Shown here: one piece after another, positions 1 through 64,000 of the stretch | Position numbering within the stretch: position 1 is the first letter of the stretch | Layout: every line of letters begins with the position of its first letter | DNA from: an uncultured bacterium | Lineage (GTDB): Bacteria > Patescibacteriota > Minisyncoccia > Phycocordibacterales > Phycocordibacteraceae | Reading direction: 5' to 3' | DNA length: 64,000 nucleotides | Assembly (NCBI GenBank): GCA_963851445.1 | Contig: CAWKPH010000001.1 | Location: forward strand, 617,363 to 681,362 | The notes under the pieces: generated by a model | Seen by the model: the letters and a program-made list of their open reading frames with translations, nothing else | Told to the model about the DNA's origin: nothing | Database searches by the model: none | Position numbers and translations under genes: made by a program

Positions 1-172
1 CTCCTTACATTCATATACATGGTCTAGTTTAGATAATTTTGGCACCCCTTTAAGTTATAACTCCGATTATTGGTTTAGATTTGTCATCTCACGCTTTTCT
101 TTTTTTGAGCCTGAGCATGTTCTTTATTTCTTTTATGTATTATCTTTTACAGTCTCTAGTTTTTTTACTTAT

Positions 173-1936
173 TTGCTATTTCCGAAAAATCATAAAATCA
201 CAGGCTTTCTAATAGGAGTTGGTGTAGTTATAAACTCAGCGATTTTTTATAATTTCTTTGCTGGTTTCTTTGACTACATTTGCTCATATCTATTTTTTAT
301 AATACTGATCTATTTCCTACTAAAGAAATTTACTGGATCTCTACGCGACTACGTACTGATTGGTGTGCTGATTGGATTAGGAGGAATGGAATTGCAATTC
401 TATGTAATAGATGTGCTGGTTGTGATTATGTATCTGATCGTAAACAGAAAGCTTGCATCAATTAAGGGTTGCATCACTTCTCTTGCCCTCATCGGTTTAT
501 TAAATTTAGTCTGGTTATCAAACTTTCTTGTAGGCGCAAGCAGCCTATCGAGTACAGGTCTATCGGCTTCCATGGTTGCATTCTCCGGGGCCATGATTAC
601 TCAACCTCTGAATATTTTTGATTTTTCCTTTTCTCAAGCAACACAGATATACAGGACATATTCATTTGTGAATCCAATACTCTTTTTATCTTTTTTTGCT
701 TTAGTATTTATATTCCTTTATATCAAAATTCTAAAGAAAGAGCAGCTAGATAAAAATATAATTTTCTTTATCATTAGTTTTTTAATATTTATTTTCCTTG
801 ATACAGGATACTTCAACACACTACAAATCTGGCCTATAGATATTTTTTATCCCGTTTTCCGTGAGTCAGGACATTTTGCAGCTCTTATTGTGTTCTTTTT
901 CCTATCTATATTTGGTTATCTATTAATCTCAATGCCTAGAAGTTTAAAAGTAATAGGCTATTTGGTCCTGGTAATATTTCTTGTAATAAACATTTATCCT
1001 TATGAAACGGAAAACCACGCCTTTAGTTATTCAATGGCAAGGAGTGAATTTCAACCTTATAAAGAATTTATTGATAATAATGTCCAGGATGGAGGAATCG
1101 TCGTGTATCCATTCTGGGAACAATATGCATTTACTAGTATTCCAATTAAATTTTCAACAAATCAATATCCTCTAAACAATACTGGTTGGGACAGTTTTAC
1201 TCCTTATGCCGGGGTCGACTTCTTAAATGACAACGTTCAGCCATACCAAGGCCCTGATTCCATACAATTACAACTTCTTCAAAACTATAATGTAACAACC
1301 TTACAGAAAATGGGGATTACATATATTTTTGATCTCTCAAACATCTACGAATCCTATTGGGATGTGTATGTACCACCAAGTTCTTACGATGATAATCTTA
1401 GTTATGTTAAAAATAATCCAGCTTTTGTAAGCAAGATAATCTCCACAAATGGAAATAATGTTACAAAGATAAACGATCAAATAATTAAGATAAACAACCC
1501 AGCTCCTTTAATCAGTGGGAATAGTTTAATTAGTTATCAGAAGATTAATAATACCAAATACGTTATTACTCTCAATCCTAATGCCACCACAACAGGTCTA
1601 AGTTTCTTACAGAACTATCATCCAGACTGGAAATTATACGAAACCAGCAATACGCCTAACTTTTGGTGGGATGATCTGCTCTTTATCTTCCATCCCGTTT
1701 CAATAAGTAGTCATTCGTATGCGTTTAATAATTTTGGTAATCAATGGACTTTTACTGGAAAACCAGGAGAGACTCGAATAATTCTTTATTTCGAACCTCA
1801 AATCTATCAGAATATTGCGATAGTTATATTCTTCTTGACGATGTTTGTGTGTCTGGGCACAATTTTCAACCTACCTAATGGCTTAAAAAGAGTTCGCAAT
1901 CTCTTGAATAGAAAGAGTTCGGTTGTAAAACACTAA
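173..1936 (+). CDS. large polytopic integral membrane protein (unknown function) encoded in AT-rich segment
   Basis: 587-aa ORF. The N-terminal ~300 aa are a series of hydrophobic helices; the C-terminal part is N/Y/T-rich and probably extracytoplasmic. The region 1-1940 is visibly AT-rich relative to the rest of the window. Confidence 0.5.
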   Translation: MLFPKNHKITGFLIGVGVVINSAIFYNFFAGFFDYICSYLFFIILIYFLLKKFTGSLRDYVLIGVLIGLGGMELQFYVIDVLVVIMYLIVNRKLASIKGCITSLALIGLLNLVWLSNFLVGASSLSSTGLSASMVAFSGAMITQPLNIFDFSFSQATQIYRTYSFVNPILFLSFFALVFIFLYIKILKKEQLDKNIIFFIISFLIFIFLDTGYFNTLQIWPIDIFYPVFRESGHFAALIVFFFLSIFGYLLISMPRSLKVIGYLVLVIFLVINIYPYETENHAFSYSMARSEFQPYKEFIDNNVQDGGIVVYPFWEQYAFTSIPIKFSTNQYPLNNTGWDSFTPYAGVDFLNDNVQPYQGPDSIQLQLLQNYNVTTLQKMGITYIFDLSNIYESYWDVYVPPSSYDDNLSYVKNNPAFVSKIISTNGNNVTKINDQIIKINNPAPLISGNSLISYQKINNTKYVITLNPNATTTGLSFLQNYHPDWKLYETSNTPNFWWDDLLFIFHPVSISSHSYAFNNFGNQWTFTGKPGETRIILYFEPQIYQNIAIVIFFLTMFVCLGTIFNLPNGLKRVRNLLNRKSSVVKH

Positions 1937-3100
1937 CGATTCCATTTTCTCTCCAGGTAGGATACTTATTACTCCTTGTGACAAATCGTTTTGGGTATCT
2001 CCAATTGTGCTTAAATCTTCAACGGGCAATCCATCTATGTACACGCTAATTGAATCTGAATCTTTTACTACAAAGATCTGATGCCATTTGCCATCGGTAA
2101 ATTGTGCATCAGCAGATTTATAAACTTGCTCTTGTATAGTTGGGCTTGTAAACCAGACAAACAGCGCACCAGTTGGTCCTTCGATATTTATGTCTAATCT
2201 ATTAGTCGCAGGATTGAAGAGGGTGACATTCGTTTGTGGGACATTTGGAATCTCAAACCAGAATCCATAAGAAACCGAACTCATCTTACTTATCGGAAGT
2301 ATTTCTGGAAAATTTATTGTCAAAGGATAACTGTAACGGTTATAAATGCATGCTCCAGATTCACAACCTGAACTCGTGTAAAGATCTGATTTAGGCAAAG
2401 TTAAGTCATTTCCATTTCCAGAATGATCCAATGCAACACTTCCGCTATCTCCAAATGTCCAATACCCAATCAGTCCTCTCGCAGATGCCCAAAGAGTTAA
2501 ATTATTTCCTAATTCATAACGAATAGGATCAGTACCATTGTCGGTCTCTGCTTTCTCAGAAACATATTTCTTTGAATCAAAACCAGTGGTAAGTGCATAC
2601 TCTGTACTTGTACCAGTATCATCCATCACAAACGCATAGTAATCCAAAAGACTCGGATTATTTGTCGGGTCAACTGGAATCGTCGAGACAGTCGTCGAAG
2701 AATGCTTATTGAAGTCAATTGGCAGCCAACCCGTGCCGTCAGCATTCTGAAGTGTTGAAGTTGCGACACAGTGATAGGACCAGTTTGGTGCGAGGGTAGG
2801 GAGGTCGAGGTCGCTACAGTCTGATTGCGCTGAAGGCACGGATACATAGACGGTGTCAGGTGCACCAAGGTTTGCCTGGGGATTTGTCTTGAGGATATTC
2901 GCTATTTCAGTATTAAGAGTCGTAAGGTCACTTACGCGTCGCGCATCGAGCTTCTCAAGCTGCCGCTCGTGGAGATAGGGAACACCATACTGAATGTAGG
3001 CGGAGACGAGAATGCCAATGATTCCCAGTACGATAAGGGTTTTTAGGATGGTTTCTTTCCGCACACGTAGCGCGCGGGATTTCTTAGGCGTTTTAGACAT
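1883..3100 (-). CDS. membrane-anchored LamG/concanavalin-like lectin domain protein
   Basis: 405-aa ORF. Basic N-terminus followed by a single TM helix (LKTLIVLGIIGILVSAY). The C-terminal half resembles LamG-type jelly-roll domains (…GYWTFGDSGSVALDHSGNGNDLTL…WHQIFVVKDSDSISVYIDG…). Confidence 0.5.
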   Translation of the reverse strand: MSKTPKKSRALRVRKETILKTLIVLGIIGILVSAYIQYGVPYLHERQLEKLDARRVSDLTTLNTEIANILKTNPQANLGAPDTVYVSVPSAQSDCSDLDLPTLAPNWSYHCVATSTLQNADGTGWLPIDFNKHSSTTVSTIPVDPTNNPSLLDYYAFVMDDTGTSTEYALTTGFDSKKYVSEKAETDNGTDPIRYELGNNLTLWASARGLIGYWTFGDSGSVALDHSGNGNDLTLPKSDLYTSSGCESGACIYNRYSYPLTINFPEILPISKMSSVSYGFWFEIPNVPQTNVTLFNPATNRLDINIEGPTGALFVWFTSPTIQEQVYKSADAQFTDGKWHQIFVVKDSDSISVYIDGLPVEDLSTIGDTQNDLSQGVISILPGEKMESLVFYNRTLSIQEIANSF

Positions 3101-3141
3101 AACCTTTACAGATGCCAGAAACTATAGCATAAATAAGCGTA

Positions 3142-3825
3142 ATGGGAAGCACTGCATATTCTTTAGGGTTGGTCTGGCGAAAGCGCTGGGAAATTCTTCT
3201 ATTTCTCGTGGCTATTGCTTTGACAGCACTCTGGCATCTATCTCTCGCGTGGATAGGTGCAAGTGCAGCGATTCTTGCGCTTATACTAGCTACCTATGAT
3301 TTGCCGGTCGTCTGGCATTCAGCACGAACAGCCCTCCACTTTCTTCAACAGCACGAGCTTGAGCTGCTCTTCCTTATCGTGCTCGCAGTCATCAGCTTCA
3401 TGTGGAGTTTTACTCCTGAAGAGTTGCTTATTGCGGCAATCGGGTATGCGGTAGTGGTGCTTAGCGTGAACGATTCCATAATAAGACAGGGACTCGTGAA
3501 AGGTGCGCAGGATGCACGCCGCGAATCCCTCACGAGTGTACTCCTCATGATCGCTCTTGCGCTCATGTTCATCTGGAACTTCGGCTATACGACAATCTTC
3601 TTTATCTTCGTATTCCTCGCATTTGCGGTATATCGCTGGGATAGCCGAATCATCGCAACAGGCGCAATCCTCTCGCTCGCAAGTTGTCCGGTGCTGCTTA
3701 TCCTGAGCCAAGAATCAACTGCCGAGACGATGGCGGTCTATGCATACTACTTCCTTATCATGACTGTCGCGCTCCAGATCCTCGAATACAAATCTACTGC
3801 GCGAGAAGCAAGTCTTTCCTCGTAA
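3142..3825 (+). CDS. polytopic membrane protein, unknown function
   Basis: 227-aa ORF with about 6 hydrophobic helices and no recognisable catalytic motif. Confidence 0.4.
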   Translation: MGSTAYSLGLVWRKRWEILLFLVAIALTALWHLSLAWIGASAAILALILATYDLPVVWHSARTALHFLQQHELELLFLIVLAVISFMWSFTPEELLIAAIGYAVVVLSVNDSIIRQGLVKGAQDARRESLTSVLLMIALALMFIWNFGYTTIFFIFVFLAFAVYRWDSRIIATGAILSLASCPVLLILSQESTAETMAVYAYYFLIMTVALQILEYKSTAREASLSS

Positions 3826-3842
3826 GGGCATATAGTTAAATT

Positions 3843-5525
3843 ATGGCTTTCCTTAAGAAATTCCATTACGAGATTTTCGCGCTCATAGGCACAATGGTCG
3901 TGCTCTGGCAGATGCTTTTGCCTGGCTACGTGATAGTCCTCGATATGGTGTTCGGACCATATGTACCAATGCCGTCATTTGCGGGATTTTCAGCACCAAC
4001 ATTTCCGCACGAGTACCTGCTTTATCTTCTTCAGTTCATCTTGCCTGGATGGGTGACTGAGAAAGTTGTGCTCGCCGGGCTCTTCTTCTTATTGTTCTAC
4101 CTCCCCTTACATTTCTTTCCTTGGAAAAGCGGCAAGGGCGAGGAATACGTTGTCGCGCTTTTCTTTGCAATAAATCCATTCGTATATGAGCGACTGCTCG
4201 CAGGGCAGTGGGATGTGCTTTTCAGTTATGCATTGCTTTTCCCGTTCATCGCGCTCCTCATACGATTCCTCCAGAACCGTTCTTGGCGCTCTATCCTTTG
4301 GGCAAGCGTCTGGCTCTGGGCTATAAACCTTTTCTCGATACATGTGTTCGTGATGGGCGTGTTCGCGTGGGTGCTTGCGGCAGTTCTCGTACTCGCGTTT
4401 GACCTCGCACATGCCCATATTCCAAGCTTCAGGTTTAAGTTCACAAATACCTTCAAGAAACTCATTGCTGCGGGACTGCTTTTGCTCCTACTTTGTAGTT
4501 ATTGGATCGTACCCATCCTAACGGAGCACCAAGCAACCGCAACGCTTCAGTCCTTCACCCAAGGCGAGTGGCAGAGCTTCCGCACAGCCTCAGATCCTCA
4601 TATAGGCACGCTAGGGAACGTAGCGGCTCTCTACGGCTTCTGGAGCGAGCATGAGCACTCAAATACCTACTATTTCTCTCCAAAGGCTGATATGTGGGCG
4701 TGGGCTTTCTCAGGAATCCTGTTGACGATACTCCTACTCATCGGTCTCTCAAAAGGCTTGCTACATAGAAACACACGCTTGGGACTGCTCTGGCTCGTTG
4801 TACTCGGTATCGTCGCAGGCATCTTTTCCGCAGGAGTTGGTAGCCCGCTCACTGCGCCGATTAGCTGGTGGTTCTACAATCATTTTAGTTTCTGGAGCGG
4901 ATTCCGTGACACGGAAAAGTGGAGTGCTGTACTTGCTGCTGGATACGCACTAATGCTAGGAATCGGTGCTGGGTTCCTGCTCAAACACTCATACTTGAAA
5001 GGGAAGACTCGTCCGCTCCTTCTTGTTGCCCTATGTGCACTACCCGTCATCTACACGCCCACAATGCTTTTTGGTTTTGAAAATCAGTTGCAGCCAGTAT
5101 GGTATCCAGCAGGTTGGGCACCTGCGAATGCGATTCTCAAACAAGATCAATCTTGCGTCGCGGTCTTTCTTCCTTGGCACCAGTACTACACCGCGAACTT
5201 TACACATCGCACCCTCGCTGCGAACCCTTCCTATGATTATTTCAACTGTACCATCATCGGAAGCAACGATGCCGAGCTTGGCGACGTGGGTGAGCAGGTA
5301 AGTAATACTCCTTTCCCGGGCTATCAGCAGATAGATCAGGCCGTGGAATCAAACACAGCGAACCCAGACGCGACCGTAGAGCTCCTCAAGAGCTTAGGCG
5401 TCAAATACGTCATATTTACGCCAGATGAGGTCTTTGAGGACCCCTACCACTACCCGTTCTTGAGCTCCAAGCTGCTGGTCCCTCTTGTGCATAACCCAGC
5501 TATTGCGTTATATCGCATTATGTGA
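3843..5525 (+). CDS. large polytopic membrane protein (possible membrane glycosyltransferase-like), unknown function
   Basis: 560-aa ORF with more than 10 predicted TM helices followed by a C-terminal soluble domain. The architecture resembles GT-C-type or YfhO-like envelope proteins, but no motif was confirmed. Confidence 0.5.
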   Translation: MAFLKKFHYEIFALIGTMVVLWQMLLPGYVIVLDMVFGPYVPMPSFAGFSAPTFPHEYLLYLLQFILPGWVTEKVVLAGLFFLLFYLPLHFFPWKSGKGEEYVVALFFAINPFVYERLLAGQWDVLFSYALLFPFIALLIRFLQNRSWRSILWASVWLWAINLFSIHVFVMGVFAWVLAAVLVLAFDLAHAHIPSFRFKFTNTFKKLIAAGLLLLLLCSYWIVPILTEHQATATLQSFTQGEWQSFRTASDPHIGTLGNVAALYGFWSEHEHSNTYYFSPKADMWAWAFSGILLTILLLIGLSKGLLHRNTRLGLLWLVVLGIVAGIFSAGVGSPLTAPISWWFYNHFSFWSGFRDTEKWSAVLAAGYALMLGIGAGFLLKHSYLKGKTRPLLLVALCALPVIYTPTMLFGFENQLQPVWYPAGWAPANAILKQDQSCVAVFLPWHQYYTANFTHRTLAANPSYDYFNCTIIGSNDAELGDVGEQVSNTPFPGYQQIDQAVESNTANPDATVELLKSLGVKYVIFTPDEVFEDPYHYPFLSSKLLVPLVHNPAIALYRIM

Positions 5526-5607
5526 TATAGATTAGAGCATTCAGGGGAGTTCATAAGTATTTGAGCTTTTCTTTATAATTACTTTATCTAGACCTTAAAC
5601 TCGCTTT

Positions 5608-6195
5608 ATGATTACTAAAATTTCTTCTTTCGGAGCTGTAATAGCGGTTTGCGCTATTGCTCTTGCTATCGCTCCAGCAGCACACGCTGACTTCGGATAC
5701 GGAGGCGGAGGAGGCGGAGGCGGCGGTATTGAGTGTGCTGCAGGCACAACCTACAGCTTCACCACGTTTGCTTGTGTTTCAAACACAACAGCCTCAACTC
5801 CTTCAGTAGGAGCAGGACAGGTGCTCGGTGCGTCCGCATACAACTTTGCTTCTGATCTAACCATCGGTGCACGAGGTGAGGATGCAACCCAGCTTCAGAC
5901 GATTCTTATTGCTGATGGATACCTCAATATTGGAGCTCCAACTGGATGGTTCGGTCCTCTAACGAAGGCTGCAGTCATGAAGTATCAGGCTGACCGTGGT
6001 ATCCCTAGTACTGGCTTCGTAGGTCCGCTTACGCTTGCAGCACTAAATGCTGGTACAACTCCAACATCTGCACAGGAAACTACTTCTATGAGCTCTACTG
6101 CTGGTCTACAGGCTCAGCTTGAAACTCTTGAGGCAGAACTCAAAGCTGCTCTTGGTACTTCAACCACGACTTCTACGACTACAACAAGCATCTAA
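5608..6195 (+). CDS. secreted peptidoglycan-binding domain protein
   Basis: Signal peptide (MITKISSFGAVIAVCAIALAIAPAAHA), a Gly run, then a PG_binding_1-like segment (LQTILIADGYLNIGAPTGWFGPLTKAAVMKYQADRGIPSTGFVGPLTLAAL) and a Ser/Thr-rich tail. Confidence 0.6.
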   Translation: MITKISSFGAVIAVCAIALAIAPAAHADFGYGGGGGGGGGIECAAGTTYSFTTFACVSNTTASTPSVGAGQVLGASAYNFASDLTIGARGEDATQLQTILIADGYLNIGAPTGWFGPLTKAAVMKYQADRGIPSTGFVGPLTLAALNAGTTPTSAQETTSMSSTAGLQAQLETLEAELKAALGTSTTTSTTTTSI

Positions 6196-6287
6196 TAAAC
6201 CACTGGCGAAAGTCATGTTTATCCCGAACACCCGCGCCGAAAGGCGCGGGTGTTCTTGTTCATATGGCATACTAAATATACAAAGCT

Positions 6288-7421
6288 ATGCCTGTTCCGA
6301 CTCCTCCGAAGAAAGCTCGCCCTATAACTCCTCGCAAGAAGAGCCTGCTTCATCATGCACGTCACGCGATACTCCCAATGCGCGCCAACAACCATCATCC
6401 ACACGTACTTAAGAGGGAAGTTGTATTCGCGGTATTGTGTCTAGTCCTCGTCTTAGAAACGGGAGTGCTGGCTCAGGGACTTCTTGTTTTTAAAAGTCCG
6501 AACTACATGGCGAGCGTGCTTCCTGCCGTGGTTTCGGATCTAGTCAATATCCAGCGTACCGATAACGGCCTCCAGGCACTCACCGTGAACCCTCTTTTGA
6601 CTGAAGCGGCGCAGGACAAGGCAAATGATGAAGCGGCAAAGGGTTATTTCGCACACGTAAGCCCAGACGGCACGTTGCCGTGGTACTGGTTCAAGCTCGT
6701 CGGATACAACTACCAATTCGCGGGAGAAAATCTAGCCGTTAATTTTGATGATTCAAATGATGTGGTGAACGCATGGATGAGCTCACCAACGCATAAGGCG
6801 AATATTCTAAAACAGCAATACACAGAGACCGGCATCGGCGTAGCGAGCGGTATGTACGAGGGGCAAGAAACCACCTTCGTGGTGCAGGAATTTGCAAGCC
6901 CAGAACCAGCAGGAGCAGCTCCAGAAACCACCCCTCCACCGGTAGAAACCCCGACCGCTTCTCCGGCTTCGCCTGGATCGGGTCAGGTAGCTATCGCAAA
7001 TACCGTTCCAGCTCCTACGCAACTCATGACGACGAATGTACCTTCTTCCGCATTAGCTTCCACGAAAATAACTGGTCCAGTCGTGCTTGGAGCTGAAACC
7101 ACTGCGCCACCCGCTCCAGTAGTCCCACCAGCACCAGTCGTAAAGCAGCCAAGTGAGATCCAAACACTCCTCGCCTCGCCATTCAGTACAGCAAACGATA
7201 TTTTCGTAGTGATTGCCGCCTTCTTCCTTTCGGTGCTTATTGCGGGTCTGATTTATCGAAAGCGTCTTCCACGAATGACCGCAAGCATTTCTGGTATGGC
7301 TATTGTGGTGGTCGTACTTGGGTTTGCCGTCGTAAACACACACTTTCTTTCAAGCAAGGTGCAAATTGACCAGGTAGGAGCGGCGGCCGTAGTAACGAGT
7401 TTTAATCAAACAGGTTACTAA
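6288..7421 (+). CDS. CAP (SCP/PR-1-like) domain protein with Pro-rich linker and C-terminal TM anchor
   Basis: CAP-domain signature (GYFAHVSPDGTLPWYWF…GENLAVNF…VVNAWMSSPTHKANIL), a Pro/Thr-rich linker, then a C-terminal hydrophobic helix. The true start may be the internal Met near 6378. Confidence 0.6.
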   Translation: MPVPTPPKKARPITPRKKSLLHHARHAILPMRANNHHPHVLKREVVFAVLCLVLVLETGVLAQGLLVFKSPNYMASVLPAVVSDLVNIQRTDNGLQALTVNPLLTEAAQDKANDEAAKGYFAHVSPDGTLPWYWFKLVGYNYQFAGENLAVNFDDSNDVVNAWMSSPTHKANILKQQYTETGIGVASGMYEGQETTFVVQEFASPEPAGAAPETTPPPVETPTASPASPGSGQVAIANTVPAPTQLMTTNVPSSALASTKITGPVVLGAETTAPPAPVVPPAPVVKQPSEIQTLLASPFSTANDIFVVIAAFFLSVLIAGLIYRKRLPRMTASISGMAIVVVVLGFAVVNTHFLSSKVQIDQVGAAAVVTSFNQTGY

Positions 7422-7489
7422 ATACTCTAGTGGCGTGCTCCTTTTAGAAGGCGTAGAATGTTCACAACGCTCACTCGTTCACCGTCAAG

Positions 7490-8899
7490 GTGAACGTCGC
7501 ATGCTTCGTAACTGTTGATTATATGAAAACGACCGCTTATCTACCTGAATGGAAAATCTATCTTTGGAAAAAACTACTCTTGAACAAAGAGGAGTTCGAT
7601 AAAAAAGAACCCATGGTCGTCAGTTTCATGTTCTTTACTGATGAAGATCAAATGCAGTTAATGATGGCAGAGGGACGGCGTACGATTGATTCAATTCAAC
7701 ACACCTACGATACTGCATACAATGCTGCACTGGCTGGTCGTGCACGTACACAGCTTAATACCACTGGCCGCCATCCTATCACTGACGAGTATTACAACAA
7801 CGACCCCATAAGCATCATGGCTGCGCTTGTTGAGCTGATGGATACTAAACCGCAAGTACTTTCGATAACTGCACGCTTGCATAAGCAATACATCGAGCGG
7901 TATCGAGCTAAGAAGAGAGCATACGAAACATTGGAGCACCAAAAGCATCTGGCCAGTCTGGGCATGAGCAGATCAAGCAGCGGTCCCTACAAGCCAAATG
8001 ACAACTATCTGAACGACCCATTTTGTGATCTTGGTGAGAGTATTTATAAAAAGACAGAAGCTGGCCAAGCGCTCTCAGATGACGAGTTCAGAAAGTTGGC
8101 GAGCGCGAGGTATGCCACCTTACACGACTGTCTCGTGATGAAGATAAAAATACACAAACCCGCTCTTCAGGCAAAACTAGACGCGTACATTGATGACTTC
8201 GTGGCGGGGAATCTGGTGGGTCCGCCGGGAGTTCAGTATTTTGCGCCATGGATCCAAATAAGAGACGTGTTCGGGGCTTTACAGGTAATGACCCTCGACT
8301 TCGGTGTAAAAAATCTACTAGTCTCCCCTGAGGCTATTGCGACACATGGTGAATGGGAAGCGGGTCGTGAGAACCGATATCGAATCTTTGAATCACTCTT
8401 TGCTCTAGAAAAGGATCGTCGAGTCACCATTAGCGAGTTACGGAAAAGCGAGGTGATTCTTTCCGTGGTGACGGCAGACGAACGTGCTGCCTTAAGCCCT
8501 GAAAGCGCTTCGGTTGATGTGCCGAAAGAGATAAAGGACTGGGCATCAGAGGTCTACGACGTTGTCAAAGCTCATGCCGATGCTATGCCCAGCGTGAAAG
8601 ACGACATCCTCACAACATTCAGCACGCGTCCAGTCAGAGAGCTATCAGCGGCTGACAAGAAGAAGCTCTGCCTTCTGGAGAAGCTCAAGGAGGAATGGGA
8701 GCTTGTACCTAAGCAAAGTACCGATCCGACAATGGTTTACAAACATCGCGCCGGAGAGACATATATTTCAGGGTCCAGATTTAATGGCTGGATGAATCAG
8801 TGCGGGATAGAGGATTTTCACCAGCTACAAAATATACTTACCATATTCAAGCAAGAGGGACTCATTGAAGAGTTTAGTGTAACTGATGACTCTAGGTAA
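7490..8899 (+). CDS. hypothetical protein (469 aa), first gene of coupled pair
   Basis: Long ORF with protein-like composition and no recognisable motif. Its stop codon abuts the start of the next ORF (TAA-ATG). Confidence 0.5.
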   Translation: MNVACFVTVDYMKTTAYLPEWKIYLWKKLLLNKEEFDKKEPMVVSFMFFTDEDQMQLMMAEGRRTIDSIQHTYDTAYNAALAGRARTQLNTTGRHPITDEYYNNDPISIMAALVELMDTKPQVLSITARLHKQYIERYRAKKRAYETLEHQKHLASLGMSRSSSGPYKPNDNYLNDPFCDLGESIYKKTEAGQALSDDEFRKLASARYATLHDCLVMKIKIHKPALQAKLDAYIDDFVAGNLVGPPGVQYFAPWIQIRDVFGALQVMTLDFGVKNLLVSPEAIATHGEWEAGRENRYRIFESLFALEKDRRVTISELRKSEVILSVVTADERAALSPESASVDVPKEIKDWASEVYDVVKAHADAMPSVKDDILTTFSTRPVRELSAADKKKLCLLEKLKEEWELVPKQSTDPTMVYKHRAGETYISGSRFNGWMNQCGIEDFHQLQNILTIFKQEGLIEEFSVTDDSR

Positions 8900-9451
8900 A
8901 TGCATATGAGTAGCATACTACGGATTCGGTTCCCAAAAGATTTCGAGGAGCGCTACAGAAATTATGTAGCCGCTGTTAAGTCCGTGAGTCCAGAGCCCAT
9001 AAAGCCAGCTGAAGAACCTCGTGCTGAAGCGAGTCAAGATGAGTCAGAAGATACGAAGAAGAAGCCAAGAACCGAAGTTGGAAAAGACGGCCTCGGCTAC
9101 CTCATTTTTCATGACCAAAGAATACCGGTTGGTGACGCATCCAGCGGTAAGTTCAGACTGGCCGAAGTGCTCTGCCTCAATTTTGGAGTAGCTAAAACTA
9201 TCGTGGTTACCTTCGATGCTGCAAAAGTTAAAAGGAATGAAACGGATAATAACCTAGAAAGCTTGTATAGAGGGAACATTCTAAAGCTGAGACTTCTAGA
9301 GGGTCAGGCTAGAGAGATTAACAGGGCGATTACTGATTATGTGGCGCGGAAGAAGCTGAAAGACTTCAGATTCCGCATGGCTCTCAAGGTTGATAACAAA
9401 ACCAATCCCCATAGCGTGTGGCTTGTAGAGCGCGTGGTGCGACGTGGGTAG
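8900..9451 (+). CDS. hypothetical protein (183 aa), second gene of coupled pair
   Basis: Immediately follows 7490..8899. Has an acidic low-complexity N-terminal region. Followed by a hairpin and T-run at 9540-9568. Confidence 0.5.
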   Translation: MHMSSILRIRFPKDFEERYRNYVAAVKSVSPEPIKPAEEPRAEASQDESEDTKKKPRTEVGKDGLGYLIFHDQRIPVGDASSGKFRLAEVLCLNFGVAKTIVVTFDAAKVKRNETDNNLESLYRGNILKLRLLEGQAREINRAITDYVARKKLKDFRFRMALKVDNKTNPHSVWLVERVVRRG

Positions 9452-9539
9452 ATAATCATATATTTTTCATGGGAGACCAAATAATATTTATAAAATAAAG
9501 GTAAAAAAAGCAATAAGTCCCACCAGTTACCACCAGTCC

Positions 9540-9568
9540 ATCGAGGATTGGTGGTTTTGATTTACTCA
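9540..9568 (+). terminator. rho-independent terminator-like hairpin + T-run
   Basis: The hairpin ccaccag…(loop)…ttggtgg is followed by tttt, downstream of ORF 8900..9451. Confidence 0.45.
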
Positions 9569-9869
9569 ATCGCAAGCCCTTTCTGGTTGATGTTGAAAGC
9601 GCTCGAATGCAGTTGTATGCACTCGATGCACTCGAAGCAAACAGGAAGCGGCCTCGCGAATGACCACGACCGCTACCCATCTCAAAGCAAAGAGCATAGA
9701 AGATCTCCAGCAAATAATCCAACGAGATTATGGCGTTGTCCTCAATGACGAAGAAGCCGAAAAGTTCGGTCTCTCTTTGCTAAAAATCACTCGCCTCGCA
9801 ATGACTGCTTTTAACCGGACAGAGGATAAGCACGCCATAACAATTACAAACACAAGCTAACCTTTGTTT

Positions 9870-9921
9870 TCGAGTCGAGCTCCAGTGAAAAGACTTTGCG
9901 GTCGGCACTGGAGCTCGACTC
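9870..9921. promoter_or_regulatory. perfect 17-bp inverted repeat (cgagtcgagctccagtg / cactggagctcgactcg) immediately upstream of prim-pol gene
   Basis: The inverted repeat is seen directly in the sequence. It shares an 11-mer (agtcgagctcc) with the sequence flanking the tRNA att core at 24816-24826. Confidence 0.5.
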
Positions 9922-9938
9922 GGGAACCCGACCGCAAC

Positions 9939-12269
9939 ATGCAAAACGCTATACAGTCATCAATGCTCGCATATTTGGAGAAGGGATTCTCCGTCATTCC
10001 TATTGGCAGCGACAAGAAGCCACTCATTCCAACATGGAAAGAGTATCAATCCAAGCATCCGACCAAGGAAGAAATCACTAAATGGTGCAGTACGCTCAAT
10101 CCAGTGGGTATAGGTATCGTCACAGGCAAGATCTCAGGAATTGCAGTTTTGGATATAGACGTAGGCGCTGATACCAGCAGCCTGGAGTTACCATCAACGC
10201 CGAGCGTCAGAACTGGCGGTGGGGGCTGGCATCATTATTTCAAGTTTCCCTCGGGTGTTCTACTCCAAAGTTCGAATGGTTTCCGTCACAAGATGGATTT
10301 TAAGGCAGAAGGCGGCTACGTCATTGCGCCTCCTTCGCTCCATAAATCAGGGAAGCACTACGAATGGGCTGTCGCTCCCGAGGATGCGGATTATGCAGAG
10401 GTACCGTCCTGGTTGAAAGAAGAAATCGAATCAAGGGGCGGAGCCAAAAAGGATTGGAGCGCAATAACCGCTGGAGTCGCAGAAGGAGGTCGCAATAGCG
10501 CGGCCGCAGCATACATCGGCAAGCTTCTCCACGGCTTGCCTGAAGCCGACTGGGAGAGTATCGGGTGGGTTGGTGCTATTGCTTGGAATAAACAAAACAA
10601 GCCACCACTCCCAGAAAAGGAACTACGCAGCGTCTTTGATTCCATTGCGGCAACGGAAAAGAAGGGTAAGGGAGCGGACCGCGAAGATAACAGCCATGCG
10701 AGTAAGCTTATAAAACTCGTTCTAGCAACCGATGCGCTTCTTTTCCATGACCAATCTGGCGATGCCTATATCGCCTTGAACAACAGTGGCGCGGAAACAT
10801 TGAGATTGAAGTCAAAGCAGTTTAGCCACTGGCTTGCCAAGCTCAGTTGGGAAGAATACAAGAAACCAATTCGTAGTGAAGATATACGCACGGTCCTCGG
10901 GACACTGGCGGGTCTCGCCGTATTTAATGGTGAGGAGCATACACTGTATGTCCGCGTAGCTCTGAGTGGGGACGCGATTTGGTACGACCTCGGCGGCGCT
11001 GCCGTAAAAATATCGAAGGAAGGATGGGAAATCGTCGAAAATCCTCCCGTTCTCTTCCGTCGCTACCCACATCAGGAGGCGCAAGTGAGACCTGAGCGTG
11101 GAGGTTCGCTTGCGAAAATACTTGAGTTCATAAACATCAAAAATGAGTCGGAGCAATTGCTCATCATGGTTTGGTGTGTCGCAGCGATGGTGCCAGGCAT
11201 TCCGCATCCCTTCCCGATATTCCATGGACCGCAGGGGTCTGCAAAGAGTACGTGCGGGTCGGTGTTCAAACAGCTTCTCGATCCATCGCAGCTGCGTCTA
11301 TCCTCTCCTCCTGATAATCTACGTGAATTCATTCAAGTCGGGTCTCACCATTGGTTTCTCCCCATTGATAACCTCAGCAATCTCTACGAATGGCTTTCCG
11401 ATGCACTGTGCCGTGCGTGCACTGGCGAGGGGTTTAGCAAACGCGAACTCTATTCGGACGACGACGATGTCGTGTACTCGTTCCAGAATATTGGAAGCCT
11501 TAACGGCATCAACTTGGTAGTCGAGAAACCAGACCTCATGGAGCGATGTGTGATTTTCGGTCTTGAGAAGGTCGAGAGGGTTCAGAATCTAGCAAGTTTC
11601 AATGAACGCTTCAAGGAGGTTAAGCCCTTCATTCTAGGGGCGATGCTCGATACGCTCGTCGGTGCATTGCAGCGGGTCGATGATATTCCCGTGGAGAACC
11701 AGTTCCGCATGTCTGACTTCGCCCGCTGGGGCTGCGCCATCGCAGAGGCTCTCGGATACGAAGCCAAGGATTTCATCAGCACGTACCAGTCGAATATAGG
11801 GCTCCAGCACCAAGAAGCAGTCGATGCGAGCCCAGTAGCCCAGGCGATTGAGATGCTTATGGAGGCACAGGACGAGTGGCGTGGCACACCTACGGAACTT
11901 TATAACGAGCTTGAAAAGATAGCCGCTGACCAGCATCTCGATAAGAAAGCAAAGACCTGGCCGAATGCAGCAAGCTGGATGTGGCGTCGCATAACGCCCA
12001 TCGCCAGCAATCTTCTTGCGCGAGGAATTAGTATAGGTCGCTCAAGTGGAAAAGAGAGAGTAGTCATTCTCACCAAGGTCGGAGGGAATGCTGTAGATGC
12101 TGTCATTGGCACCGATGGAGCAGAAAACATATGGGAAACCGACGACAGCATCGGTAGCGTTGCTGCCAACTATGCTGACGGCGAAGACCAGCAGGAGCCG
12201 CTTGAGTTCGACAGCACGACAGCATCGACAGCATTTTTGGAGGAAAGTAGCGATGGATGGGGTGATTAA
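9939..12269 (+). CDS. bifunctional DNA primase/polymerase (Prim-Pol) N-terminal domain fused to P-loop (D5/VirE-like) NTPase domain; element replication protein
   Basis: Prim-Pol-like N-terminus (GFSVIPIGSDKKPLIPTWKEY…GIGIVTG…AVLDIDV…GGWHHYFKF…GGYVIAPPSLHKSGKHYEW). Walker A motif GPQGSAKST near residue 450. The start is taken at the Met at 9939, after the inverted repeat. Confidence 0.7.
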   Translation: MQNAIQSSMLAYLEKGFSVIPIGSDKKPLIPTWKEYQSKHPTKEEITKWCSTLNPVGIGIVTGKISGIAVLDIDVGADTSSLELPSTPSVRTGGGGWHHYFKFPSGVLLQSSNGFRHKMDFKAEGGYVIAPPSLHKSGKHYEWAVAPEDADYAEVPSWLKEEIESRGGAKKDWSAITAGVAEGGRNSAAAAYIGKLLHGLPEADWESIGWVGAIAWNKQNKPPLPEKELRSVFDSIAATEKKGKGADREDNSHASKLIKLVLATDALLFHDQSGDAYIALNNSGAETLRLKSKQFSHWLAKLSWEEYKKPIRSEDIRTVLGTLAGLAVFNGEEHTLYVRVALSGDAIWYDLGGAAVKISKEGWEIVENPPVLFRRYPHQEAQVRPERGGSLAKILEFINIKNESEQLLIMVWCVAAMVPGIPHPFPIFHGPQGSAKSTCGSVFKQLLDPSQLRLSSPPDNLREFIQVGSHHWFLPIDNLSNLYEWLSDALCRACTGEGFSKRELYSDDDDVVYSFQNIGSLNGINLVVEKPDLMERCVIFGLEKVERVQNLASFNERFKEVKPFILGAMLDTLVGALQRVDDIPVENQFRMSDFARWGCAIAEALGYEAKDFISTYQSNIGLQHQEAVDASPVAQAIEMLMEAQDEWRGTPTELYNELEKIAADQHLDKKAKTWPNAASWMWRRITPIASNLLARGISIGRSSGKERVVILTKVGGNAVDAVIGTDGAENIWETDDSIGSVAANYADGEDQQEPLEFDSTTASTAFLEESSDGWGD

Positions 12270-12703
12270 TGCCTATGACGAGAATCAACCGCACAGGCAT
12301 CAGCAAGCATATGCCATACACCATAAAAGAACTCACCGGTTTGTTGCATAAAAGCGAAAAGACGCTCGAACGGTGGATGGGCGCTGGCTTGCCAATCGTC
12401 CCTGGCGGTAAAAATCCAATCTTGATACTGGGCGACGACCTCATTGAGTTTCTCAAAAACAAAGATGCGAAACATAAGGTGAAGTTGAAACGAAATGAAT
12501 TTCTTTGCATGAAATGCAAACTACCGCGTCTCGCAAAAAGGGGCACACTCAAGATTCTGAGTGATAGAAAAGAAGGCAACTGCTGTGTCTGTAACAGCAA
12601 AATGAGCAAGCTAATTAAATCTCGTAGGAACCTACTATCTGATACCGCTGTCCCTGATATAAATGTCGGTTTTGACGACCCTCCGCCATCGCCCCTGGTA
12701 TGA
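12269..12703 (+). CDS. small zinc-ribbon/HTH-like protein
   Basis: 144 aa with CMKC…CCVCNSK Cys pairs. Its start overlaps the prim-pol stop (TAATG). Confidence 0.4.
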   Translation: MPMTRINRTGISKHMPYTIKELTGLLHKSEKTLERWMGAGLPIVPGGKNPILILGDDLIEFLKNKDAKHKVKLKRNEFLCMKCKLPRLAKRGTLKILSDRKEGNCCVCNSKMSKLIKSRRNLLSDTAVPDINVGFDDPPPSPLV

Positions 12704-13854
12704 CAAAAACCACCTATCAAAATGAGCAATTAAAGAGAGCCTTCTTCACCTACCTACGAGGTGCGAAGGGCTTTGAGAAAAGCTCTATTCACTCATATGC
12801 AGAAGCAGTCTGGCAATGGCAACTCTTTTCGGACGGCGATGACTTTGCCAGTTTTGATGAGTCAAAGGCATTAGCGTTTAAGGAATGGCTCTCCACTCGA
12901 CCGACCAAGACCAAGGCGGGGCGGCTCAGTCTTGCCACCCAATATAACTATCTCCGTCGCGTGAAGCGCTTTTTCTCATGGCTTTCGGATCGTCCTGGCT
13001 TCAAGAATAAGATACTGAAGGGTGATGTTGAGTTCCTACGCCTATCCAACAAGGACGCTCTTATAGCCCGATCTGGCTCGACCAGAGCCAATCCAACTCT
13101 TGAAGAAGCAAGAAAGCTTATCGAGGGCATTGAAATAAAAAATGAGGTAGACCAGCGGGATAGGGCACTCATCAGCTTTGCCGCAATCACTGGCTGCCGC
13201 ATCTCCGCCCTCATTTCCCTTAGGATGAAGAATTTTGATAAGGAAAAACGCTTGGTGTCCCAAAATCCCGGCGATGGTGTTCATACCAAGGATTCCAAGA
13301 AAATACTCACGCCATTGTATCCAATAGGATGGGACGCGCCTGAGCAGTACTTCATGGAGTGGTTCGAGCATCGTGAGGCAACGGGCTCTCAAGCAGACGA
13401 CCCTATATTCCCAGCAACGGTCGGTGAGATTGGTCGCGTTAAACCAGCTCACGGTAGCGGATTCGTCGGAAATGTTTTTTGGAGCAACCCATCGGGAGCC
13501 CGTAAGGTATTCCAGAAGAGGTGTATGGAAGCGGGCGTGCCGTATTTTCATCCTCACTCGTTTCGACACTTGGCCGTAAGCGTCATGGCAAAAATACCCC
13601 TTACCGAAGAACAGAAGCGTGCCTTTAGCATCACGCTCGGTCATGCCAATGTCACCACCACGTTCGGCTCCTATTGCAGCCGAAACATGAGCAATGAGGA
13701 AGCAGTCCAAATCGTCGAACAGATTAAGGCTTTTGAAGCAAAAGAGGCAGTAAGTGGTCCCACTTTCACGAATGAAGACCGTGCTACTTTAATGGGACTT
13801 TTAGAGAAAATGAAGGCTGCGGAAATCCCCACAACCCCCGATTTGGTCGGTTGA
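12700..13854 (+). CDS. tyrosine site-specific recombinase/integrase (phage integrase family)
   Basis: Catalytic-domain pattern: …TGCRISALISLRMKNF… HPHSFRHLAVSVM… LGHANVTTTFGSY (R…HxxR…Y). Confidence 0.8.
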   Translation: MTKTTYQNEQLKRAFFTYLRGAKGFEKSSIHSYAEAVWQWQLFSDGDDFASFDESKALAFKEWLSTRPTKTKAGRLSLATQYNYLRRVKRFFSWLSDRPGFKNKILKGDVEFLRLSNKDALIARSGSTRANPTLEEARKLIEGIEIKNEVDQRDRALISFAAITGCRISALISLRMKNFDKEKRLVSQNPGDGVHTKDSKKILTPLYPIGWDAPEQYFMEWFEHREATGSQADDPIFPATVGEIGRVKPAHGSGFVGNVFWSNPSGARKVFQKRCMEAGVPYFHPHSFRHLAVSVMAKIPLTEEQKRAFSITLGHANVTTTFGSYCSRNMSNEEAVQIVEQIKAFEAKEAVSGPTFTNEDRATLMGLLEKMKAAEIPTTPDLVG

Positions 13855-13886
13855 CATCTATGTACAACTAGGAGTATGCTTTACGT

Positions 13887-14072
13887 ATGAAATTCTTAAC
13901 GAGAGAAGAAGTAGCCAAGTACCTGCGCGTGCATCCCCGCACCATCGAACGCTGGCTCAAAAGCGGGACCTTGAAGGGATATAAGCTAGGAACCGGAAAG
14001 ACTTCTTTGTGGCGAATATCGGAAGATGAGTTAAAGAAGTTTTTGGAGAAGAATAAAGCTAAACCAATATGA
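13887..14072 (+). CDS. small HTH DNA-binding protein (excisionase/MerR-like)
   Basis: 61 aa (LTREEVAKYLRVHPRTIERWLKSGTLKGYKLG), a typical HTH_17/Xis-like fold. Overlaps the recombinase start. Confidence 0.55.
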   Translation: MKFLTREEVAKYLRVHPRTIERWLKSGTLKGYKLGTGKTSLWRISEDELKKFLEKNKAKPI

Positions 14073-15787
14073 ACCAACCAACAACCATTCGTTATGACGT
14101 GTATCTGCGAAGGTCCAGCAGCGATGCAGAGGATAAGCAGGTTCAATCAATTCCCGACCAGCGACGGGAGCTGAACGAGTACATCGCAAGAAACAACCTC
14201 ACCATCGTCGGAGAGTTCGAGGAATCGCAAAGTGCTCACCATCCCGGCAGACCAGTGTTCAACGAGGTCATGGGGCGTATTGAGAAAGGAGTCTCGAACG
14301 GGTTGCTCGTGTGGCACGCCAATCGTACCTCAAGAAATCCTGTAGACAGCGGCGCTATTATCAACCTTATCGACGAAGGCAAGCTCTTTCATGTCAGAAC
14401 GCCTTCCCACATATACGGCAACACCTCTACAGAAAAGATGATGCTCGCGCTTGAGTGTATGATCGCCAAAAAGGACTCGGACGATAAGAGTGACGCGGTG
14501 AAGCGAGGGCTCCGTGGCCGCTACAAAAAAGGACTCCCGAACGGTGTTGCTCCCATCGGCTTCATTAACGATGTTTCCGTTGAGAAGGGCAATCGTGGCT
14601 GGCTCGTGGATGAGGAGAAGTTCCCGCTCATTGCTCAAGTCTTGGAACTCTTTCACACGGGCAAATATTCGACCAGAGCGTTGCTTCGAATCGCTAACGA
14701 TGAGATGGGACTGCGTACGCCGCAGCACAAGAAACAAGGTGGAAAGAAACTTGTGTATTCGCACTTTATGGAGACCGTGCTCCAGAATCCAGTGTATGCA
14801 GGATTCTTCTTTGCAGATACTGATACGGAAAAAGGTAAAAAGTTTGAACTCGATGCGAGAGTGCCGCGAGCTATCAGCGAGGAGACGTACTGGGAGAATC
14901 AGAAGATACTCGGAAACAAAGGACGAGCGCGACCTTCGAAGAACAAAACATCCTTCGCCTATGTTGGACCGACGACATGCGGCGGGTGCGATGGCGTGGT
15001 GACGGCCGAGCATAAGTACCAGGTCATTTGCGACTGTAAGCTCAAGTTCTATTATATGAATAAAACAGAGTGCCCGGGATGCGGCGTCGCGATAGATAAA
15101 ATGGTAAATCCGCTCTATCTCCACTACGTTTACTACCACTGCACCCGTACCAAAGATCCGACGTGCCGCGAGGGCAGCGTCCAGGAGCTCTACATCGACG
15201 ACACACTCGCTTCGTACTTCAAGGAGAACTTCAAAATCTCACAGTCCTTGCACGACTGGTGCATAGAGAACCTTGAGACCCTCGATATTAAGGATGCAAA
15301 GAATGATGTCGAGAAAACAGCATCGCTGGAGACCACGCTTTCCAAGAAGCAGCATGAGCAGAGGGAACTCGTGCTAATGAAGGCACGCGGACTTCTTGCT
15401 GACGATGCTGAGTTCCTTGAGTTGAAAGGCATCCTGAAGGCAGAAATTGACGTGCTAGAGCAAGCTTTGGCCAAGAATGGAAAACCTATAGACCCAGCGA
15501 AAATCAAGAAGGCTCGCAGAGCGTTTGACCTCTCCCTTGGTATAGAAGAAATCTTCAAAAGTGGTACCCCAGAGGAGAAAAAAGACACCCTACTGGAAAT
15601 CGGATCGAACCTAACTATAAAAGCCAAAACACTCACTGTTTACAACAGCGGAGTGTATAAAAAGATTATAGATGGCCTACTTACCGCCAAGGCGATAAAT
15701 CCTTCGTTCGAACCTGAAAATTGTGAGGCAGATGCTGAACGAAATCCTGTTTTTGCCTCTGTGTTTCCTACTCTGCTCCGCGGGTAG
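14069..15787 (+). CDS. large serine recombinase (resolvase N-domain + recombinase domain + zinc ribbon)
   Basis: Resolvase catalytic N-terminus (YDVYLRRSSSDAED…), then a recombinase domain and Cys-rich zinc ribbon (CGGCDG…CDC…CPGCG), then a coiled-coil tail. The stop codon lies inside the tRNA-derived repeat. Confidence 0.8.
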   Translation: MNQPTTIRYDVYLRRSSSDAEDKQVQSIPDQRRELNEYIARNNLTIVGEFEESQSAHHPGRPVFNEVMGRIEKGVSNGLLVWHANRTSRNPVDSGAIINLIDEGKLFHVRTPSHIYGNTSTEKMMLALECMIAKKDSDDKSDAVKRGLRGRYKKGLPNGVAPIGFINDVSVEKGNRGWLVDEEKFPLIAQVLELFHTGKYSTRALLRIANDEMGLRTPQHKKQGGKKLVYSHFMETVLQNPVYAGFFFADTDTEKGKKFELDARVPRAISEETYWENQKILGNKGRARPSKNKTSFAYVGPTTCGGCDGVVTAEHKYQVICDCKLKFYYMNKTECPGCGVAIDKMVNPLYLHYVYYHCTRTKDPTCREGSVQELYIDDTLASYFKENFKISQSLHDWCIENLETLDIKDAKNDVEKTASLETTLSKKQHEQRELVLMKARGLLADDAEFLELKGILKAEIDVLEQALAKNGKPIDPAKIKKARRAFDLSLGIEEIFKSGTPEEKKDTLLEIGSNLTIKAKTLTVYNSGVYKKIIDGLLTAKAINPSFEPENCEADAERNPVFASVFPTLLRG

Positions 15788-15808
15788 GATTCGAACCTAC
15801 GAACCTAC
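15775..15808 (-). repeat. att-like direct repeat: partial copy of tRNA 3' end (T-arm+acceptor)
   Basis: gctccgcgggtaggattcgaacctacgaacc matches gctccgcgggtagggatcgaacctacgacc at 24822-24851 (about 27/30). It contains the T-loop GGTTCGAATCC on the minus strand. Confidence 0.65.
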
Positions 15809-15937
15809 ATTTTCTGGGAATGGAAATCCATTTAGGAAGTACGGCAAATATCAAGTAAGTGCGAGAGATTATTAGCAAAAGTGCAATTACCACTGATACC
15901 CACACATCATCAAAACTAACCAACTCTTATCACTTCT

Positions 15938-15960
15938 AGGGCAACCCATGGGCAACCATG
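15938..15960. repeat. GGGCAACC tandem repeat (candidate integrase arm-type site), left arm
   Basis: gggcaacccatgggcaaccatgg, about 155 bp from the att core. A near-identical copy (gggcaacccgtgggcaaccactgg) lies at 24688-24712, about 130 bp from the other core. Confidence 0.45.
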
Positions 15961-16107
15961 GACATTACCAACAAAGAGCAGTACATCAGAGTGATAAAAG
16001 TTGAATCTTCAAACGCTGCTTCGCAGTGGTTCTTACTATTGCTGCTGGCTCAAACAATGCTCCCGCCCGGAAGCACGTTCTGTCCCAAGGAGCTATACTT
16101 AGACGTA

Positions 16108-16325
16108 TGAAAATGCACGAACTATTTTCCAAGACAGAGGTAGATGGACGTTTTGAAGCACAAATTGACATGGTTCTTGTGAACGGAAAAGAAATAAAAA
16201 AGGGGCAAAAAGTAGACCTCGATAGCTTAGGTCTTGATTCTTATTTTGACGACGAAGCTTCTGTAGGAGGCCAAATTGCAAATGGAGTGTTTTGTTGGAG
16301 TGGTACCGTACGCAGCGATGTTTGA
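16108..16325 (+). CDS. small hypothetical protein
   Basis: 72-aa ORF from an internal Met of the 16026..16325 ORF. No motif was recognised. Confidence 0.2.
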
Positions 16326-16330
16326 CCGTT

Positions 16331-17482
16331 CTATAATGGCTTTCTTACATCCGGACTTGGAACGTACCCGTAGTGCCTGAGAGCACCATTCAAAGTATTA
16401 AAGAACTCTGGATCAGGCGCAGGGTACTTTGGATGAGGAATAATCACACCCATACTCTCACCTTGCTCTGCCTCGTTCTCGCTCTGATAGTGATAAGAGA
16501 AGTTGGTAAAGAAAGCTGCATTTAAAGGATAGTCACCTGGGTCAAGTCCTTTTAGCTTTTTGGTTACCATCGTCTTTGCTTCTTGAACCCAAGGCTTTTC
16601 ATCCAATGCAACATTTGGAGTAGCAGGTAAGTTTACGTCTATGAAAATTGCGAAAGGAACGTCTTTCGGATTTTGAGTGAGGGCTTCGTTGAAAGTTCTT
16701 CTCATTCGTGCCGAGAGCTCTTCCACGGGGCTTCCTTCTTCGTGTATCACTCCAGCTCTGTGCTTGCTCTTAACCTCCACAGCGAGCGTAAAACCGGTTT
16801 CTCTGTGTTTAGCAACAAACTCACAATGCTTATTCTTACTATTTACATCTGTCCATTCGATGTCACAACCCATCCTTGAGAAAATAGCTGCTATTGCGAT
16901 TTCGTAACGAGCACCTTGATACTCTCGACGTGATTTCAAACGCTGAAGTAATGTCTCTGGCAATATGTTCTTCTGAACGAGACTGCTTACATCAAAAGCG
17001 AGCAAAAGTAATGATTTAACATACCCGTCCGGCATTGCGTTTAAGGGTCCATCTAAAGGTATGTTTCCTATACGTGCTCTCTCACGCAGTATCCACTCAC
17101 CAGTTTTTGCTAGGCATAAAGCGATGTAGTGCCGCTCATTGAGAGGAAGTTTCATTTGTTCTTCCCACCACTCGACTCCCAAGGTGCGTTTCAGCACATC
17201 CACTAAGAACTCATGGAAGGTCTGATTTACATCGTTAGAAGTGTAGATTGCACTTCCAAAAGCCCATACTTTCTTGCCATTAAAGATTACTGGCTCGACG
17301 TAGTGATCAAAGAGACCTGCTTGATGTCGAAGATCTCGTTCCGCTTGTTGTTTCTGGAAAAACTCGATAACTTCTTTGGGTATGGTAGGGGCAGGAGCCG
17401 TATCTTTATTCCAGCAACAATTTTTATACTTTATTCCGCTCCCGCAGTGACACGGAAGATTTCTGTCAGATCCTTTACCCAT
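16331..17482 (-). CDS. SEC-C motif-containing hypothetical protein
   Basis: N-terminal CHCGSGIKYKNCC (SEC-C metal-binding motif). The remaining ~350 aa have no recognisable catalytic motif. Confidence 0.55.
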   Translation of the reverse strand: MGKGSDRNLPCHCGSGIKYKNCCWNKDTAPAPTIPKEVIEFFQKQQAERDLRHQAGLFDHYVEPVIFNGKKVWAFGSAIYTSNDVNQTFHEFLVDVLKRTLGVEWWEEQMKLPLNERHYIALCLAKTGEWILRERARIGNIPLDGPLNAMPDGYVKSLLLLAFDVSSLVQKNILPETLLQRLKSRREYQGARYEIAIAAIFSRMGCDIEWTDVNSKNKHCEFVAKHRETGFTLAVEVKSKHRAGVIHEEGSPVEELSARMRRTFNEALTQNPKDVPFAIFIDVNLPATPNVALDEKPWVQEAKTMVTKKLKGLDPGDYPLNAAFFTNFSYHYQSENEAEQGESMGVIIPHPKYPAPDPEFFNTLNGALRHYGYVPSPDVRKPL

Positions 17483-17662
17483 ACCTACAATTTACTCCTT
17501 TTAACTCTTGATGCTAGGACGGGGAATGGCCTTCACTCCTATTATCTATATGAGAGTGTAGGGCAATCATTTTGTCTGAGAAGATTGTGACAGAACTTGA
17601 CAAAACACCTAAATATGTGTAATATCGTATACGGCTACAAGTCCCTTTACAAAAGGTTCAAC

Positions 17663-17751
17663 CAATCGAGACGAGCTTTTTACGGCTTACCTTCAGTGCG
17701 CAAGTTCTGGACGATTTTTACAACTAGGCCGTAAAAAGCTCGTCTCGATGT
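17663..17751. promoter_or_regulatory. long inverted repeat (21-bp stems: tcgagacgagctttttacggc / gccgtaaaaagctcgtctcga) in divergent intergenic region upstream of DGR target gene
   Basis: Perfect stems separated by about 38 nt. Located between the divergent genes 16331..17482(-) and 17761..18525(+). Confidence 0.45.
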
Positions 17752-17760
17752 GAGACAGAC

Positions 17761-18525
17761 GTGTCCGACGTATTCGGGCTATGGAGACCTTCGATGTCCA
17801 ACATCGACACTCTCGACAAGGCTACCAGTATTCTCGGCACCTGCATCAGGCTGGTGCGCTTGCTCGCTACGGGCGGCGCCACTATCGACCAGCTGCAAGC
17901 GCCCATCAGCATCAAGAGCAAGCGCGAAAACCTGCTGGCCTACCTCGCCGCCGACTGTCCCAAGTTCACGATCGAAGGCGGTGTCGCCATCGCTAAGGCG
18001 CCCAAAGCGCCGAAGCTTCCCGGCAGCGATCGCGTGAAAATCGTCAATAAGACGACCATCAAGGTCAACTGCGGTGCCGATTCCAAGCTCCCGTTCAACG
18101 GAGCCGTGATCGATACCAACTCGGGCGACCGCTGGGTCACGGTCCAAAAGCGCGGCGACGATCTCTATGTCGACGACGTGAAGGTCGACCTGCACCTCGA
18201 CGAAGGCCAGCAAAACGGCAAGGTGTTGCAAGGCCACAAGCTGCGCACCGCCCTCGCTAAGATGACGTCGGTTCATCCGAACGTCATCGACGCCGCCATC
18301 GAACATGGCCTGATGCCGGAAAGCTGGAAAGTGGATGAAAACGGCAAGACCCGCTTCATCTTCTCCTTCGCCGTCATCTTCCGCGACCCGACGCGCGACG
18401 ACCTGTGCGTCCGGTTCTGGTACTGGCGCGAGGGTCGCTGGCAGTCGAACTACCGCTGGCTCTACGATGGCTGGTACGGCATCAGCCCCACGGCCGTGCT
18501 CGGCAAGGTTGAACCTAAGGCCTAA
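17761..18525 (+). CDS. DGR target protein (putative C-type-lectin-fold variable protein) with C-terminal variable repeat
   Basis: The C-terminal ~40 codons (…DPTRDDLCVRFWYWREGRWQSNYRWLYDGWYGISPTAVLG) are homologous to the downstream TR. The region is markedly GC-rich. The real start may be the Met at 17797. Confidence 0.7.
   Translation: MSDVFGLWRPSMSNIDTLDKATSILGTCIRLVRLLATGGATIDQLQAPISIKSKRENLLAYLAADCPKFTIEGGVAIAKAPKAPKLPGSDRVKIVNKTTIKVNCGADSKLPFNGAVIDTNSGDRWVTVQKRGDDLYVDDVKVDLHLDEGQQNGKVLQGHKLRTALAKMTSVHPNVIDAAIEHGLMPESWKVDENGKTRFIFSFAVIFRDPTRDDLCVRFWYWREGRWQSNYRWLYDGWYGISPTAVLGKVEPKA
18379..18506 (+). repeat. DGR variable repeat (VR)
   Basis: 128 bp aligned with the TR at an offset of +521. 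About 16 mismatches, every one at a position where the TR has A. Confidence 0.8.
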
Positions 18526-18579
18526 GCTCCTCGGGTCTCTCAGACTCTTAGGACTTAGTTCTGCATTTTGGGCTCCGCA

Positions 18580-18625
18580 TTTCGTCATCGCGACGGGTGC
18601 GGAGCTTTTCTTTTGCACCACAAGG
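18580..18625 (+). terminator. GC-rich hairpin + T-run downstream of VR/target gene (terminator and/or DGR homing-associated stem-loop)
   Basis: gggctccgca…tgcggagc stem followed by ttttcttttg. It lies about 75 nt after the VR end. Confidence 0.45.
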
Positions 18626-18899
18626 GCATTTCTATTTCTAAATCGCTTCGCTCAAAACAAAATAATGTCATATAGTAGAAACGGTAGTAGGCGAGTACGG
18701 AAGCGATTACGGTTGCTTCCTGCCGAATCCAGTATCCATAGACCGAGAGCGTTTCTGATTACGATTTCAAACGGAGAGGTGTATGTAGAAACTTCAAAAA
18801 TGAAGATACTTGGTGCGAAGCGCTAGGGCATTGCGATGCCGAATACGATTCAACCCGGAGAGTACTCGATGGGTGGTGGCACAGATGGCGCTCCGCACA

Positions 18900-19027
18900 T
18901 TCCGCAACCCGACGAACGACAACCTGTACGTCCGGTACTGGTACTGGAACGAGGGTCGCTGGCAGTCGAACTACAACTGGCTCAACAATGACTGGAACGG
19001 CAACAACCCCACGGCCGTGCTCGGCAA
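18900..19027 (+). repeat. DGR template repeat (TR), non-coding
   Basis: Adenine-rich template (AAC codons in the VR frame). It differs from the VR only at TR adenines. The 3' 21 bp (ccccacggccgtgctcggcaa) are identical in VR and TR. Confidence 0.8.
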
Positions 19028-19033
19028 CTCTCT

Positions 19034-19423
19034 TCATTTCTCTCCCGTACTAACGGGAGAGTTTTGTTTCGTGAGTTGTCCGTTCCATCCGCCGAGCATT
19101 TTTCCAACGTCTTCGAGCGGGACAGACAAGATTGCGTATTTTTTCGTATCAAATGATTTCGTTTCCCAAAGCACCATGAGCAGCACTTTCAGAGTGTCGA
19201 GCTTGCGTATCGCAAGTCGCACGTACGGTTGCTTTTCATTTCGCGCGAGGAAACCAGCACAGGCTATCGCTTCTATGATTTCAATAAAGAGAGTGTCCAC
19301 GCGTTCGCCCGAACTATACCGATGTATCTTCGGAATCGTCTGGTAAAATCCACACCATAGGACATATGTCGATTTCACACGCTCTAACACTGGTAAAAGG
19401 TTCGGGGGGGGGGGTACTTTCAT
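19034..19423 (-). CDS. avd: Avd-like accessory variability determinant (four-helix-bundle protein), encoded on the opposite strand
   Basis: 129 aa. The pattern LERVKSTYVLWCGFYQTIPKIHRYS…LDTLKVLLMVLWE…ILSVPLEDVGKMLGGW resembles bAvd/PF05635 four-helix-bundle proteins. The N-terminal poly-Pro is encoded by a poly-G/C homopolymer. Confidence 0.65.
   Translation of the reverse strand: MKVPPPPNLLPVLERVKSTYVLWCGFYQTIPKIHRYSSGERVDTLFIEIIEAIACAGFLARNEKQPYVRLAIRKLDTLKVLLMVLWETKSFDTKKYAILSVPLEDVGKMLGGWNGQLTKQNSPVSTGEK
19403..19414. repeat. homopolymeric G tract (~10-12 nt) inside the avd start region / upstream of RT
   Basis: tcgggggggggggtac, seen directly. The exact length is ambiguous in my reading (the ORF coordinates imply 11-12 G). 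Confidence 0.6.
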
Positions 19424-19428
19424 AGGTT

Positions 19429-20127
19429 ATGGATTGTATTCAGTATACGGATACATACGAGAATATCATCTCCGTGGAGAATCTCCTTGAAGCGTGGCGG
19501 GAGTTTAAAAGAGGCAAAAAGCATCGCGCTGATGTGCAGCATTTCGAGAGGAACCTGTTATCCCACGTACTGAATCTGCATGAAGACCTGTCCGTTATGC
19601 GATACGTGCATGACGGATACGAAGCATTCCGCATCACCGATCCGAAGCCGCGAGACATACACAAGGCAAGCGTACGGGACAGGCTCCTCCATCATGCAAT
19701 TTATCGAAAGCTCTACCCATTCTTTGACCGCGTGTTCATAAGCGACTCGTATTCATGCAGGAAGGATAAGGGCTCGCATAAGGCGCTCGCGCGCTTCCGT
19801 GCTTATGCCTATAAAGCCTCATCAAACCACATGCGTACCGTATGGATTCTGAAATGTGACATACGAAAGTTCTTCGCTTCGATAGACCATGGAGTGCTAG
19901 TGAATATTCTGAAGCGGTATATCCCCGACGAACGCATCATGTGGCTGTTCGGACAGGTGATCATGAGCTTCAACACTGAGCGGCAGGGAACAGGGCTTCC
20001 GCTAGGCAACCTCACCTCGCAGCTCTTGGTGAATGTGTACATGAACGATTTCGACCAGTTCGCAAAACATAACCGGTATGCTGTTTTTAGTCTTCCTCAT
20101 CACTGTGATATGGCGAGGAATGAATAA
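19429..20127 (+). CDS. DGR-type reverse transcriptase, apparently truncated (fingers/palm motifs 1-4 present; YxDD not found)
   Basis: The RT motifs are present: ILKCDIRKFFASIDH and …GLPLGNLTSQLLVNVYMNDFDQF. The ORF stops about 20 aa later (…KHNRYAVFSLPHHCDMARNE*) without a YADD box, and no continuing frame was found. Confidence 0.65.
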   Translation: MDCIQYTDTYENIISVENLLEAWREFKRGKKHRADVQHFERNLLSHVLNLHEDLSVMRYVHDGYEAFRITDPKPRDIHKASVRDRLLHHAIYRKLYPFFDRVFISDSYSCRKDKGSHKALARFRAYAYKASSNHMRTVWILKCDIRKFFASIDHGVLVNILKRYIPDERIMWLFGQVIMSFNTERQGTGLPLGNLTSQLLVNVYMNDFDQFAKHNRYAVFSLPHHCDMARNE

Positions 20128-20413
20128 CCTAGAAGCACTCTCACCCCTGAATGAGGATGAACTCAAGGGTCCAGAATGGAGGAATCCCAAGTCATTCAGC
20201 AAGGCCAGATGGACCATACCGATACTATGGATCGGGACGCTGGGCATGTTGATACTTGCCTGGGATGGAATTGGAAATGACTTTTCATCGCAACCTGTGA
20301 TTACATGGTCCATTCTCATACTTTTCTTCGGCACTATGTGGTATCGGGGGGCGCATGAATTGCCACCTTTCACCCTTTCAAGCCTATAAAGGCCATTTGT
20401 TATAATAGAAAAT

Positions 20414-21217
20414 ATGCCACTTCCCCTCGATCTCGTCCTCGTCCGCCACGGCCAGTCTGAGGGCAATGCCGCGAAGCGCATGTCTGAGCAGGGAGACAAT
20501 ACTGCATACGACCTCTTGGCTAATCGCCACACGCGAAGCTATCGCCTTTCGGACCTCGGAAGGGACCAGGCCATGAAAGCCGGATTCTGGATCCAGAGGG
20601 AGTTCATTAGGCTTGATAAGAAGCCAATGTTCGACCGCTACATCACTTCTGAATACAACCGCGCGATGGAGACAGCGGCCCTCCTCGATATCCCGAACGC
20701 TGAATGGTTCCGGAACTTCTATTTAACAGAACGCTCATGGGGCGACCTCGAAGACTGTCCTGAAGACGAGCGCCAAGAGAAGTTTGGTGCTGCTCTCAAG
20801 ATGCGGGTTATCGAGCCTTTCTTTTGGCGACCTCCCAACGGCGAATCCTTCGCTGAGCTCTGCTTGCGCCTTGATCGCGTCCTCGACACCCTCCATCGGG
20901 AAAACAGCGATCAACGGGTTATCATCGTCTGTCATGGCGAAGTGATGCGCGCTTTCCGTGTTCTGCTTGAGCGCATGCCGCAGCAGAAGTTTAAGGAACA
21001 ATACCTTTCCAAGGAGAAGGACGATGCCATCTTCAACTGCGAGATCTTTCACTACACACGCAAGGATCCGAAGACGGGCGAAATTGCGGACCATGCCAAC
21101 TGGATGCGGCGTGTACGCCCTAATGAGGCACCTGTATGGGATACGGGATGGCAGACGATCAAACGTCCGCGTTATTCCAATGAGGAATTGCTGGATATCG
21201 CAAGAAAGATAGGATAG
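20414..21217 (+). CDS. histidine phosphatase superfamily (phosphoglycerate-mutase-like) protein
   Basis: N-terminal LVLVRHGQSEGN signature (the RHG motif). 267 aa. Confidence 0.7.
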   Translation: MPLPLDLVLVRHGQSEGNAAKRMSEQGDNTAYDLLANRHTRSYRLSDLGRDQAMKAGFWIQREFIRLDKKPMFDRYITSEYNRAMETAALLDIPNAEWFRNFYLTERSWGDLEDCPEDERQEKFGAALKMRVIEPFFWRPPNGESFAELCLRLDRVLDTLHRENSDQRVIIVCHGEVMRAFRVLLERMPQQKFKEQYLSKEKDDAIFNCEIFHYTRKDPKTGEIADHANWMRRVRPNEAPVWDTGWQTIKRPRYSNEELLDIARKIG

Positions 21218-21240
21218 GATTCCCAGACTAATCCGATGCC

Positions 21241-22035
21241 ATGAATGCAAGGCCTAATCCTGAGATACATATTCCCGAGTTTAAAATACTTGAGAACATT
21301 AATGAAAATGAGGTTAGCAACGCTCTTAATGAGCTTATTGAACTAGGAGGAAACATCACTAACTACAGTCAGAAGTACATTGCAGATGCACATGTCAGCA
21401 TTAATCCATATTTCTACGACGACCTCAGACAATTTTTCATATCTTGGCGAGGTTGCGCAAGGCGAATCCTGAGAAATGCAGGAGAGGCCTTTATGGACGA
21501 AAGTGAGGTCATGGATGAATCAGACAGCATTCCTTTTTTCTCAGTGATAGATGAGAAGCGAGATTCTTACTCAGTAGATACTCAAGAATTGATCTCTGGT
21601 ATACAGCGCGAAACCTCTCGACGACTGGAAACACTACATAAAGCAAGGGGAAAAATCATTGAACAGGAAAATGAGAAAGTTAAGACTAATACACCTATAG
21701 CTTACAATCATTTAACGAGTGAGTTATATGTACGTGGTATTCCCGTACTTATTAATGCGAGAATGACATTAGGAAGTTCAGGGAATAAAGAAACAGAGAT
21801 GCTGGCGATTCTTTTCAACCAGCCAACGAAATCAATGCCTTGTGATGATTTCTGGATGGAGTGGCAGTCTTTTGAAAATAAAGAGGCATATGAGCAAAAA
21901 GCAAAGAAAAACTGGACATCGATATATCAAGCAGCAAATAGGATTAATAAGAAAGTTAGCTATCTCACAAGCAGGAAAAAGCTTATAGATGTGACAAAAT
22001 ATCAGGTTTCGATTCATGTAGAATACCAATCTTAG
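21241..22035 (+). CDS. hypothetical protein
   Basis: 264-aa ORF with no recognisable motif. Located within element B. Confidence 0.45.
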   Translation: MNARPNPEIHIPEFKILENINENEVSNALNELIELGGNITNYSQKYIADAHVSINPYFYDDLRQFFISWRGCARRILRNAGEAFMDESEVMDESDSIPFFSVIDEKRDSYSVDTQELISGIQRETSRRLETLHKARGKIIEQENEKVKTNTPIAYNHLTSELYVRGIPVLINARMTLGSSGNKETEMLAILFNQPTKSMPCDDFWMEWQSFENKEAYEQKAKKNWTSIYQAANRINKKVSYLTSRKKLIDVTKYQVSIHVEYQS

Positions 22036-22078
22036 TTAGCTAACTCTTCGTAACTAGTTTTCTATACGATGGCTCACA

Positions 22079-23374
22079 ATGAGTCAGGAGAAACCATATT
22101 CGCCAAATATCTCTATCGACCCTCTTATTTCGATAGATCCTCGCACTGTTAACCCCTTCAAGCTACCTGATGATTTAGGGTGGGTAGAGGAGTTAGGAAA
22201 GAGTCGGGAGGTTGTACAAGAGATCTCTCATGACGATAAAAAATCACAAGCAGTTCTCACGCGTCTTTCAGATATAACCTCAAGGGCGGTTAGCTGGCTT
22301 TGGCATGAGCGTATCGCGCTTGGGAAGCTCACTATTATCTCTGGGGATCCTGGCCTCGGAAAGAGCTTGTTGACCGCGACAATGGCGGCGATTGTTTCAA
22401 AGGGCGGCTCGTGGCCGCTTGAAGAAACCCCATGTCCAATTGGAAGCGTCGTATTACTTTCTGCTGAAGATGATCCAGCAGACACTATCAAGCCTCGTTT
22501 GGAAGCTGTAAGCGCTGATTGCGAACGCATTCACATACTGCAAGCCATTAAGGACATTGATTCAGCAGGAAATCCCACAGAACGCATGTTTTCACTTAAG
22601 CGTGATATTGCTCTGCTCGAAGACTTACTCCTTTCCTTGCCAGATTGTCGCCTCATCGTTATTGATCCAATCTCAGCGTATCTAGAAGGTGCAGATAGTC
22701 ATAAGAACAGCGACGTTCGAGGACTGCTAGCTCCACTTGCCAAGTTCGCGTCAAATCATAATGTTGCAGTCGTTTTAGTTCAACACTTAAACAAAAACAG
22801 CGGAGGAAGCGCTATGTATCGCTCGATGGGTTCTGTGGCGTTCGTTGCTGCCGTACGAGCTGCATACGTCGTTATTAAAGATCAGAATGACCCCGAGCGA
22901 CGGCTCGTGATGCCGGTCAAGAATAATCTCGCAACAGACAATACTGGTTTGGCTTACTCGGTTCATAACGCAGATAATGGTGCACCAGTCATCGCATGGG
23001 AGAACGAAGCGATAACCATAACAGCAGATGAGGCACTTACTCCGTTAGATTCTAATGTGGAGAAAACAGACACTGATTGGGCCATAGATTTTTTGGAAGG
23101 TGAGCTTTCTGACGGTCCTGTACCAGTTGCTGAAATCAACAAAAGTGCAAAGCAAGTTGGTGTGTCACCAAAATGTCTAAGACGTGCAGCAGAAAAGCTC
23201 GGAATCAAGAGGAAGAAAGATGGCTTCAATAAAGGCTGGGTATGGTCGTTGCCTAGGCACGAAGATGCCCAAGAATACGAAGATGCCCACCTTCAAAACG
23301 AGGGCATCTTGGGAGCAGAAGGGCATCTTCGAAAGGAGATAGGAGATTTAATCGTAAAGGAGGGTTTGGTATGA
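22079..23374 (+). CDS. RepA-like RecA-fold ATPase (AAA_25-type) replication/primase-helicase loader protein of mobile element
   Basis: Walker A motif ISGDPGLGKSLLTATMAA, Walker-B-like RLIVIDPISAYL, then a C-terminal winged-helix-like region. Typical of ICE/plasmid RepA proteins. Confidence 0.65.
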   Translation: MSQEKPYSPNISIDPLISIDPRTVNPFKLPDDLGWVEELGKSREVVQEISHDDKKSQAVLTRLSDITSRAVSWLWHERIALGKLTIISGDPGLGKSLLTATMAAIVSKGGSWPLEETPCPIGSVVLLSAEDDPADTIKPRLEAVSADCERIHILQAIKDIDSAGNPTERMFSLKRDIALLEDLLLSLPDCRLIVIDPISAYLEGADSHKNSDVRGLLAPLAKFASNHNVAVVLVQHLNKNSGGSAMYRSMGSVAFVAAVRAAYVVIKDQNDPERRLVMPVKNNLATDNTGLAYSVHNADNGAPVIAWENEAITITADEALTPLDSNVEKTDTDWAIDFLEGELSDGPVPVAEINKSAKQVGVSPKCLRRAAEKLGIKRKKDGFNKGWVWSLPRHEDAQEYEDAHLQNEGILGAEGHLRKEIGDLIVKEGLV

Positions 23375-23616
23375 TTAAGGTACCCGTCGGTGCTGCCGAT
23401 GATGTACTGCACTTTGAAAACAATTTCGAAGGTTTCTCTCTCACGCTGTTGACCATACCTGAAGTAGCGAAGTTTCTTAGAATCTCATCTACTGGAGTGA
23501 GACGCTTACAAGAACGGCGAATTATTCCCTTCATCAAGGTTGGTGGCAGTGTGCGCTTTCTCAAAGAAGACATTCTTTCTTATTTGCGAAGGCAGCGAGT
23601 GGAATCCATCGAGTAA
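23371..23616 (+). CDS. excisionase/HTH DNA-binding protein
   Basis: 81 aa (LTIPEVAKFLRISSTGVRRLQERRIIPFIKVGGSVRF), a helix-turn-helix of the Xis/MerR type. Sits directly upstream of the integrase. Confidence 0.55.
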   Translation: MIKVPVGAADDVLHFENNFEGFSLTLLTIPEVAKFLRISSTGVRRLQERRIIPFIKVGGSVRFLKEDILSYLRRQRVESIE

Positions 23617-23626
23617 TAGATGATAT

Positions 23627-24769
23627 ATGGCAGTACGAATGATTAAAAAATCGTGGTGGGTGGACATACGCTTCAATCACAGACGATATCGAAAGCGAAG
23701 TCCTGAAAACTCAAAGGCAGGCGCTCAGGCCTATGAAGCTGTCTTGCGACAGAAACTGGCACGAGGAGAGGAAATAGAGAAAACCCAGCTCGTCTTATCG
23801 AAAGAAGAATCGTTTGAGACCTTTGCTTGGAAGTGGTATGACGAATACGTTATACCAAACAACAAGTACTCGACGCAGCAAATGAAGAAGTACATTCTGG
23901 CTGGCTCCCTGATTCCTTTCTTCGGAAAGATACCTGTCCGAAAGATTACCTCGCACCATATAGATCAATTCAAGGCACATTGCCTTAAAAAGGATTCGAG
24001 CCATAAAACAGTGAATAATCATCTTGGGATATTGAGTAAGCTCCTCATGACTGCATATGAATGGATGGAACTTGAATCTGTACCTCCTAAAATAAAACCA
24101 CTCAAATGCCTACCGCCTAGGACAGACTATCTCTCGGCAGAGGAATGTCAGCTGCTCCTATCACACTCGCAAGGTGTGATTCATGAGATGATTCTCACCG
24201 CGTTGCGGACAGGAATGCGACAAGGTGAACTGAAAGGTCTTCAGTGGACTTCAATTGAGTGGGAAAATCGCAATGTGGTGGTGCGACATTCCCAAGATGA
24301 TTATCGCAAGGTACTTGGCACGCCAAAAAGCAACCGAGAACGCAATATCCCTCTAGATATTGATGTATACGAAACGTTCCTGAAGAAAAAAGCTACAGTT
24401 GGGTACGTATTCCTAACTGCTAAAGGAAAACTCTTCACCCATGACCGTATGACAGTCGCAATAGCTCGAGTATGCAAAAAGGTTGGACTACGAAAAATTG
24501 GCTGGCACACGTTACGCCACACCTTCGCAACTCAGCTCGCCACGAAAGGCGTTCCGTTAACAACAATTCAATCACTTCTAGGCCACTCAAGCATCTCTAC
24601 CACCATGAGATACGCGCATGTTGCGCCTTCAACAATGCGGTCAGCAATAGATCTCTTGAGCCCGAGAACGGCCATCCCGATGGATTTTGGGCAACCCGTG
24701 GGCAACCACTGGCTTGCGTCGCTCGACAAAGAAGCGGAAGAGAAAACCCTTAAGGCTAAAAACCCATGA
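23627..24769 (+). CDS. int: tyrosine integrase (phage integrase family) adjacent to tRNA att site
   Basis: …LTALRTGMRQGELKGLQW… GWHTLRHTFATQLATKG… LGHSSISTTMRYAHV (R…HxxR…Y catalytic pattern). Ends 55 bp from the tRNA 3' end. Confidence 0.8.
   Translation: MAVRMIKKSWWVDIRFNHRRYRKRSPENSKAGAQAYEAVLRQKLARGEEIEKTQLVLSKEESFETFAWKWYDEYVIPNNKYSTQQMKKYILAGSLIPFFGKIPVRKITSHHIDQFKAHCLKKDSSHKTVNNHLGILSKLLMTAYEWMELESVPPKIKPLKCLPPRTDYLSAEECQLLLSHSQGVIHEMILTALRTGMRQGELKGLQWTSIEWENRNVVVRHSQDDYRKVLGTPKSNRERNIPLDIDVYETFLKKKATVGYVFLTAKGKLFTHDRMTVAIARVCKKVGLRKIGWHTLRHTFATQLATKGVPLTTIQSLLGHSSISTTMRYAHVAPSTMRSAIDLLSPRTAIPMDFGQPVGNHWLASLDKEAEEKTLKAKNP
24688..24712. repeat. GGGCAACC tandem repeat (candidate arm-type site), right arm, inside int 3' end
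   Basis: gggcaacccgtgggcaaccactgg. Matches 15938-15960 at 22/24 positions. Confidence 0.45.
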
Positions 24770-24862
24770 GTTTACTTGGTGAAAACGACAAACACCACGT
24801 AATGTGGTGTTTGTCAAGTCGAGCTCCGCGGGTAGGGATCGAACCTACGACCAACTCGTTAC

Positions 24863-25415
24863 ATCGCTCCTCTCGTTACCGTGAGGGATGGACTATATCA
24901 TCATCGGTTCTCGATGCGAGGCGCTTCCCAAATCGCCATTGCGATTAAGTACTCCCTTACGGGATAGTCTCTACACCTTCCGAGATTTTGATCTCGGCTT
25001 GGCTCGGGATCGCCCATCCTTCGATATTCGACGGATTAGGGTTTCCCCGAATTCACCTCGTTTTTCATCCAGAATTCCTTCTGAAAGCTGCGTGATGCCA
25101 TCGTGTACTTCGGCGTGACAATTTGCGCAAAGTAATACGCATTTTTCCAATTCAGCCAGCATCTTTCCCCACGACCTTGTAAGGCCCCTCACCGAAAGAC
25201 CGAAATCTTTCTTTGAAGGATCTAGGTGATGGAATACCATTGCTCGTCTAGATCGGTCATATCCGCATAAAATGCACTTGCCTCCACCGTATTCGAGAGC
25301 CATATCGCGAAGTTTTTTACGCCTTGCAGAAACAGCTTTCTTCAAATATTCGGCACGATCAGCATAGGTTCGCCTTTCTGGCATATACACATGAATATAC
25401 CATTGGGCTTGTCCA
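24863..25415 (-). other. ~550-nt intervening sequence in tRNA anticodon loop (putative self-splicing group I-type intron) carrying an HNH homing-endonuclease ORF
   Basis: The inferred exon/intron junctions obey group I rules (5' exon ends in U, insert ends in G). The intron class was not verified structurally. Confidence 0.45.
24971..25390 (-). CDS. HNH endonuclease (homing-endonuclease-like) inside tRNA intron
   Basis: CILCGYDRS…FHHLDPSKKDF…LLCANCHAEVH (Cys pairs plus HNH catalytic histidines). A basic C-terminal tail. Confidence 0.7.
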   Translation of the reverse strand: MYMPERRTYADRAEYLKKAVSARRKKLRDMALEYGGGKCILCGYDRSRRAMVFHHLDPSKKDFGLSVRGLTRSWGKMLAELEKCVLLCANCHAEVHDGITQLSEGILDEKRGEFGETLIRRISKDGRSRAKPRSKSRKV

Positions 25416-25456
25416 CAGCGAGCCGCTCTACCACTGAGCTACCGCGGAATACTATT

Positions 25457-25482
25457 GCCGAGCTTTTGTGGCTCGGCAAACC
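25457..25482. promoter_or_regulatory. perfect 9-bp stem hairpin (ttgccgagc…gctcggcaa) just upstream of the tRNA 5' end
   Basis: Seen directly in the sequence. Function unknown. Confidence 0.3.
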
Positions 25483-25633
25483 TCATTCTAACGGAAATCG
25501 TAGGTTCGGCAATGGGAGAAAATGAGATTATTGAAGTTAAAGGGAAATCGAACAAGAATCAATATCCCCAATCACAATCTCTTTAGACAAGGTTGCTATA
25601 CTGCAGTTATACCCGTAACCACAGTTTTATTCT

Positions 25634-25870
25634 ATGCTCACACTCTATGTAAAAACGGGATGTCCCTTTTGCGCTAAGGTTCTTCATGCAGGTGAAGAAT
25701 TAAAAGTGAGTTTTACCGAAAAGAATATTGCTGACTCCAATATTGCTAGCGAGCTCATTGAGCGTGGTGGTAAAAGACAAGTGCCGTATCTCATCGACGA
25801 CGGAAATGATACGGAAATGTATGAGTCGGATGCGATCATTAACTACCTCAATGAACAGTATGGAAATTAA
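25634..25870 (+). CDS. glutaredoxin-like protein
   Basis: CPFC active site (LYVKTGCPFCAKV…). 78 aa. Confidence 0.7.
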   Translation: MLTLYVKTGCPFCAKVLHAGEELKVSFTEKNIADSNIASELIERGGKRQVPYLIDDGNDTEMYESDAIINYLNEQYGN

Positions 25871-26231
25871 TTTCACAAATACTCATTCTGTCGAGAATAT
25901 AGAACCAGAGATTAGTGCTTTGGCGGAGAAAAAAGTACGTGCGCTCAAGAAATATCTACGCAAGGGGAGTGCGGTAAGTCAGGTGTACGTGGAGTTTGGC
26001 AAAGTTAGTGAAGCTCACCAAAAAGGTAATATATGGCGAACGCAGATAAATCTCGACCATGATGGCAGGCGCTATCATGCCGACGCGACGCGAGAAACTA
26101 TTCAGGAATCAATTGGGACCTCAGTTAGAGAACTCGAGCACGAACTTCAGAAAGCCAAACAGCAACGGGAGAATATCATCAAGCGGGGAGGAGCAGCACT
26201 GAAGTCGATCATGAAGGGATTCAAATCTTGA
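25862..26231 (+). CDS. hpf: ribosome hibernation promoting factor / RaiA (YfiA) family
   Basis: MEINFTNTH…SALAEKKVRALKKYL…AEATI…DMYAAID-like pattern (…HADATRETIQESIGTSVRELEHELQKAKQQRE). Overlaps the glutaredoxin stop. The listed 25728 ORF is an out-of-frame extension. Confidence 0.6.
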
Positions 26232-27057
26232 AATCCTGCTCCGATTTCCCCTCAATGATGATGCGTTCAACCGTGAATGTATCATCAGAATAAGATGCTT
26301 TGGTAATCTTCACGCGCTGATTCTTGCCCCCTTTTTGTATGAAGAAAAATGTTCCGGGCCAACCTTCGTAGGCGAGATATTTAAGGTAATTCAAATGCGC
26401 AGATCCTGATAGATCAAGTAGGCCCTCTGATTTCTCAATCTTTTTAGTATAGGTTGCTCGGGTTTCATCCTGAGGTTTTGGTTTACACAAACCAAAAACA
26501 TACGGAGCGATAGTCTCTGCAGCTAGTTTTCCACTCTCCTTGGCCAAAAGCTCGGTCAGTGCTATTTTGCCGATCGGCCATCCAGGAATCAGCACTTCGC
26601 GCTGCGCGATGATTGGTCCATGATCCATTTCTTCGTCAAGAAGAATAATAGAGACACCGACAGGCTGCTCGTTTGCAAGGATCTGGCTCTCAATTGGTGA
26701 GGCGCCACGAAACCTTGGAAGAAGCGAGGGGTGAAGGTTCAAACATCCGTGAGCAGGAAGTGAAAGTATCGTAGGACGTAGTATTTTTCCATATGCCGCA
26801 ACGACGAATACATCGTATGACTTCTGAGTTAATTCAGGAGGTATTGTTTTTAGAGATTCGGGCTGTATAAAAGGAACCCCGTGCAGGACGGCCCATTTTT
26901 TCACAGCTGGTTCATAAGGTTCGAGGCCCCGCCCCGCGGGCTTGTCGGGTGCGGTTACGATGAGTTCAGGTACAAGACCTGCCTCATACAGTTCATCAAG
27001 CGCAAGTGCGGCAAAGTGAGGCGTGCCGAAGAATACAAATGATGGTTTCTCGTTCAT
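26221..27057 (-). CDS. fmt: methionyl-tRNA formyltransferase
   Basis: Formyl-transferase N-domain (FFGTPHFAALALDEL…IVTAPDKPAGRG…HPSLLPRFRGASPI). ATGA overlap with def. Confidence 0.8.
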   Translation of the reverse strand: MNEKPSFVFFGTPHFAALALDELYEAGLVPELIVTAPDKPAGRGLEPYEPAVKKWAVLHGVPFIQPESLKTIPPELTQKSYDVFVVAAYGKILRPTILSLPAHGCLNLHPSLLPRFRGASPIESQILANEQPVGVSIILLDEEMDHGPIIAQREVLIPGWPIGKIALTELLAKESGKLAAETIAPYVFGLCKPKPQDETRATYTKKIEKSEGLLDLSGSAHLNYLKYLAYEGWPGTFFFIQKGGKNQRVKITKASYSDDTFTVERIIIEGKSEQDFKI

Positions 27058-27665
27058 AGGATCTCAGATCGTATATCAGGCGTTCCCTTGCTCTCAATAA
27101 TTTCTCTCGATGATTCAGAGCCATCTTCGTTCTTGATGACCTTAACGAGACTTAGTGCATGATCGGTAAACAATATGCCATTCAGGTGATCGGTCTCGTG
27201 TTGGTATATTTGAGCTACAAGTCCACCTCCTCCGCGTTCAAATACCTTTCCCTTTGGGTCGTAGGCACGAATGGTTGCTCGTTCATGGCGCAGTGTTTGT
27301 CCGTATACGCCCCTCACCGAAAGGCATCCCTCATCAACTTCAACGCGTCGACGAGAACTCTTTACAAATTCGGGATTGATGAACACGCCAACTTCCGGGT
27401 CGAGCTCTGGCTTCTCCCTAGTCTTCACGGAGGGTTCTTCTTCTCGGGATTCCGGGATCGCGCGATCGAAGCGAACGATGAATATGCGGTAAGGAATTCC
27501 TATCTGGGGAGCAGCGAGTGCGACCCCATCTGGTTCCTGGTTAAGTGCTTCCTCCATATCCTTGAGCATCTCTTTAAGCTCATCGCTCCCGAAAAGGCCT
27601 CCGGGCATTGGCTGCATAACCTCATGCAGTAAGGGTTCGCCGCTCTGGAGTATAGGTTTTGGCAT
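27054..27665 (-). CDS. def: peptide deformylase
   Basis: Motifs G(V)ALAAPQIG, EGCLS and HETDHLNG. The start is taken at MPKPIL; the 127-aa upstream extension of the ORF is rejected. Confidence 0.8.
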   Translation of the reverse strand: MPKPILQSGEPLLHEVMQPMPGGLFGSDELKEMLKDMEEALNQEPDGVALAAPQIGIPYRIFIVRFDRAIPESREEEPSVKTREKPELDPEVGVFINPEFVKSSRRRVEVDEGCLSVRGVYGQTLRHERATIRAYDPKGKVFERGGGGLVAQIYQHETDHLNGILFTDHALSLVKVIKNEDGSESSREIIESKGTPDIRSEIL

Positions 27666-27705
27666 GCAAAGACTATAGCAAATAAAACCAAGAGCGGATG
27701 AACTC

Positions 27706-29580
27706 CTACCAAAGTGTCTCTGAATTAATATGCACGCGAACAGAGGGTGGCAGGCAAGACAGTTTCTCAGAAAGCGCTGGATTAGGCCATACGATTTCCG
27801 TAAGGTGAAGCACACTCGTACTGCGCCAGCGCGAGGGCGAAAGTGCTCGCGGGGGAAGCATTTGAGGCACATACGGAGCACATGCGGCGAGTATACGCGG
27901 CTGCATTTGTGCAATAAGTGTCGTACTTCCCTCGATATGAAAAACGATGAGTGTTCCAAATGGTGGATAATGAAGAATTTTACGTAGCGACACTTCCTCC
28001 TTCCAGAACGAAGTATCGTCCAGGGTTGCTGCAGTCGTTTTTGCACTCATAAGTGTCTGGAGCGCAGCATCTTCAGGATGACGTGTTGCAATAATCAAAC
28101 GCTGCGCTCGTTCAGCGAGCATAAGGCTTATACGTACCAGTCGCTCGCGTGCTCGCCAAAAGGGAAGCGCAAGGAGCGAGTCCGCAGAAGCGACAACCGC
28201 AAGCTCTAGCTGCATAAAAGGATTAAGCCACGGCAACATGAGTTCCGTCCCGACGAGTATTGCGCCTGGTTCGCTCTGTGCTACCTTCACGATGGTACGA
28301 AGTTTTGCAGAACTGGTGTCCTGATCAATACGAATTACCGTTCCTTTTGGAAATGCGCTCCGCAACTCTTCTTCTACTCGTTCACTTCCAACACCAAGTG
28401 GTACAAGATTCCAACTGCCACATAATTTGCAAAGAGTCTTGGCACTTTCGATACTTGCTCCATCCGCCGAGCGTAAAATGCGTGCGTTGTTCTCGCTTGC
28501 AAGCGAGAGTGCACGACCATACGCATCGGTCACCGGTGTCTCGCAATCGCGACACACCACTGCAGGGGCGTAGCCACGCCTAACCGCAAGCACCACTACC
28601 TGGCCTCCTCCTTGATGGACCGTACGAATTTCTCGCAGAATCGGTTCAGGAATCGCATGCCACTTCGTCCTTTCCTCCTTAATTCCCTTCGGGATTCTCA
28701 CATCAACAACTCGAATATTTTTAGGTATACCTCCCGTAAGTGCTGAATCCGGTTTCGGACGATACTCAAGTGGTAGTGGGTAATCACCATAGGTGATCGA
28801 TACATTTCTGGCACGGGCAAGCGCTTGAAGTGCTACGCGTATGTCAATATAGGGACGCTTGGGGAGGGAATAACTTCCCGCGCTCACCCGATCGATAATG
28901 ATCCCTGCCAATTCCTTGATCGGAATCCATACGAAACCCGGCGTAACAATAACGAGCCTTGTGGAATCATACGCTTTCGAGAAAACTGTCCCCCGACGCT
29001 TTTCTGAAATGCTTCCCGTAATCACCACTGGTTTAAATTCCTTAAAATATTCACCAAAGGTTCGCGCTTCGGCTTCGGTTGGCACGACAATAAGTAGTGT
29101 TCCAGAGTGAGTTTTAGAAGTTACGAGGGATTCGTAGTCCCGAAGTCTTGAAAGAAGAGGAGCCTCCTTATGGACAACGCTAGCCGTTTCTCCTCTTTTT
29201 TTATTTGCTCCGCGCACATTACTGCGCAAGGTGATTTTTAGTTCGACTTCACCACCTGCGAGTATCGGAATGAGGAGCGACGAGAGTACACTACCGAATG
29301 TACTGGCATGATACAGGGCCGTGGCTTTGGCAGCTTCCACATAGGCCCTGGGCAAGCGGCCATGCGTTTTGGAGGTACTTTTCAGGAGCAAGAATGAAGC
29401 GTTCTTGAGCTCAGCTTTCGCCTCTCGTACGGGAATGCTCTCTACCACCACTGCCGGTAGGAGTTTTCGACGAAGCGGTACGGTGACAATTGTTCCGGGG
29501 GTGAGCTTTTTAGAACTTCTGTATGAGAGCGCCTGTGCGGGAGCTGTTCGTGAAAGAGGGATGACGTCGATGACAAACAT
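27706..29580 (-). CDS. priA: primosomal protein N' (PriA)-like, with degenerate helicase motifs
   Basis: N-terminal 3'-DNA-binding-like region, Cys4 zinc-binding insert (CRDCETP…CKLCGS) and a PriA-like RecA-fold layout. GxGKT is replaced by SKTHSGT and DEEH by DRVS. Confidence 0.65.
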   Translation of the reverse strand: MFVIDVIPLSRTAPAQALSYRSSKKLTPGTIVTVPLRRKLLPAVVVESIPVREAKAELKNASFLLLKSTSKTHGRLPRAYVEAAKATALYHASTFGSVLSSLLIPILAGGEVELKITLRSNVRGANKKRGETASVVHKEAPLLSRLRDYESLVTSKTHSGTLLIVVPTEAEARTFGEYFKEFKPVVITGSISEKRRGTVFSKAYDSTRLVIVTPGFVWIPIKELAGIIIDRVSAGSYSLPKRPYIDIRVALQALARARNVSITYGDYPLPLEYRPKPDSALTGGIPKNIRVVDVRIPKGIKEERTKWHAIPEPILREIRTVHQGGGQVVVLAVRRGYAPAVVCRDCETPVTDAYGRALSLASENNARILRSADGASIESAKTLCKLCGSWNLVPLGVGSERVEEELRSAFPKGTVIRIDQDTSSAKLRTIVKVAQSEPGAILVGTELMLPWLNPFMQLELAVVASADSLLALPFWRARERLVRISLMLAERAQRLIIATRHPEDAALQTLMSAKTTAATLDDTSFWKEEVSLRKILHYPPFGTLIVFHIEGSTTLIAQMQPRILAACAPYVPQMLPPRALSPSRWRSTSVLHLTEIVWPNPALSEKLSCLPPSVRVHINSETLW

Positions 29581-29606
29581 TCCTCCAGTGTACCCTTAAT
29601 CAGAGA

Positions 29607-30419
29607 TTATAATGAAAGGCTAAATACTGACTTTTGTTCGTGTGCGACTATCGTTCCATTCGGGAGTTGTCCAAAGGTGGGGGGAGCAACAGCGCCAACA
29701 ATAGGCGCAAAGAATTGAGGGCTTCGAGGGTCAAGTGCTATGACATAGAGTGAATTACCAAGCCCCACAAGAAGCGCATCTTGCCGGCCAGGATATTGAA
29801 GCACGGCGGTAAGAGAATTCGTTGGTGCGAATATAATAGTCGGTGCACACTTGCCGACAAGACAAAGATAGGAAGGGGTTGTGCAGCCCCTCGCAGATGT
29901 GGCACTAGCGAGAACTTGGTTATTCTCGACATATACAAGAGCACAGCCGTTCTCAAGTTTGAGCGGATGAGAGAATGTAGGAAGCGTTGTTGAAGCGATT
30001 GTGGCAAGAGCTGTGGTCTCCGCACTCCCACTTAGCAGCTGAACCTTAGTAGAAGTACTTACCAGGATAGGATCAACCGTTTGATTTTCGCCCGAAGAAA
30101 TGTCAACGATGGCACTCCAGGGAAAATCTGAAGGGTTAGCAACGATAACTACATGATTGCCTGCGACAAGGTCGAACGTCATATTGCCCGCCTTTTCTGC
30201 GGTGCCTCTGAGGGCCGTATCTGTGTATACGGAGGCGCCTTTTGAAAGATTGAGGAGTGTAAGTGTACCAACTCGTGAAAGGGTTACCCCCGGGCCAACG
30301 CGATATCCAAGTTCATATGCGCTCGCTAAAATGGCAACAAGTATGAGCGCAATGATAAGAAGACTGAATTTCTTTAGGTACCGTATAAATTGTTTCATGG
30401 ATGATGCAGTATATGACAC
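29607..30419 (-). CDS. hypothetical secreted/membrane-anchored protein
   Basis: N-terminal TM/signal helix (LIIALILVAILASAY), then a Thr/Ser/Ala-rich, beta-rich domain. Confidence 0.45.
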   Translation of the reverse strand: MSYTASSMKQFIRYLKKFSLLIIALILVAILASAYELGYRVGPGVTLSRVGTLTLLNLSKGASVYTDTALRGTAEKAGNMTFDLVAGNHVVIVANPSDFPWSAIVDISSGENQTVDPILVSTSTKVQLLSGSAETTALATIASTTLPTFSHPLKLENGCALVYVENNQVLASATSARGCTTPSYLCLVGKCAPTIIFAPTNSLTAVLQYPGRQDALLVGLGNSLYVIALDPRSPQFFAPIVGAVAPPTFGQLPNGTIVAHEQKSVFSLSL

Positions 30420-30428
30420 TAGGATACA

Positions 30429-31742
30429 TTAATCCATTGTTTCTATCTCTGCACCTATCGCCTTGAGACGCAGTACAAGATCTTCGTACCCTCGATTGAT
30501 GCTGTAAATATTGCGAAGTATAGAACGGCCCTGGGCCGCAAGCATCCCAATGAGAAGGATTGTTGCAGGGCGCAGAGCCGGAGGGCAAATCATTTCCGCA
30601 GCGCGTAGGTGGCGCGGTCCCAGTATCTGGATACGGTGCGGGTCGAGAAGTATAGTTTCTGCACCCAATCGATCTAGTTCGGTGTAGTAGATAGCGCGTT
30701 TCTCGTATACCCAGTCGTGAATCATCGTCGTGCCTTCTGCTTGCGTTGCGATAACTGCGAAGAATGGAAGATTATCGATATTGAGCGCAGGATAAGGACG
30801 CGCATGAATTTTCTCAGGAAGGGCAGTCAGTTTTGAGGGCTCAATCGTAATATCGGCAAGCTTGGTGATACCATTTTCTGAGGTTCCGGCGTTACGTACC
30901 GAATACCTGAGGCCCATTTTTCCAAGTACAAATAATTCGATCTCAAGAAAATCAATGGGTGCGCGCAGGATCGTAAGTTCTGAGTTGGTTGTCGCAGCAG
31001 CGGCAATGAAGAACATGGCGTCAGTCGGATCTTCAGCGATTGTGTACGAAACATTCAGATCTATCTCAGGAACACCCGTTATCGTCATTGTAGTTGTACC
31101 AATACCCTCAATCCCAACGCCAAGCAGTTTAAGAAAACCGCATACTTCCTGCACCTGATAGTTTGCAGAGGCGCCCTTTACGACACTTACTCCGGGTATA
31201 TGTGACGCGGTAAGAAGGGCATTGATGGTTGCGGTGTCGCTTGCTTCATAGAAGATAATCGTTTCAGGATGAAGTTTCGTATGTGTTACGTGGTAGTGAT
31301 CACTTTCAGTTGCGATTTCAACACCAAACGGCTCAAGCGCCCAGAGATGGGGACGCACAGAACGTAGACCAAGTGTGCAACCTCCCGATTGAGGAATGTC
31401 GAACGATTTGAAGTAATGCAGAAGAGGGCCGATAAACATGAGAATACTTCGGGTGCGCGTGGCGGCGATGCGGTCGATGGTATCAAGAGTGAGTTTCGAA
31501 GGTGGCGTTATGACAAGGTCATGGTCGCGCCACTCTACATGGACACCGATCGAACGGAGCACTTCGATTAAGCGATGAACCTCTTCGATCTTTGGCACCT
31601 TGAGAAGTGTCGTCGTGCCTTTATTAAGAAGTGATGCGGCCAGAAGAGCGACGGCACCATTCTTTGAGCGATTGGTTTCTACTGATCCGGATAGCTTTTT
31701 ACCACCCTCAACAACAAAATTCTTCTCCTCATTTTGTGGCAT
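30429..31742 (-). CDS. murA: UDP-N-acetylglucosamine 1-carboxyvinyltransferase
   Basis: EPSP-synthase-fold MurA pattern (…VEGGKKLSGSVETNRSKNGAVALLAASLL…). 437 aa. Confidence 0.85.
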   Translation of the reverse strand: MPQNEEKNFVVEGGKKLSGSVETNRSKNGAVALLAASLLNKGTTTLLKVPKIEEVHRLIEVLRSIGVHVEWRDHDLVITPPSKLTLDTIDRIAATRTRSILMFIGPLLHYFKSFDIPQSGGCTLGLRSVRPHLWALEPFGVEIATESDHYHVTHTKLHPETIIFYEASDTATINALLTASHIPGVSVVKGASANYQVQEVCGFLKLLGVGIEGIGTTTMTITGVPEIDLNVSYTIAEDPTDAMFFIAAAATTNSELTILRAPIDFLEIELFVLGKMGLRYSVRNAGTSENGITKLADITIEPSKLTALPEKIHARPYPALNIDNLPFFAVIATQAEGTTMIHDWVYEKRAIYYTELDRLGAETILLDPHRIQILGPRHLRAAEMICPPALRPATILLIGMLAAQGRSILRNIYSINRGYEDLVLRLKAIGAEIETMD

Positions 31743-31815
31743 CTACAAAGTATAGCAGAGCGAAATTTTGCTGAATTTGAACTTATATAAAGAAACGCGG
31801 TATACTGAGCTCTAA

Positions 31816-32829
31816 ATGGCTGCTTTTTCACCAAAACTAGGCATAGACCTAGGTACGACGAACGTGCTCGTTTTTGTACCCGGCAAGGGCATCGTACTCA
31901 ATGAACCCTCTGTAGTTGCCGTATCTACCGAGAACAATAAGGTTTTGGCGATTGGTGTTGAGGCTAAGCAAATGATCGGTCGCACCCCAGACTCCATTAC
32001 TGCCTATCGTCCAATGAAGGACGGCGTGATCGCTGATTATCGCGTAACAGAGGCAATGCTTCGCTATTTCATACGTAAATCTCTTGGCCGGTACAATATG
32101 TTTAAGCCGACGGTACTCATTTCTGTTCCTGCGGGCGTTACCTCAACTGAGAAACGAGCGGTGATTGAAGCTGCCGTAAAGGCTGGTGCGCGTGATGCGT
32201 TTGTGGTGAAGGAACCGATCTTGGCTGCCATAGGCGCAGGTATCCCAATCCATGAACCAATGGGCCGCATGGTTGCGGATTTAGGGGGTGGAACTATTGA
32301 TGTTGCCGTAATCTCGCTTGGAGGCATTGTCGCTTCAACCTCGGTTAAGTGTGCCGGCAATAAACTGGACCGGGCAATTATTGATTATGTGAAGAAGCAA
32401 TATAATCTGGCGATCGGTGATAAGACCGCAGAGGACATAAAGATTCAGATAGGTTCAGCAGTGCCGGTGACCGAGGAATTAATGATGAATGTAAAGGGTA
32501 GGGATCTCGTATCAGGATTACCACGCACGGTCGAACTCAAGACCAATGAGGTTGTCGAGGCCATGCATCGTGAACTTCGTGAGATGATGGGTGCGATACG
32601 CAGAGTACTGCAGGACACGCCGCCTGAGCTTGCGAGTGACATTATAGATAATGGGATCATGCTCACGGGCGGTACATCGCAATTGCGCAATCTTCCGGAA
32701 TTAGTGTATCGCCGTACGGGTGTCAGCGCGGACCTCGCGCAGGATGCGTATTTCTGTGTCGCGCGCGGCACAGGCATTGCACTTCGCCACCTCGACCAAT
32801 ACAAGAAAAGCATCATCTCAAAAAAATAA
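31816..32829 (+). CDS. mreB: MreB/Mbl actin-like protein (paralogue 1, orphan)
   Basis: LGIDLGTTNVLVFV…EPSVVAV…, 337 aa. Confidence 0.8.
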   Translation: MAAFSPKLGIDLGTTNVLVFVPGKGIVLNEPSVVAVSTENNKVLAIGVEAKQMIGRTPDSITAYRPMKDGVIADYRVTEAMLRYFIRKSLGRYNMFKPTVLISVPAGVTSTEKRAVIEAAVKAGARDAFVVKEPILAAIGAGIPIHEPMGRMVADLGGGTIDVAVISLGGIVASTSVKCAGNKLDRAIIDYVKKQYNLAIGDKTAEDIKIQIGSAVPVTEELMMNVKGRDLVSGLPRTVELKTNEVVEAMHRELREMMGAIRRVLQDTPPELASDIIDNGIMLTGGTSQLRNLPELVYRRTGVSADLAQDAYFCVARGTGIALRHLDQYKKSIISKK

Positions 32830-32861
32830 TTTCCAGAATTCCGACAGGATATACTAAGGGA

Positions 32862-33560
32862 ATGGCGCATCACGCGTATTACGTCAGCAATGAGACCGAG
32901 AAGGGAATAGCAAGTGCGCTTGCCTTTATCGAGCATGAACTTGGCCTTGAAATAAATAACAATCCCGATGTTATCGTTTTGCGTTACGGCCTCTTGTCAG
33001 TAGACGATGCACGCACTATCCGTGCATTTGGCAATCTTTCCCCAGCCGCAGGTAATGTAAAAGTTCTCATAATCTCCACGAGCCGCTTCTTTCACGAAGC
33101 GCAAAACGCGCTTCTCAAGCTTTTTGAGGAACCACCTGAGGGTACGTATCTTGTACTGGTCATTCCGGCAGAGGGCATGCTCTTGCCAACTCTACGATCG
33201 CGACTCATGCCACTGCCAGCTGAGAAAGCTCCCGAACTACGCCTCCCAATTTCACTTGAGACGCAGGAATTCCTTGCGGCGCCTAGGACTGAGCGTGAGA
33301 AGCTCATCGGAAAACTTCTCGATAGGGCACGCTCAGATAAGGATGAAGAAAAGCAAGCAGGGCGACTGGCTGCCGTTCGGTTGGTGGAGGGTTTGACGCA
33401 GGCAGTCTATCAAAAGTGGCAGATTGAAAAAAACAGCGCACAGCGCAAAAATGCTCAGTTATTCCTAGAGGATTTAAATCACTTCTTACCAATCCTGCAC
33501 GAGCGCTCAGCCCCCCTTAAACTCATTTTCGAGCATATTCTCATCGTGTCTCCTCTATAA
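32862..33560 (+). CDS. holB: DNA polymerase III delta' subunit-like (short)
   Basis: HAYYV motif, LKLFEEPP and TLRSRL (the SRC-like box). Only 232 aa. Confidence 0.55.
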   Translation: MAHHAYYVSNETEKGIASALAFIEHELGLEINNNPDVIVLRYGLLSVDDARTIRAFGNLSPAAGNVKVLIISTSRFFHEAQNALLKLFEEPPEGTYLVLVIPAEGMLLPTLRSRLMPLPAEKAPELRLPISLETQEFLAAPRTEREKLIGKLLDRARSDKDEEKQAGRLAAVRLVEGLTQAVYQKWQIEKNSAQRKNAQLFLEDLNHFLPILHERSAPLKLIFEHILIVSPL

Positions 33561-33644
33561 ATCGATATCAGACATAGTAAAAGTTCGTGCTCAGTTACCT
33601 TCTCATTTGGTCAATCGCTATAATTTGCTACACTACGAATATCT

Positions 33645-34187
33645 ATGGCCTACGACTTTGGTCCCCTCGATGCGCAAATAAAGGAAACAGAGCAGTGGCT
33701 CGCACACGAGTTTTCGAGCATTCGTACCGGTCGGGCCTCTCCTGCGCTTCTTGATACGATTAAGGTAGATGCGTACACCTCGCATACTCCCCTTAGCCAG
33801 ATTGCTTCGGTAACCATTGAGGATGCTCGTACGCTGCGTATTACCCCGTGGGACAAGAGCCTCATAAAAGCAATCGAAAAGGCAATTATGGAATCGGACC
33901 TGGGTATTTCAGCATCGCCAGACGAGGTGGGTCTACGCGTTTCGTTTCCTGAACTCACCGCTGAACGCCGCACACTCCTTCTCAAGCTCGCAAACGAACG
34001 ACACGAGCAGGCGAAGATAACGCTTCGTGGATATCGTGCAGAGACAATTAAATCTTTAGAATCATCTGAAGGTGTGGGGAAGGATGAAATCTTTCGTCTC
34101 AAAGAGGAGATTCAGAAGCGCATAGATAGCGGTGTTGCAGCACTCGATGCGCTCGAGAAGAAGAAGCAGGACGAAATCACACAATAA
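33645..34187 (+). CDS. frr: ribosome recycling factor
   Basis: …FSSIRTGRASPALLDTIKVDAYTSHTPLSQIASV…, 180 aa. Confidence 0.85.
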   Translation: MAYDFGPLDAQIKETEQWLAHEFSSIRTGRASPALLDTIKVDAYTSHTPLSQIASVTIEDARTLRITPWDKSLIKAIEKAIMESDLGISASPDEVGLRVSFPELTAERRTLLLKLANERHEQAKITLRGYRAETIKSLESSEGVGKDEIFRLKEEIQKRIDSGVAALDALEKKKQDEITQ

Positions 34188-34190
34188 AAT

Positions 34191-35345
34191 ATGGGAATCA
34201 TTACAGAAATACTAATTTTCCTTGTTGTAATCGTTGTACTCATTCTTGTGCACGAGCTTGGACACTTTATCGTGGCAAAAATCTGTGGCATGCGCGTCGA
34301 CGAATTCGGCATCGGCTATCCACCGCGAGCACTTACCATCGCGAAGATTGGGGAGACAGAGTATACCCTTAACTGGCTGCCCTTTGGCGGCTTTGTACGT
34401 ATCTATGGCGAGGATGGTAATGATGAAGCGAAAAAAGAGAATGGATCAATCGAAGGGGATACGCTTCCGAAGCGTCGTTCATTTACTGCCAAACCACGCA
34501 TACTGCAGGCACTTACTCTTATTGCAGGCATCGCGATGAATTGGATTTTTGCATTTATTCTTATCACTATAACGCTCGTGATTGGTACGCCGCAACCTAT
34601 TTCTGCGCAGCAGGTTCCGCTCGCAACGAACGTATATCTTGCCGTCGACTCTGTTAATCCAGGGTCGCCAGCAGTTAAAGATGGATTCCAAGAAGGGGAC
34701 GAAATAAAGAATTCGACCATACTGAATAGTACGCTCAGGATAAGCTACAACGGCACCAACCCGAGTGCTCTGAGCACACTCATCGCTTCTGATGCCAGTA
34801 GTTCGCCGATGGCGTTTGTGATCGAGCGAAATGGCAAGACGATAACTATTACCGCGGCACCTGTCAAAGGAGCAGTAGTAGGCGATCCCTCTCGCGTAGG
34901 GTTCGGCTTTGCGCTTGCATCAGTTGGCACTATTAAGACCGCAATCGGTAAAGCACCACTCCAAGGTCTCGAGCTCACCTGGAATGCAACTGAACGCACT
35001 GCCCAAGGCCTCTGGACGCTACTAAAGGGTCTGGTGACATTCTCGGCTAATCTTTCGCAAGTTGCAGGACCGGTGGGTATTGCGGGTGCGATCGGACAGG
35101 CCTCAGCACAAGGACTGTCAGCGCTACTATCACTTTCCGCTCTGATCTCAATCAATCTCGCGATTGTGAACCTGATACCAATCCCTGCGCTTGATGGTGG
35201 CAGACTTCTTTTTGTCATAATCGAATCGATCACTCGAAAGCCTATACCATCTCGAATCTCAGAACGTGTGAACGCCATAGGCTTTGCGCTACTCATTCTC
35301 CTCATGGTCATTATTACAGGTCACGATATTTGGAATTTGTTCTGA
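34191..35345 (+). CDS. rseP: RIP metalloprotease RseP (site-2 protease, M50)
   Basis: HELGHF zinc motif in TM1, a PDZ-like middle region and LDGG in the last TM. Confidence 0.8.
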   Translation: MGIITEILIFLVVIVVLILVHELGHFIVAKICGMRVDEFGIGYPPRALTIAKIGETEYTLNWLPFGGFVRIYGEDGNDEAKKENGSIEGDTLPKRRSFTAKPRILQALTLIAGIAMNWIFAFILITITLVIGTPQPISAQQVPLATNVYLAVDSVNPGSPAVKDGFQEGDEIKNSTILNSTLRISYNGTNPSALSTLIASDASSSPMAFVIERNGKTITITAAPVKGAVVGDPSRVGFGFALASVGTIKTAIGKAPLQGLELTWNATERTAQGLWTLLKGLVTFSANLSQVAGPVGIAGAIGQASAQGLSALLSLSALISINLAIVNLIPIPALDGGRLLFVIIESITRKPIPSRISERVNAIGFALLILLMVIITGHDIWNLF

Positions 35346-35394
35346 TCAGAAGTGTGAGTCATAAAAATCAAAAGAAAATAAAAAACCGCCTTCC

Positions 35395-36000
35395 TCAAGA
35401 AGCGGCTTCGAGAAACCTGTGGATGTGGCTCATAGCTCTCAGAATAGCCTCATCAATATGCCCAGTGTTGAAGATAAATTTGAAATCGGCCGGGTGATGC
35501 GTACGGGCAGCCAAGTCCCAGGTCTTCTCATTCTCGCGCCGCTCTTTTGAGGCAGCACTGTTAGGGTCACCACCGCGTTCGCACTCACGACGCAAGAGAT
35601 CTTCTTCTCGTGCAAACACATAGAGAGGCAGAAATGTTCTTGATAGGTTGCATGTATGCGCTTCGATAAAGTGCTCAAGTATTGGTAGCACCCGGGGAAC
35701 AAGAACCATAAGCCCGATGGCTTCTGGCTCGTCGAGCACCTGTGCAACGGCGCTTCGGGGAGTAGCGTACAGATTTCCCCCTTTCCACCTTTCTTCCCAA
35801 AGGAAGGGGCCGTGTCTACCCATGGCGGCAGGATCGACAAACACATACTCACAGTGGGGATTTCCCACTTCACCTGGCCGCGCGCTACGGGTTGTCACAC
35901 TCATGACTGGCCGAGCGAGCCGGAGCTTTTTATATATTCCAGCCGCTATGGCTGACTTTCCCGCACACGAGCGGCCGGTAAGAGTTACGATCATGCCCAT
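35395..36000 (-). CDS. gmk: guanylate kinase-like P-loop kinase
   Basis: P-loop LTGRSCAGKS, then TTRSARPGEV…Y.FVD…FLWEERWKGGNLYATP, a pattern typical of Gmk. Confidence 0.55.
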   Translation of the reverse strand: MGMIVTLTGRSCAGKSAIAAGIYKKLRLARPVMSVTTRSARPGEVGNPHCEYVFVDPAAMGRHGPFLWEERWKGGNLYATPRSAVAQVLDEPEAIGLMVLVPRVLPILEHFIEAHTCNLSRTFLPLYVFAREEDLLRRECERGGDPNSAASKERRENEKTWDLAARTHHPADFKFIFNTGHIDEAILRAMSHIHRFLEAAS

Positions 36001-36125
36001 TGAACAATCCTTCGTGGTTCATCTCAATTTACCTTATGATGCTTGTGGGATTTGTCAATTTGCTCCCAAAATTAAAGTGAGATGACTATTTTGCGGTTCA
36101 CAACTTCGCAACGTATACTGAACGA

Positions 36126-37460
36126 ATGCGACAATCGGCTCTGTTTACGAAGACTAGGCGCGAAGCACCGGCGGACGAGGTTTCTAAGAATGCACAGCTA
36201 CTTATTCGTGCCGGCTATATACATAAGGAGATGGCAGGCGTATACGCCTACCTGCCGCTTGGCCTACGTGTTATTGAGAACATAAAAAAGATAGTGCGTG
36301 AGGAAATGAACAGCATTGGTGGTCAAGAAATGATCATGACGGCCTTGCAGCGCAAGGAACTTTGGGAGATAACCGATCGATGGGATGACGACAAGGTCGA
36401 CGTGTGGTTCAAATCAACGTTCAAGAATGGTATGGAAGTAGGATTCGGATGGTCACATGAAGAACCGATTACCGAAATGATGAAGAATTTCATTTCAAGC
36501 TATCGTGATATGCCTGCGTACGTGTATCAATTTCAAACAAAACTACGCAACGAGCTCCGTGCGAAATCCGGTATTATGCGGGGGCGCGAATTTATTATGA
36601 AGGATATGTACTCATATTCGATCGACGAAGAGTCGCATAAGAAATTTTATGACACGGTCACTGCCGCATATTTGCGAATATTCGAACGTGTTGGCCTTGG
36701 TAATCGCACCTTCCTCACATTCGCTTCTGGCGGAGCGTTCACACAATTCAGCCATGAATTTCAGACACTTTCAGAGGTAGGAGAGGATTCAATTTTTGTT
36801 GATAAGGGGAAAAATATCGCTATCAACAAAGAGGTGCTAACCCCAGAAGTGTTAACCCAGCTTGGCGTAAGTAGCGGAGAACTTGAGGAAATGAAATCCA
36901 TAGAAGTAGGGAACATATTTAGCTTCGGCGACGTAAAATCGAAGCAGCTTGGGCTTTTATACCGCGACGAAGAGGGGAGTGAAAAGCCTGTGATACTTGG
37001 TTCCTATGGGATTGGCATCACACGTCTTATGGGCACGGTTGTCGAAATATTTGCGGATGATAAGGGAATTGTTTGGCCTATTGAAATAGCGCCGTTTAGA
37101 CTCCACGTGGTCAGTGCTCTCCCGAATGATCCGGAGGTCGTAGCAGCAGCCGATGAGCTTTACAACATACTCAGTGTCCGCGGCGCAAACGTGCTCTATG
37201 ATGATCGTGATCTACGTGCGGGGGAGAAATTCACGGATAGTGATTTACTAGGTATTCCCTATCGTATTATCGTCGGGAAGGAAGCAGTGGCGGGGAATCC
37301 GTATGAAGTTGTAAATCGCGCAACAGGCGAAGTGCGTCGTTACGAACTCGAAGAATTGCTGCATCAATTCGCAAACTCACCCATGCCAGCTGCTATCGCT
37401 ACACCCGATGAACCTGTGGAAGCAGAAAGCGAAGAAGGAGGAAATTCTGACATAAAATAA
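36126..37460 (+). CDS. proS: proline--tRNA ligase (short form without large editing insertion)
   Basis: Class II ProRS N-terminus (TRREAPADEVSKNAQLLIRAGYI…GVYAYLPLGLRV) and an anticodon-binding C-terminus. 444 aa. Confidence 0.85.
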   Translation: MRQSALFTKTRREAPADEVSKNAQLLIRAGYIHKEMAGVYAYLPLGLRVIENIKKIVREEMNSIGGQEMIMTALQRKELWEITDRWDDDKVDVWFKSTFKNGMEVGFGWSHEEPITEMMKNFISSYRDMPAYVYQFQTKLRNELRAKSGIMRGREFIMKDMYSYSIDEESHKKFYDTVTAAYLRIFERVGLGNRTFLTFASGGAFTQFSHEFQTLSEVGEDSIFVDKGKNIAINKEVLTPEVLTQLGVSSGELEEMKSIEVGNIFSFGDVKSKQLGLLYRDEEGSEKPVILGSYGIGITRLMGTVVEIFADDKGIVWPIEIAPFRLHVVSALPNDPEVVAAADELYNILSVRGANVLYDDRDLRAGEKFTDSDLLGIPYRIIVGKEAVAGNPYEVVNRATGEVRRYELEELLHQFANSPMPAAIATPDEPVEAESEEGGNSDIK

Positions 37461-37462
37461 GT

Positions 37463-38518
37463 ATGGCACTCAAAATCTCTCGAAGTTCAATTTTCTCTAG
37501 CGATATCGGCATCGATCTGGGTACGGCGAACACCCTTGTATATGTACGAGGTCGCGGAGTTGTAATGAACGAACCGTCCGTCGTCGCGGTCAATACAAAA
37601 ACGGGACAGGTAGTAGCAGTCGGCAAAGAGGCAAAAGTCATGCTTGGTAAAACACCACCTCATATTCGTGCAGTGCGACCACTTTCCCATGGTGTGATTT
37701 CCGACTTCGAAGTGACACAAGAGCTTCTTGCCTATCTTATTAATAAGGCACAAGGCGGGCGCACAAGACTTCTTGGTCCTCGCATTGTAATTGGTGTGCC
37801 TACGGGTGTGACAAATGTCGAAAGCCGCGCAGTACGCGATGCAGCGATGACTTCAGGCGCCCGTGAGGTTTACATACTCGAAGAACCAATGGCGGGAGCC
37901 ATTGGTGCCAAGCTTCCTATCATCGATCCGGTCGGTACGATGGTGCTTGATATAGGAGGCGGCACGACAGACATCGCTGTCATTTCACTCGGTGGCGCCG
38001 TATCCTCGCGGAGCTCACACGTGGCGGGAGATCGATTTAATGAGAATATCAGCGATTTTGTACGAAGCGAATTCCAGCTTGCAATTGGTGAGCGCACTGC
38101 TGAAGATGTCAAAATTGATATTGGCGCAGTGATGCCTCTTGATGAAGCGCTTGAGCGACCGGTTCGTGGACGAGATCTTGCAACCGGGCTTCCGCGCGAA
38201 ATCATGCTTACCGATTCGCATATCAGAGAGGCCCTCGCGCCGTCACTCGATTCACTTATGGAATCGATGAAGGAGGTTATCGAAAATACACCACCTGAAT
38301 TGCTGTCAGATGTGCTCCAGCAAGGTGTAACGGTTTTCGGTGGAGGCGCGCTTTTGCGAGGTCTTCCTGAGCTCCTTGCGAAAATGCTTGGGGTGCCAGT
38401 GAATGTAGCGCTTGATCCACTTACTGCAGTCGTACGTGGAACGGGCATTGTAATTGAAGATCCTCGTAAATGGGGCGACACCTTCCTCTATGAAGAGGCC
38501 ATACTCGCACAAGCCTAG
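37463..38518 (+). CDS. mreB: rod shape-determining protein MreB (paralogue 2, in mreBCD cluster)
   Basis: IGIDLGTANTLVYV…EPSVVAV…, 351 aa, followed by mreC/mreD/mrdA. Confidence 0.85.
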   Translation: MALKISRSSIFSSDIGIDLGTANTLVYVRGRGVVMNEPSVVAVNTKTGQVVAVGKEAKVMLGKTPPHIRAVRPLSHGVISDFEVTQELLAYLINKAQGGRTRLLGPRIVIGVPTGVTNVESRAVRDAAMTSGAREVYILEEPMAGAIGAKLPIIDPVGTMVLDIGGGTTDIAVISLGGAVSSRSSHVAGDRFNENISDFVRSEFQLAIGERTAEDVKIDIGAVMPLDEALERPVRGRDLATGLPREIMLTDSHIREALAPSLDSLMESMKEVIENTPPELLSDVLQQGVTVFGGGALLRGLPELLAKMLGVPVNVALDPLTAVVRGTGIVIEDPRKWGDTFLYEEAILAQA

Positions 38519-39293
38519 CGCGCCGCAAGCGCTCTGGGCCTTTGGCCTAGTCGTTCTGGTACTACTTATCGTTCTCGTAAGCTGGGTTTTTATGCCTGGA
38601 GTGGTACTCACGATAGCTTCACCGTTTTGGAAAGTGGGGAACTCATTTGATACATCGATCGCAAATATGGTATCAGGATTTGAGAACAAGGAAGTTTTGG
38701 CAAAGAATAATTCAATGCTCATCGCTCAAAATACGCTACTCACCCAAGAGAATGCAGTACTAACCACTCGTTCACAAGACCTCATAGCGCTACTGGGGGG
38801 GCAGGTTGCAACGGGTACTGCGGCAAGTAATTCGCAAAGCTCTCAAAATGGAATTCCTGCGGGTGTTCTGGCCCGCCCGCCCGAGTCGCCGTATGACACG
38901 CTCGTGGTTGCTGCAGGAACTGATAATGGAGTTGCCGTTGGCGCTCAAGTGTTTAGCCAAGGCGGCATACCAATCGGCACCATAAAGCACGAGACCCAAG
39001 GGATAGCTCAAGTGAGCTTGTATTCAAGTCCAGGACGCGCGACTGACGGATGGGTAGGAGAGAATCGTACACCACTCACGCTTACGGGTACGGGTGGGGG
39101 AACGTTCTCATCGATTCTCCCGAAAACCACCCCAGTAAGCGTAGGGGACACGGTATATTTCCCCGGACCTGGCGCCATTCCAATCGGGACTGTAACGGGT
39201 ATTGATAGCCCTGATTCCTCAACCAATGTAGTCCTTCATATCGAACCTCTCGTCAACCTCTTCTCGGTTACGTGGGTTTTGATCGCACGCTAA
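38454..39293 (+). CDS. mreC: rod shape-determining protein MreC
   Basis: Single N-terminal TM helix, coiled-coil, beta-rich C-domain, positioned after mreB. The true start is probably downstream of 38454 (it overlaps the mreB end). Confidence 0.6.
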   Translation: MKILVNGATPSSMKRPYSHKPSAPQALWAFGLVVLVLLIVLVSWVFMPGVVLTIASPFWKVGNSFDTSIANMVSGFENKEVLAKNNSMLIAQNTLLTQENAVLTTRSQDLIALLGGQVATGTAASNSQSSQNGIPAGVLARPPESPYDTLVVAAGTDNGVAVGAQVFSQGGIPIGTIKHETQGIAQVSLYSSPGRATDGWVGENRTPLTLTGTGGGTFSSILPKTTPVSVGDTVYFPGPGAIPIGTVTGIDSPDSSTNVVLHIEPLVNLFSVTWVLIAR

Positions 39294-39565
39294 ACCCCAT
39301 GACTCTACGCCTACCGGGTATGCTCCAAATCATAGCGACAATACTCGCTCTACTGGGTCCCTTTTTCTTTCCCTGGCAGTTCGCACTCATTATTGCATGC
39401 ATAATTGCTTTCTTTATTCCTCCGGTGATTCTTATCGTAGGCTTTCTTTTAGATGTTCTCTATTTTAGTGGTCCGGAGTTGCCATACTTTACTCTGATAG
39501 GAATTTTAGGTGCGATTATAACGTATTTCGTGCACCAATTTGTGAAAACGCGTATCATGGGCTGA
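39272..39565 (+). CDS. mreD: rod shape-determining protein MreD-like small membrane protein
   Basis: 97 aa, several TM helices, positioned between mreC and mrdA. Confidence 0.5.
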   Translation: MGFDRTLNPMTLRLPGMLQIIATILALLGPFFFPWQFALIIACIIAFFIPPVILIVGFLLDVLYFSGPELPYFTLIGILGAIITYFVHQFVKTRIMG

Positions 39566-41241
39566 TGTTTGGCAGGAACCGTCGTTTTAAGGATTCGGAA
39601 ATCTCTCCAGATGAAATTTTTCTAGATTCATATAATCTTCCTGATTTCAATCAAAATAGTCTTGAAGGAAGGCTCGAACAACCACTTCCCCGTGGCGCGT
39701 ATCTAGGTATTTTCGTTGGGATTGTTCTTATTTTCCTTGCGCTCGGTGCACGTGCTGCGGACCTTGAGATTATTAAAGGCGCTGCCTATGCAACACGTAG
39801 TGAAGATAACCTTCTTCGTCCGGAAGTTCTATTCGCTGATCGCGGTGTCATCTACGATCGCAACGGAGTGCCGCTTGTCACAAATCAAGCGTCAAGTGAT
39901 GGTACGGTCGAGCGTGTCTATACTTCTCTCCCTGGATTTTCATCTCTCCTCGGGTACGTTTCATATCCAAAGAAGGATAGTTCAGGTCAATACTATGATA
40001 CTAACATCAATGGTCTGGCGGGTGTCGAGGAGTCTTTCAACAGCCAACTTTCCGGTACTAATGGTACGTTACTTGTTGAACAAGATGCGCTTGGGCGCAC
40101 CGTCTCGCAGGGGAGCAGTATTCCAACACAAAATGGCCAGGACCTTACACTTTCAATCGATTCGCGGGCGCAGACTGCGATGTATACGGCGATCCAACAA
40201 CTTGCCGACCGTATTCCTTTCACGGGTGGCGCCGGCATTCTCATGAATGTCCAAACGGGCGAGGTTTTAGCACTCGTGTCCTACCCCGAGTACGACTCGA
40301 ATGTCATGTCTGCAGGTGCGCCTGCAAGTACAATCGCAGGGTATAGTACCGATCCGCGCTTGCCCTACCTAAATCGTCCTACCCAGGGCCTCTATACACC
40401 AGGATCCGTTGTGAAGCCTGTAGAAGCAAGCGGCGCGCTTACCGATGGAGTCATTACACCAAGCACCTCCATTTACGATCCAGGCTATATTCTGGTACCC
40501 AATCCGTTTGATCCGAGTCATCCTACAAAATTTGTCGATTGGAAAGCGATTGGACAGGAGGATCTGCGTAGAGCTATCGCTTTTTCCTCAGACGTTTATT
40601 TTTATATGGTGAGTGGTGGGTATGGTGGCGTGAAAGGACTTGGAATTACGAGACTTGATTACTGGTTTGATACGTTTGGCTTTGAGTCGAAGACCAGCAT
40701 CCAGATGCCTGGCGAAGCGACAGGCTTTGTTTCAAATCCTGCCTGGAAACTTAAGACCTTCCACCAGGCATGGAATCTAGGCGATACGTACCACACAGGG
40801 ATCGGCCAATACTCGACACAGATAACACCGATCGAAGAAGCGCGCGCCATTGCAGCAGTCGCCAACGGCGGTGAATTGGTGACGCCAACACTCCTCAAAG
40901 GTCAGCCTGTGCGGGAAACAAAACTACCAGTAAGCGCGGCTGACCTCGAAGTCGTTCGCGAAGGTATGCATGAAGGATTCGAGGAGGGGACTTCAGTGGG
41001 ACTCTACCCACTTTCGACTTTTGTCGATATCGGCGGCAAGACGGGTACCGCACAGGTGGGGCCCAACAATAAATTCTTTAACTCATGGGCGGTGGGTTTT
41101 TGGCCGTTTTCTGACCCCAAATATGTCTATGTCGTTACCATGGAGCACGGACCATCAACCGACGACATTGGTGGTGTCTACGTGATGTACCAGGTACTAA
41201 GCCAACTGCACGAAACAGCACCTGAGTATTTTCAGCAATAA
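39565..41241 (+). CDS. mrdA: penicillin-binding protein 2 (elongasome transpeptidase)
   Basis: SxxK (GSVVKP), SxD/N (FSSDVYF) and KTG (GGKTGTAQ) motifs, with an N-terminal TM helix. Confidence 0.8.
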   Translation: MFGRNRRFKDSEISPDEIFLDSYNLPDFNQNSLEGRLEQPLPRGAYLGIFVGIVLIFLALGARAADLEIIKGAAYATRSEDNLLRPEVLFADRGVIYDRNGVPLVTNQASSDGTVERVYTSLPGFSSLLGYVSYPKKDSSGQYYDTNINGLAGVEESFNSQLSGTNGTLLVEQDALGRTVSQGSSIPTQNGQDLTLSIDSRAQTAMYTAIQQLADRIPFTGGAGILMNVQTGEVLALVSYPEYDSNVMSAGAPASTIAGYSTDPRLPYLNRPTQGLYTPGSVVKPVEASGALTDGVITPSTSIYDPGYILVPNPFDPSHPTKFVDWKAIGQEDLRRAIAFSSDVYFYMVSGGYGGVKGLGITRLDYWFDTFGFESKTSIQMPGEATGFVSNPAWKLKTFHQAWNLGDTYHTGIGQYSTQITPIEEARAIAAVANGGELVTPTLLKGQPVRETKLPVSAADLEVVREGMHEGFEEGTSVGLYPLSTFVDIGGKTGTAQVGPNNKFFNSWAVGFWPFSDPKYVYVVTMEHGPSTDDIGGVYVMYQVLSQLHETAPEYFQQ

Positions 41242-41280
41242 GATTTCTTAGGCAAGTGTCGCATGTACGTAGGCACGTTG

Positions 41281-41318
41281 ACGGTAATTCCAGGTAACGT
41301 ACAATACCTGGAATTACA
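41281..41318. promoter_or_regulatory. perfect 13-bp inverted repeat (gtaattccaggta…tacctggaattac) upstream of greA
   Basis: Seen directly in the sequence. Lies between the mrdA stop and the greA start. Confidence 0.45.
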
Positions 41319-41343
41319 AGATTTATTAGGTAGTACGTTCCCA

Positions 41344-41814
41344 ATGACCGAGCAAGAGACAGTCGTAAGCCAAGAAAAATTTGACGAGATGGTCAAAGAG
41401 CTTGAAACCTTGAAGACCGTACGCCGCACCGAGATTGCCAAAAATCTCGAATACGCTCGTTCCCTCGGAGATCTCTCAGAGAATGCGGAATACCAGGAAG
41501 CCAGGGAACTTCAAGCCGCAACCGAAGAGCGTATCAGAAAGCTCGAGGAGCTCGTAAAGCGTGCCCAAATCATGACCGAAGGTCGCAATAAAAATCTCAT
41601 CGGTTTTGGTTCGGTAGTGAGTATCAAGAAAGAAGATAGTCCTGAAATACACGAATACACAATCGTAGGTTCGGAAGAAGCTGACATGCGTGCTCGTAAG
41701 CTCTCACACGTATCACCGCTTGGTGCTGCCATAATGGGTAAAAAGAAAGGTGATGTGTTCACGTTTGAAACGCCAAACGGCAAGCAGACCTATACCATCG
41801 AAAAGGTAGCGTAA
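41344..41814 (+). CDS. greA: transcription elongation factor GreA
   Basis: …RSLGDLSENAEYQEARELQA… Start taken at MTEQET. The upstream part of the 41263 ORF spans the hairpin and is rejected. Confidence 0.8.
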   Translation: MTEQETVVSQEKFDEMVKELETLKTVRRTEIAKNLEYARSLGDLSENAEYQEARELQAATEERIRKLEELVKRAQIMTEGRNKNLIGFGSVVSIKKEDSPEIHEYTIVGSEEADMRARKLSHVSPLGAAIMGKKKGDVFTFETPNGKQTYTIEKVA

Positions 41815-41838
41815 TTGGTGACGTGCTAGGATTCTAGT

Positions 41839-43299
41839 ATGTCCTTAGAAACGATTCGGGCTGAACGACTCGCAAAATTAGATCGCTTACGTCTCGAGGG
41901 AATCAATCCCTACCCAGCGCATACCGATCGAACGCATACCATCGAGAAGTTTCTTAAAGAGCATGCCTCTCTCGAAAAAAGTGCTACCCGGCTTACACTT
42001 GCCGGCCGAATCACCTCCATCCGTGAACACGGTGCGCTTACATTTCTTGATCTATTCGACGGAACAGGCAAGGGCCAAGTTATTTTAGAAAAGGAGTCTG
42101 TCGACAAGAATTCCTTCGACCTCTTCCGAGCGACCATCGATACAAGCGACATACTTGAAGTATCGGGCACTGCGTTTACGACAAAACGTGGCATGCCGTC
42201 TCTCAAGGTGGATTCCTGGCATATTCTTGCAAAATCACTCCGTCAGGTTCCTGATGAATGGTTTGGAATCAAGGACGAGGATGAACGGTATCGCAAGCGC
42301 TACCTCGATATATTGCTTTCTCCTGAGATCGCAGACCGAATAAAGCGTCGCTCACTATTTTGGAATACCATCCGCTCGTATCTTCTCGATAAGGGTTTTA
42401 TTGAAGTTGAGACCCCTGTTCTTGAAACTACTACCGGGGGTGCTGACGCACGTCCTTTTATTACACACCACAATGCGCTCGATATCGACGTATTCCTGCG
42501 AATCTCAGCAGGTGAATTGTGGCAAAAACGGCTCATGGTTGCAGGACTGCCAAAAGTCTTTGAAATAGGGCGCATTTTCCGCAATGAAGGCATGTCCTTT
42601 GAGCATTTACAGGATTATACGCAGATGGAATTCTACGAAGCCTTTAAGGACTATGAGGCGGGTATGGAAATGATCACCGATCTCTATCGCACCATTGCTA
42701 CGAAGGTCTACGATACGCAGATCTTTATGGTAAAGGATTTTACAATTGATTTAGGTAAGAACTGGGAGTTGTATGACTACTGTACCCTCATCAATAAAGA
42801 ATTTGGTATTGATCCTTTGGAAACCACTGCTGAAGAAGTGCGGGGAATTCTTGAAAGCCACTCCATTTCCTATGACTCAAATGGATTCAATATAGAACGT
42901 GGGGTAGACTTGCTTTGGAAGCAGATACGCAAGTCGCTCGGAGGTCCCGGATTTTTACTCGGTGTTCCCGCATACCTCGAACCTCTTGCCAAACGCAGCG
43001 ACAAGAATCCAAAAATCGTCGAGCGTTTCCAAGTCATCCTCGGAGGCTCAGAGAATGGTAAGGGATATAGCGAGCTCAACGATCCAATAGATCAAGCTGA
43101 ACGGTTCGGACACCAACAAACGCTCCGAGAACAAGGAGATGAAGAAGCCCAGATGAACGACACGTCATATATAGAGGCACTTGAGTATGGGATGCCTCCG
43201 ACTTTTGGCTTCGGGGTTTCAGAAAGACTGTTTAGCTATTTTGAGGGAATATCGGGCCGTGAAGCACAGATTTTTCCATTAATGCGTCCGAAAGTGTAG
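41839..43299 (+). CDS. lysS: lysine--tRNA ligase (class II)
   Basis: 486 aa. OB-fold N-terminus and class II core (…GRIFRNEGMSFEH…). Confidence 0.85.
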   Translation: MSLETIRAERLAKLDRLRLEGINPYPAHTDRTHTIEKFLKEHASLEKSATRLTLAGRITSIREHGALTFLDLFDGTGKGQVILEKESVDKNSFDLFRATIDTSDILEVSGTAFTTKRGMPSLKVDSWHILAKSLRQVPDEWFGIKDEDERYRKRYLDILLSPEIADRIKRRSLFWNTIRSYLLDKGFIEVETPVLETTTGGADARPFITHHNALDIDVFLRISAGELWQKRLMVAGLPKVFEIGRIFRNEGMSFEHLQDYTQMEFYEAFKDYEAGMEMITDLYRTIATKVYDTQIFMVKDFTIDLGKNWELYDYCTLINKEFGIDPLETTAEEVRGILESHSISYDSNGFNIERGVDLLWKQIRKSLGGPGFLLGVPAYLEPLAKRSDKNPKIVERFQVILGGSENGKGYSELNDPIDQAERFGHQQTLREQGDEEAQMNDTSYIEALEYGMPPTFGFGVSERLFSYFEGISGREAQIFPLMRPKV

Positions 43300-43602
43300 G
43301 GATCCTATAGAACCCCAAAGTTAACCCCAAGCAGGTTATTTTATCTAGAAGCAGTCTCGATTGAAACAGTAACCGGCTGAAGGCGGGTCAGCATTACAGT
43401 ATAGAGCAGTCGAAGAAATGTACTCATGAGTAGAGTATGGATTTTATTAGTCAAATCTCAAGGGGCTCATTAGACTTTTCTGTGGATAACATAGCGTAAG
43501 TGGGAGAGAGTGGCATATACTCACCTCTAGGTGGGATGAAGTGGGAATAGGGAAGTCGACCTCCCAAAGCCCTCATCTTACCGAAAAAATCTTGCCAACC
43601 AC

Positions 43603-44037
43603 ATGTTTATCGGAGAATACCGTCATACCTTCGATGCGAAAAATCGCATCTCACTTCCGTCAAAGTTTCGGAAGGAGCTCGGTACTTCGGTGATCGTGAC
43701 ACGTGGACTTGATCATTGCCTATTCTTATATACCCGGGCTTCGTGGAAGAAAGAAGCTGCACGTATCGCCCTTCATTCAACGGGAAGCGCTGCAGGCCGA
43801 GGACTTTCGCGTCTCATACTCGCAGGAGCATCAGAGGCGGATATCGATAGTGCCGGGCGCATACTCATTCCGGATTACCTCAAGACATTCGCTGGACTAA
43901 CCTCCAAGACTGTCATTGCAGGAGTTTCTGATCGCGTAGAGGTTTGGGACGAGAATGCATGGGTCAAGTACACAAAGGGCATTGAGCGTGACGCAGATCA
44001 GTTTGCTGAAAAGCTTGGGGATGGAGTGGCCCATTAG
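43603..44037 (+). CDS. mraZ: transcriptional regulator MraZ
   Basis: MFIGEYRHTFDAKNRISLPSKFR…, 144 aa. Confidence 0.85.
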   Translation: MFIGEYRHTFDAKNRISLPSKFRKELGTSVIVTRGLDHCLFLYTRASWKKEAARIALHSTGSAAGRGLSRLILAGASEADIDSAGRILIPDYLKTFAGLTSKTVIAGVSDRVEVWDENAWVKYTKGIERDADQFAEKLGDGVAH

Positions 44038-44044
44038 TTCTCGC

Positions 44045-44953
44045 ATGTCAGGAGGTCATGAGAGTGTGCTACAGGAAGAAACTCTTGAAAGCCTCGCTAT
44101 AGCGCCCGATGATGTTGTGGTAGATGCGACTGTTGGCGGTGCAGGCCATTTTGGCGCCATTTTGAAAAAGCTTGGACCTAAGGGTACGCTCATTGGCATT
44201 GATGCTGACCGAGATGCTAGTCTCAGGGCCCAGCAGGTAGTGTCAGAGGTTTCAGATTCTGATAGGCCGGACGTAGAGCTTATAACGGACAATTTCCGGA
44301 ATCTCAAGGAAATATTCGACAAACGCCAAATCAAAGAGATAGACAAATTTTTGTTTGATCTCGGGTGGAGTGGTTATCAGCTCTCAAACGGACGTGGGTT
44401 TTCGTTCCAAACCGATGAGCCACTTCTTATGACCTATGGCGATTCGCGGGAGGGTACATCTGTAGCTGAGCTGGTGAACTCAGCCACAGAGGAAAATCTC
44501 GCGAACATTCTGTATGAATTTGGCGAAGAAAAATTCTCTCGAGGGATTGCTAAAGCAATAGTCCTAATGCGTCAGAAGGAACGGATATTGACTACCAATC
44601 AGCTCGTGGCCGCTATAAAGAACGGAACGCCCGAGTGGTACCAAAAACGGCGATTACATCCTGCAACCAAGACTTTTCAGGCTCTGCGTATCTATGTAAA
44701 CGACGAATTCGGAGCGCTTCGGGAGGGACTAATAGCGGCACTCGCTCGACTTGCCCCTTCAGGAAGAATTGCGGTTATAACCTTTCATAGCAGTGAAGAT
44801 CGGATCGTGAAAACCATGTTTCGAGAAGCGGTGAATGAAAGAATAGGAACTCTTCTTACGAAGAAACCAATTATCCCAACGCGTAGAGAACTTTCTCAGA
44901 ATCCTCGTTCGCGTAGCGCTAAATTGCGGGTGTTTATAAAAAGCGAATCCTAG
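44045..44953 (+). CDS. rsmH: 16S rRNA (cytosine1402-N4)-methyltransferase RsmH/MraW
   Basis: …HESVLQEETLESLA…VDATVGGAGH… Start at the internal Met MSGGH. Confidence 0.85.
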   Translation: MSGGHESVLQEETLESLAIAPDDVVVDATVGGAGHFGAILKKLGPKGTLIGIDADRDASLRAQQVVSEVSDSDRPDVELITDNFRNLKEIFDKRQIKEIDKFLFDLGWSGYQLSNGRGFSFQTDEPLLMTYGDSREGTSVAELVNSATEENLANILYEFGEEKFSRGIAKAIVLMRQKERILTTNQLVAAIKNGTPEWYQKRRLHPATKTFQALRIYVNDEFGALREGLIAALARLAPSGRIAVITFHSSEDRIVKTMFREAVNERIGTLLTKKPIIPTRRELSQNPRSRSAKLRVFIKSES

Positions 44954-44978
44954 AATCTTATCAAATATTGCTCTTTGT

Positions 44979-45269
44979 ATGTCAGATCGTCTCATACCTG
45001 TACTTAGTATTTCATGCGGTGCCCTAACGCTCTCGTATCTCTTTTTGATGATCACGACAATATTTTTTGCGTCCTACCAGACCGAAGCACTAAATTCAGT
45101 GCGCAATAATGAAAGCATCATCGCAACTCTCGAGTCGACGTACTATTCTGATACGAATCGCATCAATTCTCTTGATCCAAGTACACTCGGGTATGTTATG
45201 CCAAGCAATGTGCAATACGTGGCTGAATCTAATAATGCAGGCTCAAACCTCACCTTCAACGGCAATTAA
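44979..45269 (+). CDS. ftsL: small bitopic membrane protein, FtsL-like by position
   Basis: 96 aa with a single TM helix, between rsmH and ftsI. The assignment rests on synteny only. Confidence 0.4.
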   Translation: MSDRLIPVLSISCGALTLSYLFLMITTIFFASYQTEALNSVRNNESIIATLESTYYSDTNRINSLDPSTLGYVMPSNVQYVAESNNAGSNLTFNGN

Positions 45270-45286
45270 TATGGGAGAATAGGGAT

Positions 45287-47037
45287 ATGCGCCGCGCATT
45301 CCGTTTTCGATTACGCATACTCGCTGGGCTCGTCGTTCTTTTCGCACTCCTCGTCATCGCTCGACTATATTTTATACAGATCATAGAAGGGGACTACTAT
45401 GCAGCGCAGGGGCAAGCGCAGTACGAAAGTTCGAACCAGGAACTCTACGATCGCGGAAATATCTACTTCACTCGTAAAGATGGAACTCTCATTTCAGCCG
45501 CAACTCTTGCAACAGGCTTCCTTATTGCAATAGATCCTGAGGAACTCAAGAACCCATCGTTGGTATACGGACAAATCAATGCCATCACGCCAATTGACCA
45601 ACAAACCTTTGCCGGCGCTGCAGCAAAGACCAATGATCCGTACGAAGTACTCCTACAACATGTTTCCGATGCACAAGGCAATGCCGTCTCAGCTCTTAAT
45701 ATTCCTGGGGTATTAGTGGTGCGTGAACGTTGGCGTGTGTATCCTGCAGGTACCGAAGCAGCACAGACGCTTGGTTTCGTTGCTTATGATAATGATAATA
45801 ATCTTGAGGGGCGCGCGGGTCTCGAGGAATACTATAATGATGTCCTTGAGCGTCCAAATGAAGGACTTTCTGATAATTTCTTCGCGCAGCTTTTTGCGAA
45901 TATTGATAATACGATTATCGATGCCAATAGCGCTCGTGAGGGGGATCTCGTAACCTCAATCGAGCCGACGGTGCAGCAACGTCTCGACCAGGATCTTGAA
46001 GCAGTGACCAAAAAATACAGCAGCACTGAATCGGGTGGTATTATTATGAACCCACATACGGGAGCCATTATTGCCATAGGTAGTTATCCAACCTTTGATC
46101 CCAATGATTTTGAGAACGAGAATCCACAGTACTTTGGTAACCCGATTGTACAAAGTGAGTACGAATTTGGCTCCATTCAAAAGTCCCTAACTATGGCGTC
46201 AGGACTTGATTCTGGTGCCATTACTCCCGATGAGACCTACGACGATACGGGATGTATCTATCCAGATGGTGACAAGGTCTGTAACTTTGATCTAGTTGCA
46301 CGCGGCGTTATTCCGATGATCCAGATCCTTGATCAATCGCTCAACGTGGGTGCATCCTTCATCGCAGGGCAGATGGGCCATGCCACTCAGCGTAAATATG
46401 ATATAGAACTTGGTCTTGGTTCGAAGACAGGCATTGATCTTCCGAGCGAGATTGCTGGTGACATTCGAAACCTCAATACAAATGAGGATGTTGACTTTGA
46501 CACCGCAGCATTTGGACAGGGTATTGCCGTAACACCAATTGAGATGATTCGGGCTGTCGATGCACTTGCAAATAACGGTGCCATCGTAACACCCCACGTC
46601 GGGTACAGCGATTCTACTTAAATGACGGCACCACTGAGCAACTTACATATCCGCCCCCAGTTCAGATATTCAAGCCGGCAACAACGGCTATCGTAACAAA
46701 TATGCTCGTAACCGTGTTTCCTCCAGATGCAAAAATCGCTATGCAGTCTGACTCTTCGCTAGTACTTCCAAAAGTACTCATAGCTGCAAAGACCGGAACC
46801 GCACAGGTAGTGGACCCTCACGGGGGGCTATTACCGGACGGTTTTCTTCCACTCATTCTACGGCTACTTTCCTGCCCATGACCCCCAATTTATTGTCCTG
46901 CTCTATACGAATCGGCCGCAAGGTGTAGAGTATGCCTCTGGAACCCTCACGGGGACATTCATAGATTTGACCAATTTTCTCGCGAATTACTACAATATCC
47001 CACCCGATCCAACGGTATATGATGCGACGAATCCTTA
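45287..47037 (+). pseudogene. ftsI: penicillin-binding protein FtsI-like transpeptidase interrupted by two frameshifts
   Basis: Frame A (45287..46621) carries the N-terminal TM, SxxK (FGSIQKS) and SxN (DQSLNVG) motifs. The KTG box (AAKTGTAQ) lies in a second frame (~46625-46850). The C-terminal end (…FYGYFPAHDPQFIVLLY…) lies in a third frame ending at 47037. The frame shifts fall next to C6 and G7 homopolymer runs. Confidence 0.55.
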
Positions 47038-48320
47038 GAAATATTCTATCAAGTATCCTCGGTATGCTCTCACGGAGCATTATTCGCAAATACCGCCCCA
47101 CCGTTGTTATGGTGACAGGGAGCGTGGGGAAGACCTCCACTAAGGATGCCATTGCTGCAGCGCTTGGGCAGAAATTTCCGCTCCGTAAAAGTGAAAAAAG
47201 CTTTAATAGCGAAATCGGAGTGCCACTTACGATAATTGGTGTAGAGAATCCGTGGTCGAATGTGGGAGCATGGCTCAAAGTCTTTAAACGAGCATTCTCG
47301 CTGCTTTTCCTAACAAAAGAGTATCCGAAGCTTCTCGTACTAGAGGTCGGTGCTGATAGACCTGGAGACCTGGTGAAGATTTGCAAGATCGTAAAGCCGA
47401 GTGTAGTTGTCGTAACCTTTCTACCGTCTGTACCCGTGCACGTGGAAGCATATGAGACACCCGAAGCAGTACGCGAAGAAGAGTTCTCGCCTGCATCGAT
47501 GCTTCCTGCAGGAGCGCCACTCATTATTTGTGCCGACGACGAGTATGCCGTTATCTATGCGGCCCGGCTTCCACATGCTGCACTCCATACATTCGGCTAT
47601 ACAGATGCTGCAGAAGTTCGGATCACGAAGCCGCACATCTGGAGCGAGGATCACCCTGGGCATGGTATACCCCAAGGCATGCAAGGAAGTCTTCAGGTTG
47701 GTGGGAAGGCGTATCCATTTAAGGTAGTGAATTCTTTCGGCAAGTCGCAACTCTATGCCCCTGCAGCAGCTCTCGCTACCGCGCTCTCACTTGGCATGAC
47801 AGCGAATGAGGCAATGGAAGGTTTGCGTTCCTATGTTCTACCTCCAGGACGCGGACACTTTCTCGCAGGAATTCGAGGAACGACACTAATTGACGATTCA
47901 TACAATTCTTCCCCGGTTGCAACAGAGGAGTCGCTGCGTTCGTTGCCGCTTCTGAAGCCGCTTCGTACTGTAGTAGTTCTCGGCGATATGCTTGAACTCG
48001 GACGCCACTCCATCCCCGAACATGAGCGTATTGGACATATCGCGCGTGAATACGCTAACGTCATTGTGACAGTCGGTTCCCGAGCCAGAGGAATAGCAGA
48101 CGCAGCACGAGCTGACGGTATGCCCGAAGAATCCATTCATTCATATGAGACTTCTGTTGCCGCATCTAAAGCTCTTCCTGCTCTCCTTCAAGAAGGGGAC
48201 ACTATCCTTGTAAAAGGATCACAAAGCATTCGAATGGAACGCATTGTCCGTGTGCTTCTTGCAAGTGCAGAGGACAGTTCAAAACTTGTTCGGCAGGATG
48301 CCGAATGGCAGAAGCGATAG
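47019..48320 (+). CDS. murF: UDP-N-acetylmuramoyl-tripeptide--D-alanyl-D-alanine ligase
   Basis: Mur-ligase P-loop VVMVTGSVGKTSTKD and the NSEIGVPLT motif. Located after ftsI in the dcw cluster. Confidence 0.75.
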   Translation: MMRRILRNILSSILGMLSRSIIRKYRPTVVMVTGSVGKTSTKDAIAAALGQKFPLRKSEKSFNSEIGVPLTIIGVENPWSNVGAWLKVFKRAFSLLFLTKEYPKLLVLEVGADRPGDLVKICKIVKPSVVVVTFLPSVPVHVEAYETPEAVREEEFSPASMLPAGAPLIICADDEYAVIYAARLPHAALHTFGYTDAAEVRITKPHIWSEDHPGHGIPQGMQGSLQVGGKAYPFKVVNSFGKSQLYAPAAALATALSLGMTANEAMEGLRSYVLPPGRGHFLAGIRGTTLIDDSYNSSPVATEESLRSLPLLKPLRTVVVLGDMLELGRHSIPEHERIGHIAREYANVIVTVGSRARGIADAARADGMPEESIHSYETSVAASKALPALLQEGDTILVKGSQSIRMERIVRVLLASAEDSSKLVRQDAEWQKR

Positions 48321-48356
48321 CGAAAAACAAGAAAATTCGCTACAGTACAGATTATT

Positions 48357-48428
48357 GGCCCTATCGTCTATCGGTTAGGACACATCCTTCTCAAGGATGG
48401 AAGCGGGGTTCGACTCCCCGTAGGGTCA
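48357..48428 (+). tRNA. tRNA-Glu (anticodon CUC)
   Basis: GGCCCTA acceptor, D-arm GTCT…GGAC, anticodon stem CATCC/GGATG with loop TTCTCAA, T-arm CGGGG-TTCGACT-CCCCG, 3' acceptor TAGGGTC plus discriminator A. CCA is not encoded. Confidence 0.8.
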
Positions 48429-48466
48429 CAAAGTGATTAGGATCGCCAGTTTCCCTGGTGACATAT

Positions 48467-48507
48467 AAGATAGCGCCGCCTCTACTCACCAGAGACGGCG
48501 CTATCTT
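48467..48507. terminator. hairpin (12-bp stem aagatagcgccg…cggcgctatctt) between tRNA-Glu and convergent FN3 gene
   Basis: Stem-loop seen directly. The flanking T-run is weak. Confidence 0.3.
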
Positions 48508-48552
48508 ATTCCTTATAATTCAGATGGAATAAGTTATTTCGTTCCTTTCTAG

Positions 48553-49668
48553 TTAGTTGTTTCCTTTTCCATTCTTAAATCCTTGAAAGAATTTCTGGAA
48601 GAAATTTTGGAAACCATTTGGTGTGTTTTCCTTGTTATTCCATGCACCGTTTCCATTTCCATATCCGGAAGTATGGTTTTGAGAACGCGGATTCACGATG
48701 CTGTAATTCCTCACAATTTGTCCCTGGATCACCATCGGCGAACTTGCCGAGATTGTCCCCTCCACACCAATCTGATCACCAACTTGAATCTGACTCGAGT
48801 TGAATGATGCTGCATTACCTCCGCGAAGCAGGAATTTGAAGGCTCCCGAAGTCGTCGAGGGACTGTAGTTCACTGTGTAGGTGATACCCCACACGGTACC
48901 CGTAAAGGTATTCGTACCGACACTCGTCACCGTTAGACCATGAATCAGGATGCTGCCGTTCGCACCGATCTGAATCGTTGGGGCTATCGTATATGAGCTT
49001 GGTGTTGTTACGGTCGTTCCTGAGGCAAGTGTCGTTGCACTTACGCTCGTTGATTGACCAGAGTTATTTCCTGCGCCATCAAAGGCTGCTACGGTATAGG
49101 TGTACCCGGTCGAAGCAGCAAGACCTGTATCTGAGTAAGAGGTCGCTGCAGTGGTTCCGACTTCGGTGCCGTTTCGATAGATATCATATCCTGTGACCCC
49201 GGCGCTATCTGTTGACGCAGCCCACGAGAGATTTATCTGAGACGCAGAAACTGCTGTTGCTACGAGCTCGGTCGGAATTGTAGGTGATGCTGTGTTTGCA
49301 AGTGTCGTTGCTGAAACACTCGTAGATTGCGTGGAGAGATTGCCCGCTGCATCGAACGCGTCTACCGTATACGAGTAGGTGGTATCCGCGGCGAGTCCGC
49401 TGTCGGAATATGAAGTTGCCGAAGTTGTTCCAACTTCAGTCCCATTTCGATAGATATCGTAGCCTGTAACGCCGACGTTATCCGTTGAGGCGGTCCATGT
49501 GAGATTTACTTGTGAAGTGGAGACGGACGTAGCTACAAGCCCAATTGGTGTTGTTGGAGGTGTCGTATCTGCGCTTGCAAATGCAAGAGATGCAGATGCC
49601 ATAGCTAGGCCTATGCCAAGAACACTGCTGGCAAGGAGTATTTTTTTTGAGAGTTTAGCTGAATTCAT
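48553..49668 (-). CDS. secreted protein with two tandem fibronectin type III-like repeats
   Basis: Signal peptide (…LAMASASLAFASA). Two ~95-aa repeats (PIGLVATSVSTSQVNLTWTASTDNVGVTGYDIYRNGTEVGTT…) at roughly 75% identity, then a Thr-rich beta domain and a Gly/Asn tail. Confidence 0.65.
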   Translation of the reverse strand: MNSAKLSKKILLASSVLGIGLAMASASLAFASADTTPPTTPIGLVATSVSTSQVNLTWTASTDNVGVTGYDIYRNGTEVGTTSATSYSDSGLAADTTYSYTVDAFDAAGNLSTQSTSVSATTLANTASPTIPTELVATAVSASQINLSWAASTDSAGVTGYDIYRNGTEVGTTAATSYSDTGLAASTGYTYTVAAFDGAGNNSGQSTSVSATTLASGTTVTTPSSYTIAPTIQIGANGSILIHGLTVTSVGTNTFTGTVWGITYTVNYSPSTTSGAFKFLLRGGNAASFNSSQIQVGDQIGVEGTISASSPMVIQGQIVRNYSIVNPRSQNHTSGYGNGNGAWNNKENTPNGFQNFFQKFFQGFKNGKGNN

Positions 49669-49848
49669 AAATTTATAGTTTGTTTAATGAGTACTGATAA
49701 TTATGTCGTAAAGACCTACTATAATCTTTAGGTTCGGTCCTACAGCAGAAGACGGTGGCGTACTCGTTTTCTTACAAACTTTTATAAAATAATTCTGATA
49801 ACAAACCCTACTTTAGCGACGTCTCAGACGCCTGCTATACTACCCCAT

Positions 49849-51465
49849 ATGCTAAAACGTGAGGAAGAGAACCTCCTTGACTTCATACACACCGAGCACA
49901 AGAAAGGCTACACCAAGAAGGAGATACGAGAAGCACTTATAGCTAATGACTTCTCTCCTAAGGACATAGACCCTTCTCTCAACAAGGTATTTAAAAGAAA
50001 GAGAAGACACCATACACAAAAACTCCTCGTACCCCTCACACTCCTTCTCTTTGTCCTCATAGCAGGCTGGTGGCTCTACACCCACCATGCGTCATCCAGT
50101 GACACACAGAATACTCTGGGATCTACACTTGCTACCCCTGAGGGGAACAACCCATCCTCTAGTCCTGCCTCATTCACCCAGTCTTCAGAAGGCATTACAC
50201 TACCGCCCGACACCACCAACGGTATTCATCTTGGGCAAGCCTTTGACTCTCGTATTGGTGGCCCTACTGATCCAACGCATACCCTCGCTGATGAGATTGG
50301 CCTCATCGACTTTGTATGGGGAGCCTCTGGGCCTGCGCCGAAAGGGGTGTACACGACGTTTTATGATCCCTTACAAGAAAATCCAGATCCAACTTCTGGT
50401 CTAGTTTCTGTAAATGATACACACACCCTCTCCTGGTTCAAAGCTAATCATCCCGACTGGATTGAATACACCTGCGCCGCATCCTCCTACCCAAACCAAG
50501 CAAGTGTCCCTGACTCTGATATTGCGTGGGAGTTTGGCGAGGCTAAAGATGGGGGGCAGTGGACACCTATTGATATCAGCAATCCAGCAGTCTTGCCGTA
50601 TCTTGTAAATACGTATTTTGAGCCTGCTATTAAGGATGGATTTGAAGGCATTGCTGTTGATAACGTAAATCTAAGCAACGAATGGAAACGATGCGGACAC
50701 TTTGCATCGAATAATGGAGGCTGGGTTCAACAATATAGTGGGGCACCTTACGATCCTGAATATATTAGCAACATAGTTTCTTATATAGAAGCCCTCTACC
50801 CTGCCATACATGCTATAGGCGGAAGCGTGACCATGAATTTTTCTTACGATTTTGAATTGCCAATTCAGTATGATCAGGATCTTAAAATAATTGCAAAAAA
50901 TCTTGATATAGCTATGCCAGAAGGAGATGTGATTTCTATTGGAAAGGGTACAGGAGACTCAAGTGTTGCTGATTGGCTTACCATCATGAATTTTGAGCAA
51001 TACGAGCAATCTATTGGAAAGGGGCTTTTCCTTCTTGACTACTATGTTTATTCCAGTCGCCTCAGTTATACAAATACTAACCCGCGCGATACTCTTCAGT
51101 GGGCGCTTTCCAATTATCTTCTCATTAAGGGTAACCATACCTATTTCTCATTGGTTGATGAGTATACGGCACCCAATAGTCCCCCAAGTGTTATTGAAAC
51201 CAACAATCCGCGCTCTACTCTCGCTTGGCTACACCCTGAGTATTTCACCTCCATCGGATCACCAATCGACACCATGTATAAATCTCAAGGTGTTTATATG
51301 CGGGATTACTCCAATGGCTTAGCAATTGTGAATCCTGATCCAGATAATTCATATACCATTACTGTTCCGGCTAACACGTATGAAGATTTATATGGAAATA
51401 TTGTAGGTCCAAATATCGTTATATCTCGGCAATCGGGAATAGTATTGCTTGATAATAAAACTTGA
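49849..51465 (+). CDS. membrane-anchored extracytoplasmic protein, possibly glycoside-hydrolase-like (TIM-barrel) domain
   Basis: Cytoplasmic N-terminal ~60 aa, one TM helix (LLVPLTLLLFVLIAGWWLY), and a large external domain with a GIAVDNVNL-type motif. The functional call is weak. Confidence 0.45.
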   Translation: MLKREEENLLDFIHTEHKKGYTKKEIREALIANDFSPKDIDPSLNKVFKRKRRHHTQKLLVPLTLLLFVLIAGWWLYTHHASSSDTQNTLGSTLATPEGNNPSSSPASFTQSSEGITLPPDTTNGIHLGQAFDSRIGGPTDPTHTLADEIGLIDFVWGASGPAPKGVYTTFYDPLQENPDPTSGLVSVNDTHTLSWFKANHPDWIEYTCAASSYPNQASVPDSDIAWEFGEAKDGGQWTPIDISNPAVLPYLVNTYFEPAIKDGFEGIAVDNVNLSNEWKRCGHFASNNGGWVQQYSGAPYDPEYISNIVSYIEALYPAIHAIGGSVTMNFSYDFELPIQYDQDLKIIAKNLDIAMPEGDVISIGKGTGDSSVADWLTIMNFEQYEQSIGKGLFLLDYYVYSSRLSYTNTNPRDTLQWALSNYLLIKGNHTYFSLVDEYTAPNSPPSVIETNNPRSTLAWLHPEYFTSIGSPIDTMYKSQGVYMRDYSNGLAIVNPDPDNSYTITVPANTYEDLYGNIVGPNIVISRQSGIVLLDNKT

Positions 51466-51486
51466 GTATCGACCTTGTTATACAAA

Positions 51487-51521
51487 ATAAAAAAGCAGCA
51501 AGCGGTGGCCGGCTGCTTCAC
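51487..51521 (-). terminator. rho-independent terminator for minus-strand gene 51539..51847
   Basis: On the minus strand, the hairpin aagcagc…gctgctt is followed by TTTTTTATTTT. Confidence 0.5.
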
Positions 51522-51538
51522 AATGGGAATTAGTTCAT

Positions 51539-51847
51539 TTACCAGGTCGCGATGAGGCCAAACTCACTCTCTAGGACTCTTTTGAGTTTAAGGGTTTGGG
51601 ACAACATGCCTCCGGTTGTACATACGAGCGTCTTTTCCGAAGTGAAAAGGATTTTTCCGTCACCAACGCGCTCGGCCTGATATTTACCTACATAGGTGGC
51701 ATTGAATTTCATCAGCATGTCGTCACTGATCTGATCACCATACCCTCCGAGAGGAAGGGCTTGGAGCTGGAGCTCATATCCGCGACGTAACTCCTCGAAA
51801 GATACGGGTGGCCGCACTATCATTGCGGTAAAGGTACTGTCATTCAT
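51539..51847 (-). CDS. hypothetical protein
   Basis: 102-aa ORF followed by a terminator. No motif recognised. Confidence 0.35.
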   Translation of the reverse strand: MNDSTFTAMIVRPPVSFEELRRGYELQLQALPLGGYGDQISDDMLMKFNATYVGKYQAERVGDGKILFTSEKTLVCTTGGMLSQTLKLKRVLESEFGLIATW

Positions 51848-52000
51848 GTCGGTGCATTTCCTGAGAAAGGTTATGTCCTTCCTTCAAAGGCGCCCAAATT
51901 ACCGACTGTGACACTGTAGCAGATATTTTGCTTAAGCAAAACAATTTTCTATTTCATGGGGACTAAGCTCGGATATAAAAAAGACGATCGATTAGATCGT

Positions 52001-52480
52001 CTAGCCTTCAAGAACCAAGATTGTAGCAGGGCGTGGTCTGCGTGGCCGCTGCTTTACTCTGGGTGGGACTGGGTGATCTTTACGCTGCAATCTCATAAAT
52101 TCCCGCCGGTCCCTATAAAACTGCATGATCGATTGGCGATATGCCTTTGCTCTACCGCTACCCAAGTTCAGCGCCGTGCAGAGGAAATTGACACGCTCCT
52201 CGACAATCTGGTGAAGATCTTCCTCGATGTTTTTCTCCCGTAGCTCATCCCGCTTTAGTTCAACTTCACGTAAGAGCATTAGAACGGAATCAATCGCAAT
52301 GACATTTAGAGCGTTCTTAGCCTCGATCAACACAATTCCCTTACCGTTGGGACTTGCGGCAGCGGATCGGATTGCTCGGTCTACATTCGCACGACTAATC
52401 GGGTAAGGGGGCGTCAAGTTCACCGGCACTCCTCCGCATCTGAAAGATTTCAAAGGCTCGCTGGTCTTCTCTATGTTCAC
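52001..52480 (-). CDS. hypothetical protein, weak ZapA-like pattern
   Basis: The segment VNLTPPYPIS…DRAIRSAA…LNVIAIDSVLMLLREVELKRDELREK loosely fits the ZapA profile. It overlaps the upstream ORF in another frame. Confidence 0.25.
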   Translation of the reverse strand: MNIEKTSEPLKSFRCGGVPVNLTPPYPISRANVDRAIRSAAASPNGKGIVLIEAKNALNVIAIDSVLMLLREVELKRDELREKNIEEDLHQIVEERVNFLCTALNLGSGRAKAYRQSIMQFYRDRREFMRLQRKDHPVPPRVKQRPRRPRPATILVLEG

Positions 52481-52643
52481 TCATGATTGCGTCTTCCACA
52501 GCAATCTGAGCAGCACGCTCTTTCAATTCTTCCTGGCGTCGGTGGCGCGCACGTGCTCCAACTTTACCGAGAGTCGATAATTTATCGACATCATTTTTGT
52601 CTATTGCTCGTTGCACTTGTTTAGGTTTTTCAAAAGGTGAGGG
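52395..52643 (-). CDS. small hypothetical protein (basic/acidic)
   Basis: 83 aa from MPSPFEK. Overlaps the 5' end of the 52001..52480 ORF by about 85 nt, so a frameshift or two overlapping genes are both possible. Confidence 0.25.
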   Translation of the reverse strand, partial: PSPFEKPKQVQRAIDKNDVDKLSTLGKVGARARHRRQEELKERAAQIAVEDAIMSEHREDQRAFEIFQMRRSAGELDAPLPD

Positions 52644-52745
52644 CATAGTAGTACAAATCTCCAAGCTCCGTAGATATTTAACCGATATCCACACAATTTG
52701 TCAAACTGCTCTGTTCCTTGAAAATGGGTTAAATACAAAAACAGT

Positions 52746-53222
52746 CTAAGCACTTACCAGTGAATTTACAATTTCCTTCACAAGTTCTCCATCTGCCTGA
52801 CCCTTTAAATCACGCATTAGCGCACCAATAAACTTTCCGACATCTTCTTTTTTTAAAATGCCCAGCTCTTCAATTTTTGCTCGAGCAAGTCTCTCGATCT
52901 CTTCGCGATTCATTTGCGCGGGCAGATATGACTCAAGGATCACAAGTTCAGCGTTTTCAGGCACAGCGAGTTCAGGACGACCCCCTTTCTCGAATTGTTC
53001 TATAGAATCCTTACGCTGATTAGCAGCTCGCTTTATAACTGCTAACGCTTCCTCATCGCTAAGAAGTTGATCGGGTTTACGCTTCTTGGCAACGACTTCG
53101 TTGGTCATTGCGGTTGAAAGGGAGCGAAGTGTTCGAAGACGCGTCTCGTCACGTGCCTTTAGGGCCTCAGGAATACCGCCCTTAATGGATTCATGAATGG
53201 TCATATGCCTATAGTTTATCAC
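52746..53222 (-). CDS. yqeY: GatB/YqeY domain protein
   Basis: …LKARDETRLRTLRSL…EALAVIKRAANQRKDSIEQFEKGGRPELAV…EIERL…, a typical YqeY pattern. Confidence 0.7.
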   Translation of the reverse strand: MINYRHMTIHESIKGGIPEALKARDETRLRTLRSLSTAMTNEVVAKKRKPDQLLSDEEALAVIKRAANQRKDSIEQFEKGGRPELAVPENAELVILESYLPAQMNREEIERLARAKIEELGILKKEDVGKFIGALMRDLKGQADGELVKEIVNSLVSA

Positions 53223-53238
53223 GCGTTATAATCAGCTT

Positions 53239-54351
53239 ATGCAAGTCACCTTTATCATACTCATACTCCTAACGCTCTTTGTTCTGCAGGGTCTCGCGCT
53301 TTGGTGGATATTCCGCAAGCTCCAAATGCCAGGGAGCCCTCTTTCAGGAGATACGATACAGGAGAATACGGCTTCGGTACTGCTGCTTCAGCGTCTTGAT
53401 GGACTTGAGAGAGCGCTTGATTCGCGAATGTCGGAATCATCACGACAGGTACATGAGACGATGAAAACGCAGAATGAATCAACACGATCGCAAGCAAACG
53501 AAACCGCGCGTCTTATTCGCGAGATCACTCAGGAGATCACTTCCGTAAAGGAGATAGGGCGACAGACACAGAGTTTCGCGGAGCAGCTTCAGTCGCTCCA
53601 GGATGTGCTGAAGAATCCTAAACAACGAGGTATTCTCGGCGAATACTATCTTGAGACCGTGTTAAAGAACGTTCTTCCGCCCGGCATGTACAGGATGCAG
53701 TATCCATTCAAAAACGGTGAGATTGTCGATGCGGCAGTATTCATCAACGACAAAATCGTACCAATTGATTCTAAATTTTCTCTTGATAACTATAATCGTT
53801 ATGCGTCATCACGTGACGATGCCGAACGCGCTCTCCACGAGAAGGCTTTCGTGAATGATCTTAAACTTCGTATTTCAGAAACCGCGAAATATATTCGCCC
53901 TGAAGAAGGCACCATGGATTTTGCGTTCATGTTCATTCCTTCCGAAGGAATCTATTACGAACTACTGGTGAATACCATTGGGAGCGGAGGTCTCGATGGG
54001 GAAGACGAAAATCTTATACAGCGTGCTGCATCAAAATACAAGGTCATCATTGTTTCGCCGACCTCGTTCCTTGCATATTTGCAGACCGTTATGCAAGGGC
54101 TTAAGGCAATGGAAATTGAACAAAAGGCTGAAATTATTCAAAAACGCGTGGGTGAACTTGGTAAGCATTTGGGTGCGTACGAGGATTACTATCGGAGGCT
54201 CGGCTCATCGCTCGGCACGACCGTTTCCCACTACAACAGCGCATACAAAGAGTTAGGCAAGATTGATAAGGATGTATATCGTATTGCTGAAATGCATACG
54301 GGAATCGAACCCGTGTTGGTTGAAAAACCAGCCACCCTTGAGCTCGAATAG
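53239..54351 (+). CDS. rmuC: DNA recombination protein RmuC
   Basis: N-terminal TM and coiled coil, then the C-terminal RmuC nuclease-like core (…FAFMFIPSEGIYYEL…VIIVSPTSFLAYLQ…). Confidence 0.75.
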   Translation: MQVTFIILILLTLFVLQGLALWWIFRKLQMPGSPLSGDTIQENTASVLLLQRLDGLERALDSRMSESSRQVHETMKTQNESTRSQANETARLIREITQEITSVKEIGRQTQSFAEQLQSLQDVLKNPKQRGILGEYYLETVLKNVLPPGMYRMQYPFKNGEIVDAAVFINDKIVPIDSKFSLDNYNRYASSRDDAERALHEKAFVNDLKLRISETAKYIRPEEGTMDFAFMFIPSEGIYYELLVNTIGSGGLDGEDENLIQRAASKYKVIIVSPTSFLAYLQTVMQGLKAMEIEQKAEIIQKRVGELGKHLGAYEDYYRRLGSSLGTTVSHYNSAYKELGKIDKDVYRIAEMHTGIEPVLVEKPATLELE

Positions 54352-54396
54352 GGCCCAATTTGCTTTTTAGACAGAAAAAGCTAGAATATACCCAAC

Positions 54397-54729
54397 ATGA
54401 CCTACGCAGTGATCAAAACAGGCGGCAAACAATATGTGGTCGCCCCTGGAGCAACTCTCACCATCGAAAAGCTCGGACGGGGTATAAATACCCAGGACCT
54501 TAAGAAAGGGGACTCGGTTACTTTTTCCGAGATTCTTATGACCGATAATGGATCCGCAGCTACCATTGGTACTCCAACTGTTTCTGGCGCTTCCGTCAAG
54601 GCAACCGTACAATCTGTTGGTCGTGCGAAAAAGGTGGAAGTAGTTAAATATAAAGCCAAAAGCCGCTATCTCAAGCGCAATGGCCATCGCCAACCATTTG
54701 TGCAAGTTAGGATTGACACCATCTCCTAA
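54397..54729 (+). CDS. rplU: 50S ribosomal protein L21
   Basis: MTYAVIKTGGKQYVVAPG…KVEVVKYKAKSRYLKRNGHRQPFVQVRI. Confidence 0.9.
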   Translation: MTYAVIKTGGKQYVVAPGATLTIEKLGRGINTQDLKKGDSVTFSEILMTDNGSAATIGTPTVSGASVKATVQSVGRAKKVEVVKYKAKSRYLKRNGHRQPFVQVRIDTIS

Positions 54730-54749
54730 TCCTAAAAAAATAGAATTAG

Positions 54750-54777
54750 AAAAAGCCCTCAAATGGGCTTTTTCTTT
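54750..54777. terminator. bidirectional rho-independent terminator between rplU (+) and recR (-)
   Basis: The hairpin aaaaagccc tcaaat gggcttttt is flanked by A and T runs on both sides. Confidence 0.6.
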
Positions 54778-55379
54778 TAGGTTTCTTTGCGATTCTGAAG
54801 TGCCCCTGAGAGAGTTGGCGCGTCTGCGTATTCCAATTCGGAACCGGTTGCGAGGCCTCGGCCAAGTGTCGAAAGCTTTACATGGTCTCGTAGCGGTGTG
54901 AGTACGTCGCGCACTCGATCAGCGGTGTGCTCACCTTCGCTGGTCGCTGAAAGAGCGAGCACTATTTCAGTGAGTCCCTGTGACAGCCACCTGTCGACTG
55001 CGGCTACTAACTCCTGTTCACGAATATGTCCCTTGCCCGAAAGAGTAAGAACACCTCCGAGAACGAAATATCTGCCGCGATACGCATTTGCTCGCTCAAC
55101 TGCGAGAAGGTCCTGATCTTTCTCAAGTACCATGAGAATGCTGCTGTCGCGCGACGAGTCGCTGCAATAATTGCAAATTGTCCCTGAGCCATCGAAGAAC
55201 CTGAAACAGCTCGTACATTGTTGCACTTCAGCAGCGATATTCGATATAAGTTCTGCCAAACGGTTGCGTTCAGCTTGTGGCGCCGAAAGAAGATGATAGA
55301 CAAAACGGCGCGCCTGACGTGGACCGATACCCGGGAATCTCGAGAACGCACCTGATAGATCCTCAACGCGATCACTCAT
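54777..55379 (-). CDS. recR: recombination protein RecR
   Basis: …LSGAFSRFPGIGPRQARRFVYHLL (HhH), C4 zinc finger (CTSCF…CNYC) and a Toprim region. Start taken at MSDRVED; the longer ORF overlapping dnaB is rejected. Confidence 0.8.
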   Translation of the reverse strand: MSDRVEDLSGAFSRFPGIGPRQARRFVYHLLSAPQAERNRLAELISNIAAEVQQCTSCFRFFDGSGTICNYCSDSSRDSSILMVLEKDQDLLAVERANAYRGRYFVLGGVLTLSGKGHIREQELVAAVDRWLSQGLTEIVLALSATSEGEHTADRVRDVLTPLRDHVKLSTLGRGLATGSELEYADAPTLSGALQNRKET

Positions 55380-55380
55380 A

Positions 55381-56742
55381 CTAAAATTCGCCTCCAAGGT
55401 CGCCGTAACCGGTCTTATCGACTGATTGGAAGGTTGTTCGTTTTTCGTCAAAAATAAGTTCAACTCTCCCGGTCGGTCCATTGCGGTGTTTTTCGATAAG
55501 AATTTCGGCAACATTCTGACGATCACTATCTGGATTATTTTTTTCCTCGCGGTGAATAAACATAACGACATCAGCATCCTGCTCAATCGATCCCGAATCT
55601 CGCAGGTCAGAAAGTCGCGGTTTACCACCACGCTGCTCGACCGCACGAGAAAGCTGTGAGAGTGCAAGTACAGGTACCTCAAGTTCGCGCGCCAGCGATT
55701 TGAGCGAGCGCGATATCTCAGTTACCTGCTGCACCATTGAATCAGAAGCTTTGCTACTCGTTGGTGCCATGAGCTGAAGGTAATCGACAATTATAAGACC
55801 AATACCTTGCTCGCGCTTAAGACGTCTTGCAACGGCACGCATCGCAAGGATGTCATTTCCTGGCTTATCGTCGATAAAGATTGGAGCTTTTGAAAGACTC
55901 TCGAGTGCATCTCTGATACGTCCGAAGTCCTCTTCGTCGTGAATAGCGCCTGTACGAAGTTTCCATGAGTTTACGTATGATTCAGCTGCGAGCATACGGT
56001 CAATAATTTGTTCTGTACTCATTTCGAGTGAGAATATGCCAACCGGCACGTTGTTGCGTACGGCTGCATTTCGAGCGATATCAAGCGCAAGGGATGTCTT
56101 ACCAACGGATGGTCGTGCTGCGAGAATAATCAGATCAGATGGATGGAGCCCGGAAAGGAGGTTATCGAGCTCTGCAAACCCAGTCGGCGTCCCACGTATT
56201 GCGCCATGGTTTTTTGACATTGACTCAATACGTTCCCATGCGTCGTCAAGTTTGTCCGCAATAGCAACAAATTTATGTGCTGAAGAGGCATTTCCGATTG
56301 CATAAATTGTTTTTTCAGCCTGATCGAGCACTTCGGCCGTCTCACGACCTTCGTCATACGCCGCTTCAGTTATTTCATAGGATGCTTCAATCAGGGAACG
56401 CATCATGTGCTTGCGTTGTACAAGCTCGGCATAGTAGTTGAAATTACCCGGCGTGGGGGCACTGCTCGCAAGCTCAACCACGTATGCGCGACCACCGACA
56501 CGCTCCAGATGCCCCTTATCGCCGAGCCGCTGACACACAGAGAGCATATCAATTGGTTCGCCTCGCTCGGTAAGTTCTCGCATGCATTCATAAATAAGTC
56601 GATGCTTTTCAGCATAAAAAGATTCAGCGCGCACAAGATCTGAAATGTCGTGAATGGCATCAGGTTTGAGGAGAAGGGCACCAAGAAGTCCACGTTCAGA
56701 TTCAAGGCTCTGAGGCGGTATGCGAAGGCTAGAATCGCTCAT
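55381..56742 (-). CDS. dnaB: replicative DNA helicase DnaB
   Basis: N-terminal domain (…ESERGLLGALLL…), Walker A ARPSVGKTSLAL, and the C-terminal RecA-fold. Confidence 0.85.
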   Translation of the reverse strand: MSDSSLRIPPQSLESERGLLGALLLKPDAIHDISDLVRAESFYAEKHRLIYECMRELTERGEPIDMLSVCQRLGDKGHLERVGGRAYVVELASSAPTPGNFNYYAELVQRKHMMRSLIEASYEITEAAYDEGRETAEVLDQAEKTIYAIGNASSAHKFVAIADKLDDAWERIESMSKNHGAIRGTPTGFAELDNLLSGLHPSDLIILAARPSVGKTSLALDIARNAAVRNNVPVGIFSLEMSTEQIIDRMLAAESYVNSWKLRTGAIHDEEDFGRIRDALESLSKAPIFIDDKPGNDILAMRAVARRLKREQGIGLIIVDYLQLMAPTSSKASDSMVQQVTEISRSLKSLARELEVPVLALSQLSRAVEQRGGKPRLSDLRDSGSIEQDADVVMFIHREEKNNPDSDRQNVAEILIEKHRNGPTGRVELIFDEKRTTFQSVDKTGYGDLGGEF

Positions 56743-56754
56743 CGCCTCATTCTA

Positions 56755-58287
56755 TCATTTTGGCAGTATGGTGAGCAGAGGTCCGGAAGGCCCGTCTTCC
56801 ACAAGATATCCCCTGTTGCGTAATTTCTCTCGAAGGGTATCTGCTTTTTCAAAATCATGTGCAAGGCGTGCTTTTTCCCGATCTCTGGTGAGCTGCTCAA
56901 TATCATCAGGAAGTTCATTAACTGTTCGCCTGCGTGCCGATTCGGGAGGATCAAGAAGCGAGAGCCCGAGTATTGGATCTGCTGCCTCAATAATGCCTCG
57001 TTGTTGCCTACGGGGTATATCATCGTCACGTAGGCACTCCCAAAGGTACGCAAGTGCTTGGGGCGTGCCAAGATCATCATGGAGGAGGGTGAGAATCTTC
57101 CTTTGCATATCACTGGGTACACTTTCACCTTTCGAGTCGAGCTCGATTGTCAAACAGAGTCTCCAAAGTCGCCCGAGTGCCTCATTACTTCCCATGAGTG
57201 CATCCCATGAAAAGGAAAGTGGGGAACGATAATGCGCCTGGAGAAAGAAATACCGGAGCGCTAGTGGATGTATGCCTCGAGAAGCAAGATCAGAAACATA
57301 AAAATCATTCTTAAGTGACTTTGATATTTTCTCGCCTTCGATGTTTAAGAATGCGCCATGCATCCAGTAGTGCACGAAGGGTTCCCCAAAAAGACTTTCA
57401 GATTGGGCTATCTCGTTATTGTGATGAATAGGAATTAGATCTATGCCGCCTGTATGAATATCAATTTTTTTACCTAGAAGTGCGCGTATCATCGCTGAGC
57501 ATTCGATGTGCCAGCCTGGGAATCCGAGCCCCCATGGACTCGACCATTCTTGTTGACGCTGTCCGGTGAGGGGTGAGAATTTCCAGAGAGCAAAATCCGC
57601 AGGATGCCGTTTCTCTTTGTTCTCGGCGATACGTCGTCCAGCATCAACAATGGCGCGTTCCTTAGATGATGCGGCATCGTGTGTCTTAAGCTCTGCTTCA
57701 TGTATGCCCCCCAATTTGCCATACCCGTGGAATTTGCTTGTATCGAAATAGACGCCGTCATGGATGCGGTACGTAAAGCCTTTTTTCTCAAGTTCTTTCA
57801 CCATAGCAATTTGCTCTTGGATATACTCTGTTGCTCGTGGGAAAAGAATCTCTTTAGTTGAAAGATTTAATTGACCAATGTCCTCTATAAATTGTTTGGC
57901 ATACATGCTTGCAATGGTTTCGGCCTTTTGACCTTCTTCCTTAGCAATCTTTTCTATTTTGTCCTCGCCCTCATCGCCGTCACCAATCAAATGTCCGACA
58001 TCGGTAATATTGATAACTTGGCGTACATGAAGTCCCGAGGCGCGTAGCGTTCGTGCGATAAGGTCCGCAAATACGTAGGCGCGCATGTTTCCTACATGTG
58101 CACGGCTGTAGACGGTTGGGCCGCATGAATACATCGTTACAAATCCGGGCTTGATGGGAATAAAGCTTTCCTTTTTCCCTGAGAGCGTATTCGTAAAAAA
58201 AATAGGTTGACCACTGGACGCGGGAATACTTCTTGCTTTTTGGGCTGGAGATGTTTTCTTGGTAAAGAAAGGCCACATACTTGCCAT
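56755..58287 (-). CDS. cysS: cysteine--tRNA ligase
   Basis: …MYSCGPTVYSRAHVGN (HIGH-type) and KISKSLKN (KMSKS). The start is uncertain; Met at 58287 or 58314. Confidence 0.85.
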   Translation of the reverse strand: MASMWPFFTKKTSPAQKARSIPASSGQPIFFTNTLSGKKESFIPIKPGFVTMYSCGPTVYSRAHVGNMRAYVFADLIARTLRASGLHVRQVINITDVGHLIGDGDEGEDKIEKIAKEEGQKAETIASMYAKQFIEDIGQLNLSTKEILFPRATEYIQEQIAMVKELEKKGFTYRIHDGVYFDTSKFHGYGKLGGIHEAELKTHDAASSKERAIVDAGRRIAENKEKRHPADFALWKFSPLTGQRQQEWSSPWGLGFPGWHIECSAMIRALLGKKIDIHTGGIDLIPIHHNNEIAQSESLFGEPFVHYWMHGAFLNIEGEKISKSLKNDFYVSDLASRGIHPLALRYFFLQAHYRSPLSFSWDALMGSNEALGRLWRLCLTIELDSKGESVPSDMQRKILTLLHDDLGTPQALAYLWECLRDDDIPRRQQRGIIEAADPILGLSLLDPPESARRRTVNELPDDIEQLTRDREKARLAHDFEKADTLREKLRNRGYLVEDGPSGPLLTILPK

Positions 58288-58497
58288 CTTAGCTTTCAAT
58301 GGTGGGGAGTACAAGCGTTGATGCCAATCTTATTTCTGCGGATTGTATGAAACTAGAGAGCCTCTAGAATCTAGGGATCTCAGACCTGCCAATATGAAGA
58401 CGTCTATGGCAACTAGGCCATTTTTGTGTTTAAATCCCTTTGGAATCCTTACAGAGCCACGTGCTCATTAGCGAAACAATAATCGGGGAGGGAATAG

Positions 58498-58803
58498 TTG
58501 ATAAATCAATCAGAGAGCGAGGCCAAGAGGGCTGAACGACATAAGAGCCTGATGAATCGCTTCCATCTTTCACAAGATGGAGTTGAGCTCCTTTTGCGAG
58601 AGGTGCATAGGCGTTTAACGGCCGGAGAAATAGATCTGAGCAGATTTTTCTGTCTGTATTACGGAAGATCTGGATCTAAATGTTTCCCTTTTGTGCAGAT
58701 TTGTTCTGTAATGAGAATCAGTCGTCGCACGGCTCAGAACTACAAAGATTCAATTATGAGGACAATTCAGAAAATTTGCACTCCCAACGAATCTCGGACC
58801 TGA
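58498..58803 (+). CDS. small hypothetical protein, possible HTH
   Basis: 101 aa. The C-terminal segment (MRISRRTAQNYKDSIMRTIQ) resembles a sigma-region-4-type HTH. Weak. Confidence 0.3.
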   Translation: MINQSESEAKRAERHKSLMNRFHLSQDGVELLLREVHRRLTAGEIDLSRFFCLYYGRSGSKCFPFVQICSVMRISRRTAQNYKDSIMRTIQKICTPNESRT

Positions 58804-59330
58804 TTGGATACAGACGATCGTTTCTCGTCTCTTTTACAGCTTTTACAAGAGCTGTTTTTCTTTTTGCGTTGCCTTTTATACGACTTTCGGATTTTTATAT
58901 AAAAGAAAAGATCGCTCACCCAGTGGCAAGCGATCAAGTAAATCTAATTTTGTAGACGCGGATAAATTGGTGATGAGCTACCCTCCCGGTAGATGCCTCT
59001 TCCACCCTCAAATTCAAATTCTCCTTGAACGAGAGGATATGAGATTTCAAGATACTCCGCAACATGTATGCGCGCTTCAGTATCTGAGGCAGCGAAAAAA
59101 AGATACGGTTTACGAGCCCTACTCTGGAACTCTAATCGATGAGTCGGATCGCGTTCCAGCAAATCCGAGACACCTGGCGGCGGTTGCTTGGCATTATGCT
59201 CAAGCACAGCTATTTCTTGATGAGGCATAAGCCCTCCGTGTAAATGTCTCGAGTGACTTTACTTCTTAGAATGAATTTGTCTAGGTCTTGTCTGCGACAC
59301 ACCCGCATCTAATCGGGTATACTTTTTCAT

Positions 59331-59645
59331 ATGGATAATCCAGTTCACATTCCTGCTCGAGGATTCTATGTCCACTACAAACACGATCCTAATGGGGATT
59401 TGCACAACTACATGTATGAAGTCATTGGTATTGGACGAAATACTGAAGAGAAAACCTATACTGTCTTATATAGACCGCTTTATAAAAATGATTGGATGGC
59501 TCCTGCTGACTACCAATCCAGACCCCTCGATATGTTTATGGAAAACGTTCTTAAAGAAGGGGTTTCCATACCACGATTTACTCTCATTACTGATCCTGAG
59601 CTAATATCAGAGCTTGAGACGGTAAAAGCCCAACTGTACGGATAG
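59331..59645 (+). CDS. DUF1653-like protein
   Basis: GFYVHYKH…YEVIGIGRNTEE…YRPLY…RPLDMFMENV…RFTLI fits the DUF1653 pattern. Confidence 0.5.
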   Translation: MDNPVHIPARGFYVHYKHDPNGDLHNYMYEVIGIGRNTEEKTYTVLYRPLYKNDWMAPADYQSRPLDMFMENVLKEGVSIPRFTLITDPELISELETVKAQLYG

Positions 59646-59776
59646 TAAGGGAAAGTTCGATGCTCCGTCCGTGCATGAAGTGGGAACATCTTTGGCATAA
59701 ACTTCACAAATTGCAGACCTCTCTCAAAGAGAGTATTGTTCTCTTGGAATCAACCCCAGATGAGGAATAGTTCTAC

Positions 59777-60172
59777 ATGTATACGAAGGAACAAGTGAAA
59801 GCTGGTATCCTCGGTCTTTGCACTCCCGATTCGCAGGATCTACGAACGGCCATCAGCTACGAGCTTCTTCTGACGGCCACTCCCGCAGTCGCCACAGAAC
59901 CTGCAGTTCGTGAGATTCTCGACAGAGCCGAAACTATTCGAGCCTATGTTATCGAGGACCCGACGAATCATGTCCACTTCGGTTCCTTCTACGACCCCCA
60001 AGGTCCTGAGCCGCAGTGTGATGTCTATATCGTGGGTAACCACGATCTCTCTCTACTCGGCGGCTTCGACGAGACGGGCAAAGCCTATCTTCTTCCTAAT
60101 CAAGTTCCCAGCGAGGAATTGCTGACTCTTGTCGGACAGGTGGACGAGAATCTCAAACGCGCCATGGCCTAA
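59777..60172 (+). CDS. hypothetical protein
   Basis: 131-aa ORF with protein-like composition and no motif. Confidence 0.4.
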   Translation: MYTKEQVKAGILGLCTPDSQDLRTAISYELLLTATPAVATEPAVREILDRAETIRAYVIEDPTNHVHFGSFYDPQGPEPQCDVYIVGNHDLSLLGGFDETGKAYLLPNQVPSEELLTLVGQVDENLKRAMA

Positions 60173-60362
60173 AACAACGACACAGCATACCGTACCCGGC
60201 AAGGTGCGGTTCTTTCTTTTTATATGGAGTTCACACATTCACTGGCTCTGCCTTGCGTTTGAGGTCAGAAGCCCTCAAATACTGCATCTTAGCTTGAATC
60301 GAATTTTTATACTTATCCCCACAGCACGATAATGTTATCTAGATTGATGCTACATTAACTTT

Positions 60363-60989
60363 ATGAAAAGAAACACGAAGAAAAATTCGAATTTGTCCCT
60401 CACCATTACATTGGTTGTTGTCGGAGTGATCCTTACTACAGGCTCGGCATATGCTTTAAGTGGCACGCTGCCACGATTGAATCTGGCTGCGGCTGCGGCT
60501 TCGAGTCTCCCCACCACAACAGCAACCGCTCCCACCACTGCTACGACCCCTTCATACCACTCCTTCTCATATTTAGGTCTTGATAAAGGAGCATATGGAC
60601 CAGAGCAGGACGTGAGCGCTCAAACATCAGGAGGGAATATCACAATTACGGTATATTCGAATCAGGCAGAAATAGCTCGACTTGTGAAATATGTAAATGC
60701 AAATTCAAATGGAGGTGCGCCAGCCTACCTAAATTACTACATCATTCCTGGTGTGGTTAAACAGGGTCAAGCATTTCGCGTTGAGTTCGATTCTCCTGGA
60801 GAGACATGGATGGAGCCAAAAAACAACAACTTGGTTACGACACTAACTCCAGACTTCACGCAATATCTCTTACCAACTGGTTATTACACAGTTTTACTCG
60901 ATGTCAGAGCTGCCGATTCGAGCTTCAATCTATCCGATTATATTTACATCAAAATAAACAATACAGCCGAATGTGTCCTAAAGGGATAA
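60363..60989 (+). CDS. secreted hypothetical protein
   Basis: Signal peptide (LSLTITLVVVGVILTTGSAYA), a Thr/Ala-rich linker and a beta-rich domain. Confidence 0.5.
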   Translation: MKRNTKKNSNLSLTITLVVVGVILTTGSAYALSGTLPRLNLAAAAASSLPTTTATAPTTATTPSYHSFSYLGLDKGAYGPEQDVSAQTSGGNITITVYSNQAEIARLVKYVNANSNGGAPAYLNYYIIPGVVKQGQAFRVEFDSPGETWMEPKNNNLVTTLTPDFTQYLLPTGYYTVLLDVRAADSSFNLSDYIYIKINNTAECVLKG

Positions 60990-61658
60990 GCCCTCATTTA
61001 GGCCCCGCACGATAATAGAGGACGTTAGAACGTGTATACGAATATAAAAAAGTAGACCCCGCGATTGCTCGCAGGGCCCGGTGCGGTCTAGACCGCAAAT
61101 TCGTTTATGGTGCCGATTACTTTCCAGCGGCCTTTACGACCACTGACTCGGCGATCGACGATGTACCAGAAGCTCGTTTGAACATTCTCGCTCAGTGTCT
61201 GAGTGGGTTGAATCTCGAGCCCGGGGCATTGGCGCCTCAAGAGGCGTTGTCCGAAGTCAATGCTCCTCCCGTGCCAGTGCTTCAATCTTCGTTCCCGCGA
61301 GTAGCTCACACTCTCTAGTGTCTTGTACTGATCAGGTTCGACCTGATGACGGAAGTAGCTGAGGATTTCAGTGATTCGATAGTCAAACGTTTGCATCGCA
61401 AGCTCCTTTCAAGATGTTGCAAGAAAGTTGCTCACGCCCCTCTCAAAGTACTTTCACCTCCTTTCTATAAGCGTTCGGGGAGGGTAACCCCTTACCTAGT
61501 AAAACTGCTAGGAATGTATAATATATTAAATCAATATCGGTATTTGTCAAGTATGCTCCATCTCATGTATGAGGTTAGAACCTGTACCCATATATACAAA
61601 GCTTGACTCCTTATGCTTGTGTATTATTATTTATGTTCCGAACTATAAGGAGGCTCTT

Positions 61659-61883
61659 ATGGCCGAAGTCGTGAATATCAGCGCTGGCTCTGCGCGGAAG
61701 CGCTTCCGTAAAAGGCTTAGCAGGTGTGATCGTCTCTGGGAATCTTTCTTGTGGTGGTGTTCTTTTTCTTCCGTCAAGCACATCAAGCCAGTTGGCTTGT
61801 ACGGCGCTCGACACTACGGACGTCTTTCGGGGAAGTATGGTAATCCTGACGAGGAACTCGTCCGGGTTCCTCTGTACTCGTAG
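61659..61883 (+). CDS. small basic hypothetical protein
   Basis: 75-aa ORF preceded by TTGACT-N16-TATTAT-like promoter elements and a taaggagg RBS 7 nt upstream of the ATG. Confidence 0.3.
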   Translation: MAEVVNISAGSARKRFRKRLSRCDRLWESFLWWCSFSSVKHIKPVGLYGARHYGRLSGKYGNPDEELVRVPLYS

Positions 61884-62046
61884 CGCTAGCATTCGCTTAC
61901 TTCAAGCACAAGAAGGCCGAAAACCCACACGGGGGAGTAGGCTTTTTTCTTTGTCTGAAGGTCAAAACCTCTACATGTTCAACGCTCCGCCTGATAGAGG
62001 ACGCTAGAACATGGGTGGTATGAGGAAACTCATACCAAATAACAAA

Positions 62047-62763
62047 TTACAGAGTACTCAGCGGTTGCAGTGGTTGGGAGGGTAGAGCGACATCTGCACA
62101 ATCGGTCCCTGTAGCAGTGCCTAGGGGATATGGATTACCCCAACAGTACACATGGTTTTTGTCACTCGCTTTAGAATAGTATCCTGGGGCTTCCGTAAAA
62201 GTCGCTATGTCAGCGCCGGGTATAACGGACCCATCCCAATACGCTGCGTGCGCATCAAGCGCATAATCTCCCTCGATTAAGTCTTGAAATGTCATTGGAT
62301 CCGCATTGGGAATAACCACTCCAAGATAATAAACATAATTTTTATCTAACGCATACCCCTCTGCATCTGTTGCCGAAGGAAGATCAATAAATGTAGCCGG
62401 GTCCGCCATCGGTAGGCTGTGAGCCATTTCATGCTCAACATAGAAAATTGAAGAGCCGTCATAGTAGTACGCGAATTTTATTCTAGAAAAGAAATCACTA
62501 GATCGACTTGTGGTCGGCTGCGAAGCTAGAAGAGTGCCAGAAGCTATGGGGTGGAAGGATGCAGAAGCCGTCTGGGCAGTAGAATGATTTGTGCTAACAG
62601 TGGTGGCAGCAGGTGCTGGCGTTGTTGTCGGCGAAGTTGTGGCTACTGTCACCGCACTTGGTGTGTTTGCAGATTGAGTAAAGTACCAGTACGCACCCCC
62701 ACCCACAATTACAACTACCAATACTATGACGAGCACAGAAAGCAAGCTTTTGGAATTAGACAT
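62047..62763 (-). CDS. secreted protein with HExxH motif and DKNYY-type repeats
   Basis: N-terminal TM/signal (LLSVLVIVLVVVIVGGGAYWY), a Thr/Pro/Ala linker, HEMAH, then repeats DKNYVYYLG…ADPMTF / DKNHVYCWG. Confidence 0.5.
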   Translation of the reverse strand: MSNSKSLLSVLVIVLVVVIVGGGAYWYFTQSANTPSAVTVATTSPTTTPAPAATTVSTNHSTAQTASASFHPIASGTLLASQPTTSRSSDFFSRIKFAYYYDGSSIFYVEHEMAHSLPMADPATFIDLPSATDAEGYALDKNYVYYLGVVIPNADPMTFQDLIEGDYALDAHAAYWDGSVIPGADIATFTEAPGYYSKASDKNHVYCWGNPYPLGTATGTDCADVALPSQPLQPLSTL

Positions 62764-62943
62764 GTTGCGAGGCTATATGTATAGATTTGAAAATACAATA
62801 AAGTATTAGATGTGTCCAGGATGCATTGGGTATATTACATTCTTATTGCTCCACATGATGGAGACCTTGGAACCTGTTTGGTATGAAAATGAAGAAGTCC
62901 CGTCGAGGCAGAACCTCTTCGGGACTTAGAGCGCTGCTTAGGT

Positions 62944-63168
62944 TCAGGCGACGACACGGTCCTTGAGCCAGGGGTAGGCGGCTGGGAGTAGGTCGACGAG
63001 CTTGAACTCCGGGTCCCAGTCGACCTGATTCCGATCAGCTTCCGTAAACCTGACGGTGACGTCGGGGTCCGCTTCGGCCAGACACGCAGGACAGGGAACT
63101 TCTGGAATGCCATGCTTTACGCATGCCCCTTCCTTGTGAAACCAGTGGGGACTGTCGAGTTCGGGCAT
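62944..63168 (-). CDS. small hypothetical protein (Cys-containing)
   Basis: 74-aa ORF in a locally GC-rich stretch, with CxxC…CPAC cysteines. Confidence 0.3.
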   Translation of the reverse strand: MPELDSPHWFHKEGACVKHGIPEVPCPACLAEADPDVTVRFTEADRNQVDWDPEFKLVDLLPAAYPWLKDRVVA

Positions 63169-63284
63169 AAGCCTCTCCTTGAGCTAAAATGAATGGGTAC
63201 AAACGGATTTAGATCCGAAGGTTCTCTTTATCTATATCATTTAAATATATTTTGTCAACCCTGTTCTGCATGCCGGAATCGAAA

Positions 63285-64000
63285 CTATAGCCAGTGTCTT
63301 CGCTTTGCAAAGAAAATTAGAAAACCAGTGATAAAAGCAATGAGAAGAATGACAATCCAAAACGCATCAGGTGTATGTGCGAAGGGCACTCCAGGAATAG
63401 ACATTTGGAAAAGCGCAACAACAAGCGAGAGAGGCAAGATGATGAACATAACAGCAGTGAGATTCTTCATCACTTCATTCTGCGAGGCGCTGAGAAGAGA
63501 GTCATTTGTTATACGTAACTCAGTTGCGACGTCCCTATACGATCCAATAAGCGTAGCGACATGCTCGCGTTCGGCATCGATGTGTGCGCTCCGCTTAGCA
63601 AAGCTCTTTCCAAAGAATGCCGGCTCCGACAGTTCAGCCAAAAGAGAGGAAAGCGATTCCGAGTGCCGTCCGATAGTTGTATCGAACCGGAGCAGAATGC
63701 GATTCATATTTGAAATAGTTCTCACCGTCGAACGTTCCTTGCCATTGAAAATATCTTCTTCAATGTAATCGAGTTTTTTACGAATTGAATCAACCTCCTC
63801 TCGAAGAGCTCCATAGAGGCGTCGAAGAATACGCTCAAGAAGAACATCAGCCGTGCTAGACGCTACTGGAAGCCCCAGGAGTTCTTCAGCTTCAAATACT
63901 TTATGAAGGCCGTGGATGCTCCCGATTGATTCATAGCGAGCAGTAATGACAAAGTTCTTGCCTATGACAAAATCAATCTCCTGAGTTCTTGCTTCTCCAG
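63285..64000 (-). CDS. corA: CorA-family divalent cation transporter-like protein (5' end beyond window), with non-canonical selectivity motif
   Basis: The C-terminal two-TM region (…LTAVMFIILPLSLVVALFQMSIPG…WIVILLIAFITGFLIFFAKRRHWL) aligns with CorA TM1-loop-TM2, with QMS in the place of GMN. The reading frame stays open upstream of 63725 to the window edge (…FVIGKNFVITARYESIG…). Confidence 0.55.
   Translation of the reverse strand, partial: GEARTQEIDFVIGKNFVITARYESIGSIHGLHKVFEAEELLGLPVASSTADVLLERILRRLYGALREEVDSIRKKLDYIEEDIFNGKERSTVRTISNMNRILLRFDTTIGRHSESLSSLLAELSEPAFFGKSFAKRSAHIDAEREHVATLIGSYRDVATELRITNDSLLSASQNEVMKNLTAVMFIILPLSLVVALFQMSIPGVPFAHTPDAFWIVILLIAFITGFLIFFAKRRHWL

What the first reader, a model, noticed from the sequence alone, without database searches (positions are those of the whole stretch)
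9870..15808. Second, tandem integrative element carrying Prim-Pol replication protein plus both a tyrosine integrase and a large serine recombinase
Immediately to the left of element B lies a module of Prim-Pol/P-loop replication protein, Zn-ribbon protein, tyrosine integrase, HTH protein and large serine recombinase. The serine recombinase stop codon lies inside the tRNA-derived att repeat. This suggests serial insertions at the same tRNA, a known island hotspot. Carrying two different recombinase classes in one module is unusual. The left boundary is not clear. The only candidate is an 11-mer shared with the att flank (agtcgagctcc at 9872-9882), embedded in a perfect 17-bp palindrome.
Basis: partly seen in the sequence, partly recalled or inferred. 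Interest (0 to 1): 0.65.

Follow-up and report, generated by a model that had tools for sequence, protein, structure and literature searches.

The report
Serine-recombinase island at tRNA-Asn, Patescibacteria
The region is the core of an 8.3-kb mobile element of a candidate-phyla-radiation bacterium that a large serine recombinase, not the tyrosine one, most likely inserted at the very end of a tRNA-Asn gene; a second element later landed in the same tRNA.

Summary
The genes are as described: Prim-Pol/P-loop protein, HTH+Zn-ribbon protein, tyrosine recombinase (YR), excisionase-like HTH, large serine recombinase (LSR). The LSR stop codon lies inside a 28-nt copy of a tRNA 3' end.

The tRNA is tRNA-Asn(GUU), split by a group I intron. 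In all 10 related Patescibacteria loci where sequence continues, the LSR ORF runs antisense into the tRNA-Asn 3' end, down to 41% LSR identity.

LSR and Prim-Pol are 79-82% identical between genomes whose fmt is only 36% identical. The closest chromosomal relatives lack the element or carry an LSR remnant. So it is mobile, not backbone.

About 20 LSR homologues carry a conserved native C-terminal tail, which I read as the ORF crossing attP. That tail located left ends in L005 and L010. A matching DNA motif places the window's left end at 7437-7468, not at the 9872 palindrome. That palindrome is a conserved hairpin in front of Prim-Pol.

Element A is 7437-15779. Element B, with its own tyrosine integrase, inserted later.

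The YR is optional (4 of 11 elements), yet all 11 YR relatives examined sit upstream of a tRNA-end LSR from one of three clades. Its role is unresolved. This is a new variant of a known kind.

The parts
7437..7468 (+). Candidate left junction of element A: GCTCC core (7437-7441) followed by the P'-arm-like motif GTAGAATGTTCACAAC (7453-7468). It lies in the spacer between the CAP-domain gene and the 469-aa ORF.
   Evidence: The same GCTCC occurs at the right junction. The motif matches the L005 left junction GTAGACATGTTCAGAAC. It is the only other exact match to GTAGA-N0-2-TGTTCA-N-AAC in the window plus all loci, both strands. The L005 and L010 left junctions were found through the conserved LSR C-terminal tail.
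7490..9451 (+). Cargo or unknown genes of element A: a 469-aa ORF (7490-8899) and a 183-aa ORF (8900-9451).
   Evidence: The C-terminal 97 aa of the 469-aa ORF are 40% identical to the first gene inside the L005 element. There are no Pfam, NCBIfam, PHROG or PADLOC matches.
9529..9555 (+). Terminator-like hairpin separating the cargo from the core module.
   Evidence: 11-bp stem followed by a T run.
9660..9860 (+). u66, a 66-aa protein that is the first gene of the conserved core module. It is a candidate regulator or directionality factor (inferred).
   Evidence: Homologues (47-62% identity) occur upstream of Prim-Pol, the YR or the LSR in L005, L010, L014, L015, L016 and L018, with a weak match in L022.
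9866..9936 (+). Conserved hairpin (arms 9866-9887 / 9906-9927). Loop bases 9895-9904 are complementary to 9927-9936, just 5' of the Prim-Pol ATG.
   Evidence: The same two pairings occur, with different sequences, in L010, L018 and L005.
9939..12269 (+). Replication protein: Prim-Pol + PriCT_1 + a P-loop C-terminal domain.
   Evidence: Pfam PF09250 at 1.1e-30 and PF08708. PHROG primase/polymerase families. Walker-A-like GPQGSAKST. 82% identical in L010, 61-67% in L018 and L005.
12098..12233 (.). Cluster of five GACAGCA repeats at the 3' end of the Prim-Pol gene. Candidate iterons or origin (inferred).
   Evidence: Five of the window's nine copies lie within 136 nt. The same GACAGCA-type repeat array follows Prim-Pol in L018, around 2565-2592.
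12269..12703 (+). 144-aa HTH_17 + zinc-ribbon protein, the constant partner of the YR.
   Evidence: Pfam HTH_17. Cys motifs. Found upstream of the YR in L010, L015, L022, L025 and L028.
12700..13854 (+). Tyrosine recombinase of simple architecture (core-binding + catalytic domains, no room for an arm-binding domain). An optional accessory gene.
   Evidence: Pfam PF00589. The catalytic R-K-H-x-x-R-H-Y residues are conserved in 8 relatives. Weak best matches are to XerA/XerD/XerC and XerH. Present in 4 of 11 Asn-type elements. Every relative examined is linked to an LSR.
13851..13880 (+). Promoter-like site TTGACA-18-TATGCT, placed to drive HTH61-LSR.
   Evidence: The best hit of the scan, 10 of 12 positions. 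Conserved at the same place in L010, L012 and L027.
13887..14072 (+). 61-aa excisionase-family HTH. Its stop codon overlaps the LSR start codon.
   Evidence: TIGR01764 at 1.3e-14 and HTH_17 at 1e-15. Found only in the YR-bearing Asn-type elements L010, L012 and L027.
14069..15787 (+). Large serine recombinase, the inferred integrase of element A. The ORF reads across the junction into the antisense tRNA.
   Evidence: Pfam PF00239 and PF07508. PHROG 95 integrase at 3.4e-50. PDB SPbeta YokA/SprA at 1.9e-10. 103 invariant residues across 11 genes, including R14, S17 and nine Cys. Abuts tRNA-Asn in all related loci.
15707..15715 (+). TTCGAACCT, encoding Phe-Glu-Pro, kept with identical codons in all 11 LSR genes. 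Role unexplained.
   Evidence: Only 7 of 100 invariant degenerate residues keep one codon in all 11 genes, and three of them are these consecutive codons. TTCGAACC recurs in the adjacent tRNA T-arm fragment at 15790-15797.
15775..15802 (-). Displaced 3' end of tRNA-Asn. It is both the right junction of element A (GCTCC 15775-15779) and the distal att copy of element B.
15803..24822 (.). Element B, the later insertion. Genes: SEC-C protein, diversity-generating retroelement, His phosphatase, AAA_25, HTH_17, and a tyrosine integrase at 23627-24769 next to the tRNA.
   Evidence: In relatives the LSR abuts an uninterrupted tRNA-Asn.
24823..25448 (-). tRNA-Asn(GUU). Exons 25448-25415 and 24861-24823. 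Group I intron 24862-25414 carrying an HNH-like ORF.
   Evidence: Rfam RF00028. The spliced sequence is called tRNA-Asn(gtt) by ARAGORN. The proximal att copy is 24823-24850.

Best explanation
Window 7437-15779 is an 8.3-kb integrative element of a Patescibacteria (Paceibacteria-type) genome, and is probably able to replicate on its own.

Inferred mechanism: its large serine recombinase recombined an attP site that lies in the last codons of its own gene with an attB site formed by the extreme 3' end of tRNA-Asn(GUU) and the downstream spacer. The crossover is within or next to GCTCC. As a result:
- The integrated LSR ORF loses its native tail of about 30 residues and ends on a few residues encoded by the antisense tRNA.
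- No long direct repeat is made.
- The tRNA stays intact.

The element's P' arm (GTAGAATGTTCACAAC) resembles the tRNA T-arm (GTAGGATTCGAACC).

The core module is u66, hairpin, Prim-Pol (with iteron-like repeats), then [HTH/Zn-ribbon + tyrosine recombinase + small HTH], then the LSR. The cargo lies to the left.

Later, element B (15803-24822) used its own tyrosine integrase and a 28-bp core in the T-arm and acceptor stem of the same tRNA. It pushed element A away and left a 28-nt tRNA fragment attached to A.

The tyrosine recombinase of element A is not the tRNA integrase. It is an optional accessory cassette that travels with tRNA-end LSRs. My best guess, about 35-40%, is a Xer/Cre-like resolvase acting on the excised or replicating circle or on tandem copies.

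Shown: gene content, the junction anatomy across loci, the discordance with host genes, and the native-tail forms of the LSR. Inferred: catalysis by the LSR, the exact crossover, replication, and the role of the YR.
For: 1. LSR-tRNA adjacency. In L010, L003, L012, L006, L015, L016 and L017 (ARAGORN) and in L014 and L018 (exon matches), the LSR ORF overlaps the 3' end of a minus-strand tRNA-Asn. LSR identity to the window ranges from 79% down to 41%. Similarity among loci stops exactly at ..CCTACTCT|GCTCC.

2. Mobility.
- L010 versus the window: LSR 79%, Prim-Pol 82%, YR 70%, but fmt 36% and def 58%. L012, L014 and L015 behave alike.
- The closest chromosomal relatives (fmt 68%) are different. 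L019 has an intron-bearing tRNA-Asn and no LSR. L020 has only a 287-aa LSR remnant that ends ..GLRG in the tRNA. L021 has no LSR.
- Synteny with the window stops at the tRNA.
- Cargo differs between elements: restriction-modification, SMODS/SLATT, methylases.

3. attP inside the ORF. About 20 of 120 LSR homologues continue after PTLL with a conserved tail (x-L-x-D/N-x-F/V-R-T...) instead of tRNA-encoded residues. P0004 and P0041 are 56% identical overall but essentially identical over the last ~55 residues.

4. Left ends.
- In L005 the tail coding sequence follows GCTCC at 1571-1575, between a chromosomal dehydrogenase gene and the first element gene.
- In L010 a diverged copy follows GCTCC at 738-742, next to the DsbD-domain gene taken to be chromosomal.
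- In the window, GCTCC 7437-7441 plus a unique DNA motif shared with L005.

5. No repeat of the tRNA end of 11 nt or more lies upstream in any locus. This fits a serine-recombinase junction.

6. The LSR looks intact: 103 invariant residues including R14, S17 and nine Cys.

7. The YR is optional (4 of 11 elements), internal to the element, and of simple architecture.
Against: - No excised circle or empty site of this particular element was seen.
- The window's left-junction motif lies 6 nt further from GCTCC than in L005, and its reading frame is shifted by 1 nt. The peptide tail is therefore lost, and this copy may be decaying or the junction may be mis-placed by a few bases.
- Left junctions could not be found in L014, L015, L016 or L017.
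- P and P' arms show no clear dyad symmetry.
- The strict nucleotide conservation of TTCGAACCT about 60 nt inside the LSR gene is not explained by this model.
- For the YR role: no dif- or lox-like site was found. YR presence does not track the presence of a replication gene: L015, L025 and L028 have a YR but no recognisable replicase.
Confidence: 0.78

Rival explanations
1. One reading: a classical tRNA island in which the tyrosine integrase inserted the element at the tRNA. The serine recombinase is an extra passenger, and the left end is at the 9872 11-mer and palindrome.
For: Tyrosine integrases are the usual tRNA integrators (established knowledge). Element B next door works that way. The 11-mer is really present.
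Against: - The YR gene is 1.9 kb from the tRNA fragment, and it is absent from 7 of 11 related elements that still sit at tRNA-Asn.
- No third copy of the tRNA end exists.
- u66, to the left of 9872, belongs to the element.
- The hairpin is conserved with different stem sequences inside elements whose ends are elsewhere.
Confidence: 0.04
2. Conserved chromosomal backbone: an LSR gene domesticated next to tRNA-Asn and inherited vertically, with a variable region beside it.
For: LSR, tRNA-Asn, hibernation factor, fmt and def are neighbours in many Patescibacteria genomes.
Against: - LSR and Prim-Pol identities (68-82%) far exceed those of fmt and def (36-58%) in the same genome pairs.
- The closest relatives by fmt lack the LSR or carry a remnant.
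- About 20 homologues have an uninterrupted ORF with a different, conserved tail.
- Left junctions with the matching tail lie 8-11 kb away.
Confidence: 0.05
3. Composite: the HTH/Zn-ribbon + YR (+ small HTH) cassette is itself a small mobile unit that inserts into LSR elements. On this view the two recombinases belong to two nested elements.
For: - Presence/absence polymorphism between otherwise collinear elements. L018 has Prim-Pol followed directly by the LSR. L005 and L003 have methylases in the same slot.
- The YR is 57-60% identical in elements whose LSRs are only 20-30% identical and that use tRNA-Gln or tRNA-Arg.
Against: - No flanking repeats were found.
- The Prim-Pol stop codon overlaps the cassette's first start codon, and the cassette's last stop codon overlaps the LSR start codon, leaving no room for att sites.
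- No YR relative was seen away from an LSR in 11 contexts.
Confidence: 0.1
4. Phage satellite or degraded prophage (integrase + primase module of the PICI or P4 type).
For: An integrase, excisionase-like HTH and Prim-Pol module resembles satellite cores (established knowledge). PHROG matches exist for Prim-Pol, the integrases and the excisionase.
Against: - No capsid, terminase or packaging-redirection genes are present in this or related elements.
- Neither the Prim-Pol nor the LSR has relatives in IMG/VR.
Confidence: 0.05

Closest known systems
Serine integrases / large serine recombinases (phiC31, Bxb1, A118/LI, SPbeta SprA, CcrAB, TnpX)
   Same: Resolvase catalytic domain, recombinase domain and a Cys-rich zinc-ribbon region. 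The gene sits at the very end of the element. There is no long direct repeat at the junctions. A small HTH gene lies upstream, as with SprB-type directionality factors.
   Different: - The target is the 3' terminus of a tRNA gene. Sister clades abut tRNA-Gln and tRNA-Arg. To my knowledge the characterised serine integrases use sites in protein-coding genes or spacers.
- attP appears to lie inside the integrase ORF, so the C-terminal tail is exchanged on integration.
- The host is Patescibacteria.
- Sequence similarity to solved or curated members is weak (SprA 1.9e-10; XisF 59 bits against a cut-off of 375).
Tycheposons of Prochlorococcus (Hackl et al., bioRxiv 10.1101/2020.12.28.424599)
   Same: A site-specific integrase (910 of 937 tyrosine-type, the rest large serine recombinases), plus primase/helicase-type replication genes, plus cargo. 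They integrate at tRNA genes, and tandem junctions are reported.
   Different: - Different phylum.
- No homology to tycheposon hallmark families was tested here.
- Here the serine recombinase is the rule, and a tyrosine recombinase is a second, non-integrative companion.
SSV1-type archaeal integrases, whose attP lies inside the integrase gene
   Same: The attachment site is inside the recombinase ORF, so integration changes the gene product. The target is a tRNA gene.
   Different: Those are tyrosine recombinases, and integration splits the gene into two large parts. Here only about the last 30 codons are swapped and the catalytic protein stays whole. (This comparison is from my own knowledge and was not tested here.)
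Classical tRNA-integrating genomic islands with a tyrosine integrase (such as element B in this window)
   Same: tRNA hotspot. The integrase lies at the tRNA-proximal end. Accretion in tandem.
   Different: Element A has no duplicated tRNA 3' segment at its far end (only GCTCC is shared), and its tyrosine recombinase is internal and dispensable.
Phages carrying both serine and tyrosine integrases (Gordonia phages; Psychrobacillus phage Perkons, PMC13245101)
   Same: Both recombinase classes occur in one mobile element. In Perkons the serine integrase was the one found to be active.
   Different: Those are described as rare, individual cases. Here the pair recurs: all 11 YR relatives examined are linked to an LSR, out of a YR family of at least 411 protein clusters, and across three LSR clades.
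Xer-type simple tyrosine recombinases and plasmid or phage dimer resolvases (XerA/XerH/XerS, Cre-loxP)
   Same: Two-domain architecture without an arm-binding domain. A complete catalytic set. The best, though weak, sequence matches are to XerA/XerD/XerC/XerH.
   Different: - Scores are far below the family cut-offs (50 bits against 220 or more).
- It is 384 aa long, with a C-terminal extension.
- It always has an HTH/Zn-ribbon partner.
- No dif- or lox-like site was found.

Membership tests
Large serine recombinase (serine integrase) | N-terminal resolvase catalytic domain with the nucleophilic Ser and conserved Arg residues | tested here: met
   PF00239 at 61.6 bits against a cut-off of 23.3. 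R14, S17, R61, R86 and R89 are invariant in 11 genes.
Large serine recombinase (serine integrase) | Recombinase domain following the catalytic domain | tested here: met
   PF07508 at 23.5 bits against a cut-off of 21.1. The PDB match to SPbeta YokA/SprA covers residues 12-311.
Large serine recombinase (serine integrase) | Zinc-ribbon domain with an embedded coiled coil | tested here: inconclusive
   Nine invariant Cys between residues 304 and 398. PF13408 is recorded for family members P0061 and P0118 and for the L020 remnant. It was not detected in the window protein itself, and no structure was predicted.
Large serine recombinase (serine integrase) | Short att sites with a 2-bp crossover and no long duplication at the junctions | tested here: inconclusive
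   No repeat of 11 nt or more. Only GCTCC is shared by the left and right junctions in L005, L010 and the window. The crossover itself was not mapped.
Large serine recombinase (serine integrase) | Catalyses attP x attB integration, with excision requiring a directionality factor | not testable with these tools
   The candidate directionality factors (u66, the 61-aa HTH) are inferred only.
Classical tyrosine-integrase tRNA island (for element A) | Element flanked by a direct repeat of the tRNA 3' segment, with the tyrosine integrase adjacent to the tRNA | tested here: not met
   The window holds only two copies of the repeat, and both belong to element B. The YR is internal and is absent from 7 of 11 relatives.
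Tycheposon-like integrative replicative elements | Site-specific integrase + replication gene + tRNA integration + cargo, forming arrays | tested here: met
   LSR, Prim-Pol, tRNA-Asn, and a tandem arrangement with element B. This is a functional resemblance only.
Tycheposon-like integrative replicative elements | Homology to the tycheposon hallmark gene families | not tested
   No tycheposon profiles were available in the tools.
Xer-type simple tyrosine recombinase (for the YR) | Core-binding + catalytic domains only, with the catalytic R-K-H-x-x-R-H/W-Y residues | tested here: met
   The SAM-like domain starts at residue 15. The catalytic residues are conserved in 8 sequences.
Xer-type simple tyrosine recombinase (for the YR) | Scores above the curated XerA/XerC/XerD model cut-offs | tested here: not met
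   50.4, 41.2 and 45.6 bits against cut-offs of 220, 335 and 330.
Xer-type simple tyrosine recombinase (for the YR) | A cognate dif- or lox-like site (two inverted arms around a 6-8-bp spacer) | tested here: inconclusive
   None was found near the gene or shared among YR-bearing loci. Weak sites could have been missed.
PICI- or P4-like phage satellite | Packaging or capsid-redirection genes, and dependence on a helper phage | tested here: not met
   No such genes were found in this or related elements. There are no relatives in IMG/VR.

The most novel reading that the evidence does not exclude
A widespread, undescribed family of Patescibacteria mobile elements in which large serine recombinases integrate at the termini of tRNA genes (Asn, Gln, Arg). 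On this reading attP is built into the end of the recombinase ORF and mimics the tRNA T-arm. A conserved Xer-like tyrosine recombinase with an HTH/Zn-ribbon partner then supplies a second, mechanistically distinct recombination step, either resolution or excision of the replicating circle. That would be an obligate two-recombinase division of labour rather than redundancy.
Probability: 0.3. Interest if true: 0.75.

Novelty: new variant of a known kind. Interest (0 to 1): 0.6.

Why it matters
- The full-text searches made here found no description of such mobile elements in candidate-phyla-radiation bacteria. This gives a defined element family with predicted attP, attB, junctions and core genes, in genomes of only about 0.7 Mb.
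- Serine integrases are prized genome-engineering tools. A large family (at least 120 clusters listed) with a predictable, highly conserved tRNA-end target, and an attP readable from the gene itself, is directly testable.
- The recurrent serine/tyrosine recombinase pairing poses a clear question: what does the second recombinase do? The question can be addressed with a few recombination assays.
- The result also corrects the boundaries of the island array at this tRNA, and shows that ARAGORN missed the target tRNA because it is split by an intron.

Tried and rejected
- Search for a third copy of the tRNA-derived repeat in the window, and for displaced tRNA fragments in 9 loci. None was found.
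- Search for an inverted copy of the LSR-side arm, by ungapped matching and by a position weight matrix. There were no convincing hits.
- Synteny of left-flank genes (DsbD, AhpC, kinase and others) against the window. No matches.
- Synteny with the three closest chromosomal relatives. It stops at the tRNA and gives no left flank.
- Short-word blastn of left regions among loci. It found only a LOOT RNA shared by L014, L015 and L016, and one coding match.
- Prim-Pol and LSR against IMG/VR. Nothing.
- PADLOC on candidate cargo. Nothing.
- Search for a dif- or lox-like site for the YR near its gene and among YR-bearing loci. Nothing.
- The 26-nt similarity between 9820-9845 and 14127-14152 was rejected as chance, because both stretches encode an E-D-K motif.
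- A T-loop-centred crossover was rejected. The acceptor-stem sequence varies with the host, and no displaced fragment exists.
- The GAAAATTGT match between the window LSR and the L019 flank was rejected, because it is not conserved in other LSR genes.
- An in-frame PLLDPERT preceded by CCTTGCTCC at about L015 position 677 was not accepted as a junction, because it lies inside a long helicase ORF.
- Structure prediction and the representative-protein search were not used, because they would not have decided any open point.

Full report
**1. What is in the region**

- A 776-aa Prim-Pol + PriCT_1 protein with a P-loop motif (GPQGSAKST), at 9939-12269.
- A 144-aa HTH_17 protein with a C-terminal zinc ribbon, at 12269-12703.
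- A 384-aa tyrosine recombinase (YR), at 12700-13854.
- A 61-aa excisionase-family HTH, at 13887-14072.
- A 572-aa large serine recombinase (LSR), at 14069-15787.

Start and stop codons overlap at three of the four gene boundaries. The best promoter-like site of the region (TTGACA-18-TATGCT, 13851-13880) sits at the YR stop codon, in front of the small HTH and the LSR. It is conserved in three related loci.

**2. The att repeat and the tRNA**

The 28-nt repeat 15775-15802 / 24823-24850 is real. It is the T-arm and acceptor 3' strand of a minus-strand tRNA. ARAGORN does not report this tRNA because a group I intron interrupts it (Rfam RF00028). The intron carries an HNH-like ORF. Joining exons 25448-25415 and 24861-24823 gives a 73-nt tRNA-Asn(GTT).

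Element B (15803-24822) is a classical island. Its tyrosine integrase (23627-24769) and an HTH_17 gene lie next to the tRNA, and it also carries an AAA_25 protein and a diversity-generating retroelement.

**3. Relatives**

The LSR has close relatives only in Patescibacteria metagenome-assembled genomes: Kaiserbacteria, Taylorbacteria, Minisyncoccia and Pacebacteria. The family is large: 120 clusters listed at 39-100% identity.

Ten distinct related loci continue past the LSR gene. In every one, the ORF runs antisense into the 3' end of tRNA-Asn:
- The tRNA is uninterrupted in L010, L003, L012, L006, L015, L016 and L017.
- It carries an intron in L014 and L018.

The alignment of junctions shows conservation up to ..CCTACTCT and then the host's own tRNA sequence starting with GCTCC. 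The acceptor-stem bases differ between hosts. In the window the same junction is followed by only 28 nt of tRNA and then by element B. So B inserted between element A and the tRNA.

**4. Mobile, not backbone**

The neighbourhood tRNA-Asn, hibernation factor, fmt, def is conserved. That could suggest backbone, but three observations argue against it:
- LSR, Prim-Pol and YR are 79, 82 and 70% identical between the window and L010, whereas fmt is 36% and def 58%. L012, L014 and L015 show the same discordance.
- The closest chromosomal relatives (fmt 68%) either have an intron-bearing tRNA-Asn with no LSR (L019), carry only a 287-aa catalytically truncated LSR remnant ending in the tRNA (L020), or have no LSR (L021).
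- Cargo differs from element to element: NgoFVII-type restriction-modification, type I restriction-modification with SMODS/SLATT, an AAA_25 protein, and methylases.

Four independent assemblies break at the LSR/tRNA junction: the Logan contig carrying the identical LSR, plus L005, L011 and L013.

**5. attP lies in the LSR gene, and this locates the left end**

After the conserved PTLL, most LSR homologues end with residues encoded by the antisense tRNA (RG, RR, RE, REQDSNLQPTP and similar). About 20 of the 120 instead continue with a conserved tail, x-L-x-D/N-x-F/V-R-T.... I read these as the uninterrupted ORF crossing attP.

P0004 and P0041 are 56% identical overall yet virtually identical over their last ~55 residues. 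This fits module exchange at or near the site.

Searching for this tail in the loci gave three left junctions:
- L005: PNVDMFRTLVW is encoded directly after GCTCC at 1571-1575. This lies in an ORF-free stretch between a chromosomal short-chain dehydrogenase gene and the first element gene.
- L010: a diverged copy (PAVELTDSFRC) follows GCTCC at 738-742, between the DsbD-domain gene (taken to be chromosomal) and the element.
- Window: the DNA of the L005 arm, GTAGACATGTTCAGAAC, recurs as GTAGAATGTTCACAAC at 7453-7468. It lies 11 nt after GCTCC 7437-7441, in the spacer between the CAP-domain gene and the 469-aa ORF. No other exact match to the pattern exists in the window or in any locus, on either strand.

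Independently, the C-terminus of that 469-aa ORF is homologous to the first gene of the L005 element. A homologue of the CAP gene sits on the chromosomal side of another element, in L022.

Element A is therefore 7437-15779 (8.3 kb), with GCTCC at both ends.

The P' motif resembles the tRNA T-arm (GTAGGATTCGAACC). This suggests how one protein reads both attP and attB.

Caveats:
- In the window the motif is 6 nt further from GCTCC than in L005.
- The tail frame is shifted by one base.
- Left ends were not found in L014-L017.

**6. The palindrome**

The inverted repeat 9866-9927 lies between the u66 stop codon (9860) and the Prim-Pol ATG (9939). The same hairpin exists in L010, L018 and L005, in three different sequence versions. 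In all of them, the 3' part of the loop is complementary to the 10-11 nt just before the Prim-Pol start codon.

With a 22-bp stem and no linker, the two pairings probably alternate rather than forming a true pseudoknot. That is my own steric reasoning.

The arrangement is a leader ORF ending a few bases upstream, with a loop pairing to the region next to the start codon of a replication gene. It recalls the translational control of repZ/repA in IncI-alpha and IncB plasmids. This is a resemblance from memory and was not tested.

So it is a control or origin structure, not an att site. The shared 11-mer is chance.

**7. The tyrosine recombinase**

It has the full catalytic set and a simple two-domain architecture. 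It has only weak similarity to Xer proteins.

It is present in 4 of 11 Asn-type elements:
- L018 has u66, Prim-Pol and LSR only.
- L005 and L003 carry two ParB_N-methylase genes in the same slot.

The family itself is large and tight: at least 411 clusters, with the top 120 at 54-71% identity. All 11 contexts seen contain an LSR downstream in the same orientation:
- It is adjacent in L022-L027. In L022 and L025 the LSR is about 30% identical to the window's and overlaps tRNA-Gln(CTG).
- It is 4.8 kb away in L028. There the LSR is about 20% identical and overlaps the 5' end of tRNA-Arg(TCG).

The partner HTH/Zn-ribbon gene always precedes it. No recombination site for it was found.

I conclude it is an accessory recombinase tied to the biology of tRNA-end LSR elements. 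Resolution of multimers of the excised replicon is my leading guess. It is weakened by YR-bearing elements that have no recognisable replicase.

**8. Comparison with the known**

Functionally the element resembles the following:
- Tycheposons: an integrase, a primase and cargo at tRNAs, forming arrays.
- Serine-integrase prophages.
- SSV1-type systems, in that the att site lies inside the integrase gene.

Phages with both integrase classes are reported as rare curiosities.

The full-text searches I made did not turn up such elements in Patescibacteria, or serine integrases targeting tRNA termini. That is absence of evidence in the held library only.

**9. Verdict**

- It is wrong about the left boundary, and silent on which recombinase does the work.
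- This is a new variant of a known kind, of moderate to good interest.

Noticed in passing
window 24823-25448 (-): tRNA-Asn(GUU) is interrupted in the anticodon loop by a 553-nt group I intron carrying an HNH-like ORF (ORF 24971-25390). ARAGORN misses the gene. Intron-bearing tRNA-Asn genes also occur in L014, L018 and L019, and GIY-YIG ORFs lie next to the tRNA in L012 and L017. I am not aware of group I introns having been described in tRNA-Asn.
   Followed up: partly
window 17761-20127 (element B): Diversity-generating retroelement: a bAvd-like gene at 19034-19423 (-), a reverse transcriptase at 19429-20127, and a 128-nt template/variable repeat pair at 18379-18506 / 18900-19027 (88% identical). 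A similar retroelement sits inside the related element L028.
   Followed up: no
window 9866-9936; L010 5777-5865; L018 214-288; L005 3293-3363: Conserved hairpin whose loop can pair with the 10-11 nt preceding the Prim-Pol start codon. Both pairings covary across three sequence versions. The u66 stop codon lies 6 nt upstream. It looks like a translational switch for the replication gene, or an origin structure.
   Followed up: partly
window 15707-15715: TTCGAACCT (Phe-Glu-Pro) keeps identical codons in all 11 LSR genes compared, although only 7 of 100 invariant degenerate residues do so. TTCGAACC also occurs in the tRNA T-arm fragment 75 nt downstream. GGTTCGAACC-like motifs appear in the tRNA-Gln-type LSR genes and upstream of the LSR in L005 and L003. 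In P0004 versus P0041 the near-identical block starts at this motif. This nucleotide-level constraint is unexplained.
   Followed up: partly
window 12098-12233; L018 around 2565-2592: Cluster of GACAGCA repeats (5 of the window's 9 copies) at the end of the Prim-Pol gene, conserved in L018. It looks like a set of iterons.
   Followed up: partly
L014 5378-5498, L015 6532-6656, L016 8045-8176: LOOT RNA (Rfam RF03000, 81-85 bits), a structured RNA of unknown function, lies in or beside three of the related LSR elements. There is none in the window.
   Followed up: no
L022, L025 (tRNA-Gln CTG); L028 (tRNA-Arg TCG): Sister LSR clades (30% and 20% identical to the window's) also end inside tRNA genes. 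The Gln type overlaps the 3' end antisense, with the same ..ACTCTGCT junction. The Arg type overlaps the 5' end in the sense orientation. All carry the same YR family.
   Followed up: partly
L020 4840-5764: In one of the closest chromosomal relatives, a 287-aa N-terminally truncated LSR (zinc-ribbon part only) still ends ..GLRG inside tRNA-Asn. It is a decayed element at the same site.
   Followed up: partly
L001, L005, L011, L013 contig ends: Four independent assemblies end within 0-100 nt of the LSR stop/tRNA junction. This would fit population heterogeneity (excision or further insertions) at this site.
   Followed up: no
window 1-2000: GC content drops to 32-35%, against 45-52% elsewhere. 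The stretch holds a 587-aa ORF (173-1936) with no family match. It may be another foreign segment.
   Followed up: no
window 3843-5525: The 560-aa protein matches the NCBIfam MmpA family (trehalose lipid delivery protein) at 149 bits, below the cut-off of 210. Its neighbours are PG_binding_1, CAP and Laminin_G_3 proteins, so this looks like a chromosomal cluster of secreted or surface proteins flanking the island.
   Followed up: no

What the first reader, a model, noticed from the sequence alone, without database searches (positions are those of the whole stretch)
15775..24855. ~9-kb integrative element at tRNA 3' end with direct repeats and GGGCAACC arm-type repeats on both arms
A 30-bp imperfect copy of the tRNA T-arm/acceptor end (15775-15808) repeats the intact tRNA end at 24822-24851. 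A tyrosine integrase plus an Xis gene sit immediately beside the tRNA. A tandem GGGCAACC-N3-GGGCAACC motif occurs about 130-155 bp inside each boundary, as expected for arm-type integrase binding sites split between attL and attR. Cargo is the DGR, a histidine phosphatase, a SEC-C protein and a RepA-like ATPase.
Basis: partly seen in the sequence, partly recalled or inferred. Interest (0 to 1): 0.7.

Follow-up and report, generated by a model that had tools for sequence, protein, structure and literature searches.

The report
Integrative island at split tRNA-Asn
This is a real 9-kb mobile island that a tyrosine integrase inserted into the end of a tRNA-Asn gene of a Patescibacteria-like bacterium; it is an ordinary kind of element, but its relatives show that one pair of integrase-binding repeats is written into the integrase gene's own coding sequence.

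Summary
A 28-nt repeat (15775-15802 / 24823-24850, 26/28) copies the 3' end of a minus-strand tRNA-Asn(GTT). That tRNA is split by a 553-nt group I intron, so ARAGORN missed it. Excisionase and a 380-aa tyrosine integrase abut the tRNA. GGGCAACC-N3-GGGCAACC occurs only at 15939-15958 and 24689-24708. Relatives settle the arm-site question. Five or more split-type elements at other tRNAs have the same layout. About 24 loci carry an intact attP (pair, tRNA-fragment core, pair) at the 298-bp spacing obtained by joining the window's ends. The motif co-varies between the two arms across sub-lineages. The int-internal pair is fixed at synonymous codons (GGG 34/35 against 17% background). None of 94 other tRNA-Asn loci carries this integrase, and L117 shows the exact empty-site junction.
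Corrections: the right pair lies inside the int reading frame (peptide FGQPVGNxW). The left flank is a second element (B) whose serine-recombinase gene ends inside the tRNA copy. The DGR's reverse transcriptase is cut off before YADD, while the same sample holds an intact variant with other cargo. This is a new member of a known kind; interest is moderate.

The parts
15775..15802 (.). attL core: the distal direct repeat, a displaced copy of the tRNA-Asn 3' end (T-loop type TTCGAAT). It overlaps the last codons and the TAG stop of element B's serine recombinase.
   Evidence: 26/28 match, 0 in shuffles; TTCGAAT in 103 of 122 related tRNA-Asn genes; same ORF/tRNA overlap in L117, L140, L118, L122
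15925..15985 (+). P' arm: conserved non-coding block holding the tandem pair GGGCAACC-CAT-GGGCAACC (15939-15958). It is flanked by the family-wide motifs TTATCACTT and ATTACCAACAAAGAGCAGTACA.
16331..17482 (-). Cargo: 383-aa protein with an N-terminal SEC-C motif.
   Evidence: PF02810, 28 bits
17761..18525 (+). DGR target gene (254 aa) with the variable repeat VR at 18379-18506 at its 3' end.
   Evidence: (D1)
18900..19027 (+). DGR template repeat TR. All 16 differences from VR lie at TR adenines.
19034..19423 (-). DGR accessory protein, bAvd-like (129 aa).
   Evidence: PF22296, 32.6 bits, below the 40-bit cut-off; called bAvd on L004
19429..20127 (+). DGR reverse transcriptase, truncated to 232 aa. 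It departs from the intact 328-aa allele after window 20074, six codons before the YADD box.
20075..20091 (.). 17-nt junction unique to the window, joining the truncated RT to the downstream module (deletion or recombination scar, or an assembly join).
20414..21217 (+). Cargo: histidine phosphatase superfamily protein (267 aa).
   Evidence: PF00300, 95 bits
21241..22035 (+). 264-aa protein with no family match.
22079..23374 (+). AAA_25 (RepA/RecA-like) ATPase, 431 aa. Its stop overlaps the xis start.
   Evidence: PF13481, 114 bits
23371..23616 (+). Excisionase / recombination directionality factor (81 aa, HTH_17).
   Evidence: TIGR01764, 36.9 > 28.8; conserved next to int in 6 relatives
23627..24769 (+). 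Tyrosine integrase (380 aa): N-terminal three-strand-plus-helix domain (1-45), SAM-like core-binding domain, catalytic domain, and a C-terminal tail with FGQPVGNHW.
24689..24708 (+). P arm: tandem pair GGGCAACC-CGT-GGGCAACC inside the int reading frame (codons for G-Q-P-V-G-N).
24786..24816 (-). 13-bp perfect hairpin just downstream of the tRNA 3' end, supplied by the element. Probably a terminator for the tRNA and, on the other strand, for int.
   Evidence: -20 kcal/mol, z -3.8; the consensus scan did not call it a terminator
24823..24850 (.). attR core: the proximal direct repeat, now the working 3' end of tRNA-Asn (T-loop type TTCGATC, element-supplied).
24824..25448 (-). Target gene tRNA-Asn(GTT): 3' exon 24824-24861, group I intron 24862-25414 (with HNH-like ORF 24971-25390), 5' exon 25415-25448.
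   Evidence: PMC13011429
7490..15787 (+). Neighbouring element B (left limit uncertain): two unknown ORFs, Prim-Pol 9864-12269, HTH_17 12269-12703, tyrosine recombinase 12700-13854, large serine recombinase 14069-15787.

Best explanation
Element A (window 15803-24850; 9,048 bp repeat to repeat) is an integrative genomic island of the lambda-Int type.

How it works (inferred from the known mechanism of heterobivalent tyrosine integrases):
- The 380-aa integrase binds two kinds of DNA. Its catalytic and core-binding domains bind the core, which mimics the T-arm and acceptor end of tRNA-Asn. A small N-terminal domain binds tandem 'arm' sites (unit about TGGGCAAC, 11-bp period) roughly 130-160 bp on either side of the core.
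- In the free circular form, the two arm pairs and the core form one ~300-bp attP directly after the int gene.
- Recombination with tRNA-Asn, most likely within the 12 bp TCGAACCTACGA (tRNA positions ~47-58), split attP into attL (core plus P' pair) and attR (P pair plus core).
- The element supplied a new 3' end and a trailer hairpin for the tRNA. The old 3' end was left as the distal repeat.
- The adjacent excisionase would direct the reverse reaction.

Order of events: the target had already been rebuilt by an earlier insertion of element B, a serine-recombinase element whose recombinase gene ends inside the tRNA copy. So B inserted first, then A.

Cargo: the int-xis-attP module is the conserved unit and cargo is freely exchanged among relatives. 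Here the cargo is a SEC-C protein, a DGR that diversified its target in the past but now lacks the RT catalytic motif, a histidine phosphatase, an unknown protein and an AAA_25 ATPase.

Shown: the repeats, the genes, the empty site in relatives, the family-wide attP architecture, co-variation of the arm motif, and DNA-level selection on it.
Inferred: binding of the arm sites by Int, the crossover position, the order of insertion, and present-day mobility.
For: - Repeats and motif statistics.
- tRNA identity and splicing.
- Gene families.
- Catalytic residues invariant in 26 homologues (R198, K234, H294, R297, H320, Y329).
- Split-type relatives with the same layout (L007 tRNA-Met, L041 tRNA-Gly, L021 tRNA-Cys; L054 and L049, tRNA not identified). 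Pair-to-repeat distances are 89-136 and 142-183 nt.
- Intact attP in about 24 of 76 loci, with a tRNA 3' fragment between the pairs and 230-420 bp spacing (mostly 240-307). The window's virtual attP is 298 bp.
- The arm motif differs between sub-lineages but matches between the two arms of each element (ACGGCAAC, TGGACAC, GTCACA, TGGGAAC).
- Codon fixation: GGG 34/35 (background 0.17), GGC 23/23 (0.34), GTG 25/26 (0.31), CAA 30/35 (0.52), AAC 29/34 (0.55). The spacer third base is free.
- The invariant peptide is predicted disordered (pLDDT < 50 at 356-362).
- Empty sites: 0 of 94 tRNA-Asn loci carry this integrase, and L117 has the attB junction.
- The closest integrase (75% identical, L205) sits at tRNA-Asn with the identical 28-nt core and a homologous P' arm.
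- Only xis and int are shared with relatives.
- The AT/GA difference between the two repeat copies stays linked to the left-hand flanks, which places the crossover to its right: read directly.
Against: - No read-level or junction evidence for excision or a circular form.
- The Logan contig ends at 15799 and 24852 lie in tRNA-derived sequence. They can be explained by other organisms in the sample sharing tRNA-Asn k-mers.
- No empty site was found in the same species. The attB example comes from a distant relative.
- The window's internal structure differs from the dominant variant in an independent assembly of a sample holding identical flanks (L004). The element as given may therefore be a deletion derivative, or less likely a mis-join.
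- Many relatives keep an intact attP on long chromosomal contigs, which the simple model does not explain.
Confidence: 0.85

Rival explanations
1. A and B together form one composite island of about 17 kb (roughly 7.5-24.85 kb) that moves as a unit. On this view the 15775 repeat is only an internal scar.
For: - B directly abuts A, and no chromosomal DNA separates them.
- B has no recognisable tRNA-derived repeat at its own far end.
- Tandem arrays at one tRNA can be mobilised together in other systems (general knowledge).
Against: - The P' arm with its pair lies just inside 15775, exactly where the family architecture puts the end of an A-type element.
- B-type serine recombinase genes end inside an intact tRNA-Asn in genomes that have no A-type element. 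B is therefore an independent element family.
- The closest A-type relative, L205, has no serine recombinase gene among its called genes.
Confidence: 0.07
2. The element is an immobile remnant. The repeats and arm sites are genuine relics of a past integration, but the island can no longer excise.
For: - The RT is truncated and a 17-nt scar joins two modules, so the element has suffered at least one internal deletion.
- The two core copies differ at 2 of 28 positions.
- The closest relative, L205, has lost its distal core copy, so decay does occur in this lineage.
Against: - int, xis, both arm pairs and a 12-bp identical crossover segment are all intact.
- The two mismatches lie outside the inferred overlap region.
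- The int ORF keeps all catalytic residues.
Confidence: 0.25
3. The 9-kb unit as presented is partly an assembly artefact. Two related elements or strains were joined at 20075-20091, so the left part (SEC-C and DGR) and the right part (phosphatase to int) do not belong to one molecule.
For: - In short-read contigs of sample ERR11630394, the left part continues into an intact RT and quite different genes (DUF4238, PycTM) on L004.
- The right part is a separate contig (L002) that starts at 20092 with a different first base.
- The 17-nt join is in neither contig.
Against: - Chimeric joins normally occur at shared repeats, but here the join is unique sequence with no shared 12-mers nearby.
- Both halves carry exactly the complementary att parts (P' with core on the left, P with core on the right), with matching arm motifs and the family-typical summed spacing of 298 bp.
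- The window comes from a 687,765-bp contig.
Confidence: 0.1
4. The GGGCAACC pairs are not integrase-binding sites. The right pair exists only because the protein needs FGQPVGN, and the left pair is chance or a remnant of an old integrase gene.
For: - The right pair is coding and the peptide is nearly invariant.
- A 12-mer, ATCACTTCTAGG, next to the left pair also occurs in the int gene at 24571 (D19).
Against: - Synonymous positions are fixed far beyond codon background, while the spacer base is free.
- The peptide is predicted disordered.
- Distal pairs sit beyond the int ORF or in the far arm in dozens of elements and co-vary with the int-internal pair.
- The order of pair and repeat on the left is the reverse of what an int-gene remnant would give.
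- TTATCAC next to the distal pair is a family-wide P' feature.
Confidence: 0.04

Closest known systems
tRNA-targeting genomic islands and prophages with lambda-type (heterobivalent) tyrosine integrases (lambda, HP1, L5, the Yersinia HPI, Islander-type islands)
   Same: - The int gene lies next to the tRNA 3' end.
- The element regenerates the tRNA 3' end and leaves a displaced fragment as the distal direct repeat.
- An excisionase gene sits next to int.
- Tandem arm-type repeats distinct from the core lie on both arms.
- The N-terminal domain has the three-strand-plus-helix topology.
- The crossover is inferred in the T-loop/T-stem region, one of the sublocations described for tRNA-integrating elements (general knowledge; cf. 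PMC4383910).
   Different: - The P-arm pair lies inside the integrase's own reading frame and fixes a conserved but apparently unstructured peptide, FGQPVGNxW.
- The family spans Patescibacteria and several Proteobacteria and other phyla at 41-63% identity.
- No phage or conjugation genes are present in the window's element.
- No curated family model names this integrase.
Diversity-generating retroelements (Bordetella phage BPP-1 type; common in Patescibacteria)
   Same: - A TR/VR pair of 128 nt with all 16 differences at TR adenines.
- VR lies at the 3' end of the target gene.
- A bAvd-like accessory gene and an RT gene are adjacent.
   Different: - The RT stops before the YADD catalytic box in this window. 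An intact 328-aa allele exists on L004.
- avd is on the opposite strand, between TR and RT.
- The DGR is carried as cargo of a small tRNA-integrating island.
Large serine recombinase elements (XisF / Ccr / phage serine-integrase type): element B
   Same: The 572-aa protein has resolvase and recombinase domains, distant NCBIfam matches to XisF and Ccr, and sits at the very end of the element next to the target.
   Different: - The recombinase ORF runs 13 nt into the tRNA-Asn 3' end and stops at the TAG in the T-stem. This holds in at least five diverged relatives.
- The element also carries a tyrosine recombinase and a Prim-Pol.
Group I introns at position 35/36 of Patescibacteria tRNA-Asn (Nakagawa et al. 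2026, PMC13011429)
   Same: Same tRNA, same insertion position (after U35), missed by standard tRNA finders, and matches Rfam Intron_gpI.
   Different: [quoted passage not shown] Here the intron-bearing tRNA also serves as an integration target.

Membership tests
tRNA-integrating genomic island (tyrosine integrase) | Tyrosine integrase gene adjacent to the 3' end of a tRNA gene | tested here: met
   The int stop is at 24769 and the tRNA-Asn discriminator base is at 24824; the genes converge.
tRNA-integrating genomic island (tyrosine integrase) | A displaced fragment of the tRNA 3' end forms a direct repeat at the far end | tested here: met
   15775-15802 against 24823-24850: 26/28 identical, with none found in shuffles.
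tRNA-integrating genomic island (tyrosine integrase) | Unoccupied target in related genomes | tested here: met
   0 of 94 tRNA-Asn loci have this integrase. L117 has the exact attB junction. These are relatives, not the same species.
tRNA-integrating genomic island (tyrosine integrase) | Excision to a circle with attP, regenerating attB | not testable with these tools
   No reads are available. The contig ends at the att sites are ambiguous.
Heterobivalent (lambda-type) tyrosine integrase | Catalytic R-K-H-R-H-Y residues | tested here: met
   R198, K234, H294, R297, H320 and Y329 are invariant in 26 sequences. PF00589 scores 102 bits.
Heterobivalent (lambda-type) tyrosine integrase | N-terminal arm-binding domain (three-stranded sheet plus helix) | tested here: inconclusive
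Heterobivalent (lambda-type) tyrosine integrase | Arm-type repeats, distinct from the core, on both sides of the core in attP | tested here: met
   The window's pairs, intact attP in relatives, co-variation between arms and codon fixation.
Heterobivalent (lambda-type) tyrosine integrase | Physical binding of Int to the arm sites | not testable with these tools
   This needs EMSA or footprinting.
Diversity-generating retroelement | TR/VR pair with adenine-specific differences | tested here: met
   16 of 16 differences lie at TR adenines.
Diversity-generating retroelement | Reverse transcriptase with the catalytic YxDD motif | tested here: not met
   The window's RT ends at 232 aa, before YADD. 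L004 has the intact 328-aa form. The window therefore holds a defective DGR.
Large serine recombinase integrative element (element B) | Resolvase catalytic domain plus recombinase domain in a protein of about 500 aa or more, at the element's end | tested here: met
   PF00239 at 61.6 bits and PF07508 at 23.5 bits; 572 aa; the ORF ends at 15787.
Large serine recombinase integrative element (element B) | Defined attL and attR and an empty site | tested here: inconclusive
   The right end overlaps the tRNA copy, as in 10 of 92 relatives. The left end was not found.
Position 35/36 group I intron of Patescibacteria tRNA-Asn | Group I intron between anticodon positions 35 and 36, with the spliced product a canonical tRNA-Asn(GUU) | tested here: met
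   Rfam RF00028 at 65.5 bits. In-silico splicing gives tRNA-Asn(GTT), and ARAGORN with introns allowed reports i(35,553). See PMC13011429.

The most novel reading that the evidence does not exclude
In this very large integrase family (over 2,400 database proteins, from Patescibacteria to Alpha-, Delta- and Gammaproteobacteria), the near-invariant C-terminal peptide FGQPVGNxW is not conserved for any protein function. It is conserved because those codons are the P-arm binding sites of the integrase itself. The enzyme would then bind its own coding sequence, and site and N-domain co-evolve. This could also let Int regulate its own expression. Because the P and P' arms stay constant while the tRNA-like core between them is exchanged, it would also explain how one family re-targets many different tRNAs.
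Probability: 0.55. Interest if true: 0.55.

Novelty: new member of a known kind. Interest (0 to 1): 0.4.

Why it matters
Well-defined mobile elements in Patescibacteria are still few. This window gives a precisely bounded example, with both att sites, arm sites, an excisionase and an empty-site comparison.

It shows that DGRs and other accessory or defence-like genes travel on small tRNA-integrating islands in these reduced genomes.

It shows that a single intron-bearing tRNA-Asn can be hit in turn by two unrelated recombinase systems.

At family level, a conserved int-xis-attP module whose arm sites can be read straight from the integrase gene gives a simple rule for three tasks: finding element ends, predicting attP in thousands of metagenomic integrases, and building integration tools for organisms that cannot yet be manipulated genetically.

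Tried and rejected
- Default ARAGORN found no tRNA at the site. Rfam plus in-silico splicing resolved this.
- I searched for a third copy of the tRNA end that might bound element B or a larger composite. Only chance-level 11-12-mers turned up.
- I first read the Logan contig ends at 15799, 24852 and 25415 as signs of excision or intron polymorphism. I then rejected that reading as proof. All three lie in tRNA-derived k-mers that other organisms in the metagenome may share, and the exact end positions do not fit simple attB or attP branches.
- I considered that the left pair might be a remnant of an integrase 3' end, because the 12-mer ATCACTTCTAGG is shared with int. I rejected this because the pair-to-repeat order is reversed and TTATCAC is a family-wide P' feature.
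- The tandem-array explanation for the contiguous attP loci is not supported within +-10 kb, except in L072.
- A Pfam scan of Int residues 1-70 at E <= 10 found nothing.
- NCBIfam has no specific model for the integrase.
- Exact-protein look-up of the intron ORF found nothing.
- Literature searches found no prior description of this integrase family or of arm sites inside an int reading frame. The library is incomplete, so this is weak evidence of novelty.
- The consensus terminator scan did not call the hairpin at 24786-24816, although it folds strongly.

Full report
**1. What is in the sequence**

The reported repeat is real. Positions 15775-15802 and 24823-24850 match at 26 of 28 positions, and no such pair arose in 100 shuffles. 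ARAGORN in default mode finds no tRNA nearby, so the "intact tRNA" had to be checked.

Rfam finds a group I intron at 24869-25146 on the minus strand (65.5 bits). Joining ...GGCTCGCTGT (ending at 25415) to TAACGAGT... (starting at 24861) gives a canonical tRNA-Asn(GTT). ARAGORN with introns allowed reports the same gene with a 553-nt intron after position 35.

The target is therefore a minus-strand, intron-split tRNA-Asn:
- 5' exon 25448-25415
- intron 25414-24862, with an HNH-like ORF at 25390-24971
- 3' exon 24861-24824

This intron class is already published for Patescibacteria (PMC13011429). The right repeat is the reverse complement of tRNA positions ~47-74.

GGGCAACC occurs only four times in 64 kb, as two tandem pairs at 15939-15958 and 24689-24708.

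**2. Genes**

Pfam and NCBIfam support these calls:

| Coordinates | Strand | Product |
|---|---|---|
| 16331-17482 | - | SEC-C protein |
| 17761-18525 | + | DGR target; VR at 18379-18506 |
| 18900-19027 | + | TR |
| 19034-19423 | - | bAvd-like protein |
| 19429-20127 | + | RT fragment |
| 20414-21217 | + | histidine phosphatase |
| 21241-22035 | + | unknown protein |
| 22079-23374 | + | AAA_25 ATPase |
| 23371-23616 | + | excisionase |
| 23627-24769 | + | tyrosine integrase |

All 16 TR/VR differences are at TR adenines, so the DGR has been active in the past.

The right flank is housekeeping: hibernation factor, fmt, def and priA. The integrase homologues carry Patescibacteria names.

**3. 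The left flank is a second mobile element (B)**

From about 7.5 kb to 15.8 kb lie two unknown ORFs, a Prim-Pol, an HTH_17 protein, a tyrosine recombinase and a 572-aa large serine recombinase. The serine recombinase's TAG stop lies inside the left repeat.

A metagenome scan with the tRNA-Asn 3' half returned 120 loci. In 10 of the 92 informative loci, a diverged serine recombinase (23-31% identity) converges on tRNA-Asn. In L117, L140, L118 and L122/L202 its ORF ends ...LRG*/...LRE*, with the stop in the T-stem of an intact tRNA.

B therefore belongs to an independent family that also targets tRNA-Asn and carries the tRNA's 3' end within its recombinase gene terminus. The simplest history (inference) is that B integrated first and rebuilt the tRNA end. 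Element A then integrated into the rebuilt tRNA and pushed B's copy away as the "left repeat".

**4. Empty site**

None of the 94 tRNA-Asn loci with enough downstream sequence has an integrase of A's family within 3 kb.

L117 reads GCTCCGCGGGTAGGATTCGAACCTACGA|CCAACTCGTT. That is the left half of the window's attL fused to the right half of its attR.

The T-loop type of the left copy (TTCGAAT) is the common one (103 of 122). The type now attached to the tRNA (TTCGATC) is rarer (14 of 122). The rarer type also occurs in the closest relative element, L205, which has the identical 28-nt core.

The AT/GA difference stays linked to the left-hand flanks. The crossover should therefore lie in the 12 identical bases TCGAACCTACGA (inference).

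**5. Are the GGGCAACC pairs arm-type sites?**

The integrase belongs to a very large family: 2,448 hits at E <= 1e-20 and 549 loci among GTDB species representatives, in Patescibacteria, Alpha-, Delta- and Gammaproteobacteria and other phyla.

The right pair encodes part of a nearly invariant peptide, FGQPVGNxW, in an otherwise variable C-terminal tail. Four lines of evidence show that the constraint acts on the DNA:

(a) Synonymous positions are fixed in 35 genes, while the spacer third base varies freely.

| Codon | Observed | Background |
|---|---|---|
| GGG (first Gly) | 34/35 | 0.17 |
| CAA (Gln) | 30/35 | 0.52 |
| GTG (Val) | 25/26 | 0.31 |
| GGC (second Gly) | 23/23 | 0.34 |
| GTC (Val in place of second Gly) | 11/11 | 0.25 |
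| AAC (Asn) | 29/34 | 0.55 |

(b) The AlphaFold model gives pLDDT < 50 for residues 356-362, so the peptide appears unstructured.

(c) The same layout recurs in split-type relatives: L007 (tRNA-Met), L041 (tRNA-Gly), L021 (tRNA-Cys), and L054 and L049, where no tRNA was identified. Each has a 23-30-nt (up to 64-nt in L041) tRNA-derived direct repeat, a proximal pair 89-136 nt before it, and a distal pair 142-183 nt inside the far repeat.

(d) In 24 of 76 loci the two pairs are contiguous, 230-420 bp apart, with a tRNA 3' fragment between them. This is an intact attP. Joining the window's two ends through the repeat gives 298 bp, squarely in that range.

The motif also changes between sub-lineages (ACGGCAAC, TGGACAC, GTCACA, TGGGAAC), and the two arms of each element change together. 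The P' flank (TTATCACTT... before the pair, ATTAnnAnCAAnnAnCAGTACA after it) is conserved family-wide and is present in the window.

**6. The integrase**

The catalytic residues are invariant.

**7. Backbone and cargo**

Only xis and int are shared with the split-type relatives. Their cargo includes methyltransferase/restriction-like, toxin-antitoxin-like, umuDC-like and Prim-Pol genes. The mobile unit is an int-xis-attP module with exchangeable cargo.

**8. Structural variant inside the element**

Short-read contigs from sample ERR11630394 are identical to the window over 4069-15799 (L003) and 25415-37057 (L001).

L004 matches 15770-20074 (99.95%) and then continues into an intact 328-aa RT with YADD, followed by DUF4238, PycTM and other genes. 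L002 covers 20092-24852.

The window's RT therefore stops six codons before the catalytic box, and a 17-nt junction (20075-20091) is unique to the window. The window most likely holds a deletion or recombination derivative. An assembly mis-join is possible but unlikely, because there is no shared repeat at the join and the two halves carry complementary att parts.

The other contig ends (15799, 24852, 25415) fall in tRNA-derived sequence. They cannot be taken as evidence of excision or intron polymorphism.

**9. What remains open**

- Present-day mobility.
- Physical Int binding to the arm sites.
- B's far boundary.
- Why so many relatives keep an intact attP on long chromosomal contigs. There is no second core within +-10 kb, and L015's neighbours are phage/plasmid-like.

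**10. Verdict**

The element is a new member of a well-known kind, a tRNA-integrating island with a lambda-type integrase.

The added value is the nested history at an intron-bearing tRNA-Asn, the defective DGR cargo with an intact variant in the same community, and the family-wide finding that one arm-site pair is embedded in, and shapes, the integrase coding sequence.

The literature searches found no earlier description of that last point. The library is not exhaustive.

Noticed in passing
window 24824-25448 (-): tRNA-Asn(GTT) is split by a 553-nt group I intron after anticodon position 35, and the intron carries an HNH-like ORF (25390-24971). About 40 of 120 metagenomic tRNA-Asn loci with the same 3' half also have non-exon sequence ending in G at this position. 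The intron class is published (PMC13011429), which reports that most copies lack endonuclease genes.
   Followed up: yes
window ~7490-15787; L117, L140, L118, L122, L202: A second integrative element (B) carries Prim-Pol, HTH_17, a tyrosine recombinase and a large serine recombinase whose ORF ends 13 nt inside the tRNA-Asn 3' end. The same overlap is seen in 23-31%-identical recombinases next to intact tRNA-Asn genes (10 of 92 loci). B's left boundary was not found.
   Followed up: partly
L004 (Logan ERR11630394) against window 15770-20074: The same sample holds a variant with an intact 328-aa DGR RT, followed by DUF4238, PycTM-like and other genes in place of the window's phosphatase-to-int module. 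How L004 connects to an integrase or tRNA is unknown.
   Followed up: partly
L008, L013-L017, L019, L023-L025, L027-L029, L033, L036, L067, L071, L083, L084: Intact attP (P pair, tRNA-fragment core, P' pair) lies directly after int on long chromosomal contigs, including an isolate Bradyrhizobium japonicum genome. There is no second core copy within +-10 kb. This is not explained by simple integration. L072 is a true tandem, with a truncated second int next to tRNA-Ile.
   Followed up: partly
L008, L013, L027 (Syntrophobacteraceae MAGs): The P' arms (~150 bp) are nearly identical while the tRNA-like cores differ. This suggests that target specificity is exchanged as a module between constant arms.
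   Followed up: no
window ~19404: A 2-nt (GG) difference between the window and L004 falls near the start of the bAvd gene (129 aa in the window, 118 aa as called on L004). It may be a homopolymer error or a real variant.
   Followed up: no
window 15792-15807 and 25494-25508: CGAACCTA is tandemly duplicated right at the inner edge of the left repeat. An inverted near-copy, CGAACCTACGATTTC, lies about 50 nt upstream of the tRNA 5' end. Its significance is unknown and it may be chance.
   Followed up: no
window 24786-24816 (-): A perfect 13-bp hairpin followed by GUUUUCA lies just past the tRNA 3' end, inside element-derived DNA (-20 kcal/mol, z -3.8). It is probably a two-way terminator for the tRNA and int.
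   Followed up: partly
L205 (ENA ERZ22857436): The closest integrase (75% identity) sits at an intron-less tRNA-Asn with the identical 28-nt core and a homologous P' arm. It carries umuD/umuC-like cargo and has no recognisable distal core copy.
   Followed up: partly
window 1-2000: GC content drops to 0.32-0.35 over a 587-aa multi-pass membrane protein gene, against about 0.47-0.51 elsewhere. This may be another acquired region.
   Followed up: no

What the first reader, a model, noticed from the sequence alone, without database searches (positions are those of the whole stretch)
17761..20127. Diversity-generating retroelement with adenine-specific VR/TR divergence, inverted avd and truncated RT
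The 3' end of ORF 17761..18525 (VR, 18379-18506) and a non-coding copy 521 bp downstream (TR, 18900-19027) align without gaps. They differ at about 16 positions. At every one of them the TR base is A and the VR base is C, G or T, which is the mutagenic-retrohoming signature of DGRs. An avd-like four-helix-bundle gene and an RT with DGR-type motifs (GLPLGNLTSQ…VNVYMNDFD) complete the cassette. Two features are atypical: avd sits on the opposite strand between TR and RT, and the RT ends before the YxDD box. The target region is also much more GC-rich than its surroundings.
Basis: partly seen in the sequence, partly recalled or inferred. Interest (0 to 1): 0.85.

Follow-up and report, generated by a model that had tools for sequence, protein, structure and literature searches.

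The report
Recently disabled CPR-type diversity-generating retroelement
This is a genuine diversity-generating retroelement of the layout usual in Patescibacteria (CPR), carried on a small tRNA-integrated mobile element, whose reverse transcriptase gene has just lost its catalytic half, so this copy is ordinary in kind and probably frozen.

Summary
VR 18379-18506 and TR 18900-19027 align without gaps and differ at 16 positions, all adenines in TR. Avd and the reverse transcriptase (RT) are DGR-type.

Two of the three "atypical" features are normal for the clade:
- In 101 of 102 related Patescibacteria loci avd is inverted between TR and RT. This is the published architecture B3.
- The target gene is GC-richer than the RT in 54 of 55 loci.

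The RT truncation is real and recent. A public contig (L039) matches window 15770-20074 with no mismatch and continues into a full 328-aa RT with its YADD box. The window switches to unrelated DNA at 20074/20075. The cassette lies on a ~9-kb element bounded by tRNA-derived repeats. Its closest relatives have lost the RT, or the whole cassette apart from the target gene.

Verdict: a freshly inactivated member of a known kind.

The most interesting by-product is a simple-sequence repeat at the avd 5' end (G11 here, G13 in L039). It is present in 60 of 72 related sequence clusters. It varies in length between otherwise identical contigs and toggles the avd reading frame. It could be a phase-variable switch on DGR activity. 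That is untested.

The parts
15775..15802 (.). Left att-like direct repeat: a copy of the 3' end of the tRNA at 24823-24850, marking the left boundary of the ~9-kb integrated element
   Evidence: A 28-nt repeat matching at 26 of 28 positions, with 0 matches in 100 shuffles. The independent contig L039 starts 5 nt before it.
17597..17625 (+). Promoter-like site upstream of the target gene (TTGACA-17-TAATAT)
   Evidence: Consensus scan, 10 of 12 positions matched. This is a consensus match only.
17665..17749 (+). Long leader hairpin (about 26 bp) in front of the target gene
   Evidence: Fold dG -50.7 kcal/mol, z -7.1. It is kept in L036 and L037 with at least 5 compensatory pair changes. Function unknown.
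17761..18525 (+). DGR target gene (254 aa from GTG 17761). The likely true start is ATG 17794, judged from alignment with homologs.
   Evidence: ORF list. Homologs at 54-58% identity. AlphaFold model with pLDDT above 93 for residues 90-250. It belongs to a large unannotated family of 3028 representatives.
18379..18506 (+). Variable repeat (VR), which encodes the C-terminal 42 residues of the target
18486..18506 (+). IMH-like (initiation of mutagenic homing) GC-rich 3' end of VR, identical in TR (CCCCACGGCCGTGCTCGGCAA)
   Evidence: The role is inferred by analogy with the Bordetella phage DGR.
18523..18557 (+). Hairpin immediately downstream of VR, starting at the stop codon
   Evidence: Fold. 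It is analogous in position to the post-IMH inverted repeat of known DGRs (inference).
18570..18616 (+). Terminator-like hairpin plus T tract that ends the target transcript
18900..19027 (+). Template repeat (TR), with 34 adenines and 11 AAY codons
19028..19069 (+). Conserved TR 3' motif (CTCTCTTCATTT), terminator-like hairpin 19040-19061 and TTTTGTTT. This is the probable 3' end of the TR RNA and lies antisense to the 3' coding end of avd.
   Evidence: dG -27.2, z -6.1. An equivalent hairpin plus T tract follows TR in 43 of 53 related loci, against 5% of random windows, and the stem sequences differ between loci.
19034..19423 (-). avd (129 aa), inverted between TR and RT
   Evidence: Pfam bAvd 1.2e-7 and NCBIfam DivGenRetAVD 1.8e-14. 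The same position and strand are seen in 101 of 102 related loci.
19404..19414 (.). G11 homopolymer (C11 on the avd strand, codons 4-7 of avd, directly after ATG-AAA-GTA), 14 nt upstream of the RT start codon
   Evidence: It is the only difference from L039 (G13) across about 4.3 kb. An SSR sits at this site in 60 of 72 related clusters, and its length is polymorphic in 8 of 15 multi-member clusters.
19429..20074 (+). RT gene, codons 1-215 (N-terminal extension, fingers and part of the palm, including LGNLTSQ). The catalytic YADD box and the thumb are missing.
   Evidence: It is identical to residues 1-215 of the 328-aa protein P0142.
20075..20127 (+). Out-of-family tail of the RT ORF up to its stop codon. 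The first 18 nt (20075-20092) are junction-specific DNA found in neither L039 nor L122.
20093..24822 (+). Right-hand module of the integrated element: most of an orphan ORF (20078-20389), histidine phosphatase, a hypothetical gene, an AAA_25 ATPase, an HTH_17 excisionase-like gene and a tyrosine integrase
   Evidence: Pfam. The orphan ORF has no homolog among 5.8e9 proteins. It is 100% identical to the separate contig L122 over 20093-24852.
24823..24850 (-). Right att repeat, which is the 3' end of a tRNA gene (about 24824-25448, minus strand) split by a group I intron

Best explanation
What it is. This is a Patescibacteria (CPR)-type diversity-generating retroelement with the clade's standard layout: target gene with a 3' VR, then TR, then inverted avd, then RT. 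It is carried on a ~9-kb element integrated at the 3' end of an intron-containing tRNA gene.

How an intact copy would work (inferred by analogy with the Bordetella phage DGR):
- TR is transcribed as its own short RNA, which ends at a conserved hairpin plus U tract. That hairpin lies antisense to the 3' end of avd.
- The RT-Avd complex copies this RNA into cDNA and misincorporates opposite adenines.
- The cDNA replaces VR, recoding up to 34 positions in the last 42 residues of a small binding protein.

What happened here. That process ran in the past: 16 of 16 VR/TR differences are at TR adenines, and there are none at the 94 non-adenine positions. The RT gene has since been cut after codon 215 by a deletion or rearrangement that joined it to unrelated DNA at 20074/20075. 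This removed the YADD catalytic box and the thumb.

The event is very recent. A contig from another assembly matches the 4.3 kb to the left without a single substitution and carries the full 328-aa RT.

This copy therefore cannot make cDNA on its own, and its VR is frozen unless another RT acts in trans.
For: Shown by tool results:
- A-specific VR/TR divergence, with mismatches restricted to codon positions 1 and 2.
- The RT fragment is 65-72% identical to 325-340-aa CPR RTs and stops before YADD. There is no RT remnant elsewhere in the window.
- The full-length allele P0142 has its best solved relative in 8ub7_A (1.7e-38), against 7.8e-18 for group II intron RTs.
- Avd family hits.
- The same layout and A-bias across relatives: avd inverted next to the RT in 101 of 102 loci, and 948 of 1023 VR/TR mismatches at TR adenines in 55 loci. 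The published B3 architecture matches (PMC5758913).
- L039 positions 1-4307 equal window 15770-20074, with 0 mismatches and one 2-nt homopolymer indel. L039 then continues with LKAEYYIRYADDF... while the window continues with unrelated DNA.
- L122 equals window 20093-24852 at 100%.
- att repeats, a tyrosine integrase and an intron-containing tRNA bound the element.
- A terminator-like hairpin follows TR in 43 of 53 loci.
- Relatives form a decay series: L036 keeps target, TR and avd but has no RT, L037 keeps only the target, and L030 and L034 have truncated RTs.

Inferred, not shown: the cDNA pathway, the transcript ends, and that a truncated RT is catalytically dead. The last point follows from the established requirement for the YxDD aspartates in reverse transcriptases.
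Against: - Only 64 kb of a 687,765-bp contig is visible, so a second RT elsewhere in the genome cannot be excluded.
- The complete absence of non-adenine VR/TR differences is also what continued activity would give.
- The junction rests on a single assembly, and no reads were available.
- VR is identical in the window and L039, so there is no direct sign of recent diversification in either.
Confidence: 0.8

Rival explanations
1. The cassette is still active because a second, intact DGR reverse transcriptase elsewhere in the same genome, or in a co-resident element, acts in trans on this TR RNA together with the intact Avd.
For: - All cis elements and avd are intact. avd is in frame with G11.
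- VR and TR agree at all 94 non-adenine positions.
- Genomes with several DGR copies exist. One Adlerbacteria MAG carries three (L018, L019, L033).
- Published surveys report remote targets served by one RT (PMC4891356).
Against: - No RT is present in the 64-kb window.
- The perfect non-adenine agreement is explained just as well by the recency of the deletion, given 0 substitutions in 4.3 kb against L039.
- VR is identical in the window and L039.
- In studied systems DGR RTs are cognate to their own RNA (Handa et al.).
Confidence: 0.1
2. The truncation is an assembly artefact, or reflects a minority allele. The real dominant genome would carry the L039-type intact RT, and the contig joins two places wrongly.
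For: - An independent assembly (Logan, ERR11630394) gives the intact RT on L039 and puts the right-hand module on a separate contig, L122.
- The first base of L122 differs from the window.
- Contigs in that sample break at the att repeats, which suggests population heterogeneity.
Against: - There is no repeat at the junction that could mislead an assembler.
- The window has 18 nt at 20075-20092 found in neither L039 nor L122. That argues for a real junction sequence.
- Degenerate RTs occur independently in related genomes (L030, L034, L036).
Confidence: 0.1
3. This is not a DGR. The repeat is an ordinary duplication or gene-conversion tract next to an unrelated retron or group II intron-type RT fragment.
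For: NCBIfam's best-scoring models for the RT are group II intron, Drt and retron models. All are far below their cut-offs, and the library has no DGR RT model that matched.
Against: - All 16 mismatches are at TR adenines (p about 6e-10).
- Avd is present.
- The cassette is syntenic with about 100 loci that show the same A-bias.
- The best solved relative of the full-length allele scores 20 orders of magnitude better than group II intron RTs.
Confidence: 0.01

Closest known systems
CPR/Patescibacteria DGRs of architecture B3, TR-(avd)-RT (Wu et al. 2018, NAR, PMC5758913; Roux et al. 2021 'DGR clade 2', PMC8144416)
   Same: - Gene order and strands match.
- The target is a small ORF of about 200-250 aa with a C-terminal VR of 110-140 nt.
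- TR ends a few nt from the avd stop codon.
- The RT is 60-72% identical.
- Mismatches are A-specific.
- The target gene is GC-rich.
- A hairpin plus T tract follows TR.

   Different: - The RT lacks everything after codon 215.
- This copy lies on a tRNA-integrated element with a tyrosine integrase. For CPR DGRs the literature says mobile-element association could not be judged.
Bordetella phage BPP-1 DGR (mtd-avd-TR-brt), the experimental prototype
   Same: - The parts list matches: VR, TR, Avd and RT.
- Mutagenesis is adenine-specific.
- AAY codons are used.
- VR has a GC-rich, IMH-like end followed by a hairpin.
- The full-length allele's best solved relative is 8ub7_A, a 328-aa chain labelled 'Reverse transcriptase'. 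From memory I believe this is bRT of the bRT-Avd-RNA complex. I did not verify that here.
   Different: - avd is on the opposite strand and downstream of TR.
- The RNA 3' of TR is therefore antisense avd, with a short hairpin/terminator in place of the 140-nt spacer.
- The context is cellular, not phage.
- The target fold is not demonstrably Mtd-like.
RT-less DGR remnants, for example Treponema denticola isolates that keep target genes but lack TR and RT (Nimkulrat et al. 2016, PMC4891356)
   Same: The DGR machinery is lost while the diversified target gene is kept. This lineage shows the same series: window (RT truncated), L036 (RT gone), L037 (target only).
   Different: Here the loss is caught at its first step. 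TR, avd and 215 RT codons are still intact, and an intact sister allele is available.
Simple-sequence-repeat contingency loci (phase variation by slipped-strand mispairing, as in Neisseria, Campylobacter and Haemophilus)
   Same: - A homopolymer or dinucleotide tract lies directly after a start codon.
- Its length differs between otherwise identical sequences.
- The alleles alternate between a full-length and a truncated ORF.

   Different: - The gene controlled would be the accessory factor of a targeted hypermutator.
- The organisms are uncultured CPR bacteria.
- Switching within a clone has not been shown.

Membership tests
Diversity-generating retroelement (DGR) | A TR/VR repeat pair whose differences fall at TR adenines | tested here: met
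   All 16 of 16 mismatches are at TR adenines, in 128 ungapped nt.
Diversity-generating retroelement (DGR) | VR lies at the 3' end of a protein-coding target gene, with the variable adenines at codon positions 1 and 2 | tested here: met
   VR ends 16 nt before the stop codon of ORF 17761-18525. All 16 mismatches are at codon position 1 or 2, and TR holds 11 AAY codons.
Diversity-generating retroelement (DGR) | An RT of the DGR clade | tested here: met
   - 65-72% identity to the RTs of cassettes that show A-biased TR/VR pairs.
- The LGNLTSQ motif is present.
- The full-length allele hits 8ub7_A at 1.7e-38.
- No curated DGR RT profile was available in Pfam or NCBIfam.
Diversity-generating retroelement (DGR) | An intact, catalytically competent RT (YxDD box and thumb) | tested here: not met
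   The ORF leaves the family after residue 215. YADD is absent here and everywhere else in the window. The intact allele is found only on L039.
Diversity-generating retroelement (DGR) | The Avd accessory protein | tested here: met
   NCBIfam NF033474 at 1.8e-14 (53.9 bits, cut-off 80) and Pfam PF22296 at 1.2e-7 (32.6 bits, cut-off 40). Both are sub-threshold, but synteny in 101 of 102 loci corroborates them.
Diversity-generating retroelement (DGR) | Ongoing diversification (VR heterogeneity in the population) | not testable with these tools
   No reads were available. VR is identical in the window and L039. A relative's population (the L002 cluster) does show 19 and 2 VR differences, all at TR adenines.
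Diversity-generating retroelement (DGR) | A C-type lectin (or Ig) fold that displays the variable residues | tested here: inconclusive
CPR DGR architecture B3, TR-(avd)-RT | TR upstream of an avd gene on the opposite strand, which abuts the RT start | tested here: met
   TR ends 6 nt from the avd stop codon, and the avd start is 5 nt from the RT start. The published definition is in PMC5758913.
tRNA-integrating element with a tyrosine integrase | An integrase next to a tRNA gene, with a direct repeat of the tRNA 3' end at the far boundary | tested here: met
   The integrase (23627-24769) lies 54 nt from the tRNA 3' end. The 28-nt repeat occurs at 15775 and 24823. Independent contigs end at both repeats.
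SSR contingency locus (phase variation) | A simple-sequence repeat within the 5' coding region or promoter of the gene | tested here: met
   C11 lies directly after ATG-AAA-GTA of avd. An SSR sits at the same site in 60 of 72 clusters, while background G/C runs of 7 or more number 4 in 445 kb.
SSR contingency locus (phase variation) | Tract length varies between otherwise identical sequences and switches the ORF on and off | tested here: met
   8 of 15 multi-member clusters are polymorphic, with 0-2 mismatches in 901 flanking nt. Two of these involve dinucleotide repeats. In 5 clusters one allele gives a 120-142-aa Avd from an ATG and the other stops after 13-40 aa.
SSR contingency locus (phase variation) | High-frequency, reversible switching within a clone, with a phenotype | not testable with these tools
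   This needs read-level or experimental data. The link between frame state and VR diversification is unclear: L085 and L086 diversify without an in-frame ATG, although an in-frame TTG exists.

The most novel reading that the evidence does not exclude
The simple-sequence repeat at the 5' end of avd (G11 at 19404-19414 here) may be a hypermutable switch that turns Avd, and with it DGR mutagenesis, on and off in CPR bacteria. An alternative is that Avd synthesis depends on slippage at the tract. Either way, a contingency locus would control a targeted hypermutator, letting a lineage freeze a useful variant and reopen diversification in a subpopulation.

At the same site related loci carry G7-13, (GT)7-18, (GA)5-13, (TC)17 or a 7-mer repeated six times.

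I found no paper in the held library that links DGRs or avd to SSR phase variation. I could not read Paul et al. 2017.
Probability: 0.4. Interest if true: 0.75.

Novelty: new member of a known kind. Interest (0 to 1): 0.4.

Why it matters
As a DGR the locus adds little. It is one more member of the abundant Patescibacteria clade, and a broken one.

Its value is as a dated snapshot. An intact allele and a truncated allele of the same element are both available, with no substitution between them over 4.3 kb. Close relatives show the later stages of loss. Together they show how DGRs decay while the diversified target gene is kept. They also place a CPR DGR on a defined tRNA-integrating mobile element.

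Two clade-wide features that emerged bear on how the inverted-avd layout works and how it is controlled:
- TR has its own terminator-like hairpin, embedded antisense in avd.
- A length-polymorphic repeat lies at the avd start.

The second feature, if confirmed, would make the open question of how DGR activity is switched off directly testable.

Tried and rejected
- Looking up the source record by exact protein (P0001, P0141) found nothing on record. All relatives are Patescibacteria.
- No similar DNA was found in the phage collection. A viral-contig scan with the AAA_25 protein gave one 32% relative, which I did not pursue.
- RNAalifold on a MAFFT alignment of the TR 3' flanks predicted no structure, because stems of different length and sequence were not in register. 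I replaced it with a per-sequence hairpin plus T-tract count with controls.
- A brute-force ARAGORN search over exon joins could not fix the tRNA identity. Asn(GUU) is only inferred, from the U/G splice-site rule.
- A PDB sequence search with Avd gave no hit, so the identity of 8ub7 as bRT could not be cross-checked that way.
- The afdb50 fold library was unavailable.
- Paul et al. 2017 (PMC5436926) is not held.
- I rejected the idea that the G tract is the RT's ribosome-binding site. In several loci a separate GGAG-like motif lies between the tract and the ATG, and in others the tract is replaced by GT, GA, TC or 7-mer repeats.
- I considered 'no in-frame ATG' as a clean OFF marker and found it too strict. 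24 of 60 SSR clusters have only an in-frame GTG or TTG in at least one member and no in-frame ATG in any. One such pair, L085 and L086, differs at 21 positions in VR.
- In one population (the L002 cluster, 7 contigs) the tract is invariant at G10.
Full report
**Observation.** VR 18379-18506 and TR 18900-19027 are 128 nt long, ungapped and 521 nt apart.
- They differ at 16 positions. At every one TR has A and VR has G, T or C.
- TR holds 34 A in 128 nt, so the chance of this pattern is about 6e-10.
- All 16 positions are first or second codon positions of ORF 17761-18525. TR read in that frame has 11 AAY codons.
- The last 21 nt of the repeat are identical and GC-rich, as expected for an IMH-like end.
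- A hairpin (18523-18557) and a terminator-like hairpin (18570-18616) follow VR.

**Components.**
- The minus-strand ORF 19034-19423 hits Pfam bAvd (1.2e-7) and NCBIfam 'DGR protein Avd' (1.8e-14). Both scores are below the curated cut-offs.
- The ORF 19429-20127 covers only positions 10-143 of the 205-position RVT_1 profile.
- This ORF is 65-72% identical to thousands of 325-340-aa RTs. All sources that name them place them in Patescibacteria.
- In an alignment with ten of these RTs it follows the family up to FDQFAKHN (residue 215). It then diverges and stops, before the invariant RYADDF box.
- tblastn with full-length relatives finds no C-terminal piece anywhere in the 64-kb window.

**The 'atypical' layout is the clade's normal layout.** I collected 32 loci from species-representative genomes and 75 from metagenomes, together with contigs fetched for individual protein hits.
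- Of 102 loci that show the RT start with enough upstream DNA, 101 have avd on the opposite strand directly upstream of the RT.
- TR ends a few nt from the avd stop codon. VR lies 230-580 nt upstream of TR, at the 3' end of a small ORF.
- Across 55 non-redundant loci, 948 of 1023 VR/TR mismatches are at TR adenines.
- Wu et al. 2018 define this as architecture B3, TR-(avd)-RT, and state that it accounts for 90% of CPR DGRs (PMC5758913).
- The GC-rich target is also general. The target body averages 0.54 GC, against 0.42 for avd and 0.40 for the RT. It is richer than the RT in 54 of 55 loci. I have no explanation for this.

**How the inverted layout can work.**
- In 43 of 53 non-redundant loci a perfect hairpin followed by a T tract lies 5-40 nt after TR. 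The same test is positive for 8 of 53 stretches after VR and 53 of 1060 random windows. The stem sequences differ between loci.
- In the window this element is at 19040-19061 plus TTTTGTTT (dG -27, z -6.1). It sits inside the last codons of avd, on the other strand.
- My inference is that TR is a separate short transcription unit whose 3' structured end overlaps avd in antisense. This end would take the place of the 140-nt spacer that primes cDNA synthesis in the Bordetella phage element. That role is not shown.

**The RT truncation.**
- The 90%-identity cluster of the truncated protein contains a second member, P0142. It is 328 aa long and identical for residues 1-215. It continues LKAEYYIRYADDF... 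through the thumb.
- Its contig, L039 (9,598 bp, from the Logan assembly of ERR11630394), aligns to window 15770-20074 with no mismatch. The single difference is a 2-nt indel in a G homopolymer.
- Homology ends exactly at 20074/20075.
- Downstream of the RT, L039 carries a small ORF, a DUF4238 gene and four further ORFs without a significant Pfam match. None of these is in the window.
- A second contig from the same sample, L122, equals window 20093-24852 at 100%. Its first base differs from the window.
- The 18 nt at 20075-20092 occur in neither contig.
- The orphan ORF at 20078-20389 has no homolog other than itself among 5.8 billion proteins.
- The simplest reading is a recent deletion of at least 5.3 kb with a short filler. 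This deletion removed the catalytic part of the RT.
- A misassembly or a mixed population cannot be excluded without reads. However, there is no repeat at the junction that could cause a false join.

**Genomic context.**
- A 28-nt direct repeat (15775-15802 and 24823-24850, 26 of 28 identical) is the 3' end of a minus-strand tRNA gene. That gene is split by a group I intron (Rfam, 65.5 bits), which carries an HNH-like ORF.
- A tyrosine integrase and an HTH_17 excisionase-like gene lie next to the tRNA.
- L039 begins 5 nt before the left repeat, and L122 ends 2 nt after the right one.
- The DGR therefore lies on an integrated element of about 9 kb here. In the ERR11630394 sample the element is at least 14 kb.

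**Decay series.**
- The closest target homologs are 54-58% identical in protein and 76-81% identical in DNA across target, TR and avd.
- L036 keeps the target, VR, TR (18 of 18 mismatches at A) and avd, but has no RT at all.
- L037 keeps only the target gene, between core aminoacyl-tRNA synthetase genes.
- L030 and L034 have truncated RTs, and L033 has a frameshifted one.
- Loss of the machinery with retention of the targets is known from Treponema denticola (PMC4891356).

**Target protein.**
- No Pfam or NCBIfam family matches it.
- A profile built from 21 homologs finds 3,028 representative proteins. Most are 150-280 aa, and the match usually runs to the C-terminus.
- The AlphaFold model is confident for residues 90-250.
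- A lectin-like fold is therefore plausible but not shown.

**By-product: a repeat at the avd start.**
- The only difference between the window and L039 is G11 against G13 at 19404-19414. On the avd strand this tract directly follows ATG-AAA-GTA.
- With C11 the 129-aa Avd is in frame. With C13 the ORF stops after 13 codons.
- The 102 related loci group into 72 near-identity clusters. Of these, 51 have poly-G of 7-13 at this site. Nine have another repeat: (GT)7-18, (GA)5-13, (TC)17 or a 7-mer repeated six times. Twelve have none.
- Elsewhere in these loci, G or C runs of 7 or more number 4 in 445 kb.
- In 8 of 15 clusters with several members the tract length differs while the 901 flanking nt have 0-2 mismatches. 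Two of these clusters involve dinucleotide repeats, which are not prone to homopolymer sequencing error.
- In five clusters one allele links an upstream ATG to a full-length Avd of 120-142 aa. The other allele truncates it.
- An in-frame ATG before Avd helix 1 is present in 9 of 11 repeat-less clusters. Among 60 repeat-bearing clusters, 9 have it in all members and 6 more are mixed (Fisher p = 2.7e-5).

**Caveats on the repeat.**
- Homopolymer lengths may be misassembled.
- One population has an invariant G10 across seven contigs.
- 24 of the 60 repeat-bearing clusters have only an in-frame GTG or TTG in at least one member and no in-frame ATG in any. One such pair shows 21 A-specific VR differences.
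- Frame state and activity are therefore not cleanly linked. Phase variation or slippage-dependent expression of Avd remains a hypothesis.
- I found no paper connecting DGRs with such repeats.

**Verdict.** The element is a member of a known and abundant kind. Its one true peculiarity is a recent inactivating deletion in the RT. Interest in the locus itself is low. The clade-wide repeat at the avd start deserves follow-up.

Noticed in passing
window 19404-19414, and the same site in L001-L120: A simple-sequence repeat lies at the avd 5' end, just upstream of the RT start. It is G11 here and G13 in the otherwise identical L039. It is present in 60 of 72 related clusters, as poly-G, GT, GA, TC or 7-mer repeats. 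Its length is polymorphic in 8 of 15 multi-member clusters, and it toggles the avd reading frame.
   Followed up: yes
window 17665-17749; L036 9869-9959; L037 about 9935-10010: A 26-bp hairpin lies in the leader of the target gene (dG -50.7, z -7.1). It is conserved in two related loci with at least 5 compensatory changes, including the locus that has lost TR, avd and RT. Its function is unknown.
   Followed up: partly
window 17761-18525, and targets in 55 related loci: The whole target gene, not only VR, is much more GC-rich than avd and the RT of the same cassette (mean +13.8 points, 54 of 55 loci). This is unexplained.
   Followed up: partly
window 17779-18621 (minus strand); L039 2010-2819: The high GC content creates a long antisense ORF over the target gene. 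In L039 the gene caller annotated that antisense ORF and not the target. This probably explains why no near-identical copy of the target protein is in the protein collection.
   Followed up: partly
window 24824-25448 (minus strand): A tRNA gene is interrupted by a group I intron (Rfam, 65.5 bits) that carries an HNH-like ORF (sub-threshold Pfam hit). Its 3' end serves as the attachment site of the integrated element. The tRNA is probably Asn(GUU), but that is not certain.
   Followed up: partly
L036 10001-11541; L037 10001-10765: The closest relatives of the target gene sit in a cassette that has lost the RT (L036) and as an orphan gene between aminoacyl-tRNA synthetase genes (L037). Together with the window they form a decay series.
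   Followed up: yes
L040-L045 (the CP066687.1 population); L085/L086: Contigs with identical TR, avd and RT differ only in VR, by 19, 2 and 21 positions, all at TR adenines. Several assemblies break inside VR. This is direct evidence that related DGRs are active in natural populations.
   Followed up: partly
window 14069-15802: A large serine recombinase gene, preceded by an HTH_17 gene, ends inside the left att repeat of the element. A 20-nt stretch at 15939-15958 resembles the 3' end of the tyrosine integrase gene (24689-24708). This hints at earlier insertions at this site.
   Followed up: no
L039 4647-4879 compared with window 16087-16320: The intact element has a second copy of the small ORF region, 81% identical, directly downstream of its RT. 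Paralogous small genes therefore flank the SEC-C gene plus DGR block.
   Followed up: no
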